Notes: a model not told the origin generated them from the sequence alone. A stretch of 64,000 bases of DNA from a virus (IMGVR_UViG_637000339_000002), one strand, 5' to 3'; positions 1 through 64,000 are shown, numbered from the stretch's first letter. Numbers and translations are program-made.

Positions 1-45
1 TTAAAGAGGGAATATGCTTGAATTTACTAGTTTCCGGACAACCTC
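1..45 (+). mobile_element. 3' end of an IS5-family element (ISWpi1-like), truncated by the window edge
   Basis: 1-45 is the reverse complement of the end of the IS at 35092-35136. It includes the transposase tail LKREYA* and the TIR GTTTCCGGACAACCTC, followed by TAA (3-bp target). Confidence 0.9.
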
Positions 46-969
46 TAAGATTTCTTCTTTCATCTTGCGAAAGAATTCTCTTCCGTCTTCATGTGTAAGA
101 AAACGTCTCCCTTTTTCTTTCAACCAATCTAGCATTTTTTCTTGGAAGCAAGCGTAAACATTCTGTCTATCAATATCATTAAATTGCTCGCCTAGCTCAC
201 TTTTGATAATATCCGCTAGTTTTATTTCATTGGGCTGATTTACTGCAAATACTAACTTATCAAAAAATTCTTTTATATTGTCTTCCAACCTACCTTCATT
301 CATCATTCGTCCAAATTCACGTTGCCACGTCTGATTTCTTTCCAATTTCCTTTTTGAGTTCTGATCTGGCTTGTTTTGGAGTTTTTTTATCTCCTCTTCT
401 AATTCTTCCATCGCTTCTTCTACAGCACTTTCAAATGCTGGTTGCACTACTGAAATCATGTTATTGTGAATATAAGAGAACTTATATCTAGTGCCACCAT
501 CTTTAAAAAAGACATCACTAGTGTCGATTACTTCAACTAAAATTTCTATTTCCTCGTTTGGTCCTAAAGTTTTTACCCTCAACTTCTTCACTGTGTTTCG
601 TGCTGTGCTTTGATCCAGATCAAAATCGATATTAGTACAGATAATAAAATCTTTCAGGTTACCATCTGCAAAATCTTGATTATTTTTGATCTTTAGGTAA
701 GAAACAAAATACTTTGCTAATCCAAACTCACCACTTTTATCTTTTGTAAGTAAGTTCCCTACTCCTATTTTCTTGTTATCTTCATCTTGTGTGTGTTTAG
801 CCTGCAAAAAACGGTATACTTTCTTACTACCTTGGGTACATTCAAATACTAAATCATCGAATTTTCTGGCCTCTTCTATTTCTGTACCTAAGCGAAAAGA
901 GTGCTGATAGAGCACTCCTCGATGCAAAAATAGCATCAATACCTTTAGCTGGTAGATATTACCGTGCAT
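46..969 (-). pseudogene. N-terminal part of a larger protein with a PD-(D/E)xK-like nuclease domain, interrupted by IS5
   Basis: Motif GNIYQ...KFDDLV...FLQAKH; GAGG RBS before the ATG. The last residues of the ORF (EVVRKLVNSSIFPL) are read from IS sequence. Confidence 0.6.
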
Positions 970-1218
970 AACTAGTTACCTCATACAGGCTGCTATAAAT
1001 TTGTTTGATCTAGAATTAAAGATTACCAAACACCTAAAATAATGCAATAGAGTCTTTATGTGTTGATAGAAAGGCCTTCGAGGGTAGGAATTGCCTGGCA
1101 AATTCTTAATTCTTGATTTAAAAAAGACTTTCCAAAGACTCCCCAAATCTAATATGTAATTGCTGTAGGCTGCATTTAGTAATATAATCTCATATTAAAT
1201 AAGACTTTACTTAAGTTT

Positions 1219-3879
1219 ATGCTAGATTCTCCGCTAATTTTGACAGCCATTCTTATATTTTTCATTTTTACGTTGTCATTCTTTTTTATAAGAAAGATAT
1301 TTGGGTCAACAAATAAGAAGATAATAAAATCCTTTAGGAAAATTGTTCAGCAAATAAATGCATTAGAAACAGAAATGCAGAGTTTATCTGATGAGGAGCT
1401 TGCTGGTAAAACTGAAGAATTCAAACAAGAATTGAAAAATGGGAAAACGTTAAATGATCTTCTCGTACCTGCATTTGCAGTTGTGCGTGAAGCCTCTCGA
1501 AGGTTTCTTAACATGAGGCACTTTGATGTTCAACTGATTGGTGGAATGGTGCTCCACAATGGTATGATATCAGAAATGAAAACAGGAGAGGGAAAGACAC
1601 TCGTTGCAACTTTAGCAGCATATCTAAATTCCTTAGAAGGGAAAGGCGTACACGTCGTAACTGTTAATGACTACCTTGCAAAACGAGACACAGAGTGGAT
1701 GAGCAAATTATATAATTCTCTTGGGGTTTCTGTTGCGTTTATTACGAATAACTTGACAGACGAAGAGAGGAAAGAGGCTTACAGTGCAGATATCGTGTAT
1801 TCCACAAATAACGAGCTTGCCTTTGATTACCTGCGAGACAATATGAAATTTTCTCAAGAAGACATGGTTCAGAGAGGCTTTCACTACGGAATAGTTGATG
1901 AAGTGGACTCAATACTCATTGATGAAGCTCGCACTCCGCTTATTATTTCTGGCCCGGTTGAGGAAAACAATCAGATATATAAGCATATCAATAAAATAGT
2001 AACCAAATTAGTTGACTCCGATTATGAAGTAGATGAAAAAGGTAGAACGGTATTCTTGACTGAAGATGGTATTTCACGAGTGGAGGAACTACTAAGGTCA
2101 TACAATCTCATTCCTGAAAATTCCTCGCTCTATGATACTGACAGCATGATAATGACTCATTATATAGACCAAGCATTACGTGCATATAAGCTGTTTACTG
2201 CTGATAAAGATTATATAGTAAAGGATGGCAAGGTAGTGATTATTGATGAATTTACTGGGCGTATGATGGAGGGCAGGAGATATTCCGATGGTCTTCATCA
2301 GGCACTTGAAGCGAAGGAGAATCTTGAAATTCAGCATGAAAACCAAACTTTAGCATCGGTCACATTTCAGAATTACTTTCGTATGTACAATAAACTTTCC
2401 GGAATGACGGGAACAGCAGCAACAGAGGCAGAAGAGTTTCGTGATATATACAGATTAAATGTAGTAAAAATTCCAACCAATGTACCTGTAAAAAGAGTTG
2501 ATATTGATGATGAAATTTACGGTACAGAAAAGGAAAAATTTAATGCTGTGTTGAAGTTTATAGAAGAATGCTACAAACGCCTTCAACCGGTCCTTGTTGG
2601 CACGGTGAGCATCGAAAACTCTGAGAAGCTTTCTGCGCTTTTGCAAAGCCATTCTCTTAAGCATTCAGTATTGAATGCTCGTTATCATGAACAAGAGGCG
2701 TACATAATAGCGCAAGCTGGGGTGCCAGGTAGTATCACTATAGCAACTAACATGGCAGGGCGTGGAACTGATATTCAACTCGGTGGAAATGCTGAAATGA
2801 TCGCAAAGGTAGAGCTAAAGAAGATAAAAAATGCTGATGAAAGAGAAAAAAAATACCAAGAAATAGTTGAAAGAGTAAAAAAAGATAAGGAAATTGCTAT
2901 AAAAGCTGGTGGTTTATGTGTGGTTGGAACCGAAAGACATGAAAGCAGGAGAATAGATGATCAATTACGCGGCCGTTCTGGTCGTCAGGGGGATCCTGGA
3001 CTTTCTAAGTTCTTTTTATCGCTCGAAGATGACCTAATGAGAATATTTGGCTCTGATAGAATGAGAAGCTTTTTACAAAAAGTAGGGTTAAAGAATAACG
3101 AAGCTATTCATCATCCATGGATCAATAAGGCACTCGAGAAAGCGCAAAAGAAAGTTGAAGCTAGAAACTATGACGTGCGGAAATCTCTACTTAAGTTTGA
3201 TGACGTAATCAATAACCAACGTAAAGTTATTTTTAAACAGAGAAACAATATCTTAGGCAACGAAATTAATGATTTACTTGAAGTATATAGCGAAGTAAAT
3301 GAGAGCGTAGTAGAAGGTATAATCCAAAGTGGCTATTATGAGGATTATATTGAAAATATAGTCAAAGAATTCCATACAAGGTATGGAATAACGCTTGATA
3401 AAGAAGACTTGGCAAAGTTTTTGAATAAACAAGAAGCTTTGAATTATATAAATGATAAGATACAAGAATTTTTTACTGAGAAAGAAAAATATTTCAACAG
3501 TCAGCACACTACAGATTTGTGGAATACGATCGTGAAGCAAATGATGATAATGACACTTGATCATTTATGGAGGGAACACCTTTCAGTTCTAGAGAGCCTA
3601 AGACAAAGCATAAGCTTACGTGCTATGGGGCAGAAAGATCCACTGAATGAATTTAAACGCGAAGCTTTCTTGATGTTTGAGTCAATGCTTGAAAAATGGA
3701 AGGAACTCACCATTCACCGCTTAGCACACTTTAAGTTGGCAGACAACCAAGAGATAGGCAATAGGTTACATTCTGCTAGAAATAGCAGACTTCCCAAAGT
3801 CTCAAGAAACGACAAATGTCCTTGCAACTCCGGAAAGAAATACAAACACTGCCATGGTGCGGTTACTGTGGTGAGCTAA
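1219..3879 (+). CDS. secA: Preprotein translocase subunit SecA
   Basis: [38 protein letters not shown], and C-terminal SEC-C motif [13 protein letters not shown]. Confidence 0.98.
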
Positions 3880-3967
3880 TAATTATGGTTATACAGTTTG
3901 TTTATTTCCATCAACATTACTGCATCTAACCTCACTTAGCTTACTGTTTAATGAGTGCTCTGATGAC

Positions 3968-4957
3968 TTATACGCAGCCCCATAGGAAATTCCACCAACT
4001 ATCAGTGCAGGATGCTACAGTAATTCCAATTATTGCTAGTGCAGGTAATGCAGTAGCGTAAACGAGTGCTAATGGAGTAACAATGGCAGCTAATATACCC
4101 ACAGCAACTCCTGCTGTTATAGCTTTAGATCTATGAATAAATGATGGATCTGCACCATCATTTAGTAGAAGTTTTGCTAGCTTTGGGTATCGACGCTGAA
4201 CAGCGTAGTGTAAAGGAGTTCTTCCTCCTCGATCTTGTATATTAACATCTGCTCCTTTTTTTAGTAAAACTTCTACTACTTGTGTGTGTCCATGCTTAGC
4301 AGCATTATGTAAAGGAGTTCTTCCAACTTTACTTTGCACATTAACATCTGCCCCTTTTTTTATAAGATGTTTTACTACCTCTATATGACCATTATTAGCA
4401 GCATCATGTAAAGGAGTTCTTCCAACTTCACTTTGCACATTAACATTAGTGCTTCTTCCCAATAGATTTTCTAATACCTGTGTATGTCCATACTTAGCTG
4501 CATAATGTAGAGGAGTTTCCCCATACCTATTTTTCAGATCGATATCTGCTTCTTTTTTTGACAAAATTTCTACTATTCGTATGTGTCCATGTTTAGCAGC
4601 AACATGTAAAGGAGCTTCTTTGCAATATCCATTTTTTATACCGGTTTTCGCTCCATTGTCTAATAGATTTTCTACTATTTGTATGTGCCCATGTTCAGCA
4701 GCAACATATAAAAGAGTCCTTTCATATTCTATAAAGAACCCTGTTAATTTTGTATCTTTAGCTATCATACGCAACATGATACCTGGTAAAAACAGGTGAT
4801 CTATATCAAACTTGTTATCTTTCCACCCGTTGTATACGCGTGGGTCCTTTTCCTGCAGCTTATCCTTAATTTTATCAATTATATTATCTTTATTGAAGCC
4901 TTGATCATTAATTTCTTGTAATATTTCCTTTAGCATTTCTTCAAATTCTGATCCCAC
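3968..4957 (-). CDS. Ankyrin repeat protein with C-terminal hydrophobic segment
   Basis: About 6 GxTPLH ankyrin repeats encoded by 99-bp tandem units; hydrophobic tail. Confidence 0.93.
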   Translation of the reverse strand: MGSEFEEMLKEILQEINDQGFNKDNIIDKIKDKLQEKDPRVYNGWKDNKFDIDHLFLPGIMLRMIAKDTKLTGFFIEYERTLLYVAAEHGHIQIVENLLDNGAKTGIKNGYCKEAPLHVAAKHGHIRIVEILSKKEADIDLKNRYGETPLHYAAKYGHTQVLENLLGRSTNVNVQSEVGRTPLHDAANNGHIEVVKHLIKKGADVNVQSKVGRTPLHNAAKHGHTQVVEVLLKKGADVNIQDRGGRTPLHYAVQRRYPKLAKLLLNDGADPSFIHRSKAITAGVAVGILAAIVTPLALVYATALPALAIIGITVASCTDSWWNFLWGCV

Positions 4958-5045
4958 TATTTCCTACCAAGCTATAAAACTTTATTAAGGCATATGAAGT
5001 GGATTATGTCAATGAAGAACTAAGAAACTGGTTCTTCTTTTTTTC

Positions 5046-5153
5046 TATAGCTTTAGGTTTACCTACAATTTGAAAAACAACAAATTCGTCATTCCGCTAC
5101 TCGTTAGCGCCGCGGCGGTATGATGTAGGGAAACCTTTCTTGGGTTAGCTATA
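5046..5153 (-). repeat. MITE with TATAGCT terminal inverted repeats and an internal GTCATTCCGCTAC palindrome
   Basis: Near-identical inverted copy at 7895-8027; this copy has internal deletions. Confidence 0.8.
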
Positions 5154-5294
5154 AAGTTAAAATTCGACCAGGGCAGCCGCAATAAGGTAGCAAACGCCAT
5201 CATGTCTTTAGGAGAGTTTGCTAATGAAGGCTCTTAAGTTGACGCCATTGCCTGAACGGATACGCCAATTTTTATGTTCATTTGTAACCGTCTA

Positions 5295-5936
5295 TTATTT
5301 TACACCCCAGTCTTTTTCAAATATTGCTAGCCCTTGGTCAGTAAGTGGGTGATTAACTAATTGTCTAAGTACTTTTGCTGGCACAGTAATTGAATCAGCA
5401 CCAAGCCTTGCAGCTTCTATTACATGCGCTGGGCTTCTCACTGATGCAACAAGAACTTTAGTATCAAAACCGTAATTAGAATATATAGTACATATATCTT
5501 CTATTAGCGATAAGCCATCATAGCTTATATCATCAAGGCGACCAACAAAGGGGGAAATAAAACAAGCACCGACCTTAGCGGCAAGCAGTGCTTGTCCAGG
5601 AGAAAAACATAATGTGATGTTAACAGGTATTTTATGCTCTGTCCATAACTTTTTACAAGAAATTAATCCTTCATGTGTAAGAGGTAATTTGATCACAACA
5701 TTATCAGCAATTTTTGCTAAATTCAGACCTTCTGTGATCATCTCTTCATGGCTATCTGCAACAACTTCAACACTAACAGGCCCTTTTATAATAGAGCATA
5801 TTTCACGCACTAAATCCTCGTATTTATCTTTACGCCCGGACTTTGCTATTAAAGAAGGATTAGTTGTTATGCCGTCAATGAACTCCTTTAGTCCTTTAAT
5901 TTCATTTAAATCAACGCTATCAAGAAAAATTTCCAT
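5295..5936 (-). CDS. tal: Transaldolase / fructose-6-phosphate aldolase family
   Basis: FLDS, GITTNPSL, VIKLP, SPFVGRLDD and ASVR motifs. Confidence 0.92.
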   Translation of the reverse strand: MEIFLDSVDLNEIKGLKEFIDGITTNPSLIAKSGRKDKYEDLVREICSIIKGPVSVEVVADSHEEMITEGLNLAKIADNVVIKLPLTHEGLISCKKLWTEHKIPVNITLCFSPGQALLAAKVGACFISPFVGRLDDISYDGLSLIEDICTIYSNYGFDTKVLVASVRSPAHVIEAARLGADSITVPAKVLRQLVNHPLTDQGLAIFEKDWGVK

Positions 5937-5972
5937 ATTAATCTCCTATAAAAAAAATACCCTTGCAAAATC

Positions 5973-6112
5973 TTGTCATCCTACCGCTTGACTTACAACC
6001 TTATGAACTTTCTGCGTTGTAAACATCAAACAGCCGATAACACAACTGTACAAATATTGAGACATAAGAGTAATTTGTACCAAGAAAAAAGATGTCATCC
6101 CAGTGCCCAGAC
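5973..6112. repeat. Wolbachia palindromic element (WPE)-like repeat remnant
   Basis: GTCATCCCAGTGCCCAGAC and ACAACTGTAC segments; related pieces at 13898-14014. Confidence 0.6.
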
Positions 6113-6420
6113 CCCTTAGACAATGTACCATCTTTTGATTTTGTCCATTCTGGGCGGGGTTTTCAAGTTCTTTGATCTTAAATACTACATCTACTTTATC
6201 AAGATCAATGTTGACTTCTTTTACTAATGTTCTAATAAGACTACGTTTGGCTTGCCAATCTAGGTCCGATTTAACACTAGAATAAAAGCCCTTTATGCTA
6301 TTTGTAATAAGATTCATTTTCTGCCGTATTCCCTTTTACCTTTTTCTTCTCTCCTTCAATCTCTTTTAAACGTTACTTCATTTTTTTTATTGCCTGCTTA
6401 AAGTCTTCCTTACTTATAGT
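6113..6420 (-). pseudogene. C-terminal remnant of a phage WO-type large serine recombinase
   Basis: DWQAKRSLIRTLVKEVNIDLDKVDVVFKIKEL...HCLRG. The upstream ISKEDFKQAIKKMK*RLKEIE segment carries stops and frameshifts. Confidence 0.65.
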
Positions 6421-6514
6421 TAGTGCATACTTTGTTGCCGTAAAAACTTCTGGTACCCAAACAATTGTAATAAGTATACACAATCTTTGTCAACTATTTT
6501 CGGCACTGGTATAT

Positions 6515-7725
6515 TGACCTTACCCAGAAAAAGTGGAGAGAAAGAAAGGAGTTTTTTCGGGTAAAATAAAATTTTGGAGGATTAGAAATGGTAAGAGAAT
6601 ATACGGCAGAATTCAAATTGGAAGCTGTTAAGCTGGCAAATGAACAAAGAAAGGTAGGTCAACCAGTTGCAAAAGTAGCAAGAGATCTAGGAATAAGGGA
6701 TAGTGTATTAGGAAAATGGATGAAGAAATATAACGAAAAAAAGTCAGCGGCAAATGCATTTCCAGGTAGAGGTAACATGGCTCCTTACGACAAAGAGAGG
6801 TTTGATTTACAAAGCAAGAGTAACAAGGGAAAGAGACATTTAAAAAAAAGCCCTGGCCAGTCAAAAAGAGTAAAATATTTTTTCATAAAAGAGCATAGTA
6901 AACACTATAAAGTGCAGGAATTATGTAGGGTTTTCTGCTAGTGGCTACTATAAGTGGACTACAAGGAAAATAAGCAGTAGAGAATCAGCAAATAAAGAGT
7001 TATTAGCAGATATTCAAAAAATATATCAAGCTTCTAAATGTAGATATGGAGCTCCTAAAATTCATGCTGAATTAAAGGCTTTGGGTAAAAGTTGCAACTT
7101 AAAAACAGTGCAAAGTATTATGCAGAAAAATGGTATTCAGGCTATATTGAGAAGAAAATTTAAAATTAAGAAACAACAAACGGACAGTAGCTCCCAATAT
7201 ATTAGACCAAAACTTTATTGTCGATCAACCAAATAAAGTATGGGATTACTTATATAAAAACCAAGGAAGGATGGCTATATTTGGCAACAATAATCGATCT
7301 ATATTCACGCATGGTAGTTAATGAGCAGTTCAATAAATAAACAATTGGTTATGGACTCTTTATTAATGGCCGTTAACAAGCGTAAACCTGCCAAAAATCT
7401 ACTATTACATAGTGATCAAGGTTCACAATATACTTCGCAAGGTTATCAATATCTCTTATCCATAAAAAACATAGATGAGTTATAAAGGTTGTTGTTACGA
7501 CAATTCTGTTGTGGAAAGCTTCTTCAGTTCTCTAAAAAGGGAGTTACCAATAGACACCTCTCGGCACTCTAAACAGCATATCAAAACTGCTATATTTGAA
7601 TATATAGAAATTTTTTATAACAAACAACGTCACTATTAACTATTGCATTCCTGAGCATTTTGATTCATCATTCTCTTTGTGAAAAACATTCCAAACTTTC
7701 TCTCCACTTTTTCTGGGTAAGGTCA
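6515..7725 (+). mobile_element. Degraded IS3-family element
   Basis: 30-bp TIRs TGACCTTACCCAGAAAAAGTGGAGAGAAAG and its inverse. OrfA HTH (EYTAEFKLEAVKL); OrfB fragments (RYGAPKI, LLHSDQGSQY, ESFFSSLK) with frameshifts. Confidence 0.9.
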
Positions 7726-7784
7726 GATACTATAAACTATAAAAAAATTTCTCCGATAGTTCATATAGCAAGTAAATTCACAAA

Positions 7785-8146
7785 ATGAAGACTATTATTT
7801 TTATTACAGGTGTATCTACGGTTGGAAAATCAAGTTTGGCTCATATATTAGGTTCAAAGCTTTTTATGCCTAGAAACTTTGCAATTCCACTAACTATAGC
7901 TAACCCAAGAAAGGTTTCCCTACGTCATACCGCCGCGGTATCTCAGCATAGATTCCGCTAACGAGTAGCGGAATGACGAATTTGTTGTTTTTCAAATTGT
8001 AGGTAAACCTAAGCCACTTTAGCTATACTTGTAGAGAAAAAAGAATAGATGATGATCCTAAATATTTAATAAATTTGACTACTGAGGAATTTCAAAAATC
8101 TCAATTTTTTATTAATTGTGATATGGTACATTCTATCTTCATATAG
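7785..8146 (+). pseudogene. Guanylate-kinase-like P-loop gene disrupted by a MITE
   Basis: Removing the MITE and one TA restores MKTIIFITGVSTVGKSSLA...IPLTTCREKRIDDDPKYLINLTTEEFQ. Confidence 0.6.
7895..8027 (+). repeat. MITE (TATAGCTAA...TTAGCTATA) with TA target duplication
   Basis: TIRs and internal palindrome; copies at 5046, 12549 (partial) and 14157. Confidence 0.85.
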
Positions 8147-8162
8147 CTTTCCTCTTCATACC

Positions 8163-9041
8163 TCAACTAATGAAATCAGAAGCATCAACTCCCTTTTGCA
8201 AGCAAGCAGCAATAACAGTGTTCATCATTAGAAATGCAATGGTCATTGGGCCAACGCCCCCGGGTACTGGGGTCATAGCTTTGGCTTTCCCTTTTATTCC
8301 TTCAAAGTCAACATCACCTACAAGCTTTCCTACGTTAACGCTATTTATGCCAACATCGATCACTATTGCACCTTTCTTTATCCAGTCTGCTTGAACAAAA
8401 TTTGGCTTTCCGACTGCTGCAACTACTATATCCGCTTTAGAGCAATATTCAGCTAAATCCTTGCTTTGTGAATGCAAGATGGTGACAGTGCAGTTTTCTT
8501 GCAATAGCAGGTAAAACATTGGCTTGCCCACGATATTTGACCTACCAATTACCACTGCGTTTTTACCGGAAAGGTTCTCTTCAATTGACTTAATTAAATG
8601 CAAAGAACCTTTAGGAGTGCAAGGTATAAGGCAGTTTTTTTCACCTTTAACTAATTTGCCAACGTTTTCATCATGAAAGCCATCTACATCTTTTTCAACA
8701 CTTACTGTGTTAATTACTCTGCTTGCACTAATATGATTTGGTAAAGGCAATTGCACTAAAATGCCATGCACAGATGGATCTTCATTTAATTCATTGATTT
8801 TTTCAATTAATTCATCTTCTAAAATATTATTAGGCAAAACAATGGTCTCAGAACTTATGCCTATTGATTCTGCTTTTTTCTGTTTGTTGCGAACATAAAC
8901 CTGACTTGCTGGATTGCTACCTATGAGAATTACTTTCAGGCAAGGAAAAATGTTATACTCTCTCTTTAAAATATCAATTTTTTGTGATAGCCTCTCACAT
9001 AGGTCGTTTGCTATTTTTTTACCATCAATAATAATTGTCAC
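8163..9041 (-). CDS. folD: Methylenetetrahydrofolate dehydrogenase/cyclohydrolase FolD
   Basis: IIDGK start (GTG at 9041), [29 protein letters not shown]. Confidence 0.96.
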
Positions 9042-9600
9042 TTCCTTGCCACTCCTTAAAGTCGGGTAATTTGATATCAAATAAATCCAATACTTTGCCA
9101 ACAGAATGATTAATAATATCATCCAACGATTTCGGTTTAATATAAAAAGCAGGCACTGGTGGAGCAATAATTGCTCCCATCTCCGTTAATTTTAACATAT
9201 TTTGTAAATGCCCAAGATGCAGTGGTGACTCTCGCACCATAAGAACTAACTTTCTTCTTTCTTTTAGCATTACATCTGCAGCCCTTGTCAATAGATTGGA
9301 AGTAACACCTGATGCGATTTCAGACATTGTCTTCATAGAGCATGGTGCTACAATCATCCCTGAGGTTTTAAATGAGCCGCTTGCTATTTTTTCTCCAATC
9401 TTTTCTTCAGAATAGTAAAAATCTGCAAGTGATGTAATATCTTCAAGTTTTTCTTTAATCTCGTGAGCTAAAGTTACTTTCCCAGCACGACTTATCACTA
9501 AATGAGTTTCATAATCGACGTCTTTCAACGCTTCTAAAATACGCACACCGTAAATAGAACCAGATGCTCCACTTATTCCAATTACAATTCTGCTATTCAC
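9025..9600 (-). CDS. ubiX: Flavin prenyltransferase UbiX
   Basis: [36 protein letters not shown]. Confidence 0.95.
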
Positions 9601-9859
9601 TTAACTCTTCTTCGTAGCTCATTCCCAATGCACGTTTATAGGTATCAAGCAATATTTCTTGTTCCTCTCTGTCATCATCATCCATCTTCCTCAGCCTAAT
9701 AATTTGTTTCATCACTTTTATATCCCAACCTTCATCTGCGGCTTTTGCATATACATCACGAATGTGATCTTGCACATCCCTCTTTTCTTGTTCAAGTTTT
9801 TCGATTCTCTCTATGTAACCCTTCAACTCTTCAGCCGTTATTTTTACTGTATCTTCCAT
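9593..9859 (-). CDS. DUF2312 / GapR-family nucleoid-associated protein
   Basis: LKGYIERIEKLEQEK...IRDVYAKA...GWDIKVMKQIIRLRK...YKRALG. Confidence 0.88.
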   Translation of the reverse strand: MEDTVKITAEELKGYIERIEKLEQEKRDVQDHIRDVYAKAADEGWDIKVMKQIIRLRKMDDDDREEQEILLDTYKRALGMSYEEELSE

Positions 9860-9872
9860 GAAACTCCACTAA

Positions 9873-11156
9873 TTAATTGCTGCCACTAATATTACCAATT
9901 TTTACTTGCACTTCAACAACAGTAATAATATTTTTATCTTTTTTTAAAATCTTAAAGCGAAAACCATACATGGAAAACTCCTCGCCTTCGTCAGGAATGC
10001 GCTCTATTTCATTCACAATCATACCTGCTAGAGTTGTAGCTTCTTCATCAGGGAGATTCCAGTATAACTGCCTGTTAATGTCCCTAATAGTAGATTTTCC
10101 TTCTATGTGATACATATTATCAGATATTTTCTTTATAAAATTCTCCGTAATCAAATCATGTTCATCCGAAATTTCTCCAACTATTTCTTCCAGTATATCC
10201 TCAAGAGTTACAATTCCCTGCAGTGCTCCATACTCATCAATAACAAATGCAAGGTGTTTCCTGTTCTTACGGAAGTTGTGAAGTTGCACGCTGAGCGGTG
10301 TACTTTCTGGTATGAACCAAGGCCTTGACATAACTTGGGTAATGTCAACTTCTTCCGCTTTATTATTCTTTTCACGCAAAGCATTTATTAGAGCTTTCAC
10401 GTGAATTACACCTACAATGTTATCTGGTTCCTTCTGCCATAAAGGTACTCTACTGTGACTGCTGGTTAAAATCTCTCTTATTAACTCTTCTTTATTCCGA
10501 TCTATATCAAGAGAAAATAGGTTTCTTCTATGGGTCATAATTTGTGATATCTCTGTCTCAGCCAAATCAAGTATGCTGCTTAGCATATCTAAATCCTGTT
10601 GCAACATAGTTCCTTCACTGCGGTGAAGAGTAATCATATTACGCATTGCATCCGCTGCAGATATCACTTCCTTATCTTTATGCAGCCCACATAATTTTAG
10701 GATGAGGTTAACAATAAATTGAATACCTAGTGTCAATGGAGAAAAAATCTTTACAAAAAACAATACAAAATAAGCAGAAAATGATGCAAATTTTTCAGGA
10801 TTTTGAATAGCATAAGTTTTTGGTAGAACTTCGCAGAACAATAAAATACAAAATGTCATTATAATTGTTGATAGGAGAATGCCCTCATTTCCAAAAAGAT
10901 TGATAAATATTGCTGTAAATAAAGCAGAGCAAGTAATATTAATAATTGTATTGCCGAGCAATACCGTTCCTATTGTCAATTCTTTCCTATTTAATAAGCG
11001 ATCTATTACCCTGGCTTTTTTGTTACCGTCTAGCTTTAGCTTATTAACTCGAGAACGGCTAATTGAGGTTAAGCCTATTTCTGCTCCTGAGAACAAAAAC
11101 GATAAAACTAACAAAACAAAAATTGCTGATGATACTAAGACCAATAACCAATCCAT
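9873..11156 (-). CDS. HlyC/CorC (CNNM-CBS) Mg/Co transporter family
   Basis: FSGAEIG, EVLPK, HSRVP, IDEYG, LEDILEEIVGEISDEHD. Confidence 0.93.
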   Translation of the reverse strand: MDWLLVLVSSAIFVLLVLSFLFSGAEIGLTSISRSRVNKLKLDGNKKARVIDRLLNRKELTIGTVLLGNTIINITCSALFTAIFINLFGNEGILLSTIIMTFCILLFCEVLPKTYAIQNPEKFASFSAYFVLFFVKIFSPLTLGIQFIVNLILKLCGLHKDKEVISAADAMRNMITLHRSEGTMLQQDLDMLSSILDLAETEISQIMTHRRNLFSLDIDRNKEELIREILTSSHSRVPLWQKEPDNIVGVIHVKALINALREKNNKAEEVDITQVMSRPWFIPESTPLSVQLHNFRKNRKHLAFVIDEYGALQGIVTLEDILEEIVGEISDEHDLITENFIKKISDNMYHIEGKSTIRDINRQLYWNLPDEEATTLAGMIVNEIERIPDEGEEFSMYGFRFKILKKDKNIITVVEVQVKIGNISGSN

Positions 11157-11244
11157 TAAAGTACGATGTTATTGTGATAAAAAATAAAATTAATTTTACA
11201 TGTTATGAGAGGCATTTGCAAGCCTGAATTTATATTGCCGAATT

Positions 11245-12423
11245 TTATATACCTTTAATCTTTAAAAACAAATCATAAAGCATATTACACGCTGCGTTCA
11301 CATGCTCATCCTCAATGATAAGTGGTGGGGTTACCCTTACTACTTTGTTGTTTAAAACCCTAGTTATTATTAAACCTTTATCAAGAGATCGACTAATAAT
11401 TTTATCAGCTACAAGAGTTGCTAGTTCTATTCCCATTAGTAACCCTTCTCCACGAACTTCTAAAATCATCTCAGGAAATTCTTTAGCTAAAAGCAACAGC
11501 TTTTCTTTTAAATATTTACTAATTCTTTTAACATGATCAAAAAAGCCTTCTTTTAGCATTATATCGAGCACTGCATTACCAACAGTCATGGCAAGTGGAT
11601 TGCCACCATAGGTTGATCCATGAGTTCCTGGAGTAATTGCTTCTGCTATATAATCTTTCACTAAACATGCAGCTACAGGAAAACCGTTACCCATAGCCTT
11701 CGCACAGGTTAGCATATCAGGTTCAATGCCGACATTTTGATAATGAAATAAAGAACCGATGCGTCCATATCCGCACTGCACTTCATCAAAGCACAAAATT
11801 ATTCCTTGAGCTTTTGTTATTTCCCTTACTTTTTGAAGATATTCTACGTCTAGTGGATATACTCCACCTTCGCTTTGTATGGGCTCTAAAAATACAGCAG
11901 CTATTTCATTGTTGATTTTTTCTTCTAATGCTTTAATGTTATTTCTTGGCACTTTATCAAAACCAGAAAGGAGCGGAGCAAAACCTTCGCGTGATTTTTC
12001 ATTGCCTCCAGCAGAAATTGCAGCAATACTGCGGCCATGAAAGCCTCCTTCAATTGTAATAATACGATTACGTTTTGCTTGCCCTTTTGAATAAAAGTAA
12101 CGACGAATAAACTTAATTGCAGCTTCTGTTGCTTCAAGCCCACTTGAGCAGAAAAAAACTTTATCTGCAAAAGTAAGGGTTGTTAAATGCTCGGCAAGCC
12201 TTTCTTGCTCGGGAATAGTGAAAATGTTAGAGCAGTGCCATAATGAGCTCGATTGCTCTTTCAGCTTATCTGTAATGTATGGATGACAATGCCCTAAAGA
12301 AGTTGTAGAAATACCTGCAGCAAAATCTAAATATTTTTTACCATCTTTATCAAAAAGATATGCCCCTTCTCCCCTGACTATAGGAGTGTCAAGTCTATTA
12401 TACGCATTAACAACATGATCCAT
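11245..12423 (-). CDS. argD: Acetylornithine aminotransferase (class III)
   Basis: YLDFAAGI, FHGRS, EPIQSEGG, DEVQCGYGR, AKAMGNG, HGSTYGGNP. Confidence 0.92.
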   Translation of the reverse strand: MDHVVNAYNRLDTPIVRGEGAYLFDKDGKKYLDFAAGISTTSLGHCHPYITDKLKEQSSSLWHCSNIFTIPEQERLAEHLTTLTFADKVFFCSSGLEATEAAIKFIRRYFYSKGQAKRNRIITIEGGFHGRSIAAISAGGNEKSREGFAPLLSGFDKVPRNNIKALEEKINNEIAAVFLEPIQSEGGVYPLDVEYLQKVREITKAQGIILCFDEVQCGYGRIGSLFHYQNVGIEPDMLTCAKAMGNGFPVAACLVKDYIAEAITPGTHGSTYGGNPLAMTVGNAVLDIMLKEGFFDHVKRISKYLKEKLLLLAKEFPEMILEVRGEGLLMGIELATLVADKIISRSLDKGLIITRVLNNKVVRVTPPLIIEDEHVNAACNMLYDLFLKIKGI

Positions 12424-12698
12424 TTTATAAGTATTGTGGTATTATCTATACTATACCTGAAATGAATCCATTAACACAAAGCTTTTCCTTTAACCTCTTA
12501 TGCTACTTCAACTAAAAATTTGGCTAATGCAAACCTTTTTTGTCATTCTATAGCTAAAGTGACTTGGTTTTACCAACACTTATTAGCCATTGTAAAAGTT
12601 TTTGTTTCTATTGAATGATAGTTGTAGCCTATGCAAGAAGTTTATTGACTTTGAGCGCACTTTAGCCTATACAATTTTAATATCTTAAACTACTGGAC

Positions 12699-13871
12699 AT
12701 GCCCGATCTAAAGACAATGATGTTAAATTTTGGACCTCAGCACCCAGCTGCACATGGAGTGTTGCGTCTTGTTTTAGAGATGGATGGTGAAGTGATCGAG
12801 AGGGCAGATCCCCATATTGGGCTTTTGCACCGCGGTACTGAAAAATTAATAGAACATAAAACGTATCTTCAAGCTTTGCCTTATTTTGATCGCCTTGATT
12901 ACGTATCACCAATGTCACAAGAGCATGCATATTCACTTTGTGTGGAGAAATTGTTGCAATGTGAAGTGCCAATTAGGGCAAAGTATTTACGTGTCTTGTT
13001 TTGTGAACTGACGAGAATACTAAATCATTTACTGAACGTTTCTTCTCAAGCACTTGATGTTGGAGCAATGACCCCTCTTTTATGGCTCTTTGAAGAAAGA
13101 GAAAAAATACTGGAATTTTACGAAAGAGCTTCAGGTGCAAGGTTTCACGCAGCTTACATCAGGCCAGGTGGAATTGCAGCAGATGTTCCAGAAGATTTGA
13201 TTGAGGATATTGCAAAGTTTATAGAGCAATTTCCAAAATATATAGACGATGTTGATGAACTTTTAACAGAAAATAGGATATGGAAGCAACGCACTGTAGG
13301 AATTAGTGAAATATCAATTAAACAGGCACTTGATTGGGGCTTTAGTGGCCCAATGTTGCGCGCTGCTGGGCTTGCTTGGGATTTGCGAAAAAGCCAGCCA
13401 TATGAGATATATGATCAACTAGATTTTGATATACCGATCGGCCAAAATGGCGACTGTTATGACCGTTATCTAGTTAGAATGGCAGAGATTAGGCAATCTA
13501 TCAGTTTGGTGAAGCAGTGCATAGAGAAAATGCCTGAAGGGCAAATAAAAACTGAAGATAGAAAAATTTCTCCACCGTCAAGAGCAGAGATGAAAAAATC
13601 TATGGAAGCTCTGATTCACCATTTTAAGCTCTATTCAGAAGGATATCACGTACCAGAAGGTGAGGCTTACGCAGTTGTTGAGGCACCAAAAGGTGAGTTT
13701 GGAGTGTATATAGTTTCAGATGGTACCAATAGACCTTATAGGTGCCGAATAAGAGCACCTGGCTTTGCGCATTTACAAGCCTTAGACTTTATGGCAAAAG
13801 GACACATGCTTGCTGACGTTGCAGCAATTATTGGCTCACTCGATATAGTTTTTGGTGAGATTGATAGGTAA
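12699..13871 (+). CDS. nuoD: NADH-quinone oxidoreductase subunit D
   Basis: [15 protein letters not shown] ... DIVFGEIDR. Confidence 0.98.
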
Positions 13872-13877
13872 TCATTG

Positions 13878-14014
13878 GTACCCGTTCAGGCAATGGCGTC
13901 ATGCAAGTAGCTGACACATAACTGTACGAACATTTGTTTGCAAAGGCAGTATGTTAAGTGTTATAGCCGATTTTGCCTCAAACACAAAGGCAGTGCCTTG
14001 ACTACTTGGATCCA
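13878..14014. repeat. Composite Wolbachia repeat (GTACCCGTTCAGGCAATGGCGTC plus WPE pieces)
   Basis: Inverted match to 5241-5263; GTCATGCAAGTAGCTGACAC and TACTTGGATCCAG palindrome halves. Confidence 0.6.
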
Positions 14015-14156
14015 GAAAAATTGATTGTGTACTATACAACATTTTTGATCAAAAGCGTAACCGTTCACTGTTAGACTGCATTCTGTGATTTTTAGCAAAA
14101 CATGATCTTTCATTTGAGCTTCCTTCAATTTAAAATAAATACAGAAAATTGCTGCC

Positions 14157-14240
14157 TATAGCTAAACTGACTTAGATTTACCAACAATCGTCATCCCGCT
14201 ACTTGTTAGCGGCTAAGAGATACCGCGGCGGCATAGCTAT
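14157..14240 (+). repeat. Short MITE copy (TATAGCTAA family)
   Basis: TATAGCTAAA...GTCATCCCGCTACTTGTTAGCGG...TAGCTAT. Confidence 0.7.
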
Positions 14241-14301
14241 CTTCAAAAATATGGTTGAATAATTGTGTGTATAATTATTAATATTTTTAAACACTTTGGC
14301 T

Positions 14302-14356
14302 ATGGCTTTATCTAAGTTTCTCGACCCTAAGCTGGATTTAACCTTCAAAAAAATAT
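14302..14356 (+). pseudogene. 5' stub of an Rpn-family (PD-(D/E)xK transposase-like) nuclease
   Basis: MALSKFLDPKLDLTFKKI, the typical Rpn N-terminus, cut by the intron remnant. Confidence 0.7.
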
Positions 14357-14632
14357 GTAGGGTCAAGAACTGGCGCGCCTACTTTAGGGTTTGGTGGCTG
14401 ATCCATTGTTTTCACAATAGGCCTCAATCCAAATTCCCATGTTAACGTTTCCAGCTCCCGCCTCGTCAAACGCAGCATCCGCACTACGCTTTCCTAGCAG
14501 ATTCTTTACCAAAGTTTATAACATATTGTGCTGGTGATGCTTTCGGTTTGTAATACCTTATTCTATAGTCTGAATATAGACCCAGCGTTTTGTATATCCA
14601 TTCGCTACTCCACTTCTTCCAACCAAACCCTC
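14357..14632 (-). mobile_element. 3' remnant of a group II intron (maturase tail plus DV/DVI)
   Basis: Minus strand encodes GFGWKKWSSEWIYKTLGL, then ATGCTGCGTTTGACGAGGCGGG...CTTGACCCTAC end. Confidence 0.75.
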
Positions 14633-14890
14633 TCTTCACTTTCAGCTAATAAGTGATTTTCTATTTCACCTTCCAAACTTGCCTCCAGCAGCTTTTTTAT
14701 AAATGGTGTAAATGCTCCATCCCTTCCTGTTAATGGTCTGCCTTCCCTTATTGATGACAGTATATTTGCTTCCAGTTCTTTGTAATCTACCAAACCGGTA
14801 GTTCTGTTTACTACTTTCTGACTCATTGTCAAACCTCCATTTTTTTTATATCAATTTATTACTTTTTTTTTGGTTTGACACACTTTTTTG
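14633..14890 (-). mobile_element. 5' fragment of an IS256-family element
   Basis: MSQKVVNR...PLTGRDGAFTPFIKKLLEASLEGEIENHL; end-like sequence CAAAAAAGTGTGTCAAACC abuts the IS4. Confidence 0.7.
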
Positions 14891-16322
14891 CATACGCGTC
14901 AAGTTAAGGAAATAAAGGTATGAAAGAGATAGAATAATAAGGTATAAGTTCTCCCAGAAATACTTTTAGTGAGAGAACCAATGAATAAAATAACTAGCTT
15001 ATCAAAAAAGCTCAAAGAATTTTTTAATGAAAAAGCAGACAAAATCTCAATTACAACAAGGTTTATAAAAAGAAAGAGAAAGCTAAAAGGTTCATCGTTC
15101 GTAAAAGCCATGGTCTTGGGTAATATAGGGGTTGATAATTGTAGCGTAGAAACAATGTGTCAATTACTAAACGAGGACTCGATAGATATAACAAAACAAG
15201 GTTTGGATTTTAGATTTACTGAAGAAGCAGTGGAATTTATGAAAAGGATGTATAATGAATCTGTGCTTCTCTTCAAAAATATCTTGCAAGTTGATTGCAA
15301 AATCTTACAGCAATTTAATAGTGTTAAATTATTGGACAGTAGCTATATTACTCTACCTAACAGTATGGAAGAGATGTATAAAGGTTATGGTACTAGCTAC
15401 AGTGGCTATGAAAGCAATACTAAGTCTGGAATAAAGTTACAATTAGTTTTCGACTACATGAATCAGATAATAGACCAACTTAATTTAACGGAGGGAGTAA
15501 GATCAGACCAGGGATATAGGAAACATTTAAGTAATATATTAAGCAATGATTTGCTAATATCTGATCTCGGTTATTTTGTGCCAAGTTCTTTTAAACAAAT
15601 CAATGAAATAGGAGCTTATTTCATAAGTCGTTATAAATCCGATACCAACATATATGATGTAGAAACAAATCAAAAAATGGAGTTATTAGAATGTTTAGAG
15701 GATAAGTTATTTTTAGAAAACGAGGTATTGTTAGGAAAAGAAGCAAAAATTAGAGTAAGAATTATATGTCAGAAACTAACTGAAGAACAGTCTATGGCCA
15801 GAAGAAGGAAAGCTAATAGATTAGCAAGATCGCAGGGATATACATCCTCTAAAAGAAATCAAAAATTGTTGAACTGGTCAATATTTATAACTAATGTTCC
15901 AGAAAATAAAATTAGTGCTGAGCAAGTATTAACGATTTACAGAGTAAGGTGGCAAATTGAGTTATTATTTAAATTGTATAAAAGCCATATCAGACTTGAT
16001 AAGCTAAAAGGAAAGCCATGCAGAGTATTATGTGAACTATATGCTAAATTGTGCGCAATTCTTATATTTCACGGCATAGTTGGTTGCACAGAAGTGAAAA
16101 AGAATACAGAACTTAGCTTAACAAAGGCATTTATTGAGCTAAAAAGGCGGGTTATAGAGTTATTTTTAGCACTAAAGAATAAAGTTAATAGTTTGAAAGT
16201 TTTTCTTAAAAAGCTTACCATAACTTGGTCTCGATTTTCATTAAAAGACAAGTACAGAAAAACTAGAGTATCTACCTTAACTTCCCTGAATTTACTTACA
16301 ATCTCTTAACTTGACGCGTATG
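14891..16322 (+). mobile_element. IS4-family (IS231-like) element, apparently intact
   Basis: Perfect 18-bp TIRs CATACGCGTCAAGTTAAG / CTTAACTTGACGCGTATG. Confidence 0.93.
14969..16309 (+). CDS. IS4-family DDE transposase
   Basis: LLDSS, SDLGYF, and YRVRWQIELLFKLYKS (YREK motif). Confidence 0.93.
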   Translation: MREPMNKITSLSKKLKEFFNEKADKISITTRFIKRKRKLKGSSFVKAMVLGNIGVDNCSVETMCQLLNEDSIDITKQGLDFRFTEEAVEFMKRMYNESVLLFKNILQVDCKILQQFNSVKLLDSSYITLPNSMEEMYKGYGTSYSGYESNTKSGIKLQLVFDYMNQIIDQLNLTEGVRSDQGYRKHLSNILSNDLLISDLGYFVPSSFKQINEIGAYFISRYKSDTNIYDVETNQKMELLECLEDKLFLENEVLLGKEAKIRVRIICQKLTEEQSMARRRKANRLARSQGYTSSKRNQKLLNWSIFITNVPENKISAEQVLTIYRVRWQIELLFKLYKSHIRLDKLKGKPCRVLCELYAKLCAILIFHGIVGCTEVKKNTELSLTKAFIELKRRVIELFLALKNKVNSLKVFLKKLTITWSRFSLKDKYRKTRVSTLTSLNLLTIS

Positions 16323-16327
16323 CTTCT

Positions 16328-16663
16328 TTGAACGTTCCCGAAATACACGAATATGAAATAGGATACACTGCCATATCATTTGATAAATTATATCAAATAG
16401 CAGAAGGATTATCAGTGAATATTAAAGTTCTGCTACCTAAAACAAGAGAAAGCAAAAAGCTATTGAGTTTAATGGATGAGTACAGAGAACAAGAATCATT
16501 AGTCAAATCTCTATCTGAAGATATGAAAAGTGGCAAGGAAAAAGTTAAAAAAGCAGAGAAAATCAGGGTTGCAAAAAATCTAGTGAAGGCGGGTGTTTCT
16601 ACTGATGTTATTTTGCGAGCAAGTGGCCTAACTGTTGATGAGTTAGGTGAGTGTGAAAATTGA
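16328..16663 (+). pseudogene. C-terminal remnant of a wmk-like XRE/HTH regulator, truncated by IS4
   Basis: YEIGYTAISFDKLYQIAEGLSV (end of HTH) and the KAEKIRVAKNLVKAGVSTDVILRASGL tail typical of the wmk family. Confidence 0.7.
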
Positions 16664-16755
16664 ATTGTGTTTAAGATATAAGTAAAAGTAGTTAATATAT
16701 TAACTATTCTAAACCCTTATTTAGCTCTGCAGAATTTTTTTGGCATTTCTACGTA

Positions 16756-17664
16756 TCAAGATAAAACATCACAGAATTTATCTATCAGTTCCTGATTGTC
16801 CTCTATCATTGCATTTGCCTCTTGCTGAAGAGATTTGATATTTTTTGATGTAATATTATCCATGTCAGGTGATGCTATTTTCAATTGCGATTGTATGCGT
16901 ATATATTTATCAGCTATAACTTGATCAAGTTGGTAATTTACTGCATCTAAACTTGAGGCAAACATTACGTTCAACAGAGGTTTTATCCAACCTATCTTTC
17001 CAAATCTCCTTGAATTAGCTATGCTTCTATCTGTTCTTCCAGTACCTATCGATAACAGTAGAATATCATCATTTGGAAATAACCTCTTACCACTTGCATA
17101 TGCACAAGCTGCTGGATTATTGGCAAACACCCCTCCATCCACTAATACCATTTCCTTTTGGTTGACTTTTAAATATTTAGGTGCAAAGTAAGTAGGTGCT
17201 GCAGTTGCAGCTCTGAGTGCATCTTTCAGCTTAATATTACCTTCTTTCCAGCTTTTAAAGAAAAATGGGCAGTTATTCTGAATATCGTAACTCGTAATCA
17301 ACACATTACTTAAAGTGTTTTTTAGAATATCCTCTCCAAAATATTTATCCAGTACAGATTCAATATTTTTATGTGGATATTGTGCGCAGTTAAACCAAGA
17401 TAGTATTGATCGCCTAAAAAATGAAGACTTAAAAATATATGGTCCATATTCCCGATAGAACTCGACTAAATCATTAGCAGAATATTGAGGTTTATCTTTT
17501 TTACATAATCCTGCTACAACAATCCCACCGGTTGAAGTACCTGCCATAAGATCAAAGATTTCAGCAATCGTTTTTCTTGTCCTTTGCTCTATTTCTGCGA
17601 GAATAATGGCAGGAATGATTCCTCTAATTCCACCTCCATCAACGGATAAAATGTATTTTACCAC
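16756..17664 (-). CDS. Patatin-like phospholipase
   Basis: DGGGIRG, GTSTG, AAPTYF, DGG. Confidence 0.95.
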   Translation of the reverse strand: MVKYILSVDGGGIRGIIPAIILAEIEQRTRKTIAEIFDLMAGTSTGGIVVAGLCKKDKPQYSANDLVEFYREYGPYIFKSSFFRRSILSWFNCAQYPHKNIESVLDKYFGEDILKNTLSNVLITSYDIQNNCPFFFKSWKEGNIKLKDALRAATAAPTYFAPKYLKVNQKEMVLVDGGVFANNPAACAYASGKRLFPNDDILLLSIGTGRTDRSIANSRRFGKIGWIKPLLNVMFASSLDAVNYQLDQVIADKYIRIQSQLKIASPDMDNITSKNIKSLQQEANAMIEDNQELIDKFCDVLS

Positions 17665-17679
17665 TGTGAAATTTAGTTG

Positions 17680-17922
17680 TTATTTGTGTTTTTGCTCAAG
17701 CTCATTAACTTCTTCAATGAGGTTTTTTACCCGCTCCTCGAGGCGATAAACTGTTTCCATTAGTCCGTGATTTCGTTCTATAAATTGATCGTGAATTTGT
17801 ACTCTTAAATCAAGCTTAGCGAGCCACCAAATTGTTGCTACGGTCTGTATTACCATAGTGATAATTACTGCTAGTGGGATTTTTTGATTTTGCATGTTTC
17901 TCCTAACTGTGTAATCTTTCAA
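17680..17922 (-). CDS. Small membrane protein, possible holin
   Basis: One TM segment plus coiled coil, located between the tail genes and patatin. Confidence 0.5.
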   Translation of the reverse strand: MKDYTVRRNMQNQKIPLAVIITMVIQTVATIWWLAKLDLRVQIHDQFIERNHGLMETVYRLEERVKNLIEEVNELEQKHK

Positions 17923-17949
17923 CTACTTCTTGTTTCCGGTTACGAAATA

Positions 17950-18507
17950 TTACTGCTCAGATTCATGTTCTTTTTCAGCATTATAGAGCAAGTGTATAAT
18001 TTCATCGTATGGTTTATCTTTATTGTGCCGTGATCTTAGCACAGCTACATCTCTTGGGTTTTTTCCATCTATATCTCTAATATTAGGATTTGCGCCTTTC
18101 TCCAATAAAAACTTAATAACTTCTAGGTGTCCTTCACCTGCAGCGTGATGTAAAGCTATTCTTTTAAATGCATTTCTATCAAGTGCGTTTATATTTACTT
18201 TTTCCTCTTCTATTAAAAATCTGATAATGTCTAAACATCCTTTTCTTGCTGCACAATGTAACGTTGTTCCACTCAAGTTTGGAGCCATATCCTTTACTAA
18301 AAGTTTTACTATTCCTAAGTTGCAATTACTAGTAGCCACTTGTAATGTTTTGTTATAATTATCTGTAGCTTTAGATTTTTGATAGCAATAAGTAATAACA
18401 ACGCATACTATTAATAGTATGAACCATACGAAATGTAGTTTATCTCTTTCATTATACTTTATTTTTTTCATATTTGGCACACAGTTTCTTAATATTAAAT
18501 AGATCAT
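17950..18507 (-). CDS. Ankyrin repeat protein with N-terminal TM segment
   Basis: TTLHCAARKG, ALHHAAGEGH. Confidence 0.88.
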   Translation of the reverse strand: MIYLILRNCVPNMKKIKYNERDKLHFVWFILLIVCVVITYCYQKSKATDNYNKTLQVATSNCNLGIVKLLVKDMAPNLSGTTLHCAARKGCLDIIRFLIEEEKVNINALDRNAFKRIALHHAAGEGHLEVIKFLLEKGANPNIRDIDGKNPRDVAVLRSRHNKDKPYDEIIHLLYNAEKEHESEQ

Positions 18508-18527
18508 TACTCATTTTTTTCTTAACA

Positions 18528-19472
18528 TTACTTACTCAAAGATGCTGACAACATAGTAAGGTAACCCGAGCTATTTAAAGTATGCTCCGCTCTATTAATT
18601 ATCCATTCACCATCTAACGCTTGATTAAAACCTAGAAGATTAAGTTTAGCTTCTGCAAAAATTTGAGGATTACCAGGCATAGTTACATCTAAAGTTTCAT
18701 TGTTAAGCTTCAATTGTTTCAACTTGGCATTTGCTGCACTTAGTGCTGACTCTGCATTTGAGTAAAGTTCCAGCATAATATAACTTGGCTCACCGCTACC
18801 AACTGTTTCTTTAATAGTTTCGCCCTTTTCATAGCTATGCCACTTTGCCACTACTGAATTATACTTATCACGTACGGTAAAATGCACTTTCCAGTTAATT
18901 GTATCTTGAGGTCTAATAGTCGTTGTTCCTAAAGCTTTTCCTGTGGCTGATTTTGCCATGTTTTTTGAAATAAATAATATATACCCACTAGCTAATTTTG
19001 CCATTGCTTCACGCTCTGTTGCGATCTTTGTTAACAGACTTATATCACTTTCATCTGCCTGATTAATATGGGGTATCAATACATCCTTAAATTCCTCAGC
19101 GACTTTGTATCCATATCCATGTTTTTGGGCTATTTCTTTTACTAAGTTTTCTATGGTAATTTGGCGCCATTCTTTTGATACTTTTGCCTTCAAAGATATT
19201 CTTAAATTTGTTGCATGAGCTTTGATTAGTAGAGTCTTAGGTGGACCCTGTATAGTCACTTCGTTGACTGTATATATACCCATTGGAAAGATTCCAAATT
19301 CCTTATAACCTAGTGCTATGTTCAATTCATTCGGAATATCTATGTCTTCATCCCTGTAATCAACACACACTTCAACTACATCATCTATTATTCCTGATTC
19401 ATCTGTAAGGTGCAATGATATAACTCTATCTTTAATTGATTCACATTTATCTATTATAAAATCTGGCTGCAT
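18528..19472 (-). CDS. Phage late control protein D (P2 gpD-like)
   Basis: HINQADESDISLL and EWIINRAEHTL; synteny. Confidence 0.88.
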   Translation of the reverse strand: MQPDFIIDKCESIKDRVISLHLTDESGIIDDVVEVCVDYRDEDIDIPNELNIALGYKEFGIFPMGIYTVNEVTIQGPPKTLLIKAHATNLRISLKAKVSKEWRQITIENLVKEIAQKHGYGYKVAEEFKDVLIPHINQADESDISLLTKIATEREAMAKLASGYILFISKNMAKSATGKALGTTTIRPQDTINWKVHFTVRDKYNSVVAKWHSYEKGETIKETVGSGEPSYIMLELYSNAESALSAANAKLKQLKLNNETLDVTMPGNPQIFAEAKLNLLGFNQALDGEWIINRAEHTLNSSGYLTMLSASLSK

Positions 19473-19682
19473 TTATTCCCAGACCTTTAATTTTGACTTT
19501 TGTACTATTTTCTTAATAGTAGGAAGCTTTATCTTTAATCCTGCGGGCAAAAAGCTTCCGTATTCTGCCAAACCCAAGTTCTCTGCTAGTACTAATTCCA
19601 CTACTCCATCAGTAAATCCGTAATGTTTCCAGCAAATCAGATCTAACATCTCATTTTCTTTACTCACATAGTATATAGTCAT
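19473..19682 (-). CDS. Tail protein X (P2 gpX-like)
   Basis: MLDLICWKHYG...LPAGLKIKLP. Confidence 0.88.
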   Translation of the reverse strand: MTIYYVSKENEMLDLICWKHYGFTDGVVELVLAENLGLAEYGSFLPAGLKIKLPTIKKIVQKSKLKVWE

Positions 19683-20029
19683 CTATAGCTTTTTAAACTC
19701 AAACTAAATTCAATTTTTCTCGGTAGTCCATTAGGTAAAAAATACATCTGCTTTTCTTCTAACCTAGTAATTACGAATTGTCCTAAAATATTACCTAAAC
19801 TATCTACTAAAATATGTGGTTTTTCAGTTTCTTTCACACTCTTTAATTGATTTAGCACGTTGAGATTATGCAGATAAATCATTCCTTCTAAATCTATATT
19901 TTCTACACCTTGACCGATATTTTGTAATAGTGGCATATTTTCAATACACTCAATCGTGCTCCAACGATTTTCTCTGCTATACTTTAAACTTGTGGGAGCA
20001 AACTTATACGGACCAAGAGATAGCATCAA
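19679..20029 (-). CDS. Tail protein U (P2 gpU-like)
   Basis: MMLSLG...GLPRKIEFSLSL. Confidence 0.85.
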   Translation of the reverse strand: MMLSLGPYKFAPTSLKYSRENRWSTIECIENMPLLQNIGQGVENIDLEGMIYLHNLNVLNQLKSVKETEKPHILVDSLGNILGQFVITRLEEKQMYFLPNGLPRKIEFSLSLKSYR

Positions 20030-22290
20030 TAAAATGTCTCTACCGTATCAAATAAAACATCACGTGACTTTTCTCTTATCCTTTTTATTACTTCATCTGC
20101 AAGACTACGAACATCTTGGTTAGGTTCTGCTTTAATGCTGATAGTGTAATTATTAGTGATGTTCTGAGTTTTATTTTGTTCTTTATTTTCAAACTTACTC
20201 CTTGCAAATATCTTATCGCTCTCTGTCTCCTCAATAAGGCTTTTGACTCTGAAGCTATTTTTATTTCTCTTTGAAAATTCTTTAATTATACTGTTACCTA
20301 GCACAGGATTTCCACTGTTGAGAATATTACTTTTTAGGGGAGTGTGCACTGCTTTTACTTCAGTTTTTCTTTTTTCAAACTCTTTCAGTGGGCTATTTCC
20401 CAATACTTTTCCAAATATACTTTCACCTATCCATGAAAAAGCTTCTTCTATGGGTTTTATTATCGATTTCCAAAAGCTAGAGAAAAAGTCTTTTACCTTT
20501 TGCCAGTTAGTTATAACAAGTGCTGCGCCAGTGACAAGTCCAGTAATTAAAAGTCCTATAGGGTTAGCGAGTGTTACTGCTCTTAGTCCTGTTACTACTG
20601 CAGGAAAAACTGTAGCTGATAAAAATGAAAATACTCCAAGTAGGTTTGCTTTCAGACTAAAAATCGTACTTCCTAGCAATGTAAATCCGTATCCTAGTCC
20701 CACTGCTACAACTTTTAAACTTATCAAGGCTGCTACAGTACCCATGATTGCTTTGGTTAAAGTTGGATATTTTTCTGCAAATAACGCTATGCTTCTAGTT
20801 TTTTCTTGTAAAAATTCAGCTATAGATTTTAAAGTAGGCAGCATCACTGAACCCAGGTTCATACCAACTTCAGCTATTGCGTTGCGAAGAAGTCGTAATT
20901 TACTGGCTGTGGTGTCTACACGGTTTTGAAATTCTTTCTGCAACGAGCTCTTGTACTCTTCTGTGTCAGATAGTAACCTTATAGCATCTTCGTATTTGTT
21001 AAAACTTCCAGCTAATAATGCAATATCATCTTGATATTCCTGACCGAAAAGTTTCATAAGGATTGTAGAACGTTCCTGGTTATCCATTTTCTTTAGAGCT
21101 TGAAAAAAGTAGAGTAATGCTTCTTCGCCGTTTTCGCTTATTCTTTGTACTATTTCTTCTGCAGTTATGCCCATTTGCTCTAATGCTGCTTTAAAATCCC
21201 CTCCTTGTTCTTCAGCAGTCTGAAGTTTACTAAGTAGAGCATTTATAGCAGTTGCAGCTTTTGCTGGTTGTTTACCTAAACTAACGAAGGCATTTACTAA
21301 ACTACTTGTTTCCTTGATGTCAAGACCAAATTGTTTTGCAGTACCACCAACTATTGCTAGAGCTTCAACCATATCTTTTGCTTTGGCAGCAGTGTTATCT
21401 GATAAGTGATTGATTACATTACCAACGTATTCCATTTTACTAACATCAATTCCATAAACGTTAGAGAGTTTAGCTATAGAATCACCTGCTTGCTCTGCAG
21501 ACATATCAAATGCTGTAGACATTTTTGCCACTGTTTCTGTAAACATAAAAAGATCTTCTTTCTTGATACCAAGTTGACCACCACTTGCAGCTATTTGTGC
21601 CAGTTCTGCGGCTGATAATGGTATAGTACGTGACATCTCTTTTAACTTCTTTGCAAATTTAGTTGCTTCATCCGTTCCTTTTTTAAAATCTACCACTTTT
21701 GTAACATCAGCCATAGCACTTTCAAAGTCAATTGCAACTTTAACTGGAGCTGCAAACGTTAGCCCTAGCCCAATAGTCTCTATAATTTGTGACTTAAAAT
21801 GTGCTTTGCTTGCTAAAAAACTTTGGTGACTACGTATTGCAGATCCAAGCTTACCATACTTACCTTTTAATACTTCAATAGAAGAGCCAAGTTTATGTTG
21901 GTCACTTACTAAGTACTTAATATTTCTTCCACTTTTTCTTACTTCTTCATTAAATGAATGCAAAGCATCTCTCTTTTTCAAATATGCTTCTTTTGCTTTT
22001 ATTGCAGAGGTTTTGGCCTTGTCAAATTCTGCTTTTAAAGTTTTGCTCGGTTTCTCTATTGCCTTCATTTGTTTAGCTCAAGATTTTACTTGATCTTCAA
22101 AGCCTTTCCATGACCTCTTGCTAGTCAAAACATCATGACCTAACTGCTTAAACTTTGATACTGATTTTAAAGATGAGTCAAGCTTTCTTATATTCTCACC
22201 AAGATGAGTAAGTTGACTGCTACTTCCTTTTATTACAGTACTGAAACTGCCATCTAAAACTGCTCCGATTTTTATAGATAATGTTGACAT
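20026..22290 (-). pseudogene. Tail tape measure protein with an in-frame TGA near the N-terminus
   Basis: FESAMADVTKV TP901-type core. ORFs 22078-22290 and 20026-22068 are in frame, separated by TGA GCT AAA CAA. Confidence 0.85.
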
Positions 22291-22657
22291 TGTACCTTCC
22301 TCGCTGCTTTATGCCATAAGATAAATTCATTAATCTCCATATCAAGTATTTGTTCAACCCCGCCTCCTACAACAGAGCTGAACATTAATACTTCTAATCT
22401 CAAGTTTTTTGGATAATCGGTGAAAAAAAATCCTTTAATACCTCTTGAATTTTCACATAATCAGCAATATCTAACTCTTCAATTGCTTCTTTTGCAACTG
22501 ATGTCAAATTGGCAGTCAAAGTTACTTCTTTACTAAGGTCACTACCATTTAAGCTTTCAATTGCAAGATAGTCTCTAACTTTTGGACGTCTAACAGTAAG
22601 TTCTGAGACAGAAATTCCATCAACTGTTATTGGGTTATTAAGTGTTATAGCTTGCAT
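22272..22657 (-). CDS. Tail assembly chaperone gpE (22400-22657) with -1 frameshift extension gpE'
   Basis: T8 slippery run at 22423-22430. The -1 frame reads ...EQILDMEINEFILWHKAA... to a stop at 22272. Confidence 0.75.
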
Positions 22658-22740
22658 GTTCCTCCTTAAAAAGTTAATTAAATAAAAGTCTATATCGGCT
22701 TTTACATAACTAATTTCTTTGTATGGTGCTATAAATAGGA

Positions 22741-23014
22741 TTAGCTTTGATAAGAATCTTTTCTGTGTTCAATTGAAGTAATAACTACTGTATGTTCTGG
22801 TACATCTATATAATAAAGTATACCTCACCCGTAGACTACGTTGTCCACTTAAGTTATGCTTTAATGGCTTTCCAAGTCCAATTGGATCAACTGTTAGACG
22901 CTCCATTATTGCCTTCTTAATCATTAACTTTACTTTTGCTGGAAGAGCCGGAATGTCTTTCTTTATAACAGATTCTGAATAGTCTATATTGTAAGGCTTA
23001 ATCCCAGAAGGCAT
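22741..23014 (-). pseudogene. RelE/ParE-family toxin, frameshifted
   Basis: KDIPALP...GKPLKHNLSGQRSLRV, then a frame change to ILYYIDVPEHTVVITSIEHRKDSY. Confidence 0.75.
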
Positions 23015-23198
23015 CTTGATGTTTAACCCTCTTTTCTTTATAGCGTTCGTCAGCAATCTTAGATAATTCCATATCTTCAATTTCTTCTTCCATTAATTCA
23101 GTTAATAACTTTAAAACGGACTTGTCTTGAGATTGTGCTACACTAACAAGTAAACCAGTTAGCTGCTCTATGGAATTTGTATGAGCTTTAGAATCCAT
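22998..23198 (-). CDS. Antitoxin (RelB-like) of the tail-region TA moron
   Basis: Small acidic ORF overlapping the toxin; EEEIEDMEL...VKHQDAFW tail. Confidence 0.7.
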   Translation of the reverse strand: MDSKAHTNSIEQLTGLLVSVAQSQDKSVLKLLTELMEEEIEDMELSKIADERYKEKRVKHQDAFWD

Positions 23199-23225
23199 AT
23201 TAACTATATACCTACAACTTCTTAT

Positions 23226-23254
23226 ATTTTAACATTTTTATGTAATTTTGTCAA
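23226..23254 (-). promoter_or_regulatory. Sigma70 promoter of TA moron 1
   Basis: TTGACA-17 nt-TAAAAT. Confidence 0.7.
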
Positions 23255-23259
23255 CCATA

Positions 23260-23757
23260 TTAGATCCCTAGAATCGTTTGTAGCAAGGCCATTTGATCAA
23301 CGCCATTTATCTTTCTAATCATATTTTCAGCATCGATCTCTATTAATTCATTACCACCTATAGTAAGTTTATAATAATGGGCAGCTACAGTACACTTCAG
23401 CGTTGCTTTCTCAGCAGGTTTCCAGTTGCCAAAGTCAAACTCTTTAAAAATGCCTCTTAAATTGATTATTACTGCTTCAATATCATTACCTTGCATTCCT
23501 CCACGGAGCGTTAAAGATACTGAGTTTCCATCTATCAAGCCAAAAAGTCTAAATAGTTCTGAATCATACTCAGCAAAAGTAAAGTCTGCTTCAAGCTTTT
23601 CCATGCCCATGTCAATATTTATTGGAATATCCATACCACCAGCTCTGTACTCTTCGGTTTTTATGGTAAGCTTCGGCAAGGTTATTTCATCTATTTTTCC
23701 TGCATAACCACGACCATCTACAAATACGTTAAAATTTCTCAGTATTTTGGGTAACAC
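23260..23757 (-). CDS. Major tail tube protein (P2 FII-like)
   Basis: LPKLTIKTEEYRAGGMD...INGVDQ. Confidence 0.92.
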   Translation of the reverse strand: MLPKILRNFNVFVDGRGYAGKIDEITLPKLTIKTEEYRAGGMDIPINIDMGMEKLEADFTFAEYDSELFRLFGLIDGNSVSLTLRGGMQGNDIEAVIINLRGIFKEFDFGNWKPAEKATLKCTVAAHYYKLTIGGNELIEIDAENMIRKINGVDQMALLQTILGI

Positions 23758-23768
23758 TTCGCTTTCTC

Positions 23769-24955
23769 CTAACTTATTACACTATTATTTACAAGATGGG
23801 ATCTGAATATTATTTGCTCAGCTGGATATGGCGGTGTAAACTCAAAATCAAAAGACACTTTTCCGCTTGCAATATTTGCCGGTGTATTGAGTTCGGGAGT
23901 TGCATAACATTTTCCACTGATAATTGCTCCTTGCGCTTTTAAACTTGCAAGGTAAGAATTCACCCCCTCAATCACATCATCTATATAAGTTTTGGTGATA
24001 TTGCGATCAACTGCCCAGAGATGAGCTCGAAGTAAACTATCGTTAATTAAATCTGCAGTGCGCCTTACTGATAGAAAAGCCCATTTTGAGTCATTTGAAC
24101 ATGTTCTATTTCCCCAAAGCCTATAGCTGTTTTGATGAATTATCGTTGTTACTTCATTTTCATTTAAGTGGTTTGCTCTGCAATTTGCATAACCTAAGCT
24201 AAAATCAATAGGCCTGCTTGTTCCAACAATACCATTTATCTCTTTATTTGAAGGTGAGTGCCAAAATCCTTGTTCGCTATCTACTTTTGCTATTAAACCA
24301 GCTACAAATGTGCTTGCTGGCAAGGTTCCTTCTTTTCCTTCAATAAATACCTTAACCCATGGATCAACAACGTAAACTCTTGAGCTGCCTACACTTTTTC
24401 TCCATTTTATTGCTTCTTCATCATTAGTATTTGGTCCGTCTGCAACAATAATTGCTCTTAATTTTTCTGCTATGGAAATTAAAGCACTCACTACTGAATT
24501 TACTCCATCTATTTCAGGTAACTGATGAGTAAACTGAGGTGCAATTAATATTCTTGGAGCAACATGAACTATACTTTCACTACTGAGGAATGCCTCTATC
24601 CCTTGATATTCTCCAGTCTCTTTATCAACTCCACCGATTATACTTTGAATAGTTCACTTTCTTTGAGCTTTGGATCGCTGTTTTCACTTTCTTTAACTCG
24701 AATAACTACTACTGTTGCACCAATCTGGGAAAATATTCCATTTATTGCAGAAGGTAAACTGCCACTCTTTCCGAGCTTTGCTGCTTCCTTTAAGCTTCCT
24801 GCAACTAACACTGGTTTATTTAGCGGAAATTTTTGCTCATCTGCTTCAGGTGCAGTACCAATTACACCTATCACTGATGATTTAGCTGTACGTACTGTCT
24901 TTGCTCCTGAGGTTACCTCAATAACATTTACGCCATGTAAAAATTCTTCAGCCAT
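23769..24955 (-). pseudogene. Tail sheath protein (P2 FI-like), frameshifted near 24650
   Basis: EEFLHGVNVIEV N-terminus. A one-base loss explains the break before IIGGVD; the rest carries GFWHSPSNK and RLWGNRT. Confidence 0.85.
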
Positions 24956-25499
24956 TTCTTTGTATTTTTTTCCTGAAATCATCTAGCAAAGTCTGTAGCT
25001 CATTTTCACTTTTGGCTTCTTCAATCTTTCTTTTGGCTAAATCTTCAAGCTCTTCACATTTAATTATTGCTTTTACTGCTTTTTTCACTTTTTCCTCAAT
25101 TATTCTTGCCATTTCAATAACCGTAATACCACGGACTTTTGCTAAAGGTTCTATAATTTCTTTATCCTTTTCATCCTGGTCTGCTAGAATGCTTTTTGCG
25201 GCTTCCGCTTGAATCTCATAAGATTTAGCTTTTTGGTGAGAATGACCTGCATATTGGTGAGTATGATTATCATAATAGAAACGCATACTATCAAATGCAC
25301 AAAGCTTCGCATTATCCAGTAACTCCTTTTGTATATCTTCTTTAGTACGCTGAGCAATTTTTCCTCCTTCTGTTAAACAATAGCTTTTTTGCCAATCAAA
25401 ATCTTCTGGTGCTTCATACCAATCATTTTCAGTTGGCTTGCTTTCAAGTGTTGTTGTTTCTACTTGTTTATCATTTTCAAATCTAATGTAGATAGACAT
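24948..25499 (-). CDS. Hypothetical tail-associated protein (possible fibre assembly)
   Basis: Intact ORF in the tail operon. Confidence 0.6.
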   Translation of the reverse strand: MSIYIRFENDKQVETTTLESKPTENDWYEAPEDFDWQKSYCLTEGGKIAQRTKEDIQKELLDNAKLCAFDSMRFYYDNHTHQYAGHSHQKAKSYEIQAEAAKSILADQDEKDKEIIEPLAKVRGITVIEMARIIEEKVKKAVKAIIKCEELEDLAKRKIEEAKSENELQTLLDDFRKKIQRNG

Positions 25500-25505
25500 T
25501 GTTTG

Positions 25506-26942
25506 TTACCTCCAAATCTCATACGTGTTAGATAATCCTGGACATTGCCAACCCCTGAGCGTCCTTTCCACATCTACCTCAAGCCCTGTGGTGAGAAAAT
25601 TGCTACGTATGTTATAAATCCCCCACTGAATAAATTGACCATAGTTGTGTACATAATTTGATGCAAGCATACCTTGACTAACTTGTGTTCTGGAATACAG
25701 ATAAGATGATGTGTAAAGTAATATTGCAACTGTTTTTCCTGCTGGAATCTCCACATTACCAGATCCGGCTAACTTGCTATCAGAACTCGTGTATTGGTAA
25801 ACATTTTTCCATACTATTTTTGAAATACTTGATTTATTAGAATTAGTGTTATCAGGAGTTCCCACAAATAATCCTGCTCCCCCATACTCCGTACTCGAAT
25901 ACGATGATCCAACAAATTCCATTGTCTTATTTATGTTCACATTGGTTGTATTTTTTACAAATACTACTCCAAGTGCAGCATACGGGTAATAGTATATCTC
26001 ATCATAACTACCCGAAAAACTTTTTGTGCATAACTCTCCGTAAATAAATGTTCCTTTACTTCCCTCTATAAAACTTAGTTGTCTTGGCCGATAAAAACTA
26101 ACGTAATCTGTATTGTACGTATGGCTACCTGCTAGTAGTTGTAACATATAGTCAGTTTTTGTTATATCACTACTCCACTTTCCAAGCTCTGTCGTAAAAG
26201 TTCCGTGGCCAAAATAATTATTTTTTCTGCCAAGTACACCAAATAAGAAAGGTAATGACCCTGGTTCAACCATGTTGCGCTTTCTTATTTCATTTATAAG
26301 AGACGCTTTTAACTGTTCATCCCGAGTTTTTACCTCATTCAGGATGTTTTCAATTCGAGTTTCTATTTCCCTAATAATTGATGAGCCACTTGGCACATCA
26401 TTAACAGTACGGAAGTTATTCACTAAACCTTTAAGACCATCTTTATGACTGTTACTAATGCTATTTATTGCTGCAATATTGGCATTCTTTCTCGTATCAA
26501 GTAGCGATAAATTTGTTGTTCCTTTTTCATCAATTCTCTTTAATAACTGCTTCTCTGATTCAGAGATCACTGCTAAAGAACTAGCTTTTTTATTATCCAG
26601 ATCAGTTAAGTGTTTTTTTGCACTATCAAGAAGTTCTTTTAGCTTACCATCTGTCATCTGTACAATTTCAGAAACTGCACTTTTGTCGATTATTGATTCC
26701 AATGCTTTAGCAAGATATGCTAATTGATCTGGTGTACTGTTTTCTGCTAAATCCTTAAGCCTCTTTTGTAGTGCATCAATTATTTCTTTTACTTTAGTCA
26801 TTTGCGCAATATCAGAAATAGCTTTTTTATCTGCTATCAATTCCAGCGATTTTGCAAGATATGCCAGTTGATCAGGTGTGCTACTTACTGCTAAATCCTT
26901 TATCCTTTGATGTAACGCTTCTATTGCTTCTTTCATTCCCAA
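25506..26942 (-). CDS. Putative tail fibre / receptor-binding protein
   Basis: Duplicated N-terminal STPDQLAYLAK unit, coiled coil, and aromatic beta-rich C-terminus. Confidence 0.55.
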   Translation of the reverse strand: MGMKEAIEALHQRIKDLAVSSTPDQLAYLAKSLELIADKKAISDIAQMTKVKEIIDALQKRLKDLAENSTPDQLAYLAKALESIIDKSAVSEIVQMTDGKLKELLDSAKKHLTDLDNKKASSLAVISESEKQLLKRIDEKGTTNLSLLDTRKNANIAAINSISNSHKDGLKGLVNNFRTVNDVPSGSSIIREIETRIENILNEVKTRDEQLKASLINEIRKRNMVEPGSLPFLFGVLGRKNNYFGHGTFTTELGKWSSDITKTDYMLQLLAGSHTYNTDYVSFYRPRQLSFIEGSKGTFIYGELCTKSFSGSYDEIYYYPYAALGVVFVKNTTNVNINKTMEFVGSSYSSTEYGGAGLFVGTPDNTNSNKSSISKIVWKNVYQYTSSDSKLAGSGNVEIPAGKTVAILLYTSSYLYSRTQVSQGMLASNYVHNYGQFIQWGIYNIRSNFLTTGLEVDVERTLRGWQCPGLSNTYEIWR

Positions 26943-27127
26943 AAATTCAAAAAAGTTTCAAATCTAAATCGTTCAAAATTACTTTTAAGTTGATTATGTT
27001 TATTTTCTCTATTACTCATATCCTCATCTACTTTTTCTATAGCTCTGCGAATACGTACTACATCTTCCACTGCAATATTCTCTGGGTGTGGCAAAGGATA
27101 TCCGCGCCTCGTTTCATCATTTGGCAT
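26933..27127 (-). CDS. Small tail-associated hypothetical protein
   Basis: YPLPHPENIAVEDVVRIR motif; translationally coupled to its neighbour. Confidence 0.6.
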   Translation of the reverse strand: MPNDETRRGYPLPHPENIAVEDVVRIRRAIEKVDEDMSNRENKHNQLKSNFERFRFETFLNFWE

Positions 27128-27131
27128 TTTC

Positions 27132-28310
27132 TTACGTTATAACAACCCGCAAGTTTTTTACCTTTGGCCGATAAATAACCGTTCCACTTAAAACCAATTT
27201 TACCCTTGTTTCATTGCTATTAAAGTTTGTTAGTACATGAGTTCTCTCCACCCAATTTTCCCCAATAGGTTTTCCTGATGTTAAATTTACTAATTGCCAT
27301 CCTTTGACGCTTTGTTCCACATATGCTTTAACATCTGCAGTGCCAGGTATTAGCGCATCATAGGTAATTGTTATCTTAGTGTTAGCTCCTGCTGTAATGC
27401 TCCTTGTAACATAATCTCCGGACTCTGAAAGATTACCTAGAACTAGCTGTAACCCAGGATAGAGGACAGGACTTTTTTCTTTTGCACCTTTTAAATTTGC
27501 CTTTACTGTTAACTCTCCAGATAGTCTTTCACGCAGCGCGAGCGGCAAATTATCAGACAAAAAGTTTTCTTTCCCTTCTTCATCTGTTAAGATAAATTCT
27601 ACATTGGTATCAAATGCTACTTTTTCAACATTTGTTAAAACTATTAAATCTGATACGTTGTTTGCAGTGACTTTACCAAGATCAATAACATGAGAATTTT
27701 CACTAAATTTTGCAGCTAGTAGTCGAAACGTTAAATCTAAATTTTGATGCGGAGTCCAGGTACTTGCATTACTTGATGATAGTAATACTCCTACTTGATA
27801 TGGCTGACTCGTTACCCAGCGGCTATTTACTACATCATATTCGCCAAGCTCTGCTATTTTTACTGCTGTATCTGCATCATCGGTTAGCAAAACTATTGCA
27901 TATTCTCTGCTAGATTCACACCAGACAGGAGACCAAGTTATACGTGTTGCTGTGCCATCTATCTTTATATCTTTTGGCTCAATATAGCTTTCAGCAATGA
28001 CAGTCTGCGAGGGCATTCCCACTGCTGTTTCTCTAATCTGAACAACAACACGTTTTTTGCCTTTATTTACAAACCATAGCTCCACGCCTCCTATGTGTCT
28101 GCTCTCATTTAGCGTAAATGTTTGGGCTAAAGGATCAACTCGTCTTGCTGCGATCACTCTTCTTCTTTCTTCTATGGTAATAGTTTTTTTACCAGTATAA
28201 GTTGCCTCTCCATAGCTTCCTTTATCCCCATAAAACTGTACTAATTTAGTACCTGCTGGAATGTTTGCTGGGATTTTTATCTTTCCACTTATTCGTCCTT
28301 GATTTTCCAC
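27132..28310 (-). CDS. Structural protein (C-terminal partner of DUF4815)
   Basis: DPLAQTF, GVLLSSSNASTW. Confidence 0.7.
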   Translation of the reverse strand: MENQGRISGKIKIPANIPAGTKLVQFYGDKGSYGEATYTGKKTITIEERRRVIAARRVDPLAQTFTLNESRHIGGVELWFVNKGKKRVVVQIRETAVGMPSQTVIAESYIEPKDIKIDGTATRITWSPVWCESSREYAIVLLTDDADTAVKIAELGEYDVVNSRWVTSQPYQVGVLLSSSNASTWTPHQNLDLTFRLLAAKFSENSHVIDLGKVTANNVSDLIVLTNVEKVAFDTNVEFILTDEEGKENFLSDNLPLALRERLSGELTVKANLKGAKEKSPVLYPGLQLVLGNLSESGDYVTRSITAGANTKITITYDALIPGTADVKAYVEQSVKGWQLVNLTSGKPIGENWVERTHVLTNFNSNETRVKLVLSGTVIYRPKVKNLRVVIT

Positions 28311-28319
28311 TTTTTTCCT

Positions 28320-30248
28320 CTATGGTATGGGTTGAATGCTTAGGCCATCAAATTTTACTTCCTTAAGCTTTTCACCAGTTGCAAAACCTTCAATCTCAAA
28401 ATTTTGAGTTGCTTCTCGCATAAATTCAGTTTCGTATGAGGTACTTGACAGCAGCTCTGTTGTTTCTTTAACATTAAACACTCTGGTTACTGGACTTTTC
28501 CAATTCGTAGTAACCTCCGTCCAGTGATCTATATTTTTGTTCATGGTAACTTTTGCCGGGACTGGGTCAAAAGCTTGATATGGATTGATCTTTTCTCCTT
28601 TGGTCTGTAAAAGCTGCTCCAGTACCGGTTCAAGTTCATATGGCAACAAATAAGTTTTTTCTCCTCCATCAATATCAGCAATCGTTACATCTATTGGTAA
28701 AATTAGTTCCTTATTTACTATTGCTGCAGACTGCAAAATTCCTTGATCGCGCATATCATCATCAAAGAATGAATCAACAAATACTCCTTTTTTGGTGGTA
28801 GGTTCTCTTGAATTTGCATCATTGCGTAGACGTTCCTCTGCAACCAGCGCATAAAGATCATTTATTCCTTTTTTCATTGCTTCAAGCTCATTCATCGGTA
28901 CAGCATGAATAGCATTATTCACTATTTTTACCCCTTCGCCTTTTTTCCACGTCTGATGAATGTAGCAGAGCAAAAGTTGTCCACTAGGCGCTCTAGGCAT
29001 TGATGGTCGCCAAGGGTGAGAAATTCCTTTTATTCTTCTTACCACTCCTTTGCTATCGATAGTAATTAAATCATAGCGGGGCATTTTCCAGGTGTAATCA
29101 ATCAGAACCAAGCTGTTATCAACTGCTCCTTTTACTTTGCATCCCTGTTCACTTATATCTTCAGGGCTTACATGAGTACGACAGCGGTAGGTTATTTGAT
29201 AACTACTTCCAGGAGCTGGTTCTTTACCTGGTAATGACCAATCAACGTTTCCTGCGTTTAATTTGTAATCTATACTATTTTCATAAATAACATTGCCTTG
29301 TTTAACTTGAATAATCTCAAGTACTGCAGAGTCAGGTATCGGATCAATAGCTCCAGAGTATGAACCATGAGTAACAGTAATGGTTTTCTGAACAGTTATA
29401 TCTACTTTTTTAATTTCACTTATTGGAAAATCATTAACCTTCAGTTCCATTACTCTTTGGCTATTTGGCTGAAAAGTATGTGGTTCTGATTCAACTGATT
29501 TTATATCCGGATCTTCATCAAAAGAAACACGAATACTGTGAGGAAGTTCAATCTCATAGCCATCAACATGAGCTTTGCCCTCATTAATCACAAATATTTT
29601 TTTTCCTCCTTCTCCCTCTTCCTTTTGCAGGAACATTACTTCAAGACCATTTACGACGTAGGAACCATTTGCTTCTTTGTCATAACGAGCAAGAGCAGTA
29701 GTTACTATGTTTGCTTGTGGAGGTGGTGAATGTTCTATTAATACTCCATTTTCAATTTTATAGATTGGATAAAACTCTCCTTCAGAAAAACGTGGAGAAA
29801 GACCTTCTGCTTGATAACCCCAAATGGTGGAAACTTTAAGCCTTGCAGCTCCTACTTCCTGATAATTTCTTGTACCAATAGCAGGATCACGAAGGTTTTC
29901 ATCCTCAAGTTCTGTAATCGTAGATTCTACATAATAAACACCTATGCGAACTGTGGTACTCAGTGGAATAACAAATTCTTCTTTTTCAACTTTTCTAACT
30001 GCACCGCGCAGATAGATTTTTCCTCCCTCAAGTGTAACTTTACCAGTTTCTCTATCTATAATACAATTGCTTCCTGTTATAACATCACCATCACGAAATA
30101 TTGCATCGCCTATGCCTTTAATCTTAGAGAGAGCATACTCCTGAGTCTCGTTTAGTTCTGCAGACTGTAGACCTCTTCCTGCTAGAAACAAGCTTTTTTC
30201 GTATTCTTTGTCAGGATTAAAGCGGTTATAATAGGCGTTTAAAGTCAT
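28320..30248 (-). CDS. DUF4815-domain baseplate/tail protein
   Basis: YYNRFNPDK...GRGLQSAELNE...GAARLK. Confidence 0.8.
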   Translation of the reverse strand: MTLNAYYNRFNPDKEYEKSLFLAGRGLQSAELNETQEYALSKIKGIGDAIFRDGDVITGSNCIIDRETGKVTLEGGKIYLRGAVRKVEKEEFVIPLSTTVRIGVYYVESTITELEDENLRDPAIGTRNYQEVGAARLKVSTIWGYQAEGLSPRFSEGEFYPIYKIENGVLIEHSPPPQANIVTTALARYDKEANGSYVVNGLEVMFLQKEEGEGGKKIFVINEGKAHVDGYEIELPHSIRVSFDEDPDIKSVESEPHTFQPNSQRVMELKVNDFPISEIKKVDITVQKTITVTHGSYSGAIDPIPDSAVLEIIQVKQGNVIYENSIDYKLNAGNVDWSLPGKEPAPGSSYQITYRCRTHVSPEDISEQGCKVKGAVDNSLVLIDYTWKMPRYDLITIDSKGVVRRIKGISHPWRPSMPRAPSGQLLLCYIHQTWKKGEGVKIVNNAIHAVPMNELEAMKKGINDLYALVAEERLRNDANSREPTTKKGVFVDSFFDDDMRDQGILQSAAIVNKELILPIDVTIADIDGGEKTYLLPYELEPVLEQLLQTKGEKINPYQAFDPVPAKVTMNKNIDHWTEVTTNWKSPVTRVFNVKETTELLSSTSYETEFMREATQNFEIEGFATGEKLKEVKFDGLSIQPIP

Positions 30249-30264
30249 TTAATGCTAGAAAAAT

Positions 30265-30966
30265 TCAAAAAGTTACAACAAATGAAAAAGTTTCCCGAGT
30301 TGCAGCAGTTCTGATAAGTGGTACGGTATGTTCCAAAATCAATAAAATCCCATGTTCTTCTACATCTTGAGGTTCAAAATATCTCTGTCCTTCAGGTAAT
30401 TCTTCTTTTATTTTAGTACCAACCATAACCCCTAGCTCTCTGATTACTTGATTTGCTGCATCCGTGAAATCGAAAGTAAATTTGAGATAGAGATTATTAG
30501 TTGGTACATTTGAGGGCCTAAACCTTCCAGATGGAGTTATAAGTTCACCGTTTTCATCACCTGTGCAGAATAGCACTTCGTCTGCAGTACGTCTGCCAAG
30601 TTCATTGAGCAGTTTTTCAGAAGTTATCAGCTCTGGTGGTGTGCTTTCACTATACTCTACAGTAACTTTATCACTTACTGGAATAGAGCTATTTTCCGTA
30701 AGTTTTATTACACCAGTACTGCCATTAACTGTATAGTCAATACTTGGCTGATAAGTTGTTTGCCCTGTAAAAACCTTCACATCTTTAATAGGTTGACGAT
30801 CAAAAATAGGTTGATGATCAAATTTTATTTCACCCTTAACGAAAGTTTTTTCTACTTTGTGGCTACTTTCCCAACTTGAATCACCTGTTCCCCAAGCAAG
30901 ATGGATAGATTGCTTTTTGATGCTGGCTGCTATTGCTGCTCTTCCTGACTGTGTGAGTATTGACAT
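30265..30966 (-). CDS. Phage structural protein, first gene of the tail operon
   Basis: SGRAAIAA...HLAWGTG...IRELGV. Confidence 0.7.
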   Translation of the reverse strand: MSILTQSGRAAIAASIKKQSIHLAWGTGDSSWESSHKVEKTFVKGEIKFDHQPIFDRQPIKDVKVFTGQTTYQPSIDYTVNGSTGVIKLTENSSIPVSDKVTVEYSESTPPELITSEKLLNELGRRTADEVLFCTGDENGELITPSGRFRPSNVPTNNLYLKFTFDFTDAANQVIRELGVMVGTKIKEELPEGQRYFEPQDVEEHGILLILEHTVPLIRTAATRETFSFVVTF

Positions 30967-30979
30967 TTTCCCCCTATAT

Positions 30980-31014
30980 TATATATGTACGGTGAGTTCA
31001 AAATTCGTCCGCAA
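30980..31014 (-). promoter_or_regulatory. Conserved phage motif copy 1 (upstream of the tail operon)
   Basis: TTGCGGACGAATTTTGAACTCACCGTACATATATA, ending 13 nt before the ATG. Confidence 0.7.
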
Positions 31015-31048
31015 AAATCAAAATATTTTTTTATATCAGAAAAATTTT

Positions 31049-33097
31049 TTAGGAGAATAGCTCAGCTCCACAGCTAAACTTTCCAACGCCGCGAGCAAAT
31101 GGTCCGCTAGGAATGTCAAGCCATTTATCTTCTTTTGAACCAGTAGCCATTCCCTTAACCAGCTTCCGTGTTTGTAACAGCTCTTGAACTATACGCTCCA
31201 TTCTATCTCTTCCTATACTGTGAAACTCCTCAGGTAGTCTATGCCGCTGTTTATACACTCCTGTACTTCCTGTATGGGTAAATGGATGTCCAGAAATTGC
31301 TGCTCGTGTAATTGCAGTTATAAGATGCTGCTTTGAATCTTTTTCGTTCATATTTTTTATTCTTAATCTTTCAGTTATGTCCTCTAACAATCCTGTTTCT
31401 TCATTTCTTAAATAAGTGCGTAAAGTGCGATCAGCCAAACCGTTTGCTTTAACAATTGCTCCATAAAATAATGCGTTCTGTCTTACAGATTCTCCTATTG
31501 ATTTAAAAATTGTCGGTTTAGCTGCATCTTCCACAGACCAAAAAGCGTATGAACACCTAACACCATTAACAAGAGCAGATGTACCTCTAATGGCATCACG
31601 TGCTTGCTCAACAGTCGATATAGGTTTTTCACTTTTTGGCTTTCTCATATGATGAGCAGTAATTATTGATGCTCCAGTGCTACCTGCTAAATCAGATAAT
31701 AAAGAGATCAAATAATCGCCTACGGCTGGGTCAGTATTTAAATCAGCGTGCACAAATGATGCAAGTGGATCAAATACGATTAATTTTAAGTTTTTTATTT
31801 TATTAAGTTGTTTTGTTATCAATTCAAATTCAGGAGAAGTCTCTATAACTTTACCTGAAACACTCTTTATGATTGTAAGTGATCCACTAACATTTGGTAA
31901 TGGTACAATAAAGAGCCTATCCTTATATTTTAATCTCTCGCATTGTGAGTCAAGACGCTCTAAACGACGATGTATTTCACTCATATCATCTTCTGCAGAG
32001 AATATTACAACAGATCCATGTTCAGTAACCAAAGGACCAAAACCACATGGCTGATCTTTTCTACTCGCAACTTTCAGTGCTAAATCAAGCAGAAGCATAC
32101 CTTTACCAGTATCTCCCATTGCAGCTAGAATAGATGTCACTCCTAAAGGAAATAACCCTTCAACAAGAAACTTTTGCTCCGGTACTGGACCTATAAAACG
32201 TTCTACGCTCCATTCTTGAATATTAAGCAATTGCTTAACGATGATTTTTTTCGAGTTATTTTCAATGAATTCAGGAATATTCATCTTTTCTTCTATACCA
32301 TCAGCTGAATCCCATCCCTTTGGTTTATTCTCCGGTATTTCAAGAAGAGTAAGTGATAAAACACCAAGAAAAGTAAGCTTTTTCACAACTTTCTCAGCAT
32401 ATTGTTTACCTGGTTCATCATTGTCTGGCCAAATAATAACATGCTTGCCCTTAAGTGGTGACCAGTCTGTTTTTTCTATTGGTGCATTTGCTCCTAACAT
32501 TGCAGTTGTGGCAGTCATACCTTGCTCTATCAGAGCATCTGCACACTTTTCACCTTCAACTAAAATCACCTTATCAGATTTCACGATACCTGGAATATTA
32601 TATAAAGGCCTGGTCTCTGGTAGAGTAAAACTAGACCTTTTTACATCAAAAGGAAGATATCTTTTTCCTGAATCAGTGTTATAACGATAAACTGTAACAA
32701 TCACTTGATCACTTTCATCGTAATAGTTCCATGATGCCGTTGGTTGCCCCAGAGTGTTATTTTTTTCCGAATAACCAATCCACTTAGCAATATCTTCTAT
32801 CGTATCAGTAAATTGATTTTTTCCAGTAACAGCAGCCCAAAGATCAAAAATATCTCCTCCTTCTCCGGTAGAAAAATCATGCCATAATCCGGCTTTACTG
32901 CCAGTTAACTCCACTATCATACTTTGTCCTTTATTGCCTTGTAGATCACCTACATAGAACTTATCACCACGAAAAGTTCCTCTTGGCAGTAAATAAGAAA
33001 GACATGACCTTATATTTGATAGGAGTTGAGTTCTTAACTGTTCTTTCTTCCCTAATAATTTATAATGTCCATTTCTTTGTGAACAATAAATATCCAT
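31049..33097 (-). CDS. Primase-helicase (RepA-like; TOPRIM plus AAA_25)
   Basis: VEGEKCAD, WPDNDEPG, AMGDTGKG, FDPL, AHHMRK. Confidence 0.88.
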   Translation of the reverse strand: MDIYCSQRNGHYKLLGKKEQLRTQLLSNIRSCLSYLLPRGTFRGDKFYVGDLQGNKGQSMIVELTGSKAGLWHDFSTGEGGDIFDLWAAVTGKNQFTDTIEDIAKWIGYSEKNNTLGQPTASWNYYDESDQVIVTVYRYNTDSGKRYLPFDVKRSSFTLPETRPLYNIPGIVKSDKVILVEGEKCADALIEQGMTATTAMLGANAPIEKTDWSPLKGKHVIIWPDNDEPGKQYAEKVVKKLTFLGVLSLTLLEIPENKPKGWDSADGIEEKMNIPEFIENNSKKIIVKQLLNIQEWSVERFIGPVPEQKFLVEGLFPLGVTSILAAMGDTGKGMLLLDLALKVASRKDQPCGFGPLVTEHGSVVIFSAEDDMSEIHRRLERLDSQCERLKYKDRLFIVPLPNVSGSLTIIKSVSGKVIETSPEFELITKQLNKIKNLKLIVFDPLASFVHADLNTDPAVGDYLISLLSDLAGSTGASIITAHHMRKPKSEKPISTVEQARDAIRGTSALVNGVRCSYAFWSVEDAAKPTIFKSIGESVRQNALFYGAIVKANGLADRTLRTYLRNEETGLLEDITERLRIKNMNEKDSKQHLITAITRAAISGHPFTHTGSTGVYKQRHRLPEEFHSIGRDRMERIVQELLQTRKLVKGMATGSKEDKWLDIPSGPFARGVGKFSCGAELFS

Positions 33098-33114
33098 ACC
33101 TACCTGAAGAATTT

Positions 33115-34342
33115 TTATGTTCTAGCTATAACGTTAGCAGATTTCCAACATCCATTAATCTTGTTGATGAATTTTGTTGGTATAGATCTACCGTTTCTAA
33201 GTTCATATACTACTTGCAAGATATTTGTACGTTTATTGGGTTGAAATATTACTATTCCAGATGTATAAAAACTTCTTAAAGCATTAGCACCAACGAGAGC
33301 TTGAAATGGATTCTTTTCCAATGTAGAGGTAGATACTTTTTTGGTGTGATTTGTGATGATTATTCCAGCCATAGTATTAATCTTGGAACGTAGTTTTTCT
33401 ATTGCATGCTGTAGACCATAGTTAACGTAATTATAAGGAGAATCAATCACAACTAAATCAAACTTTTCCTCTACCATATTTTTTATTTTTTCTATACCTT
33501 CTTCATTTAAGGTCAAATTCATCTTGTTCGTCACAACTAAGTTTTCTGTTGCTAAATGAGGAAGTTTATTGAGTTGTTGTATACGTTCTCTAATATAATC
33601 ATATTCCATTTCATTTTGTAGATAGAATATTTTTAGCGGTCTTGTAGGTTTCATGCCAAGAAATGATCTTCCTGCTACCAGATGTACTAATAGAGAAAGA
33701 AGAAAATGACTTTTGCCAATCTTTGGAGTACCACCTATGACCAAAAGACCACCTGGTGTCAAAATTCTTGGGCCTATTATATCTTGTGGCATTGGTGATT
33801 TGTCATTTAAGTAATGATTTACAGAAAATGCTTTTCCTTCGTTTTGTTTTTCTTGTAATATGGAACTTCTTTCATCTTTACCGTTCAACCATGTTTCAGC
33901 AGAATCTATATTACCTTTAACTAAAGTCCAAAGGTCTATTATATTTCCTTTCTTTTCTTCGATCAGGTTGTACCAATTTCCTGCATTTTCTCCTTCCATT
34001 TCTACTGCCAATATAGAATTTATTTTGGTAAGATTTGCCTTCAGGTAACAAATAAGATAAACAATCTTTGATATTATTAATTAATAACGATTTTATTTTC
34101 AAAGCATTTTTAGATGAAAAATCCATAAAGTTCTCCTTGTTTATTCCAAATTTGTTCAACATATTTTTTAGACGTTTAAAGTCAAGATTAGCCAGCTCAC
34201 AAACAGTTTCAAAAGATCGTGAGCGAATCCATTGACAAGCCTCTTTTTTAAGTTTAGGGTTTTTTCCTGCTGCATCCTGAATAGCTCTAGTAATAACAGC
34301 AGCCCACAACTTTCCTTCGTCATACTTCAAAATGGCAACCAA
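33115..34342 (-). pseudogene. AAA_25 ATPase with a degenerate primase N-terminal domain, frameshifted near 34010
   Basis: CLSYLLPEG...FYIG in one frame; AGNWYN...IIDLW and GGTPKIGKS in the other. Confidence 0.65.
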
Positions 34343-34827
34343 TCATCTTGAAAATTTTTTTGTAATTCTGGAGTAATAACTGTAGTAATCCTATTTCTAT
34401 CTCCGTATGTATTATTAGTTTCAACGCCTACTTTTGCTGTAAACTCTAAATCGTTGAAATCAGCTATAGAGTTTATTCTTCTAGCAGTAACTGCTTTCTC
34501 TGAAGTGTCATTTGCATGAATATTTCTGGATGATTCCAAAATACTACGCAGCATAGAACGTCCAGATTCTCCCCAGATGTCTTCTTCACCTTCTGCTTTG
34601 CCATTTTTGATACCTATAATCTGAAAAATCTTGCGTTTTGCATATGGGCCTTCAGTGACGGTAAATTCTACATTTAAATAGATACTGCCAGTAGTGTAGT
34701 TTTTAGTGAACCAATTTTCATAACCTCCAGGCTTTATTGCCATTTTTACCTTGACTATTGTACCTTTCGGTATTAAACTGCTCTGCAGTTTTGCATTATT
34801 AAAATCAGTTAAAAAATCTTGTAGCAT
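34327..34827 (-). CDS. Putative ssDNA-binding / replication protein
   Basis: IPKG...YLNVEFTVTEGPYAKRKIF and acidic DDWLPF tail. Confidence 0.6.
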   Translation of the reverse strand: MLQDFLTDFNNAKLQSSLIPKGTIVKVKMAIKPGGYENWFTKNYTTGSIYLNVEFTVTEGPYAKRKIFQIIGIKNGKAEGEEDIWGESGRSMLRSILESSRNIHANDTSEKAVTARRINSIADFNDLEFTAKVGVETNNTYGDRNRITTVITPELQKNFQDDWLPF

Positions 34828-34864
34828 ACGCTCTCCTATAAGTTGACTTTAAAGTGAAAGTTAG

Positions 34865-36566
34865 CTATTCCATTAGCTGCCAATGACCATTTATCTTATC
34901 GACAAGTTTGTTTGGCACGCGTTCACCATTGCGAAGCTCAAATACTATCTGGCGTGCACTGCTTTCTTCATCATGAGCAAACATCACCATACCAGTACTG
35001 TAAAATCCACGTAAAGATCCAGCACCACTTAGGCCTTGAAATGGATCTTCTTCGAGCATCTTTTTCGATAATTTTTTTGTATGATGAGTGAGAGGTTGTC
35101 CGGAAACTAGTAAATTCAAGCATATTCCCTCTTTAACATAACCCTACTCATAGCTAGGTATATGAAATTCTCAGTGGATGTTGTGAGTAAATCATACTCC
35201 TTCGATAGCCTTCTATTCCTATTAACCCAAGCAAAAGTCCTTTCTACAACCCATCTTCTTGGCTGTACTTTAAACCCTTGTTCTCTTGTTGGTAGTAGCT
35301 CAGGTGGCGTATCTTTGTGCACCCAAAATCTACATGGAGGCCTTTTAACAATTTCAATATCTATGTCATATTCTTCCTTTATGTGATTCTTTAAATTTCT
35401 TCCTTGGTATCCCATGTCAGCCCACATTTTTTTAACTTTAGTATATTTTGTTCTCATATTGTTTAATGCTATTTTAATACCATCTCTATCATTTTCGTTA
35501 GCAGCGCCTACGTAACAACCTAGTATAAAACCCTGAGTGTCTGTAATTATATGCCTTTTTCTACCCTTTACTTTTTTACTTCCATCATAGCCTTTGATCC
35601 CCCCTTTTCTGTAGTCTTTACAGATTGACTATCTACTATACAGGCACTCGGCTGCTCATTCCTTCCTATTTTTCTTCTACTATATTTTGTAATTTCATAA
35701 TTCATTTTCTCAAAAATTCCCTGCTTCTTCCATTGCCTGAACTGCTCATACACAGTCTTCCATAGCGGAAAATCATTTGGTAAATACCGCCATTGACACC
35801 CTGTACGCAATACATAGAAAATTGCTTCTAATATTTCTCTTTTGCTATACTTTGGCGGCCTTCCTCCTTTCTTGTATGATACTCTGAAGTGTTTTTCTAT
35901 TCTTGACCATTCCCTTTCGCTTAGATCTGTTGGATACTTTTTTCTCATCTTTACCCCGTACTAAAATTTCAGATATTATAGCCTTTTACTTGTTTCCGGA
36001 CAACCTCTGAGTACAATACAAGCATCTGGATTGACAGCACTGCGTAGCTTCTCAAGAGTCTTTTGCAGAAAGAACAGCATAGCACTATTATCATTTTCAT
36101 TCCCATATTCACTGCTAAAGATGTTACGTAATGGATCTATGGCCAAAACATCAGGTTTAAAGCGTTCATTTACAATCTCCTTAATTCCACTTATTTCATC
36201 ATGATTAAATGATAAGTGCACTTTTGGCGTAATGATTAAGTTGTTAGCAGCTACATTCAAAAGTTCATTATCAAGTTGTTGCAAACGTTCTTTCATATAT
36301 TCAATTTCAGTTTGCATGTAGAAAATTTTTAAAGGTCTATTTGAAACCATACCAAGAAAAGGAACACCTGCAGCCATATGAACGAGCCATGAAATCAAAA
36401 AGTCACTTTTGCCGATTTTAGGTGGGCCACCCAGTACCAATAAGCCTCTTTTTGTTAAAATTCTTGGTGAGATTATATCCTCTGGTATTGGCGATCGATC
36501 GTCCAAGTATTCTTTCACACTGAAAAAAGGAATTTTTTGACCAATAGTTAAAAAGTTTTGTAGCAT
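34865..36566 (-). pseudogene. AAA_25 ATPase interrupted by IS5
   Basis: GGPPKIGKS. Removing the IS restores CIVLTHHTKK. Confidence 0.85.
35092..36007 (-). mobile_element. IS5-family element (ISWpi1-like), 916 bp
   Basis: TIRs GAGGTTGTCCGGAAAC; TGA target duplication. Two ORFs (35568-35948 and 35116-35457+) with an AAAAGGGGGG run at the junction; RRWVVERTFAW. Confidence 0.95.
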
Positions 36567-36577
36567 ATAATAACCTC

Positions 36578-37399
36578 CTATATGTTGGGCGTGACAGGTT
36601 GAATTGCAAAAGCTTTAGTTTTAATTTTTGTAAGAAGTTTTCCTAGATGCGGTTCTTCAACCATATTAAGGCAACCACTTCGATCTTTAGCAGGATATCC
36701 CCAAGAATTAATCGTCTGACAGACAAATGAACGAACCTCTGTACCATCATCTTTCTTGATTCCAACCATACTGATTACCTCATCAACAATACCTGGAATT
36801 TCACTTGCAGTTTTAGCTCCTTCACATTGAGGTAGCCAAGTTGAGCGATTGAAATCATCGAGGTATTGTCCAAGAGTTCCAACTGTAATGATGTCTTTAT
36901 TTGGAATATGTTGAAACTGATTGAGCCAAGCCATCATTTCTTGAGCAAGTAACCCGTAAGCAGCTCTCATATCTTGTTTTCCTGATCTTTCAGAAAAAGC
37001 TTCAGGTTGCATTTTTGACCATAAAAGACATAAACGCGAGGCTACTGTAATACTATTGATAAAAACACATCGATACTTGAGAAACTCCGAAGCAAGCTCT
37101 TTGTATTTACTGGATACATGCTCATAGTGTCTTTGGCTATATGCTGAGTCAGATTTTAACGCAGGATTAGGACCACCTATGAGACATGCAATATCTCTTG
37201 CCTCATTCCCAGTACGAATACTTACAGAATCCCCTTGCCAATCTTGAACAGCAAGTAAACCTGCCTCAAAATCAAGACAAAGTGTTGGTTCATTTATGGT
37301 CTTTAAGAGACTAGTTTTACCTATACCATAAGGACCAAAGATGACCATTTTTATACCTGTTTGAACTTTTAGCCGTTCATTGCTGTTCATTATTTTCAT
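36578..37399 (-). CDS. AAA_24 (Sak4-like) ATP-binding protein
   Basis: GPYGIGKT, DFEAG, PAKDRSG. Confidence 0.8.
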   Translation of the reverse strand: MKIMNSNERLKVQTGIKMVIFGPYGIGKTSLLKTINEPTLCLDFEAGLLAVQDWQGDSVSIRTGNEARDIACLIGGPNPALKSDSAYSQRHYEHVSSKYKELASEFLKYRCVFINSITVASRLCLLWSKMQPEAFSERSGKQDMRAAYGLLAQEMMAWLNQFQHIPNKDIITVGTLGQYLDDFNRSTWLPQCEGAKTASEIPGIVDEVISMVGIKKDDGTEVRSFVCQTINSWGYPAKDRSGCLNMVEEPHLGKLLTKIKTKAFAIQPVTPNI

Positions 37400-37418
37400 T
37401 TTTCTCCCAGTACCTAAA

Positions 37419-37454
37419 TATATATGTACGATGACCTAGGCAATTCGTCCGCAA
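37419..37454 (-). promoter_or_regulatory. Conserved phage motif copy 2 (upstream of the replication operon)
   Basis: TTGCGGACGAATTGCCTAGGTCATCGTACATATATA. Confidence 0.7.
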
Positions 37455-37492
37455 TTTGCAAAAAAAAATTTTGAGCAAATATAATCGAGAGC

Positions 37493-38026
37493 TTATAACT
37501 TCTCTAAAACTGAGAATTTATTGCGTATTCGTTCTAGTGTGCGATAGATAGTTGTCTTTGGTATTTTGGTTATTACAGAAACTTCAGTAATAGTAAATAC
37601 CTTAAGTAATTGACATAAATTACTATCTTTTTCAGACAAAGTTGAAATTATATTATTTATATCAGTGCGAATTATCGCCTCGATTTCCGAGTTCCTATGA
37701 TCTGGAATATCGTCGTTTATATCATCAAAAGTTATATTACGTTTTAGACATAACTGATTGCGTAACATATTGCGAGCACAATAATTAGCTAATCTAGCAA
37801 CGAAAGTACTAAAACTACTTCTTTTCTCATCGTGCTGGTTAAGATATTGCCAAACCTGACAAAAAAGCTCTTGTTCTATATCTTCGAGACTTTCGTTAAT
37901 AAAACAGCTTTTGGATTTAAGGCGCGAAGCTTGAAATCTCACATGTTTAACAATTGTAGAATCGATTCCTTGATAAGAATTCTTCATAAAAACTCCAAAA
38001 GTTTCATGAATAGAGATTTTTACCAA
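37493..38026 (-). CDS. Sigma-70/ECF-like RNA polymerase sigma factor
   Basis: Region 2 (EDIEQEL...SSFSTF) and region 4 HTH (ITEVS...KTTIYRTLERIR). Confidence 0.75.
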   Translation of the reverse strand: MVKISIHETFGVFMKNSYQGIDSTIVKHVRFQASRLKSKSCFINESLEDIEQELFCQVWQYLNQHDEKRSSFSTFVARLANYCARNMLRNQLCLKRNITFDDINDDIPDHRNSEIEAIIRTDINNIISTLSEKDSNLCQLLKVFTITEVSVITKIPKTTIYRTLERIRNKFSVLEKL

Positions 38027-38485
38027 GACTTTGTATGACTAATTTATTATAAAAAAGTAGTAATAATTTTTTTATCTAAAAGAATAAAATCTTTAAAAAT
38101 TAAAATAAGATTTAAACGTTTTGATACACTACTGAAGCTACTTTTTCATAGGTAAAAAACTACCAATTTCGTACCTAATTTCTGAATTACTAATTAGTAT
38201 TTCAGAAAGCAGTAATCGTTAAGTTATTGATAATATTGTCTTTTTTATGTTCTATTCCTAAAAGCCGTTTCTAAAGTTAAGTGGCTAAAATCGGCCAGTG
38301 AAGAGGATTTACGGATTACTGAAGTCTTATATATATTATATATATATTTAAATACAGGTAAAATATAATATATGATAATATAATAATATAAATATTGGCG
38401 TAATATAAGTTATGTAAAATAGTTATTAAGATAAGTAAAAACTCAAATGGCAGGATATGAAATTTTTTTTAATTTTTTTTCAAAA

Positions 38486-38520
38486 TTGCGGACGAATTTG
38501 CGAGTCATCGTACATATATA
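38486..38520 (+). promoter_or_regulatory. Conserved phage motif copy 3 (upstream of the packaging/head operon)
   Basis: TTGCGGACGAATTTGCGAGTCATCGTACATATATA. Confidence 0.7.
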
Positions 38521-38563
38521 TTATACAGGGCATTGAACTTTAATTACACAAAGGAGTTTTTGT

Positions 38564-39019
38564 ACGTCAATCTTAACGCTAGATCTCGGCAAGCAAACAG
38601 GCTGGGCAATTCTAACAGATGGAATAATTGAAAGTGGGAGCAAAAGCTTTCATGGTAGTCGTTTCAGCGGAGGTGGAATGTGTTTCTTAAACTTTTGCAA
38701 TTGGCTCAATTCTTTGAAAGACATTTCTGCAGTGTACTTTGAGGAGGTGAGAAGACATTTAGGAACTGATGCAGCCCATTGCTACGGTGGGTTTCTTGCA
38801 GTGCTGTCTGCTTGGTGTGAAGAGAACAATATTCCCTACCAAGGTGTTAATGTTAAAACTATAAAACGCTTTATAGCAGGCAAAGGCAATGCAAGTAAGA
38901 GTGAAGTTATTGAAGCGATACGTGAAAAAAGTTTTTCACCTAGAGATGATAATGAGGCCGATGCTTTGGCATTAATGTTCTATATTAGTAAAGATATTAA
39001 TAAGACGAAAAATCCATAA
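38564..39019 (+). CDS. RuvC-like Holliday junction resolvase (start codon reads ACG)
   Basis: AAGGAG RBS, then ACG-SILTLDLGKQTGW in frame with FEEV, GKGNASK and DDNEADA. Confidence 0.75.
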   Translation, partial: TSILTLDLGKQTGWAILTDGIIESGSKSFHGSRFSGGGMCFLNFCNWLNSLKDISAVYFEEVRRHLGTDAAHCYGGFLAVLSAWCEENNIPYQGVNVKTIKRFIAGKGNASKSEVIEAIREKSFSPRDDNEADALALMFYISKDINKTKNP

Positions 39020-39132
39020 AAAGTGGGTCCTTTCAGCCAGAATGGCGGATTTGGTGAGTTCAACCCCAGGCCTTCTTTAGCGTCAGAGATATTTTGAATA
39101 TTAACTTTTTAATTATTAAGGATTTAAATTAT

Positions 39133-40359
39133 ATGAATTTAGCAATCCACTACTATCCTGTTGAAAACCTCGTCGAATATAAGCGTAATCCTCGTAAAAA
39201 TGATGATGTAGTAAATAGAATGTATGCTTCAATCAGGGAATTTGGCTTTCGTATACCAATAGTTGCAAAAAGCGATGGAACTGTGGTTGATGGTCATTTA
39301 AGACTTAAAGCAGCAAGAAAACTTGGTATGGAGAGTATTCCAGTGGTCTTAAGTGATAATTTAAATGAACCACAAACTAAAGCTTTTCGGTTACTGGCAA
39401 ATCAATCAGCTAACTGGGCAAAGTGGGACGATGAGCTTTTGAAAGTGGAAATTCAAGAGTTAGAAGATTTGCAGTTTGATCTTAAAATGACTGGATTTGA
39501 ATTGGAAAAAGTTCAACGTTTTCTCGATGATTTTGATGGAAAAGAAGAAGTAGAAAGAGGAGTTTTGGAGTTAATTGATAAAAAGGTAGAAATAGCAAAA
39601 CCAGGGGATTTATGGATTTTAGGTGATCATAGAATCTATTGCGGTGATAGCTGCGTAGTTGAATCATTTAAAGCAGTATTAGATGATAAAATGGCAGATA
39701 TTACTGTTTGTGATCCTCCATATAACGTTGATTATGGTAGTAGCCAGGAGAGAGAAGATAAAAAAATATTGAATGATAATCAAGGTGAAAAGTATGAGCT
39801 TTTTCTCTACGACATCTGTTCCAATATTTTAGCATATACGAAAGGAGCAATTTACATCTGCATATCATCATCAGAGTTTTCAACGCTGCAAAAAGCATTT
39901 GAGGAAGCAGGAGGAAAATGGTCAACATTTATCATTTGGGCAAAGAATCATTTTACGCTAGGCAGGTCTGATTATCAAAGACAATACGAAGCAATGCTCT
40001 ATGGATGGAAAAGCGGCAATAAACGTGAGTGGCATGGAGGTAGAAATCAAAGTGATCTATGGTTTTATGATAAGCCAATACATAACTCACTGCACCCAAC
40101 AATGAAGCCAGTAGAGCTAATGGAGAAAGCAATAGTTAATAGCAGCAGACCTGGGGATACTGTACTTGATCCATTTAGCGGTTCTGGCAGCACACTGATT
40201 GCATGTGAGAGAACAGGAAGAATTTGCAGAACAATAGAGCTAGATTCAAAATTTGTAGATGTAACGATAAAACGTTGGCAAGTATACACAGGTAGGGAAG
40301 CAATTCTTTCTGGTACTGGCAAAACTTTTGCACAAATTCAAGAAGAAAAACAGCAATAA
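39133..40359 (+). CDS. ParB-domain DNA N6/N4 methyltransferase
   Basis: NPRKN, VDGHLR, DPPYN, HPTMKP, DPFSGSG. Confidence 0.92.
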   Translation: MNLAIHYYPVENLVEYKRNPRKNDDVVNRMYASIREFGFRIPIVAKSDGTVVDGHLRLKAARKLGMESIPVVLSDNLNEPQTKAFRLLANQSANWAKWDDELLKVEIQELEDLQFDLKMTGFELEKVQRFLDDFDGKEEVERGVLELIDKKVEIAKPGDLWILGDHRIYCGDSCVVESFKAVLDDKMADITVCDPPYNVDYGSSQEREDKKILNDNQGEKYELFLYDICSNILAYTKGAIYICISSSEFSTLQKAFEEAGGKWSTFIIWAKNHFTLGRSDYQRQYEAMLYGWKSGNKREWHGGRNQSDLWFYDKPIHNSLHPTMKPVELMEKAIVNSSRPGDTVLDPFSGSGSTLIACERTGRICRTIELDSKFVDVTIKRWQVYTGREAILSGTGKTFAQIQEEKQQ

Positions 40360-40372
40360 AGGGGCAAAAGAA

Positions 40373-40852
40373 GTGGAAAAGATCACACAAACGGAATGGG
40401 CAAGAGAGATAGGAGTTTCAAATCAATATGTCTGTTATTTAGTAAAAAAAGGAATAATTGAGTTGGAGAATGGTTTGGTAAATAGAGAACAAGCAAATGA
40501 AGCAGTAGCGGCAATAAGAGATCCAAGTCAGCCACTTAGGAGGAAAAATCCAGAAAACGAAAATACAAGTAACCTTTCCACGATGTTGCTAAAAACTCGA
40601 ATAAAAAATGAAATGGAACGAGGTAAACTTCTTGAGGCGAAAGCTAAGGCTGAGATTGGTGAACTTGTAGCAGTAGAGGAAGTAAAGCGCGATGCATTTA
40701 ATGTAGCAAGAGTTGTACGTAATAATTTGCTTAATATTCCAAATAGAGTTTCAGCACTGCTTGCATCACTGAGTGACACTGAAAAGATTCATATGGCGCT
40801 AACCGAAGGGATTACAAACTCATTACAAGAATTATCTAATATTAAGTTTTAA
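40373..40852 (+). CDS. Terminase small subunit (Nu1-like)
   Basis: N-terminal wHTH TQTEWAREIGVS, coiled coil, GELV...LLNIP; position upstream of gpA. Confidence 0.7.
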   Translation: MEKITQTEWAREIGVSNQYVCYLVKKGIIELENGLVNREQANEAVAAIRDPSQPLRRKNPENENTSNLSTMLLKTRIKNEMERGKLLEAKAKAEIGELVAVEEVKRDAFNVARVVRNNLLNIPNRVSALLASLSDTEKIHMALTEGITNSLQELSNIKF

Positions 40853-40855
40853 ATA

Positions 40856-42337
40856 ATGTCTGCTAACTTAAGTTTAGAATTAATAAAGTGTCTTATTAAT
40901 CAACCAGGAGTGGATGTAAATGTTAGAGGATTAAATGGGAAAACCCCACTACATTATGCAGTAGAAATTAACGAGCTTAGTATGGTTGCTCTCTTACTAA
41001 ATAGGAAAAATATTAATCCACTGATCACTGATGATAATGGTAAAAGTGCGCTGGATTGTGCAAGAGAAGAGATATTACAAGCACTAATCAATCACAAATA
41101 TGGATTGGAGAAAGATAGCTTACTTCACTTAGCTGCGATGTTGAATGAAGCAAATGCTGTAAGGTTTTTACTCGACAAAGGGACTAATGTTAATGAGCAG
41201 AATGCTTTACTACATACACCGTTACACTTAGCGGCAGGAGCTGGGCATGAACAAATAGTAGAAATTTTAATTAGAGAAGGAAATGCGGACAAAGATGTTC
41301 TTGATGCGAGAAATCATGCAGCAATTCATTATGCAGTAAACAACAAGAAGCTAGGAGTAGTAAAATTACTTTCAAATCTTGGTGCGAATGTTAATGTAGT
41401 TGGCAGCGGCAGAAATGCAATGAAATTATCTTCTTTGCACGTAGCTATAAGTAGTAGTAATTACGACGAAAGGGACTTATGTTTAGATATTGTAAGATGC
41501 TTAATAAATGTTCCTAATGCTGGGGTTAACTTACAAGATTATGAAAATAAAACGCCACTACATTATGCTGAAAGGCTGAAAACAATAGAAGTTTTACTAA
41601 CGCGAGAAGATATAGATCCTTTAATTAAGGATGATAATGGCAAGACACCATTTTGTTATGCAAAAGAAGCAAATAGATTAGATATAGTAAAGATTTTAGT
41701 AAGTAATAGATACGGAGCTGATAAAAACAGTTTGCTTCATTTAGCTGCCAGAAAAGGATATGAAGACCTAATAGACGGTATTCTTGGTGAAGGAGTTGAA
41801 ATAGATGCTGTAGATGAGAGTGGAAAAACGGGAATTTATGTTGCTGTAAAGCATGGTCACTTTAACGTAGTAAAGTTGTTGCTAAAGAGAGGAGCAGATG
41901 CCACGGATGTTTTTCAGTATGCAATAATAACGAACAACGCAAAATTAATAAAATTACTGAGCAAAGAGAAGGAAATAGTGTTATTTGGAAGACAGAAGAA
42001 CTTTCCAACATTTCATTTATTGAGCAATAAATATTTTGAAGAAAGGAAAATAGCAGACAAAAAAATAAAGAAATATATCAATATCGTCTGTGTTTCTATA
42101 ACAGTATGTGCAATAGTGATAGTGGGAATTTACCCTAACATTATAGCTGCGGTAATGGTGGGAATAGTTGCGCTCATAGCTGCAATAGCAATGAGTAATT
42201 TAACTCAGAAGTACATAGAAGAAGCACTTGAAAAGAAAATGTTTATTGAACTCGAAAGTGAGAAAACAAGTGAGTGCAGTTCTATTTTAAGTGATGTTGA
42301 GGTATCATCTAATGATGGTGAAGAGCTAGCGATATGA
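40856..42337 (+). CDS. Ankyrin repeat protein with two C-terminal TM segments
   Basis: Multiple TPLH repeats; overlaps the terminase start. Confidence 0.92.
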   Translation: MSANLSLELIKCLINQPGVDVNVRGLNGKTPLHYAVEINELSMVALLLNRKNINPLITDDNGKSALDCAREEILQALINHKYGLEKDSLLHLAAMLNEANAVRFLLDKGTNVNEQNALLHTPLHLAAGAGHEQIVEILIREGNADKDVLDARNHAAIHYAVNNKKLGVVKLLSNLGANVNVVGSGRNAMKLSSLHVAISSSNYDERDLCLDIVRCLINVPNAGVNLQDYENKTPLHYAERLKTIEVLLTREDIDPLIKDDNGKTPFCYAKEANRLDIVKILVSNRYGADKNSLLHLAARKGYEDLIDGILGEGVEIDAVDESGKTGIYVAVKHGHFNVVKLLLKRGADATDVFQYAIITNNAKLIKLLSKEKEIVLFGRQKNFPTFHLLSNKYFEERKIADKKIKKYINIVCVSITVCAIVIVGIYPNIIAAVMVGIVALIAAIAMSNLTQKYIEEALEKKMFIELESEKTSECSSILSDVEVSSNDGEELAI

Positions 42338-44157
42338 TATATGCTACATCTTTTTCTGAAGGTTTAAAGCCAGATCCACTACTTAAAGTGTCAGAGTGGG
42401 CGAATGAGTATCGAGTTTTAGCGCCAACTGCAGCATCAGAGCCAGGTAAATGGAGAACAGAAAGAACTCCTTATTTAAAAGAAATCATGGATTCACTTTC
42501 TCCGTCCTCACCAGCAGAAAAAGTAGTATTCATGAAAGGAGCGCAGATTGGAGGAACAGAAGCTGGTAACAATTGGATAGGCTATATTATAGATCAGACT
42601 CCTGGTCCAATGTTAGTTGTGCAGCCAACAGTTGAAATGGGAAAGCGTTGGTCAAAAGGAAGATTTGCGCCGTTAATAGAGAGTACGCCATGTTTAAAGA
42701 GTAAAGTAAAAGACCCAAGGTCAAGAGACTCAGGCAATACTGTACAAAGTAAGGAATTTCCAGGTGGAATAGTAGTAATAACCGGAGCAAATAGCAGTGT
42801 AGCACTGAGATCTATGCCAGTAAAATATCTCTTTCTTGATGAAATAGACGCCTATCCAGGAGATTCAGGTGGTGAAGGAGATCCAGTGCTGCTCAGTATT
42901 GCTCGAACTAATACATTTGCACGGCGAAAGATTTTTTTAGTATCAACACCAACGATTCATGGAATAAGCAGAATTGAGAAAGAATTTGAAGCAACAGATA
43001 AGCAGTACTTTTTTGTACCATGTCCGTATTGTAATTACTATCAAGTTCTAAAATGGTCACAAATTAAATGGGAAAACAACGACTCAAGAACAGCACATTA
43101 TGTCTGCACTGAATGTAGCGGCAAAATAGAAAATCATCAAAAGACAGAGATGCTTGAGCGTGGAGAATGGAGACCTACTAATAGAGTAAAAGGTGAGAAA
43201 AAAGGATTTCATCTTTCAAGTCTTTATAGTCCAGTAGGCTGGTATAGCTGGACTCAAGCAGTAGAAGATTTTCTTCATGCAAAAGAAAGTGAACAATTAC
43301 TAAAAGTATGGATAAATACTACGCTTGGAGAAACCTGGGTAGACAAAGGAGAAGTACCAGATTGGAAGCAATTATTTAACAGGAGAGAATTTTTTCCCGT
43401 AGGCACAGTACCTAGGAGAGAAGTGGTGCTTACTGCAGGAGTAGATGTCCAAAAAGATCGTTTAGAAGTAGAAGTTGTAGCATGGGGAAAAAGCCGCGAA
43501 AGTTGGTCAATAGAATACCGAGTATTTGAAGGTGATACTGGAAGAGGAGAAGTATGGGGAAAACTCTCTGAGCTCTTAAATCATCATTTTATCGGTGAAA
43601 ATGGTCTTGAATACATGATAAGTATGATGGCGGTTGATGCTGGGTATGCGACACAAGAAGTATACAATTGGGTAAGAGGTCATCAAGGCTCTGGAAGAGT
43701 AATGGCAGTGAAAGGTGTAAATAAAGCTCTAGTACCACTTAGCAGCCCAAGTAGAGTAGATATAACAGTTGGTGGTCAAAAGCTAAAAAGAGGAATAAAG
43801 CTCTGGCCAGTGGGAGTATCGATTTTAAAGTCAGAACTTTTTCAATTACTTAATGTTTTAAAGGACGGTGAAGAAGCTCCAGCAGGATACTGTCATTTTC
43901 CCGAGTATGCACCTGAATATTTTAAGCAGCTAACGGCAGAGCAATTAGTCAGCAAAGTAGTAAAAGGTTATACCAAACAAGAGTGGCAAAAGGTAAGAGA
44001 AAGAAATGAAGTATTAGACTGTAGGATTTATGCAAGAACAGCATCTATTGCGCTTGGAATCGATCGTTGGCCAGAGAGTAAATGGAATAGTTTAAGTGAA
44101 AAACCAGAAAGTAAAAAATCAAAGAAAATAGTGAAAAGCAAATGGATCAGCGAGTAG
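42334..44157 (+). CDS. Terminase large subunit (lambda gpA family)
   Basis: KGAQIGGTE, LDEID, STPT, GVDVQ, RNEVLDC. Confidence 0.95.
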   Translation: MIYATSFSEGLKPDPLLKVSEWANEYRVLAPTAASEPGKWRTERTPYLKEIMDSLSPSSPAEKVVFMKGAQIGGTEAGNNWIGYIIDQTPGPMLVVQPTVEMGKRWSKGRFAPLIESTPCLKSKVKDPRSRDSGNTVQSKEFPGGIVVITGANSSVALRSMPVKYLFLDEIDAYPGDSGGEGDPVLLSIARTNTFARRKIFLVSTPTIHGISRIEKEFEATDKQYFFVPCPYCNYYQVLKWSQIKWENNDSRTAHYVCTECSGKIENHQKTEMLERGEWRPTNRVKGEKKGFHLSSLYSPVGWYSWTQAVEDFLHAKESEQLLKVWINTTLGETWVDKGEVPDWKQLFNRREFFPVGTVPRREVVLTAGVDVQKDRLEVEVVAWGKSRESWSIEYRVFEGDTGRGEVWGKLSELLNHHFIGENGLEYMISMMAVDAGYATQEVYNWVRGHQGSGRVMAVKGVNKALVPLSSPSRVDITVGGQKLKRGIKLWPVGVSILKSELFQLLNVLKDGEEAPAGYCHFPEYAPEYFKQLTAEQLVSKVVKGYTKQEWQKVRERNEVLDCRIYARTASIALGIDRWPESKWNSLSEKPESKKSKKIVKSKWISE

Positions 44158-44160
44158 TAA

Positions 44161-44394
44161 ATGTATAACGAAGATTATCTAATTCAAGTCGAAGAAGCGA
44201 TAAAGAAACTACAAAACGGAGAGCGAGTAGTATCAATTGCATATGGTGACCATGTTGTAAGATATGCTGAAGTAGATATAAATGATTTACTAAGCTTAAG
44301 ACAACGTATTAAGGCTGAATTGAAAATTGCAGGTATGAAGCCAAAGAGAAAAATTGTTTTTTCAACAAATAAAGGGGTTGACAAAATTATGTAA
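44161..44394 (+). CDS. gpW-like head-to-tail joining protein
   Basis: GERVVSIAYGD; position after gpA. Confidence 0.8.
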   Translation: MYNEDYLIQVEEAIKKLQNGERVVSIAYGDHVVRYAEVDINDLLSLRQRIKAELKIAGMKPKRKIVFSTNKGVDKIM

Positions 44395-44406
44395 AAATGT
44401 TATAGT
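44378..44406 (+). promoter_or_regulatory. Sigma70 promoter of TA moron 2
   Basis: TTGACA-17 nt-TATAGT; nearly identical to 23226-23254. Confidence 0.7.
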
Positions 44407-44425
44407 TTAGAGTTGATATCTTACA

Positions 44426-44695
44426 GTGAATAATATGGATCAAAGTCAAGGAAGGCTTAATGTTAATGTAAATTTTGAGGGGGAATTTGCTCAGTATCTT
44501 ACAGAAATGGCAAAAGTTCAAAATAGAACTATTGAAGAAATTGTAAAAGATCTAGTAGAAGAAGAACTTGAGGTAAGTAAACTATCTGAAGGTGACGAAA
44601 TGGATGAAGGAGAAATAGCTCTACTTGAACTTGCTGCTAAACGTAATGTTCCTGGAGCAAAAATAATTAGACATGAAGATATCAAGTGGGAATAA
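44426..44695 (+). CDS. Antitoxin
   Basis: Acidic ORF overlapping the RelE gene; IRHEDIKWE tail. Confidence 0.7.
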   Translation: MNNMDQSQGRLNVNVNFEGEFAQYLTEMAKVQNRTIEEIVKDLVEEELEVSKLSEGDEMDEGEIALLELAAKRNVPGAKIIRHEDIKWE

Positions 44696-44967
44696 TTTAC
44701 CAAATTGGTTATTTAGAAGGTGTAGATACCGAAGATCTTCCTTCTCTTCCGAAAACAATACGGTTAAGGGTGCAAAAAGCTATAGAAAAACGTCTCACAA
44801 TTATTCCTGATAAAGTAGGTGAGGCTTTATCGCATAAATGGGTAGGCTACTTTAGGTTGCGTGTTGGCGATTATCGAGTCATATACTTAATAGATAACTC
44901 AGAGCACATGGTCAAAATTGCAGCAATAGGACATCGAAAAGAAATTTATAAACGTAGCCCAGAGTAA
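44686..44967 (+). CDS. RelE/ParE-family toxin
   Basis: RLRVGDYRVIY...IGHRKEIY. Confidence 0.9.
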   Translation: MGIIYQIGYLEGVDTEDLPSLPKTIRLRVQKAIEKRLTIIPDKVGEALSHKWVGYFRLRVGDYRVIYLIDNSEHMVKIAAIGHRKEIYKRSPE

Positions 44968-45069
44968 TGACTCTCTACATACAATCTGTTGACCAAATTC
45001 TCTAGCAACTTGCTATAATTTTTCAATGTCAAATTGTGCAACAACTTGTTGCATAATCAAAGAGGCAAA

Positions 45070-46487
45070 ATGTTATTAAAATCATTCAAACAACTATTTA
45101 ACAAACCAAAGATAAAAAGCTCAGCCTGGGATGCTGCAGGCTCAGGAAGAAGATTTTTTCACTTTCAACCAGAGTTAGGAAGTATAAACAATTTGCTGTC
45201 TCAAAACCTTGAAACTTTACGTAGTAGATCACGTGATATGGTGAGAAAAAATCCATATGCAGCAAATATTATTGATACAATAGTAAGTAACTCTATTGGA
45301 ACAGGAATAAAACCGCAATCAAAAGCAAGGGATGGGGAATTTCGAAAGAGGGTGCAAGAATTATGGCTAAGATGGACAGATGAAGCAGACAGTAACGGAG
45401 TAAGTGATTTTTATGGATTACAAGCTCTAGTATGCAGAAGTATGATAGAGGGAGGAGAATGTTTTGTACGTTTAAGAACGAGAAAGCTGGAAGATAGATT
45501 TTCTGTGCCATTACAACTGCAAGTACTTGAGTCTGAACATTTAGATAATAAAACAAATCAAACTTTAGGAAATGGTAATGTAATAAGAAACGGGATTGAG
45601 TTTAACAAGCTTGGGCAAAGAGAAGCATATTACCTATTTAAAGAACACCTTGGTGAAGGCTCATTTGGTGAATCAGTGAGAGTGCCAGCAAATGATGTTT
45701 TACATATTTATAGACCATTAAGACCTGGGCAAATTAGAGGAGAGCCATGGCTTTCGAGTATACTGCTAAAGCTCTATGAACTTGATCAATATGATGATGC
45801 AGAATTAGTGAGAAAAAAGACAGCAGCGATGTTTGCAGGGTTTATTACAAGGCTCGATCCTGAAGCAAATATTTTAGGAGAAGGTGAAAGTAATGAGCAA
45901 GGAGTAGCACTATCAGGTTTAGAGCCAGGAACAATGCAGCTTTTAGACCCAGGAGAAGACATAAAATTTTCAGAGCCATCTGATGTAGGAGGAAGTTATG
46001 AAGCATTCATGAGACAGCAGCTGAGGGCAATAGCAATAGGCACAGGGATAACATATGAGCAACTAACAGGAGATTTAACGGGCGTTAATTATTCATCCAT
46101 TCGAGCAGGATTAATAGAGTTTCGTCGTAGATGTGCTATGCTGCAACACAACATTATGGTATTTCAATTTTGCAGACCAGTATGGAGTAGATGGCTAGAA
46201 TTAGCAGTACTCTGTGGAGAACTGAGTATAGATAAAAAAGTAGCAAAAGCAGCGAAAGAAGAAGTAAAATGGATACCACAGGGATTTGATTGGTGGATCC
46301 TTTAAAAGACCAGCAAGCACAACAAATGGCAGTAAGAAATGGATTTAAGAGTCGATCAGAAGTGGTTTCAGAGCTAGGTTATGATGTAGAAGAAATAGAC
46401 CAAGAAATTGCAGAAGATCAAAGACGTGCTAGTTCCTTGGGTTTAAGTTTTGATTCCGACGTTACTACTAATCAAGAGATAATATGA
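45070..46487 (+). pseudogene. Lambda-family portal protein, frameshifted near 46290
   Basis: RPGQIRGEP, NYSSIRAG. The W-VDPLKD motif is broken by loss of one G. Confidence 0.88.
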
Positions 46488-47545
46488 AAAACCAAGCGAT
46501 ATGGCTAAACAGATGTGTAATGGTAGAACCAAGGAGTTTTGAATTACTGTCACTACAAACAGGAAAGCAGCCTATCTTTAAAAATATAAAACATGCGGTA
46601 AGAAATAGTGAAAGAGGAATAATACCAATACATGGAATCTTGACGAAAAAGTCAGAAGTTTTTGATGATGTATTGGGGATGACATCGTATGAGAAGATAA
46701 GTGAAGAGATAGAAGAAGCTTTAATAGATAAAGAAGTAGAAACAATAATTTTGGACATAGACAGCCCCGGAGGAGAAGTAAACGGTTTATTCGACCTTTC
46801 CGACTTTATTTACCAAGCAAGGAGAAAAAAGAGGATTGTGGCAATAGCAAATGATGATGCGTATTCTGCGGCGTATGCAATTGCATCAAGTGCTGAAAAA
46901 GTATTGGTAACTAGAACTTCAGGAGTTGGAAGCATAGGAGTAATAGCAAGTCATATAGATCAAAGTGGGTTTGATGAAAAACAGGGAATAAAATATACGA
47001 CAGTATTTGCAGGAAGTAGAAAAAATGATTTAAATCCACATGAGCCAATAACTTCTGAGAGTTTAGAAAGCCTAAAAAGCGAAGTGAATCGTTTATATGG
47101 AATGCTGGTTGAGCTAATAGCACGCAATAGAAACCTTTCTGTAGAGGCAATAAAATCAACAGAAGCAGGGCTATATTTTGGCGAGAAAGCAGTAGAAATA
47201 GGTCTTGCAGATGGAATTACAATTCTTTCAGAGTTTAAATCTATTAATAAAAAAGGGGATATTACTATGAATGAAAAAACTACAAATGACCTAGAAACTG
47301 ACAATTTAACTAAGTATCGTACTGAAGTTCTTGAATTAATACGTTTATGTAACTTATCACGAATGCCAGAAAAGATAGGAGAATTTATTGAGCAAAGCGT
47401 AAGTGTTGAGCAAGCCAGGGAAGTTTTAATGGAGTTACTTGCAGAGCGAACGAAGAAGACAGAAATACTAAGTGCAATACCACAGAATTCAGGAGAAGAG
47501 TTGATGATGCAGGTAGCGAAAAGTCGTGCGCAATCAAACATTTAA
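46484..47545 (+). CDS. S49 prohead protease / minor capsid protein C (WO orf7)
   Basis: DIDSPGG, SAAYAIAS, GSIGV. Confidence 0.9.
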   Translation: MKNQAIWLNRCVMVEPRSFELLSLQTGKQPIFKNIKHAVRNSERGIIPIHGILTKKSEVFDDVLGMTSYEKISEEIEEALIDKEVETIILDIDSPGGEVNGLFDLSDFIYQARRKKRIVAIANDDAYSAAYAIASSAEKVLVTRTSGVGSIGVIASHIDQSGFDEKQGIKYTTVFAGSRKNDLNPHEPITSESLESLKSEVNRLYGMLVELIARNRNLSVEAIKSTEAGLYFGEKAVEIGLADGITILSEFKSINKKGDITMNEKTTNDLETDNLTKYRTEVLELIRLCNLSRMPEKIGEFIEQSVSVEQAREVLMELLAERTKKTEILSAIPQNSGEELMMQVAKSRAQSNI

Positions 47546-47619
47546 AGTATGTGTATAACCGCCGTGTATAACAACCACAAATATGGCGGTAAAAAAATAA
47601 AAAAAGGAGAGAAAAAGAC

Positions 47620-47991
47620 ATGATAAGTATAACTGAAGGAAATAATTTAGGCGATCTTCTGAAATATGAAGTGTCCAACCTATATTCAAGAGATCAAATA
47701 ACAGTAGCCAAGGGACAAAATCTAAAGCTGGGAAAAGTAGTTGGTTATGATACTAAAGATGGTTTTATTAAAGCTTTAAATCCAACTGCCACAGATGGGA
47801 CACAAACGGCTATAGGAGTGATAGCAAGCGATGTAAACGCAAAGGAAAATAGTAAAGGAGTAATTATTGCTCGTGGTGCAATACTAGCAGATCATGCAGT
47901 TGTATGGCCAGCAAATATCATTGAAGAGCAGAAAACTGCAGCAATAAAGCACCTTGAAGGACGAGGGATCATTATCCGCAAGGGAGCTTAA
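47620..47991 (+). CDS. Head decoration protein
   Basis: YSRDQIT...DGTQTAIGV; synteny. Confidence 0.85.
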   Translation: MISITEGNNLGDLLKYEVSNLYSRDQITVAKGQNLKLGKVVGYDTKDGFIKALNPTATDGTQTAIGVIASDVNAKENSKGVIIARGAILADHAVVWPANIIEEQKTAAIKHLEGRGIIIRKGA

Positions 47992-48027
47992 AAAACTATT
48001 AAAAATACAAAAGGGGGAAAAGAAAAA

Positions 48028-49032
48028 ATGCAAAATCCATTTACAAATACAGCATTTAGCATGACGGCACTAACAAATGCAATAAATATATTGCCGATAA
48101 ATTATGGACGAGTTGAAAATTTAAATTTGTTTCCAAGTAGGTCAGTAAGATTTAGACATATTACTATAGAGGAGCAAAATGGAGTATTAAGTTTACTACC
48201 AACGCATTTACCAGGAGCACCAGCAACAGTAGGAAAACGTGGAAAACGAAAAATAAGAACTTTTACCATTCCACATATACCACATGATGACGTAGTGTTG
48301 CCTGAGGAAGTACAGGGAATAAGGGCATTTGGGTCAGAAAGTGAACTGAAAGCATTGGCAGATGTAATAACTGATCATTTGCAGCTAATGAGAAATAAAC
48401 ACGCAATAACGTTAGAACATTTGAGAATGGGAGCGCTGAAGGGAATCATTCTTGATGCTGATGGGTCGGAGTTATTAAACCTTTACAACGAATTTGAAAT
48501 TACACCAAAAGTAGTAAATTTTGCATTGGGGACTGCGACAACCGATGTAAAGCGTAAGTGTCTGGAAGTATTGCGCCATGTTGAGGACAATTTAAGTGGT
48601 GAATATATGACGGGGATTCATGCACTGGTAAGTCCAGAGTTTTTTGATGCACTAATTTCGCATAGTAAAGTGAAAGAGGCATATGAAAGATGGCAAGAAG
48701 GAGCAGCGCTGAGGAATGACATGAGATCAGGATTTACGTTCTGTGGAATAACATTTGAAGAGTATAGAGGGCAAGCAACCGACCCTGAAGGAACCGTAAG
48801 AAGATTTATAGAAAGAGAAAGTGGAAACTGTTTTCCACTAGGAACAGCGAGCACATTTACAACGTATTTTGCACCAGCAGACTTTAATGAGACAGTAAAT
48901 ACTCTTGGACAGCCACTTTACGCGAAACAAGAGCCAAGAAGATTTGATAGAGGGACCGATTTACATACTCAGTCAAATTCTCTGCCAATGTGCCATAGAC
49001 CGGGAGTATTAGTAAAAGTCGTTGTAACATAA
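48028..49032 (+). CDS. Major capsid protein (lambda gpE family)
   Basis: FSMTALTNAIN...TLEHLRMGALKG...TQSNSLP. Confidence 0.9.
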   Translation: MQNPFTNTAFSMTALTNAINILPINYGRVENLNLFPSRSVRFRHITIEEQNGVLSLLPTHLPGAPATVGKRGKRKIRTFTIPHIPHDDVVLPEEVQGIRAFGSESELKALADVITDHLQLMRNKHAITLEHLRMGALKGIILDADGSELLNLYNEFEITPKVVNFALGTATTDVKRKCLEVLRHVEDNLSGEYMTGIHALVSPEFFDALISHSKVKEAYERWQEGAALRNDMRSGFTFCGITFEEYRGQATDPEGTVRRFIERESGNCFPLGTASTFTTYFAPADFNETVNTLGQPLYAKQEPRRFDRGTDLHTQSNSLPMCHRPGVLVKVVVT

Positions 49033-49034
49033 CA

Positions 49035-49087
49035 ACACAGGTAGAGCAACTATAAAGTGGTGAGGCAGAAGAATGCTTTACCTGTGT
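49035..49087 (+). terminator. Stem-loop after the major capsid gene
   Basis: ACACAGGTAGAGCA / TGCTTTACCTGTGT inverted repeat; no strong U-tract. Confidence 0.4.
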
Positions 49088-49129
49088 GCCCCTTCTTAGC
49101 ATGTAAAGGTTAGTATATAGCAGAAAAAT

Positions 49130-49435
49130 ATGCAAGAAAATATTAAGAGATTATTGCAAGATTGTTTTGCCCATTTAGGAAAAGTAGCTTTGTATGAATC
49201 AAAGGATAAGTCATATATGGTACAAGTACTAAAGCAACAGCCAGATAAATTATACGAGATTGGTGAAGGACAATTTGTAGGAGAAATTTTATTGTTGGAA
49301 GTAAGTGTGTTTGATGTATTAAAGCCAATGGTAGGAGATACTTTTTCCATAGGTAGTTGTAGATACAGAGTACACACACCACCACTTAGAGATAATTCAG
49401 GAATGGTATGGAAAATTCAAGCATCGGGGGTGTAA
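49130..49435 (+). CDS. Head-tail joining protein (gpFII-like)
   Basis: Position after the capsid gene; PMVGDTFSIG...D..GMVW. Confidence 0.6.
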   Translation: MQENIKRLLQDCFAHLGKVALYESKDKSYMVQVLKQQPDKLYEIGEGQFVGEILLLEVSVFDVLKPMVGDTFSIGSCRYRVHTPPLRDNSGMVWKIQASGV

Positions 49436-49440
49436 AATGT

Positions 49441-51356
49441 GTGCGCCAAGAAGTGCGTAAGGAACAGTTGGTGAAAATCCAACACGGGTAAAGCTTAGCC
49501 GGCAACCTGGAACAAACCATTATGCTGCGTAAGGTAACGAGCGTAGTAAAGCTAATGGAATGGACAACATAGGGTGCAACGAAAGTGAAGGTATTGAGTC
49601 CCGTAATTCACGCGTCATGGGGGCTGACACTTTACATTTGGTGGAAGGCAACATGGGTAATAACGCTAAGGCAAGATATTACTCACCTCATCGGGATCGA
49701 AGGCCGCGTCATATGTTGAGATGGACCTTACGTGAACTTGGGAGATCCTTTGTATTCCTGTAAGGGTACTCTGGAACAAGTCAATAAAGGCGAGGACTGG
49801 AGGAAGATGCAAAGGAAGTCGGACTAACTGATAGTACTCGGAGTGTGGGAAAGCCACATACAAGGGGAAGCGGTTAGCAATATAGTGACTGGTATAGGGA
49901 TTGCTATACCAATACAACAGAGATTAGAGGAGTATGCAAGGAAAACTAAACCAGATAGCAGTAAGGGCTAAGCAAGATAAGCGAGTAAAATTTACATCAT
50001 TAGTTCATTTGATTAATGAAGAGAATCTTGCAGAGTGTTATAAGGAACTAAAACGCAACAAGGCTTGTGGTATAGATCGTGTGACAGTGGAAGCTTATGG
50101 AGAAAATCTAGAAGAGAAACTTAAAACACTAGTGGATAGTATGAAGAGAAAACAATATCACCGCTACCAGTGAAAAGGGTATACATACCCAAAGCCGGGA
50201 GCAAAGAGAAGCGCGGTCTCGGAATACCATCAACGGAAGATAAGTTGGTACAGGTAATGCTAAAGAAGATATTAGAAAATATTTATGAAGCAAACTTTAT
50301 GGACAGCTCGTATGGATTTCGACCAGGAAGAAATTGTCATCAGGCGATAAACGCTCTAGATAAAGCAGTTATGCACAAACCAATTAACTATATTGTAGAA
50401 GTGGATATCAAGAAGTTCTTTGATAATGTTCAACATAAATGGCTAATGAATTGTCTAAGGGAACGAATAGCTGACCCAAATTTATTGTGGTTAATAAAAC
50501 GATTTCTAAAGGCAGGAATAGTCGAAGTTGGATGTTATAAAGCAACCGATCAAGGCACACCACAAGGTGGTATAGTAAGCCCTGTCTTAGCTAATATATA
50601 CTTACACTATGTGCTGGACTTATGGTTTGAAAAGAAATTTAAGCCAAAAGCCAGAGGATATTTACAGCTAATAAGGTTTTGCGACGATTTTGTAGTTGGC
50701 TGCGAGAGGGAAGAAGACGCAAAAGAATTTCTAGAATTACTGAAACAAAGACTAAGTAAATTTGGGTTGGAAATAGCTGAAAATAAAACAAAAATAGTAA
50801 AGTTTGGTAAGAAAGAATGGTATCAAGCAGAAAGAGAGAAACGTAGGACGGCTAGCTTCAACTTTCTAGGATTTACACATTATTGTGGAAAAAGTCGTAA
50901 TGGTAAACTTATGATGAAGCAGAAAACTTCAAAAATAAGCCTAGCCAGAAAGATTAAAGAAATCAAAGAATGGTTGAAGATGGTACGAAGTCGTATCTGT
51001 CTCAAAGATTGGTGGCAGAAACTTAAAGCCAAACTAACAGGACACTATAGCTACTTCGGAGTTAGCGGAAATTATCGGTGTTTGATTCAATTCTATCGAC
51101 CGGTAACAAAGTTAGCATTTAAGTGGATAAACCGACGTAGTCAAAAGAAAAGTATGGATTGGGAACAATTTATACACTATTTAAAAGTAAATCCATTACC
51201 AAAACCAAAGGTATATGTTTCTTTATACACAGGAGCACTAGTGTGAACGCTGTATTGTGGAGCCGTGTGCGGGAAATCCGCAAGCACGGTTCTTTTGGGG
51301 AGACTATGGTTATGAGACCAAATCGCTGGTTTCAAGGTCATGAGTCTCTACCAGAC
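49441..51356 (+). mobile_element. Group II intron
   Basis: 5' GTGCG; DV GAGCCGTGTGCGGGAAATCCGCAAGCACGGTTC; DVI with bulged A ending CTACCAGAC. Confidence 0.9.
49934..51246 (+). pseudogene. Intron reverse transcriptase/maturase, frameshifted near 50160, no endonuclease domain
   Basis: RVYIPK, SYGFRPGR, GTPQGG, RFCDD, FLGF. YQPLPV is broken by a one-base loss. Confidence 0.88.
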
Positions 51357-52410
51357 CCCTCCCTTCAGAAAGCCCTATATCTCTGCTTTTTTTGACTACT
51401 ACAAAAGAAGCTTTTCTGTTGGAGACGTAAATAAACTTTGCTCTTTGTCTCCATTTTAAGCAGCAATCAAATTTTACGAGCTTCTGTCTCTTCTTCTATG
51501 GCAGTAACTTCAAACTTTTTTCCTTTAGCTTCATCTACAATTTGCTGATAAAGATTGTTTCATCACTGAGAGTTTTGCAATCAATTGCTCAGAGGTTTGC
51601 AATAAAAGTTGTTGTATTCTCATATAGTCTCCATTAACCCCTTATACTCACCACAAGTTGTTCAATCTTTTTTGAAAAACTTTCTTTGCAACCAACAAAA
51701 AAACATGATAGACTAGCTTTAGGGTTTTTTGTAATAAATAAAAATTTGAGATAAAAAATAATTTAGAAATGCCTCATAATCGATTTTTAAGCTACCTTAC
51801 ATGAGCAACTTAGGTCTTGGTGGTATAATTGTACCCTGAAGTCGTAGAATCGTTTTAAAACCGCATTAGCAGACCAACGTTTATTTGAGTTTTATCAGCA
51901 TAAAAAAAAGATGAGAGTAAGAGCCTTTTAAAAACGCACTAATTGTATTTTTCATTAAATGTAAATATCTTAATAATATTTTGTGGCAGCCTTTCTGGAC
52001 TTCTTTCTTTTTGCTGTTTAAGTTATTGTACTTTATTTGTATTTTACTATTATTTTATATTATCTATTATTATTTATTACTATTATATATATATAATATA
52101 TAAGGGTTTTAGGAACGCAGAATCCGCTATAATGGCTGACTTCAGACACATAATAACTAGGAACACTTTTAGGAATAGAGGGCAAAAGGTTAGGATTCAA
52201 GCGATCTTTAGCTTCCTAGTTTCTCATTACTTATTTAGTAACCAAGGAATTAGGAATATAATTCAACCATTTGATGTCTTATCCCTTTTTAATTGAAATC
52301 ATAACTTATAATAGGGTTGTGGCTCCGAAGTTAGATTGAGTAGATGGTAGATTGAATAGAGAAAATAGGGCAACTCTAAAATATTTAAAGAGCCACCCAT
52401 AAAGAAAGAC

Positions 52411-54606
52411 TTATCCTAACATTAAATTTTGCCTATAGCTAAAATCTTCAGCTCCAAGAGTGAACTTTCCTATACCACAAGCAAATGGTCCAGTTGGAAT
52501 GTCAAGCCACTTATCCTCTTTTGCACCTGTAGACATTCCTTTAACTAACTGCTTTGCTTGTAAAAGTTCCTGAACTATACGCTCTAGTCGATCTCTTCCC
52601 ATACTGTGGAAAATCTCAGGTAGCCTATGCCGTTGTTTATATACTCCTGTGCTTCCTGTGTGAGTAAATGGGTGTCCTGCAACAGCAGATCGTGTAATTG
52701 CATCAGTAAGACATATTTTAAGGTCTTTTTCACTAGCATTTTTAACTGTTAGTTGTATTGTTATATCTTCTAGTAGCCCTGTTTCCTGATTTCTTAGGTA
52801 AGTTCTTACAGTGCGATCAGCTAAACCATTGGCCTTCACAACTGCCCCATGAAACAAAGCATTCTGTCTTGGTGTTTCTCCTACTGCCTTAAAGATTTCT
52901 AGCCTAGCTGTATTTTCTATTGGCCAAAAAGCGTATGAGCATCTAACACCATTAACAAGAGCAGAGGTACCTCTAATTGCATCGCGTGCTTGTTCAGCAG
53001 TTAATATTGGTTTTTCTCCTTTTGGCTTTCTCATGTGATGAGCAGTAATTATCGAAGCTCCAGTACTACATGCTAAATCAGATAATAAGCACATTAGATA
53101 ATCCCCTACAGCAGGATCAGCATTTATATCTGCATGGATAAATGAAGCAAGTGGATCAAATACTATCAATTTCAGATCTTTAATTTCCTCGAGCTGTTTC
53201 ATTACGGATTCGAATTCAGGAGAAACTTCGACGATTTTACCACGAACATTTCTGAGTATTGTAAGTGATCCTCTGACGTTTGGCAGTGGTACAATAAATA
53301 ATTTATCTTTATGTTTCAACCTTTCACACTTAGGGTCGAGTCGTTCTAAGCGGCGGTGTATCTCACTTGCATCATCTTCTGCTGAAAAAATCACTACTGA
53401 TCCATGTTCAGTAACAAGTGAACCAAAGCCACACATCTGATCCTTATCACTTGCAACCTTAAGCGCTAGGTCAAGAAGAAGCATACCTTTGCCTGTATCT
53501 CCCATTGCTGCTATTATTGAAGTAACACCTAAAGGAAATAGACCTTCAACAAGAAACTTTTGCTCTGGTACCGGACCTACAAAGCGCTCTGCACTCCAAT
53601 CTAAAATGTTAAGTGGCTGTTTTGTGGATCTTTCTAAACTTTTCATATTTGAAGTATCAGTAGCTGGAGTATCAATAGTAAGCAACGGAGTTGAAGCTAA
53701 AAACTCTTTGACATCTATACCTTCCTCTACACAATCAGCAGCATCCCATTTCTCAGGCTTACCTCGAGGAATTTCAAGCACAGCAAGTGATGCAACTCCG
53801 ATCTCTAAAAGCTTTTTTTCAGCATTTTTTGCGTATTTATTACCTGCTTCATCATTATCTGGCCAAATGATAATATGCTTACCTTTAAGTGGTGACCAGT
53901 CTGTTTTATCAATTGGTGCGTTTGCTCCAGACATTGCTGTTGTTGCTGTGATACCTTGTTCTATCAGCGCTTCTGCACATTTTTCCCCTTCAACCAGAAC
54001 AACTTTATCAGACTTTAAAATACTTGGTATGTTATAGAGAGGTCTTACTTTTGGCGCACCATACCGAGATTGTTTAACATCAAAAGGCTTATATTGCTTT
54101 TTTCCTTTAGGAGGATCAGAACGATAAATTTTTACAATGACCTGACCATTTTCATCATAATAATTCCAACTGTGGGTAATAAATTTCTCGAAGTCTTCGT
54201 CAGCCTTTGCGCATTTCTTGTTATATCCAAGACATTCACTTATAGAGGCCATCACTTCACAAAAGTCTCTCTTTGTATCTTTTCCCTGTGCACCTGCCCA
54301 AATATCAAGAACATCACCTTTCTGCCCAGTTGCAAAATCCTGCCAGAGTCCGGCTTTTCCACCAGTTAATGCTACTCTGAGGCTTTGTCCTTTGTTACCA
54401 TGCACATCACCTATTCGGAATTCATCTCCATGAAAAGTTCCCCTTGGGAATAAATAAGAAAGGCATGATCTTATGTTTAATAATAGTTGTCTTTTTATTT
54501 CTTCTACATCAAATTGCTCTAATGGTTCTACAGTATTATTAAAATCATAATATTCATCATTTAAAGTATTTTTTTGTTTGACATCAGTTAAAAAATCTTG
54601 TACCAT
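52411..54606 (-). CDS. Second primase-helicase (RepA-like) paralogue
   Basis: Same motifs as 31049-33097. Confidence 0.88.
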   Translation of the reverse strand: MVQDFLTDVKQKNTLNDEYYDFNNTVEPLEQFDVEEIKRQLLLNIRSCLSYLFPRGTFHGDEFRIGDVHGNKGQSLRVALTGGKAGLWQDFATGQKGDVLDIWAGAQGKDTKRDFCEVMASISECLGYNKKCAKADEDFEKFITHSWNYYDENGQVIVKIYRSDPPKGKKQYKPFDVKQSRYGAPKVRPLYNIPSILKSDKVVLVEGEKCAEALIEQGITATTAMSGANAPIDKTDWSPLKGKHIIIWPDNDEAGNKYAKNAEKKLLEIGVASLAVLEIPRGKPEKWDAADCVEEGIDVKEFLASTPLLTIDTPATDTSNMKSLERSTKQPLNILDWSAERFVGPVPEQKFLVEGLFPLGVTSIIAAMGDTGKGMLLLDLALKVASDKDQMCGFGSLVTEHGSVVIFSAEDDASEIHRRLERLDPKCERLKHKDKLFIVPLPNVRGSLTILRNVRGKIVEVSPEFESVMKQLEEIKDLKLIVFDPLASFIHADINADPAVGDYLMCLLSDLACSTGASIITAHHMRKPKGEKPILTAEQARDAIRGTSALVNGVRCSYAFWPIENTARLEIFKAVGETPRQNALFHGAVVKANGLADRTVRTYLRNQETGLLEDITIQLTVKNASEKDLKICLTDAITRSAVAGHPFTHTGSTGVYKQRHRLPEIFHSMGRDRLERIVQELLQAKQLVKGMSTGAKEDKWLDIPTGPFACGIGKFTLGAEDFSYRQNLMLG

Positions 54607-55313
54607 AAGTTGAAACTTCTTTTAAGATTAAGCGTTTGAAAGGTTTTTGAGTAAGGCTGTTTTGATTGGGGTCTTACTCTTTCATTATGTAAGTAAAAAC
54701 TACGGTGGGGGTTCTTTTGGCAAAGCTTGAAAAATATATTAACAAGTAAAGGAAGTCAGTTCAGGTGAAAAGTGAGGTTTTAGTATCTTCTTTCTTTTAA
54801 AGAAAAACACTCTATTATAATTCTACTACATTTTACTCACCATGTCAACCACTTAGTTTTTATTCTGTTGATATATTTAAAATAAATTAAAAAAACTAAT
54901 GTTTTCTTTCTGCTATATAATTCATAATGGTGTCTTTGATAGAAAACCCTCTACTATATATATACCGGGTTTCTTATGACTTTTTCTGAAAAAATTAAAA
55001 ACTTTTTTCTTTGGAGGAGTTTGGCCTACCTATTAATGATAATCTTTTCAAGCCATCTGTAAAAATGAAAAGTTTCTGAAAACGGCAATTACTTTTTGGT
55101 TCATGAATAGAATTATTAAAGATGCTTTTTATTCAAATTTTAAAGGGCATTACAGGTGCTAAAGGGTACAGTTTAAAGTGGAATCACTTTAAAACGTAAT
55201 TACAGGCTTTTTGCCTACCAATGAGACATAAAGTACGAAATATAAATCTTTGTCTCTATTTTGAACTATTAGCGGTAGTTAGCTGGTTCTTTACATTAAA
55301 TAACTCAGCTATA

Positions 55314-58300
55314 TTATAGTGCATTTTTTATATTAACTAAATCTCTTAATTGATCGTTGTTAAATTCTGTAATCCAACTCTCGCCACTACTTATAGTTAG
55401 GTTTGCTAATTCCTTCTTGCTTTGAATCATCTCATCAATACGCTCTTCAAATGTACCTGTTGAAAGTAGCCTGTACACCATGACATTACGTTCTTGCCCG
55501 ATACGATAGGCCCGATCTGTTGCTTGTGCTTCCACTGCTGGATTCCACCATAAATCGTAATGTATTACATGGTTTGCCGCTGTTAAATTAAGCCCTGTTC
55601 CACCAGCTTTTAAAGACACTATAAGAATGTTGGACTGGAATAAGTTTTGAAAGTCATTAATCATTGTATCACGTGCTTTTCTAGAAAGTCCTCCATGTAA
55701 AAATGGCACTTCTGATTCAAACCTTTCTTCAAGTAGCCTAGCTATAATCTCACCCATTTCAGTGTATTGAGTAAATATCAATGATTTTTCTGCAACTTCA
55801 CCAATACTAATCAATATTTCCTCAAGCATCTGCATTTTACCGGATTGTTCAATACTCGCACGCTTTTTCTTGCCAAACTGTGATGGATGGTTACAAATTT
55901 GCTTTAAAGCATTGATAAGTTTAAAGATTAGTCCCTTACGTTCAATCCCTTCACTTTTTTCTATCTTCTCCATAGTTGTATCAACAACCTTTTGATAAAG
56001 CGCTGTTTGCTCTGAAGTGAGGGAACAATAACGATTGTTCTCAATTTTATCTGGTAAATCCTGAATAATGCTTTTATCACTCTTAAGCCTACGTAACATA
56101 AAAGGGCTAGTGATTTTCATAAACCTTTCTAGACAAGTTTTATCTCTTGCTTTTTCAATCGGTGTTGCAAAGCTGCTTTTAAACTGCTTAGGAGTACCAA
56201 GATAAGATTTGTTGATAAAGTCAAAAATGCTCCAATACTCAAGCAACCTATTCTCAACAGGCGTACCACTCATAGCTATCTTATGTTTTGCTGCAATAGT
56301 TTTAATTGCCTTGGTTTGTTCGGTATTAGGATTTTTTATATTTTGTGCTTCATCAATCACGAGCAAAAACCAGCGAATTTTATTAAGTTCTTTTTTATCA
56401 CGACGTGCAAGACCATAGGATGTTAGAGCTACATCATAATCACTTGCCAATTCTCGATTTTGTCCGTGATAGACGAAAAGCTTTAATTCTGGTGCAAAAC
56501 GTTCCATCTCTCGTTGCCAATTACTTAATATGCTTGTGGGAGCTACTACCAAGACTCTGTCCCGATCCAAAAACCCTGTATTTTTGCAACACAGAATAGC
56601 TGCTATAACCTGTAATGTTTTACCAAGACCCATATCATCAGCAATTATGCTACCAAACCCGTTTTCTATGTTCTGTACAAGCCAACTAAATCCACGTTCT
56701 TGATATGGGCGTAGTTGTGCTATTAGATTATTTGGTGTAGTAACAGGTGTGTAAGTATTAAGTTTATTAAATAAGCTTGTAAGCTGCTGGTCAAATGCTA
56801 CTTTAGTTTCATTTACTTCTCCTGTTAGAGCAGCTTGCATAAGCTCTGCTTGACTTAAATAATCAGGCAATTTATCAAGTTTTTTTAATAAAGCTTCTAC
56901 CTCTTTGTCATCCAAAAGGACGTACTGATCGACTATTCGCACAAGCCCTCGGGAATCTTTTAGCAATTTTTTAAATTCTGTAACGCTTAGTTTTTTATCT
57001 CCTATTGCTACTTTCCAATCAAATTTCAATAAATTTTCCAGCGTTAAAAAGCTTTCGCGATCTTCTTTTATTTTATCTTTAGTAGACAAATTAAGACTTA
57101 ATTGTGGTTTTAAGATTTTTTGTAAAGATTTCGGCAAAATAACTTTGATGCCTATTGCTCTTAGTACAGGCAAGATATGCAAAAATAATGGTGCAAAATT
57201 ATCTAAATTAAATGATAATGTGCTATTATCGTCAATCGACTTTTCTAGTTCAGGTATATATTCAGACAAAAGTGCAAGATCAGATAAAATACTAAGCTTT
57301 ACGTTTTGATTAGAGAGTGCTTTTTCCAGCTTGATGAATGACTTCTCATCATCCAGTGATAACTGTACCTCAAGTTCAAATTTTTCATGGTGATCTTTTA
57401 TCATTAAATAGAGTTTGTAAGGTTTATCTGCTAAATAAAGACGTGAAAGCCAGAGATTAATTGCTTGCGGTATTTCCTTGTTGCTAAACTCAGTAAACTT
57501 GTATGATCTTCCAGTAAAGAATAATTCAAAGATGGATTTATCTCTATGCTTATCCAGTGATGCAGGAAAGTTATCTTCTATATACCCTAAAAGGATGAGA
57601 GAGATAGCAACATTTACTTGTTCCTCTGGTTCCATAACGATTTCTTGATATTTAATCAATAGAGGCGGACAAATAGATGATATCTTGCTATGAATTTCCT
57701 TAACTGACTCATTAAACAACGCCGGAATCCACCTAATTATTACTTCTCCTCTTTTGTTTTGTAATACTTGTGGTATTAGCGCTGACTTTTCCATTAGCAT
57801 ATGTGCAAACTGTGAAATCATATGCATGAAGCGAAGTTCAGGGTTAAGTTTGTGGAGTAACGAACTAGGAATATCATTTAAAAATCGTGCTACATCCCTC
57901 AATACATTTCCACTGAGCCTAAATAAATTAGTTGTACCATTGCTCACTTGAGTAAGGTAATGCTGATCATCAATGAATAGTTGAAATGTTTGCCAATTCT
58001 CAATATTTCCCCATCTTTTAATAAATAGCTCCTCTTCTGATAGTTCCTTCTTAGAAGCTGGATAGTACACTAATCTTCCTGCAGGATACTTTTGCCAATG
58101 CTTATAAGCTATCTGTAAGATATTATGAAAGTTTTTTTCAAAAAAAAGTGGATTATCTGTTAAAATACTACTGATACAACCAAAAAGGTTAGGAATAGTT
58201 GATAAATCAATATCATTTAAAATTGCTTGGTTATGTATTCTAATTTTAGAACATGCCTTAAATATATCATCTATCTTTAAAATGTTTTGAGCATTTTCTA

Positions 58301-58841
58301 ATTTTCCATTCCCAAAATCATCGATAAGTGCTGACAAATTACAATTATGAATATTAAAAATCATGAAGGGGTTTTTATCAATTTCTGCAGCAATAAGATA
58401 AATTACAGCAGCAATGTGTTTACAAGGCATAGCCCAATCAGGACAACTACAACTTGCATTCATCTCCTGCCAATTTGAAGGAAATAATTTAATCCCAAGA
58501 TCATTAAGCTTATCAAACAAGCTGGCTGATAATTGTCTATTTATCAATTTAGCTAATATAGCTGGTGAAGTTTCAATAATTTGACGAATGGTCTGTTGTT
58601 CTGATGAGCTTAATTCATTGAGTATAATTTTGACTTTATATGGTTGAGGTTTTGAACCACGATATGGGTAAGATCCTGAGCTATGAACTTTAGCTGTAAC
58701 TATGTGACCATTAATTTTAATACCAAAAGCTCGACCAGTATTAGCACAAGTTCTGCCACGTGGAAGACGGTTATCATAATCTATTCCGTCAAAAGACTGG
58801 AGCCACTTCTTACCCCACCATGTTCTTCCATAAATAGTCAT
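55314..58841 (-). CDS. SWIM zinc-finger SNF2-family helicase
   Basis: CSCPD...CKH, ADDMGLGKT, DEAQ, SGTPVEN, QATDRAYRIGQ. Confidence 0.95.
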   Translation of the reverse strand: MTIYGRTWWGKKWLQSFDGIDYDNRLPRGRTCANTGRAFGIKINGHIVTAKVHSSGSYPYRGSKPQPYKVKIILNELSSSEQQTIRQIIETSPAILAKLINRQLSASLFDKLNDLGIKLFPSNWQEMNASCSCPDWAMPCKHIAAVIYLIAAEIDKNPFMIFNIHNCNLSALIDDFGNGKLENAQNILKIDDIFKACSKIRIHNQAILNDIDLSTIPNLFGCISSILTDNPLFFEKNFHNILQIAYKHWQKYPAGRLVYYPASKKELSEEELFIKRWGNIENWQTFQLFIDDQHYLTQVSNGTTNLFRLSGNVLRDVARFLNDIPSSLLHKLNPELRFMHMISQFAHMLMEKSALIPQVLQNKRGEVIIRWIPALFNESVKEIHSKISSICPPLLIKYQEIVMEPEEQVNVAISLILLGYIEDNFPASLDKHRDKSIFELFFTGRSYKFTEFSNKEIPQAINLWLSRLYLADKPYKLYLMIKDHHEKFELEVQLSLDDEKSFIKLEKALSNQNVKLSILSDLALLSEYIPELEKSIDDNSTLSFNLDNFAPLFLHILPVLRAIGIKVILPKSLQKILKPQLSLNLSTKDKIKEDRESFLTLENLLKFDWKVAIGDKKLSVTEFKKLLKDSRGLVRIVDQYVLLDDKEVEALLKKLDKLPDYLSQAELMQAALTGEVNETKVAFDQQLTSLFNKLNTYTPVTTPNNLIAQLRPYQERGFSWLVQNIENGFGSIIADDMGLGKTLQVIAAILCCKNTGFLDRDRVLVVAPTSILSNWQREMERFAPELKLFVYHGQNRELASDYDVALTSYGLARRDKKELNKIRWFLLVIDEAQNIKNPNTEQTKAIKTIAAKHKIAMSGTPVENRLLEYWSIFDFINKSYLGTPKQFKSSFATPIEKARDKTCLERFMKITSPFMLRRLKSDKSIIQDLPDKIENNRYCSLTSEQTALYQKVVDTTMEKIEKSEGIERKGLIFKLINALKQICNHPSQFGKKKRASIEQSGKMQMLEEILISIGEVAEKSLIFTQYTEMGEIIARLLEERFESEVPFLHGGLSRKARDTMINDFQNLFQSNILIVSLKAGGTGLNLTAANHVIHYDLWWNPAVEAQATDRAYRIGQERNVMVYRLLSTGTFEERIDEMIQSKKELANLTISSGESWITEFNNDQLRDLVNIKNAL

Positions 58842-59534
58842 CTTGTAAAACTATATATTTTAACCTAGATAAGCTAGATGCTGATTCTATGGACGATTTT
58901 CTCTGAATATGCAAAACTCATCTTGAACTACTACAAAATGTTAATTATAACAACAGAGAGGGCAAAAGCAATAAACACTTATATCAAAGGAAAAATTGAT
59001 TAAGGGAAAAGTGAAACTTTTTAAAGGTTGTTTAATACCTTTACACCTGTGATTGTAGCACTAATGTTGTGCGATAAATGTACAGTGAAAATGTCATCAG
59101 AAGTTACCCAATTATTGAGTAGTTTTTTTTACGGCGTCAAGACTCTTGCCAGCATAGAAAATATCAGTTCCTATATAAATATCCTTATGGGCTAAAAGAA
59201 ACTTCTATTGGTTGATAGAAAACAGAAAAAAACTATTTAAAAAGTATACTCAACAATATAACAAGGAAGCATAAGTTAGGAAAAGTAGTAGGCCGTTGAT
59301 AAGGATTTGCCTATTTTCTCGATCAACTAGCTTTTGTATAAGTACTGATGGGTCAATATAAATGAGTAGTTCTGGGAAGCTTACTTTATCGGCTAATCTA
59401 TATTAGCGTCATAGAGGATTTATATATTTCAAGCATGTTAATTATTTTTTCTGGATCATTTAGGAAACTATAGTAGACTTTACAACTCATTAATTATCAC
59501 TTAACTTACCTCCTAGTAAGTTCTTGAGTTATGT

Positions 59535-60296
59535 ATGGATAACACGTTGATAATATTAGCAGCAGGAAAAAGCAGTAGAATGAATTCACAGTACTCAAAA
59601 ACACTACACCTAGTAGGAAATTTTACTCTTTTAGAGCATATAATTCACAATGCAAAACCGCTGAGTTTAAAAAGTCTATCAATTGTCATTAACAAGCCTT
59701 TTCTAAAGGAGTTAGAAAGATTTAGTACCTTAAAAGATATAATTGATAAATATAATATAAAATTGATAATTCAAGAAAATATTACAGGTACTGGCACTGC
59801 AGTTAAAATTGCCCTAGAAAGCCTGGAGCGGTTATCTGACCAAGACATAGTTTTAATACAGTACGGAGACACCCCGTTTATATCTAGTGATACAGTTATG
59901 AGAATGACTGATTGTTTAAAGTGTAATAATAAAAATTTAGTTCTTCTTGGATTTAATAGTCAAGATAAGCAATATGGAAGATTAGTAATTGATGATAATG
60001 ACAATGTTCAAAAAGTCTTGAAAAGTGAAGATGAAATTCTTCTTGCAAACTCTGGAATAATGGTTTCATACGCTAAAGATCTTTATACCCTAATAAAAGA
60101 AGTAAAATTTAATGATTCGACCAACGAATGTTGTCTTAATGATATAATACCCATTGCAGCAAGCAATAACTTACGTGCAGGTTATGTAGTCGCTGACGAA
60201 AAGGAAGCAATGGGGGTAAATAACAAAGAGGATTTGGTCAAAGCAGAACGTTATTTTCAGGCAAATAGAAGAAGACAACCAACCCTTCTTTCATAA
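59535..60296 (+). CDS. GlmU-like nucleotidyltransferase (uridyltransferase domain only)
   Basis: LAAGKSSRMNS, GTGTA, YGDTP, YGRL, GVNN; no LbH domain. Confidence 0.82.
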   Translation: MDNTLIILAAGKSSRMNSQYSKTLHLVGNFTLLEHIIHNAKPLSLKSLSIVINKPFLKELERFSTLKDIIDKYNIKLIIQENITGTGTAVKIALESLERLSDQDIVLIQYGDTPFISSDTVMRMTDCLKCNNKNLVLLGFNSQDKQYGRLVIDDNDNVQKVLKSEDEILLANSGIMVSYAKDLYTLIKEVKFNDSTNECCLNDIIPIAASNNLRAGYVVADEKEAMGVNNKEDLVKAERYFQANRRRQPTLLS

Positions 60297-60330
60297 CTAT
60301 ATTTTTTTATTCATTGATCCTTAATTTAAG

Positions 60331-60360
60331 TTGACATTTGTTTGATACTAGTTTTATAAT
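60331..60360 (+). promoter_or_regulatory. Consensus sigma70 promoter
   Basis: TTGACA-18 nt-TATAAT upstream of the epimerase operon. Confidence 0.6.
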
Positions 60361-60427
60361 GCTTTTTAAGTCTTACTTGTAAGATGATAGGTGTGAAAGA
60401 TTTTCCTGGTTGTAGTGGGAGGGACAC

Positions 60428-61387
60428 ATGGGAATATTAATAACAGGTGCTGCAGGTTTGATAGGATCGGCTTTAGTAGAAAAGTTAGAAAAGCAGGGTT
60501 ATGAAGTAATAAGCTGCGATATTAGGTTTCGCGACAACCCACTCAGTTTTTTTTCAGAAGATATAATGCCGCTACTCGCTAAGTGTACGGGGGTTATTCA
60601 TCTGGCTGCAATTTCTAGAGTTATACATGGTGAGCTTTATCCTGAATTGTGCCAAAAAGTTAATGTCGATGGTACAATCCAATTCTTAGAATTCTGCAAG
60701 TCGCTTCCGAATAAACCATGGTTTATATATGCAAGCAGTAGAGAAGTATATGGAGAACAAAAGGAACTACCAGTTGCAGAGTCTGCTAGTATCAACCCAA
60801 TAAATAATTACGCCAAAGGTAAAGCATTTATTGAAGAACAAGTAATAAATTTAAAAGGTTCTAACTTTAATGTAGCAATATTACGCTTCTCAAATGTATA
60901 TGGTGGTTTACTAGATCATAGTAGTAGAGTAATTCCTGCACTCTGTATCAATGCATTGAAAGGCGATCCAATTAGGATAGAAGGTAAAGAATGTGTTTTT
61001 GATTTTACCTATTTGGATGATGTTATAGAGGGTATATACTTAACTGTTAAATATTTACAAAACGAGAAATCTTCTCTTCCTGCTATTCATCTTACTACTA
61101 ATAGCCCATGTACTTTAGAAAACTTAGCAAAAACAATATTAAAAGTCACGGAAAGTGATTCTAGAATTGATTTTTATCCTCCAAGAAATTTTGACGTAAC
61201 TAAGTTCCATGGTGATTTTACTAGAGCTAAAGAGCTACTTGGTTGGTCTCCAAAGCATTCATTAAAAGTAGGATTAGGTAAATTTATAAAAAGTCTACAA
61301 AACAATACACAAGAATATCCTAACAATATAGATATGGTAATATATGAAAATATTAAAAGTTATTCATGGTTACCCTCCTTATTATAG
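60428..61387 (+). CDS. NAD-dependent epimerase/dehydratase
   Basis: TGAAGLIG, HLAA, SSREVYG, YAKGK. Confidence 0.9.
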   Translation: MGILITGAAGLIGSALVEKLEKQGYEVISCDIRFRDNPLSFFSEDIMPLLAKCTGVIHLAAISRVIHGELYPELCQKVNVDGTIQFLEFCKSLPNKPWFIYASSREVYGEQKELPVAESASINPINNYAKGKAFIEEQVINLKGSNFNVAILRFSNVYGGLLDHSSRVIPALCINALKGDPIRIEGKECVFDFTYLDDVIEGIYLTVKYLQNEKSSLPAIHLTTNSPCTLENLAKTILKVTESDSRIDFYPPRNFDVTKFHGDFTRAKELLGWSPKHSLKVGLGKFIKSLQNNTQEYPNNIDMVIYENIKSYSWLPSLL

Positions 61388-63680
61388 CGCTGGTTCGGAG
61401 GTTTACAGCCAAACTCTTGCCCATGAACTAGCCAATAATAATGAGGTACAAATATTTACTAGGCATGAAAACAGCTTCTTACCTGATTTCCATTATACTA
61501 TAGCTCTGGACTGTAGTGATTCCCGGATCTTACTGAATTTAATTAATATACCTACAACTAAATATCGTTACAAATTTATCAATGAAGAAGTAAATATAAA
61601 ATTTAAAAGAATAATAGATAACTTTCAACCAGATCTTATACATTTTGGTCATCTTAATCATCTATCAATTACTTTACCAGAAGTTGCTTTTAAAGAAAAT
61701 ATACCTACAATTTTTACGCTACATGATTTTTGGTTAATGTGTCCAAGAGGAAGATTTATTCAACGTAATTCTGAAGATTTGTTACGGCTTTGTGATGGAC
61801 AGAAGGATCAAAAATGTGCAACCCAATGTTACAAGGGGCATTTTACAGGAGATGAAGAATTCTTGAATTCAGACTTAAATTATTGGGAACAATGGGTTGC
61901 AACTAGAATGAAGCAAACAAAGAAAGTAGTGGACTATATAGATTACTTCATTGCTCCGTCAAAATTCTTAATGGATAAATTTACTCAAGACTTTAATGTT
62001 CCGATAAACAAAATTTCTTATCTTGATTATGGTTTTGATCTAAATCGTCTTAAGAATAGAAATAGGGTGCAAGAAAAAGGGTTTATTTTCGGTTATATAG
62101 GTACTCATACTCCCGAGAAAGGTGTTGACCTATTATTGAAGGCTTTTTCTCGCTTATCATCTAAAGCAAAACTTAGAATTTGGGGAGCGGCAAGGGAAGA
62201 AACTAAAACTTTAAAAGCGATTGCCGATCAGTTTCCACATGCTGTTAAAGAAAGGATAGAATGGATGGGAAGTTATAACAATAAAAATATAGTTACTGAT
62301 GTATTTAATAAAGTTGATGCGATAGTTGTTCCTTCAATTTGGGGTGAAAATTCACCATTAGTAATACATGAAGCACAGCAACTGAGTGTACCAGTAATAA
62401 CGGCTGATTATGGTGGCATGGCAGAATATGTAAGAGATGGAATAAACGGACTATTATTTAAGCATAGAGATACAAATAGTTTGTCAGAAAAAATGCAAGT
62501 CCTATCTACAGACCAGGAATTATACAGTGAACTGACCCAAAGAGGCTATCTTTATACTAAAAATGGTAATGTACCTTCTATAAGTGAGCATACTGAGAAA
62601 CTTAACAAAATTTACCGTAATATTATTGAAAATAAAGGCAAATCAGTGGCTACAAAACCTGGTCCTTGGAGAATTACTTTTGATACTAATCCAGATTACT
62701 GCAACTTTGCTTGTGTAATGTGTGAATGCTTTTCACCATATAGTAAAGTTAAAGAGGAGAAGAAAGCTAAAGGGATAAAACCCAAGATAATGTCAATAGA
62801 AACTATCAGGAAGGTAATTAAGGAAGCAGATGGAACACCTTTAAGGGAAATCATTCCTTCTACTATGGGTGAGCCTTTAATGTATAAAAGCTTTGATGAA
62901 ATAATCAATTTGTGCCATGAGTTCGGCCTGAAGCTTAACCTCACGACCAATGGTTCTTTTCCTATTAAAGGAGCTAGAAAATGGGCTGAACTATTGGTAC
63001 CAATTTTATCTGATGTTAAGATTTCCTGGAATGGGGCAACTAAAGAAACTCATGAAAGAATCATGAAAGGTTCAAAATGGGAAGTAGTGACAGAAAATTT
63101 AAAAACTTTCCTTGAAGTTAGAGATAAATACTTTAGCGATACAGGTGAAAGGTGTACCGTTACTTTACAATTAACATTTTTAGAAAGTAATTTACATGAA
63201 CTTTACGACATAGTTGAGATGGCTATAAAAAATGGCATAGATAGAGTTAAAGGACATCATCTTTGGGCACATTTTAAGGAAATTAAGGATCTATCTATGA
63301 GGAGAGATGAATTAGCAATTAGTAGATGGAATACGGAGGTGGGAAGGTTATATGAACTTAGGGATAATATGCTATTGCCAAATGGTAAAAAGATAAAATT
63401 AGAAAATTTTACGATCCTTTCTCAAGAGGGTATCAAGGATTTGGCTCCAGGTGGTCAGTGCCCATTTTTAGGTAAAGAAGCATGGATAAACAATGAAGGC
63501 AAGTTTAGTCCCTGCTGTGCTCCAGATGAACTACGCAAAACATTAGGAGATTTTGGCAATGTTAATGAAGTTAAACTGGAGGAAATATGGCAAAGTAGCG
63601 AGTACCTAAACTTACAAAAGAATTATTTAAACTATGAATTATGCAAAACATGCAACATGAGAAAACCATTAGTCAATTAA
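61344..63680 (+). CDS. GT4 glycosyltransferase fused to a radical SAM/SPASM domain
   Basis: TLHDFW and PSIWGENSPLVIHEA; CNFACVMC; C-terminal C...CC...CKTC. Confidence 0.88.
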   Translation: MKILKVIHGYPPYYSAGSEVYSQTLAHELANNNEVQIFTRHENSFLPDFHYTIALDCSDSRILLNLINIPTTKYRYKFINEEVNIKFKRIIDNFQPDLIHFGHLNHLSITLPEVAFKENIPTIFTLHDFWLMCPRGRFIQRNSEDLLRLCDGQKDQKCATQCYKGHFTGDEEFLNSDLNYWEQWVATRMKQTKKVVDYIDYFIAPSKFLMDKFTQDFNVPINKISYLDYGFDLNRLKNRNRVQEKGFIFGYIGTHTPEKGVDLLLKAFSRLSSKAKLRIWGAAREETKTLKAIADQFPHAVKERIEWMGSYNNKNIVTDVFNKVDAIVVPSIWGENSPLVIHEAQQLSVPVITADYGGMAEYVRDGINGLLFKHRDTNSLSEKMQVLSTDQELYSELTQRGYLYTKNGNVPSISEHTEKLNKIYRNIIENKGKSVATKPGPWRITFDTNPDYCNFACVMCECFSPYSKVKEEKKAKGIKPKIMSIETIRKVIKEADGTPLREIIPSTMGEPLMYKSFDEIINLCHEFGLKLNLTTNGSFPIKGARKWAELLVPILSDVKISWNGATKETHERIMKGSKWEVVTENLKTFLEVRDKYFSDTGERCTVTLQLTFLESNLHELYDIVEMAIKNGIDRVKGHHLWAHFKEIKDLSMRRDELAISRWNTEVGRLYELRDNMLLPNGKKIKLENFTILSQEGIKDLAPGGQCPFLGKEAWINNEGKFSPCCAPDELRKTLGDFGNVNEVKLEEIWQSSEYLNLQKNYLNYELCKTCNMRKPLVN

Positions 63681-64000
63681 TGAAAGATAGTGAGTACCTT
63701 AAATCTATTAGGGTTTCCCCCTGTGAAAGGTTTCACCAATTGTCAGAAAATCCTTTGTACAAAAATAGATTTATTAGAGTTGATAAATTTCACGAGCCTG
63801 GCCTTGCACCAGTTTATGATGAGACAGGCGCTTATCACATCGATGCAATGGGAGAAGCAATTTATCGCGACAGATTTTTAAAAACTTTTGGATTTTACTG
63901 CAATAGAGCAGCCGTAGAAGATGACACAGGGTATTACCATATTGATCCATCTGGATGTAGAGTATACAAACATTCGTATCAATGGATTGGAAATTACCAA
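63680..64000 (+). CDS. WG-repeat-like protein (partial; runs off the window)
   Basis: Open frame from ATG 63680, which overlaps the upstream stop. Repeated YHIDxxGxxxY...A.V.DxxG units. Confidence 0.65.
   Translation, partial: MKDSEYLKSIRVSPCERFHQLSENPLYKNRFIRVDKFHEPGLAPVYDETGAYHIDAMGEAIYRDRFLKTFGFYCNRAAVEDDTGYYHIDPSGCRVYKHSYQWIGNYQ

Follow-up and report, generated by a model that had tools for sequence, protein, structure and literature searches.

A bipartite promoter family of prophage WO and its probable reader, a phage-encoded ECF-type sigma factor

Three copies of a bipartite motif stand before the tail, replication and head/packaging genes of a WO prophage, and we consider it probable that all three are promoters, most likely read by the phage's own ECF-type sigma factor on the core RNA polymerase of the host. 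To our knowledge, nothing is known of how phage WO switches on its genes. In the excerpts available of reviews and genome papers, the WO sigma gene is mentioned only in passing (Kent 2011, PMC3173496). Our literature searches found no published description of the motif or of a WO promoter, and a search with the nine-letter core of block 1 had primers and unrelated sequences among the matches listed.

Results

Three motif copies head the phage modules

A pattern search of the window, by which we mean the whole 64,000-nucleotide stretch of viral DNA analysed here (IMGVR_UViG_637000339_000002), returned three exact matches to the bipartite motif, at 30980-31014 and 37419-37454 on the minus strand and at 38486-38520 on the plus strand (copies 1, 2 and 3 respectively). 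This is the number and placement claimed by the initial annotation, and none of 100 dinucleotide-preserving shuffles yielded any match. The same three copies only were recovered with up to three mismatches from the whole 101,979-base record, where the reversed-pattern control gave no match. Searched alone with up to two mismatches, block 1 found the three exact sites and three two-mismatch sites (65, 43943 and 47521; expected 1.04), while block 2, with up to three mismatches, found the three sites and one three-mismatch site at 59073. The spacing between the blocks is fixed to within 1 nt in the three copies and the spacer sequence is free. Each copy is preceded by an A/T tract (approximately 31015-31045 for copy 1) and faces, in the sense orientation, the first gene of a module, both features having been correctly described at the outset.

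Copy 1 is the predicted promoter of the tail-fibre/baseplate-wedge and tail genes (tail module, 19679..30966, minus strand); an ATG at 30966 lies 13 nt downstream and opens the BW3TFN gene (Pfam 1.5e-42), with DUF4815, sheath, tube, tape measure and GpU also in the module. Copy 2 lies 19 nt before the ATG at 37399 that begins the replication/recombination module (31049..37399, minus strand), comprising AAA_24 (Sak4-like), AAA_25 genes and a Toprim-AAA_25 primase-helicase, and interrupted by an IS4/5-family element at 35116-35948. Copy 3 precedes the head/packaging module (38570..49435, plus strand) by 43-49 nt, depending on where the RuvC-like frame begins (38564/38570), and is followed by genes for the RuvC-like protein, a ParB-methylase, small terminase, an ankyrin protein, large terminase, portal, protease and capsid. 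A terminator scan of 30800-38800 found none.

Transcription starts downstream of copies 2 and 3

Published Cappable-seq supplementary tables (PMC12558409), which list differentially expressed starts only, print sequence that is letter-identical to the window at copies 2 and 3 and place a start just downstream of each. The start of copy 2 (pTSS_-_570541; 37415, minus strand) lies 4 nt past the motif end, with a 5'UTR of 16 nt ending at the ATG at 37399 and 48.07 cpm, and that of copy 3 (pTSS_+_571654; 38528, plus strand) lies 8 nt past the motif end, with a 5'UTR of 42 nt and 48.38 cpm. Because these mapped starts lie just downstream of identical sequence, copies 2 and 3 are working promoters, the outcome for which the initial annotation had proposed TSS mapping. 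As it also noted, two conserved blocks around a variable spacer have the layout of an alternative-sigma promoter. The paper that reports the starts does not describe the bipartite motif (PMC12558409). The two starts run only partly in parallel, with log2 changes of -2.23 and +0.76 at 34 C for 48 h and of -0.06 and -2.68 at 21 C for 24 h. Two tandem copies precede the RuvC-like gene of a relative, which has a different motif type, and in both of them transcription starts 11-12 nt past the type-specific block.

Counted from its start, copy 2 has a GGAC box that spans -35..-32 and a type-specific block that spans -15..-11. The word CGT, which according to the initial annotation ECF -10 elements often contain, lies at -15..-13 in copy 2 and forms the type-specific block in several motif types; its position is 2-3 nt further upstream than in textbook ECF promoters.

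Copy 1 would likewise be expected to fire, judging from its sequence; in relatives, the resident motif type occupies this site in 16 of the 20 distinct regions upstream of TFN. It has no row in the differential-expression start tables for the strain with identical sequence, which does not imply that a start is absent. Raw reads of four single-cell RNA runs gave coverage only over the IS element at 35015-36218 and are uninformative for phage genes.

It could be argued that the host RpoD reads the motifs as -35-less promoters, with the TATAT run described below as the -10, the upstream box at most a helper site and the phage sigma-like gene a bystander. Such a reading would sit well with the activity of the two mapped promoters, at approximately 48 cpm, in uninduced cell culture, with the lack of a listed start for the sigma gene and with the A/T-rich run common to all motif types; in copy 3, moreover, a sigma-70-like hexamer matching the housekeeping -10 at five of six positions could be placed at -11..-6. 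In copy 2, however, the best -10-like hexamer would fall at -7..-2, too near the start, and a sigma-70 scan of 30800-38800, which called 32 sites against 32.2 expected by chance, passed none of the three copies, all of which lack the TTGACA/TATAAT hexamers 16-18 nt apart of a housekeeping sigma-70 promoter. Wolbachia starts are canonically TTGACA/TATAAT (PMC12558409), and the promoter of this kind in the same window (start 54813, 446.8 cpm) looks entirely unlike the motif and is about nine times stronger. Recognition by RpoD also leaves unexplained the co-variation of -10-adjacent bases with the sigma allele, and we regard it as unlikely.

A two-domain sigma factor is encoded between copies 2 and 3

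The protein encoded at 37493..38026 on the minus strand, between copies 2 and 3, is, as judged from sequence profiles and a structure model, a two-domain ECF-type sigma factor, in line with its initial annotation as ECF-like; the assignment draws on Pfam, NCBIfam and PHROG 1740 as well as on profile and structure matches. The ORF opens with TTG at 38026, and translation probably begins at the ATG at 37987, which gives 164 residues, as in the 97%-identical cluster P0001. At 164-177 residues the protein has two domains only, without regions 1.1 or 3. It passes the cut-off of NCBIfam TIGR02937 sigma70-ECF (49.6 bits against 42.9, model positions 25-161 of 165), and its profile matches include the solved SigH, SigW, SigE, RpoE and CnrH over both domains. 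For the sigma-2 domain, the Pfam Sigma70_r2 (PF04542) score is marginal (24.3 bits against a cut-off of 24.0), the matches to SigW, SigE and RpoE begin at query position 14-20, and an alignment of 27 sequences shows the usual region-2 layout to be kept. No Pfam region-4 family was found in the window's protein at E <= 0.01; for the sigma-4 domain, the PDB profile matches reach query position 167, the model has helices at 97-162, and a relative, P0009, carries PF08281. The structure model (pLDDT 85) consists of two helical domains with a disordered linker between them, at 85-96, and in a Foldseek search with the whole two-domain model the top rows were all sigma factors, mostly ECF (best E 1.9e-3, TM ~0.3).

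As had been noted from the start, the sigma gene itself has no motif copy upstream in the window, which gives no sign of autoregulation through the motif, and no co-oriented ORF of at least 50 aa that might encode an anti-sigma factor adjoins it there. A neighbouring anti-sigma gene and autoregulation are common among ECF sigmas, although not universal. In the prophage type represented by loci L104 and L105, the sigma gene sits downstream of a motif-led primase gene. Upstream of the window's sigma gene lies an AT-rich, motif-free non-coding stretch (38027..38485, minus strand), which presumably holds a promoter of its own and a leader; several sigma-70-like hexamer pairs occur on its minus strand, in a number no greater than chance. 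In a relative, a published start, oTSS_+_1015048 (317.8 cpm), lies ahead of the sigma gene, at a place that aligns with a segment at approximately 38334 of the window. That presumed sigma start fell by log2 -6.0 in one antibiotic contrast, against a change of only -0.59 for a motif-driven start of the same relative. The differential-expression tables for the strain with identical sequence contain no start row for the sigma gene.

The motif belongs to a family of promoter types in Wolbachia prophages

Exact matching in four genomes gave eight sites, all beside sigma genes, against none for the reversed-pattern control, and when up to one mismatch was allowed in a search of 60 Wolbachia genomes, 18 of them had matches, at 56 places of which 50 were exact, while the control gave 18 matches. 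Throughout the 60 genomes the motif family is almost confined to prophages, where it lies beside the sigma gene; it is infrequent at non-phage sites. At least 12 sequence types, labelled A to L on a reading by eye, have the same layout, with first an A/T tract, next a G(G/A)AC box, then approximately 16 nt, a type-specific block and finally a TATAT run. The statistics below use upstream regions taken by coordinate. Genome contigs gave five sigma loci and viral contigs eight, with the wider set drawn from whole-genome searches.

When 96 distinct upstream regions, taken from 28 loci, were put to an unsupervised motif search (seven of 103 regions being exact duplicates), 53 proved to have one 36-nt layout in common, namely 19 of 26 for AAA_24, 16 of 20 for TFN, 12 of 23 for the RuvC-like gene and 6 of 27 for primase. 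Spacer length varies by 1 nt, with 46 sites at offset 0 and seven at offset 1. Start codons lie 15-36 nt past the model's end at AAA_24, 12-27 nt past it at TFN (one at 67) and either 21-49 or 139-151 nt past it at the RuvC-like gene.

Promoter type co-varies with the sigma allele

Sigma is the fast-diverging gene of the region, with 30-57% identity to the window's copy, and the only variable gene in the 1.1-kb stretch between copies 2 and 3, while its neighbours are conserved (AAA_24 mostly 78-90% and DUF4815 76-96% identical to the window's). Across prophages, the promoter type shifts with the sigma allele while flanking genes stay 78-96% identical. To express this numerically, the Smith-Waterman similarity between sigma-adjacent and distal promoters was compared with sigma identity. 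The mean promoter score was 22.0 at a sigma identity below 50% (578 pairs) and 43.7 at 70-90% (28 pairs). In Mantel tests the score correlated with sigma identity (r 0.235, reached by 2 of 5000 permutations) as opposed to AAA_24 identity (r 0.047, reached by 1399 of 5000), and among pairs with AAA_24 at least 80% identical it was 22.3 where sigma identity was below 60% (438 pairs) versus 42.0 where it was at least 70% (26 pairs). Promoter type thus tracks the sigma allele; the initial annotation had put forward co-variation of the motif with sigma regions 2 and 4 as a check. Two observations run counter to the sigma as reader. Some loci are mosaic, with a promoter of one type in a prophage that carries the sigma of another. 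At 10 of 27 loci, moreover, some unrelated locus scored at least as high as the distal sites within the prophage, a count that includes as misses the E and L types, with their two short blocks, and loci L018 and L102, with sites further upstream, all of which Smith-Waterman underrates. The matrix omits locus L026, which nearly duplicates L025, as well as L019 and L020, in which sigma is broken or truncated; and L104, where the sigma ORF was cut short on extraction, was excluded from the score and position statistics.

Within the promoter, all types keep the -35 core and the TATAT run, and the spacer is no more alike within than between prophages. Model positions 6, 9-12, 24-26 and 28 are 79-89% identical within a prophage and 29-56% identical between prophages with sigmas less than 60% identical. 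Residues of the sigma-4 helix were also read against the -35 box type, which proved suggestive but uninformative, as F-type phages use both box variants.

The specificity bases adjoin the -10 region and therefore point to a sigma factor rather than to an upstream activator, and we infer that the phage sigma is the reader of the motif promoters. Co-variation nevertheless reveals a specific partner and not its mode of action, and the sigma-like protein might bind the motif as an activator of the host holoenzyme, in the manner of temperate-phage late activators or of the sigma-like activators in gene transfer agents, instead of replacing the host sigma. Small phage late activators encoded just before packaging genes are known (RinA; PMC3152322, excerpt), and the Pfam region-2 match is a marginal one. 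We nonetheless judge this quite improbable, given a protein that passes the ECF superfamily cut-off across both domains, aligns end to end with solved ECF sigmas and keeps the usual region-2 layout, and given specificity positions that fall in both promoter halves at a sigma-like spacing. The location of the sites at module borders would also suit a repressor operator, an alternative that the initial annotation had raised, or a replication, packaging or recombination site that overlaps a promoter incidentally, but this is very improbable given the absence of dyad symmetry common to the copies (inverted repeats being absent in copies 1 and 3, and copy 2 having A/T palindromes only), on which ground the repressor-operator class was rejected, the strict sense orientation at a fixed short distance from start codons, the transcription starts just downstream and the lack of any variable gene other than sigma between copies 2 and 3.

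Discussion

Our preferred model is one in which the host core RNA polymerase, carrying the phage sigma, would read all three copies. In each copy, the A/T tract is followed by the G(G/A)AC box in the -35 region, by a spacer free in sequence but fixed in length to within 1 nt, by the type-specific block at approximately -15 to -11 and then by the TATAT run. The sigma gene would instead be driven from a separate promoter within the AT-rich stretch that precedes it. Once made, sigma would turn on transcription of the replication (copy 2), head/packaging (copy 3) and tail (copy 1) modules, such that its expression may be what commits the phage to lytic growth. It is probable that the sigma gene and its promoters diversified together across phage WO into at least 12 specificity types.

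With its sigma-2 and sigma-4 domains, the protein resembles bacterial ECF (group 4) sigmas such as RpoE and SigW, and its promoters resemble ECF promoters in their AC-ending -35 box, short specific block near -10 (CGT in several types) and mutually distinct pairs. Unlike common ECF sigmas, the WO factor has neither a neighbouring anti-sigma gene nor a motif before its own gene in the window, and the geometry departs from that of ECF promoters in that the specific block is 2-3 nt more distant from the start, with an invariant TATAT run after it. Among phages, a close likeness, which is one of role, is to coliphage phiEco32 and Salmonella phage 7-11, where a small sigma-70-family protein of the phage brings host polymerase to a phage-specific consensus in the middle/late promoters ahead of gene blocks (PMC8948821, excerpt). 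Those are lytic podophages of enterobacteria (PMC8948821, excerpt), whereas WO is temperate and tailed, lives in an obligate intracellular alphaproteobacterium and has many interchangeable specificity types of sigma and promoter; phiEco32 additionally has a helper, gp79 (excerpt of PMC12276001), with no such helper known in WO. The RinA family of late activators shares with WO a phage specificity factor that is encoded beside the packaging genes and switches on morphogenesis genes, but RinA acts at one promoter before terS (PMC3152322, excerpt), while the WO factor would have three to four, replication genes included. The SPO1 and T4 sigma cascades likewise use phage-encoded specificity factors (excerpts of PMC13401047 and PMC2988020), although the protein families of these and of RinA differ from that of the WO sigma.

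If correct, our model provides the first promoter code for phage WO, together with a candidate master factor, and makes gene switching in this phage testable in E. coli. It would explain two uninterpreted starts in published data. Comparing the promoters of a prophage with its own sigma would offer a simple check, from sequence, on whether it remains under unified regulation. Wolbachia is, as far as we know, not yet engineerable, and the family would supply mutually distinct sigma/promoter pairs that already work in this host.

More tentatively, and at somewhat less than even likelihood, the sigma gene with its three to four promoters could form an interchangeable cassette, of at least 12 types, that keeps co-resident prophages transcriptionally independent, with some WO-derived elements listening in on foreign sigmas, in the way of satellites or of modules common to several phages. 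In lambdoid immunity regions, a regulator gene and its sites differ between otherwise near-identical phages, the regulator being a repressor with clustered operators. The WO cassette is similar in that a small regulator and its sites vary among near-identical phages, and dissimilar in that the factor is a positive one, a sigma, with dispersed promoters; if the proposal is true, the cassettes are the positive-acting counterpart of those regions. Candidates for such listening elements are found in L104 and L105, where a primase-led element carries a tandem of three distinct promoter types. Orphan promoters of foreign type, which would be further candidates, occur in the window itself (approximately 54955-54999) and also ahead of tail genes in other prophages.

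Transcription starts at two of three motif copies

In the window, a Wolbachia prophage of the phage WO kind, the bipartite motif matches exactly at 30980-31014 (−), 37419-37454 (−) and 38486-38520 (+) (copies 1, 2 and 3), confirming the three sites claimed by the initial annotation, with no match in 100 shuffles. Each motif block searched on its own with mismatches allowed gave extra sites in the window at chance level only, and the 101,979-base provirus record contains the same three copies alone at up to three mismatches (reversed-pattern control, 0). Copy 1 leads into the baseplate-wedge/tail-fibre-network (TFN) gene and then DUF4815, sheath, tube, tape measure and GpU. Copy 2 leads into the AAA_24 (Sak4-like) gene, with AAA_25 genes and a Toprim-AAA_25 primase-helicase next in line. 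Downstream of copy 3 come, in this order, genes for a RuvC-like protein, ParB-methylase, small terminase, ankyrin protein, large terminase, portal, S49 protease and major capsid protein. Every copy is preceded by an A/T tract and lies in sense orientation, as had been described, with gene starts 13, 19 and 43-49 nt downstream. The sigma gene (37493-38026, −) stands alone between copies 2 and 3; it lacks the motif itself, again as annotated, its 459 AT-rich upstream bases carrying no copy. The leader from copy 1 to the ATG (30966-30980, −) is 13 nt here compared with about 22 nt in the close relatives L016 and L048; were transcription to start 4-8 nt past the motif, the copy 1 transcript would contain little beyond the ribosome-binding G run.

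The expectation that a transcription start would lie just downstream of the motif is borne out at copies 2 and 3. A Cappable-seq study (PMC12558409) reports, in the portions covered, pTSS_-_570541 before the AAA_24 gene (5'UTR 16 nt, 48.07 cpm) and pTSS_+_571654 before the RuvC-like gene (5'UTR 42 nt, 48.38 cpm). The sequence printed at both starts is letter-identical to the window, placing them at 37415 (−), 4 nt past copy 2, and 38528 (+), 8 nt past copy 3, a difference of 4 nt in the distance from motif end to start. Promoter function is shown in this way for two copies out of three, and relative to the start of copy 2 the upstream box occupies −35 to −32 and the type-specific block −15 to −11. 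The temperature response of the two starts, in the same portions of the study, is alike only in part. Neither the sigma gene nor copy 1 has a row for the identical strain among the differentially expressed starts, which cannot indicate absence because the supplementary tables, as far as covered, list differentially expressed starts only.

The same portions of PMC12558409 cover a further strain, whose motif is of a different type. There, each of two copies arranged in tandem ahead of the RuvC-like gene has a start 11-12 nt after the specific block (30.85 and 24.4 cpm). This strain also has an orphan start of 317.8 cpm lying 538 nt upstream of its sigma gene. The segment holding this start aligns to the window at about 38334, within the AT-rich stretch 38027-38485 (−), and is conserved in F-type prophages, which hints at a sigma transcript with a long leader. 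In one contrast this presumed sigma start changed by log2 −6.0, compared with a drop of 0.59 at a motif-driven start.

A housekeeping sigma-70 promoter is the first alternative. The covered main text of PMC12558409 found only sigma-70-like motifs for Wolbachia starts, and a housekeeping-like hexamer could be placed at −11 to −6 of copy 3; a consensus scan of 30800-38800 called none of the three copies, returning 32 sites against 32.2 expected. In contrast, the canonical TTGACA/TATAAT promoter that drives the second primase-helicase (start 54813, 446.8 cpm) illustrates how a housekeeping promoter appears in the window. The three copies have no inverted repeat in common, which speaks against a repressor operator. 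The scan of 30800-38800 for terminators found none.

Promoter types and positions of specificity

Sigma homologues were found at 65 places in 30 of 60 Wolbachia genomes. On reading the regions upstream of four genes (AAA_24, TFN, RuvC-like and primase) across 28 loci, we distinguished at least 12 promoter types and labelled them A to L, the window being type A; within one prophage the same type is repeated upstream of two, three or all four of them. When 96 distinct upstream regions were searched for motifs without supervision, one common 36-nt layout was recovered in 53, namely in 19/26 AAA_24, 16/20 TFN, 12/23 RuvC-like and 6/27 primase regions, with types E and L, which have a different upstream box, being missed by this search. 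All three window copies have this layout in common with over 50 sites elsewhere among WO prophages.

Position-wise identity was compared between 38 within-locus pairs and 1087 between-locus pairs (sigma identity <60%). Conservation extends to all prophages at the G-A-C residues of the upstream box and at the G with the TATAT run, and in the mid-spacer likeness within prophages does not exceed that between them. Positions 6, 9-12, 24-26 and 28 show 79-89% identity within a prophage as against 29-56% between prophages; specificity therefore resides in both promoter halves, including bases beside the −10 region.

Co-variation of promoter and sigma gene

These specificity positions change with the sigma allele. 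In prophages of other types, identity to the window is 30-57% for the sigma, mostly 78-90% for AAA_24, 71-98% for the RuvC-like protein and 76-96% for DUF4815. When the sigma-adjacent promoter of every locus was scored against the distal upstream regions of all loci, the mean score was 22.0 at sigma identity <50% (578 pairs), 25.2 at 50-70% (82 pairs), 43.7 at 70-90% (28 pairs) and 44.6 at ≥90% (14 pairs), with 41.4 within the same locus (27 loci). Mantel correlation of promoter score with sigma identity gave r 0.235, attained in 2/5000 permutations, and with AAA_24 identity r 0.047, attained in 1399/5000. Among pairs with AAA_24 identity ≥80%, the score was 22.3 at sigma identity <60% (438 pairs) versus 42.0 at ≥70% (26 pairs). 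A locus's own distal sites outscored every locus with sigma identity <60% in 17/27 cases, the 10 misses being short-block types, sites further upstream and mosaics.

The motif is also largely confined to prophages. A pattern spanning four motif variants had eight exact matches in four whole Wolbachia genomes (control, 0), all of them adjoining a sigma gene. With up to one mismatch, 60 Wolbachia genomes yielded 56 places in 18 genomes (control, 18 matches); 50 are exact, mostly in groups of three with spacings of about 1 kb and 5.5-6.5 kb, and two of the six one-mismatch places (G018, G041) resemble chance.

The sigma factor and a model for its action

The gene between copies 2 and 3 encodes an ECF-type sigma factor. 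Its product passes the NCBIfam sigma70-ECF superfamily cut-off (49.6 bits vs 42.9; model positions 25-161 of 165), lies at the cut-off for Pfam region 2 (24.3 vs 24) and matches PHROG 1740. A profile of ten homologues matched 4732 representative proteins at E ≤0.001, and the family is therefore large; a 50-sequence profile matches the solved SigH, SigW, SigE, RpoE and CnrH across both domains. The AlphaFold model (pLDDT 85, pTM 0.48) shows a pair of helical domains joined by a disordered linker, and the top Foldseek matches are sigma factors throughout, mostly ECF, with weak E-values (best 1.9e-3).

From the sequence comparisons we infer that the three promoters depend on this sigma, itself expressed from its own promoter. 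Once made, the sigma would join the host core polymerase, and the resulting enzyme would start the replication, head/packaging and tail transcripts, such that sigma expression would be the rate-limiting step towards lytic growth. Among the closest known systems are phiEco32 and 7-11, whose phage-encoded sigmas have their own promoters (PMC8948821, as far as covered), and likewise the bacterial ECF sigma/promoter pairs. No published description of the WO promoter was found in partial coverage of the literature on phage WO, Symbioviridae and Wolbachia prophage sigma factors or start sites, including the covered portions of PMC4201733. The word "promoter" does not occur in the covered passages of Kent 2011, and "phage WO" together with "ECF" found nothing in the literature searched.

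Foreign promoters, mosaics and neighbouring genes

A promoter-like element of another type lies at 54945-55015 (−), roughly 350 nt ahead of the gene for the second primase-helicase (52411-54606). It is labelled type K, as found ahead of the L104 and L105 tail genes (83% mean column identity), and is an orphan promoter of foreign specificity because the record's only sigma gene is type A. The covered tables of PMC12558409 have no differentially expressed start at this element, the listed start of the gene being 54813. L104 (~7130-7500) and L105 (~7000-7370) carry three tandem promoter-like elements of three types before one primase-helicase gene, after which comes its own divergent sigma gene; such an element could answer to sigmas of several WO types. 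The "lone" motif copies in genomes G013, G021 and G058 belong to tandem arrangements of this kind. In mosaic prophages (L027 ~14780-14880, L017 ~4950-5050, L094 ~14330-14430) the promoter type of the tail module differs from that of the resident sigma, with type G sites in one E-type and one B-type phage and, in a phage of type G, a K-like site, which suggests either that modules were exchanged and the cognate sigma was not, or that a co-resident prophage's sigma is used.

In the replication module, an IS4/5-family element (DUF4096 and DDE ORFs; 35116-35948, −) splits an AAA_25 gene; nothing else in 30500-39500 had reads in four single-cell RNA runs. The RuvC-like gene (38564-39019, +) has ACG in place of the ATG of relatives (L032, L039), as do all type-A prophages seen; the published table, as far as covered, sets its start at an ATC 42 nt past the transcription start. 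The sheath ORF (23769-24491, −) encodes 240 aa, and the annotated sheath gene of KX522565 has 1176 bases (L015, 15666-16841), of which just the 3' part matches the window; a split or a truncation of the window gene is possible. Behind the head module lies a group II intron-type reverse transcriptase (50170-51246, +), and 55314-63680 holds an SNF2 helicase together with clustered genes for sugar modification (nucleotidyl transferase, epimerase, glycosyltransferase/radical SAM).
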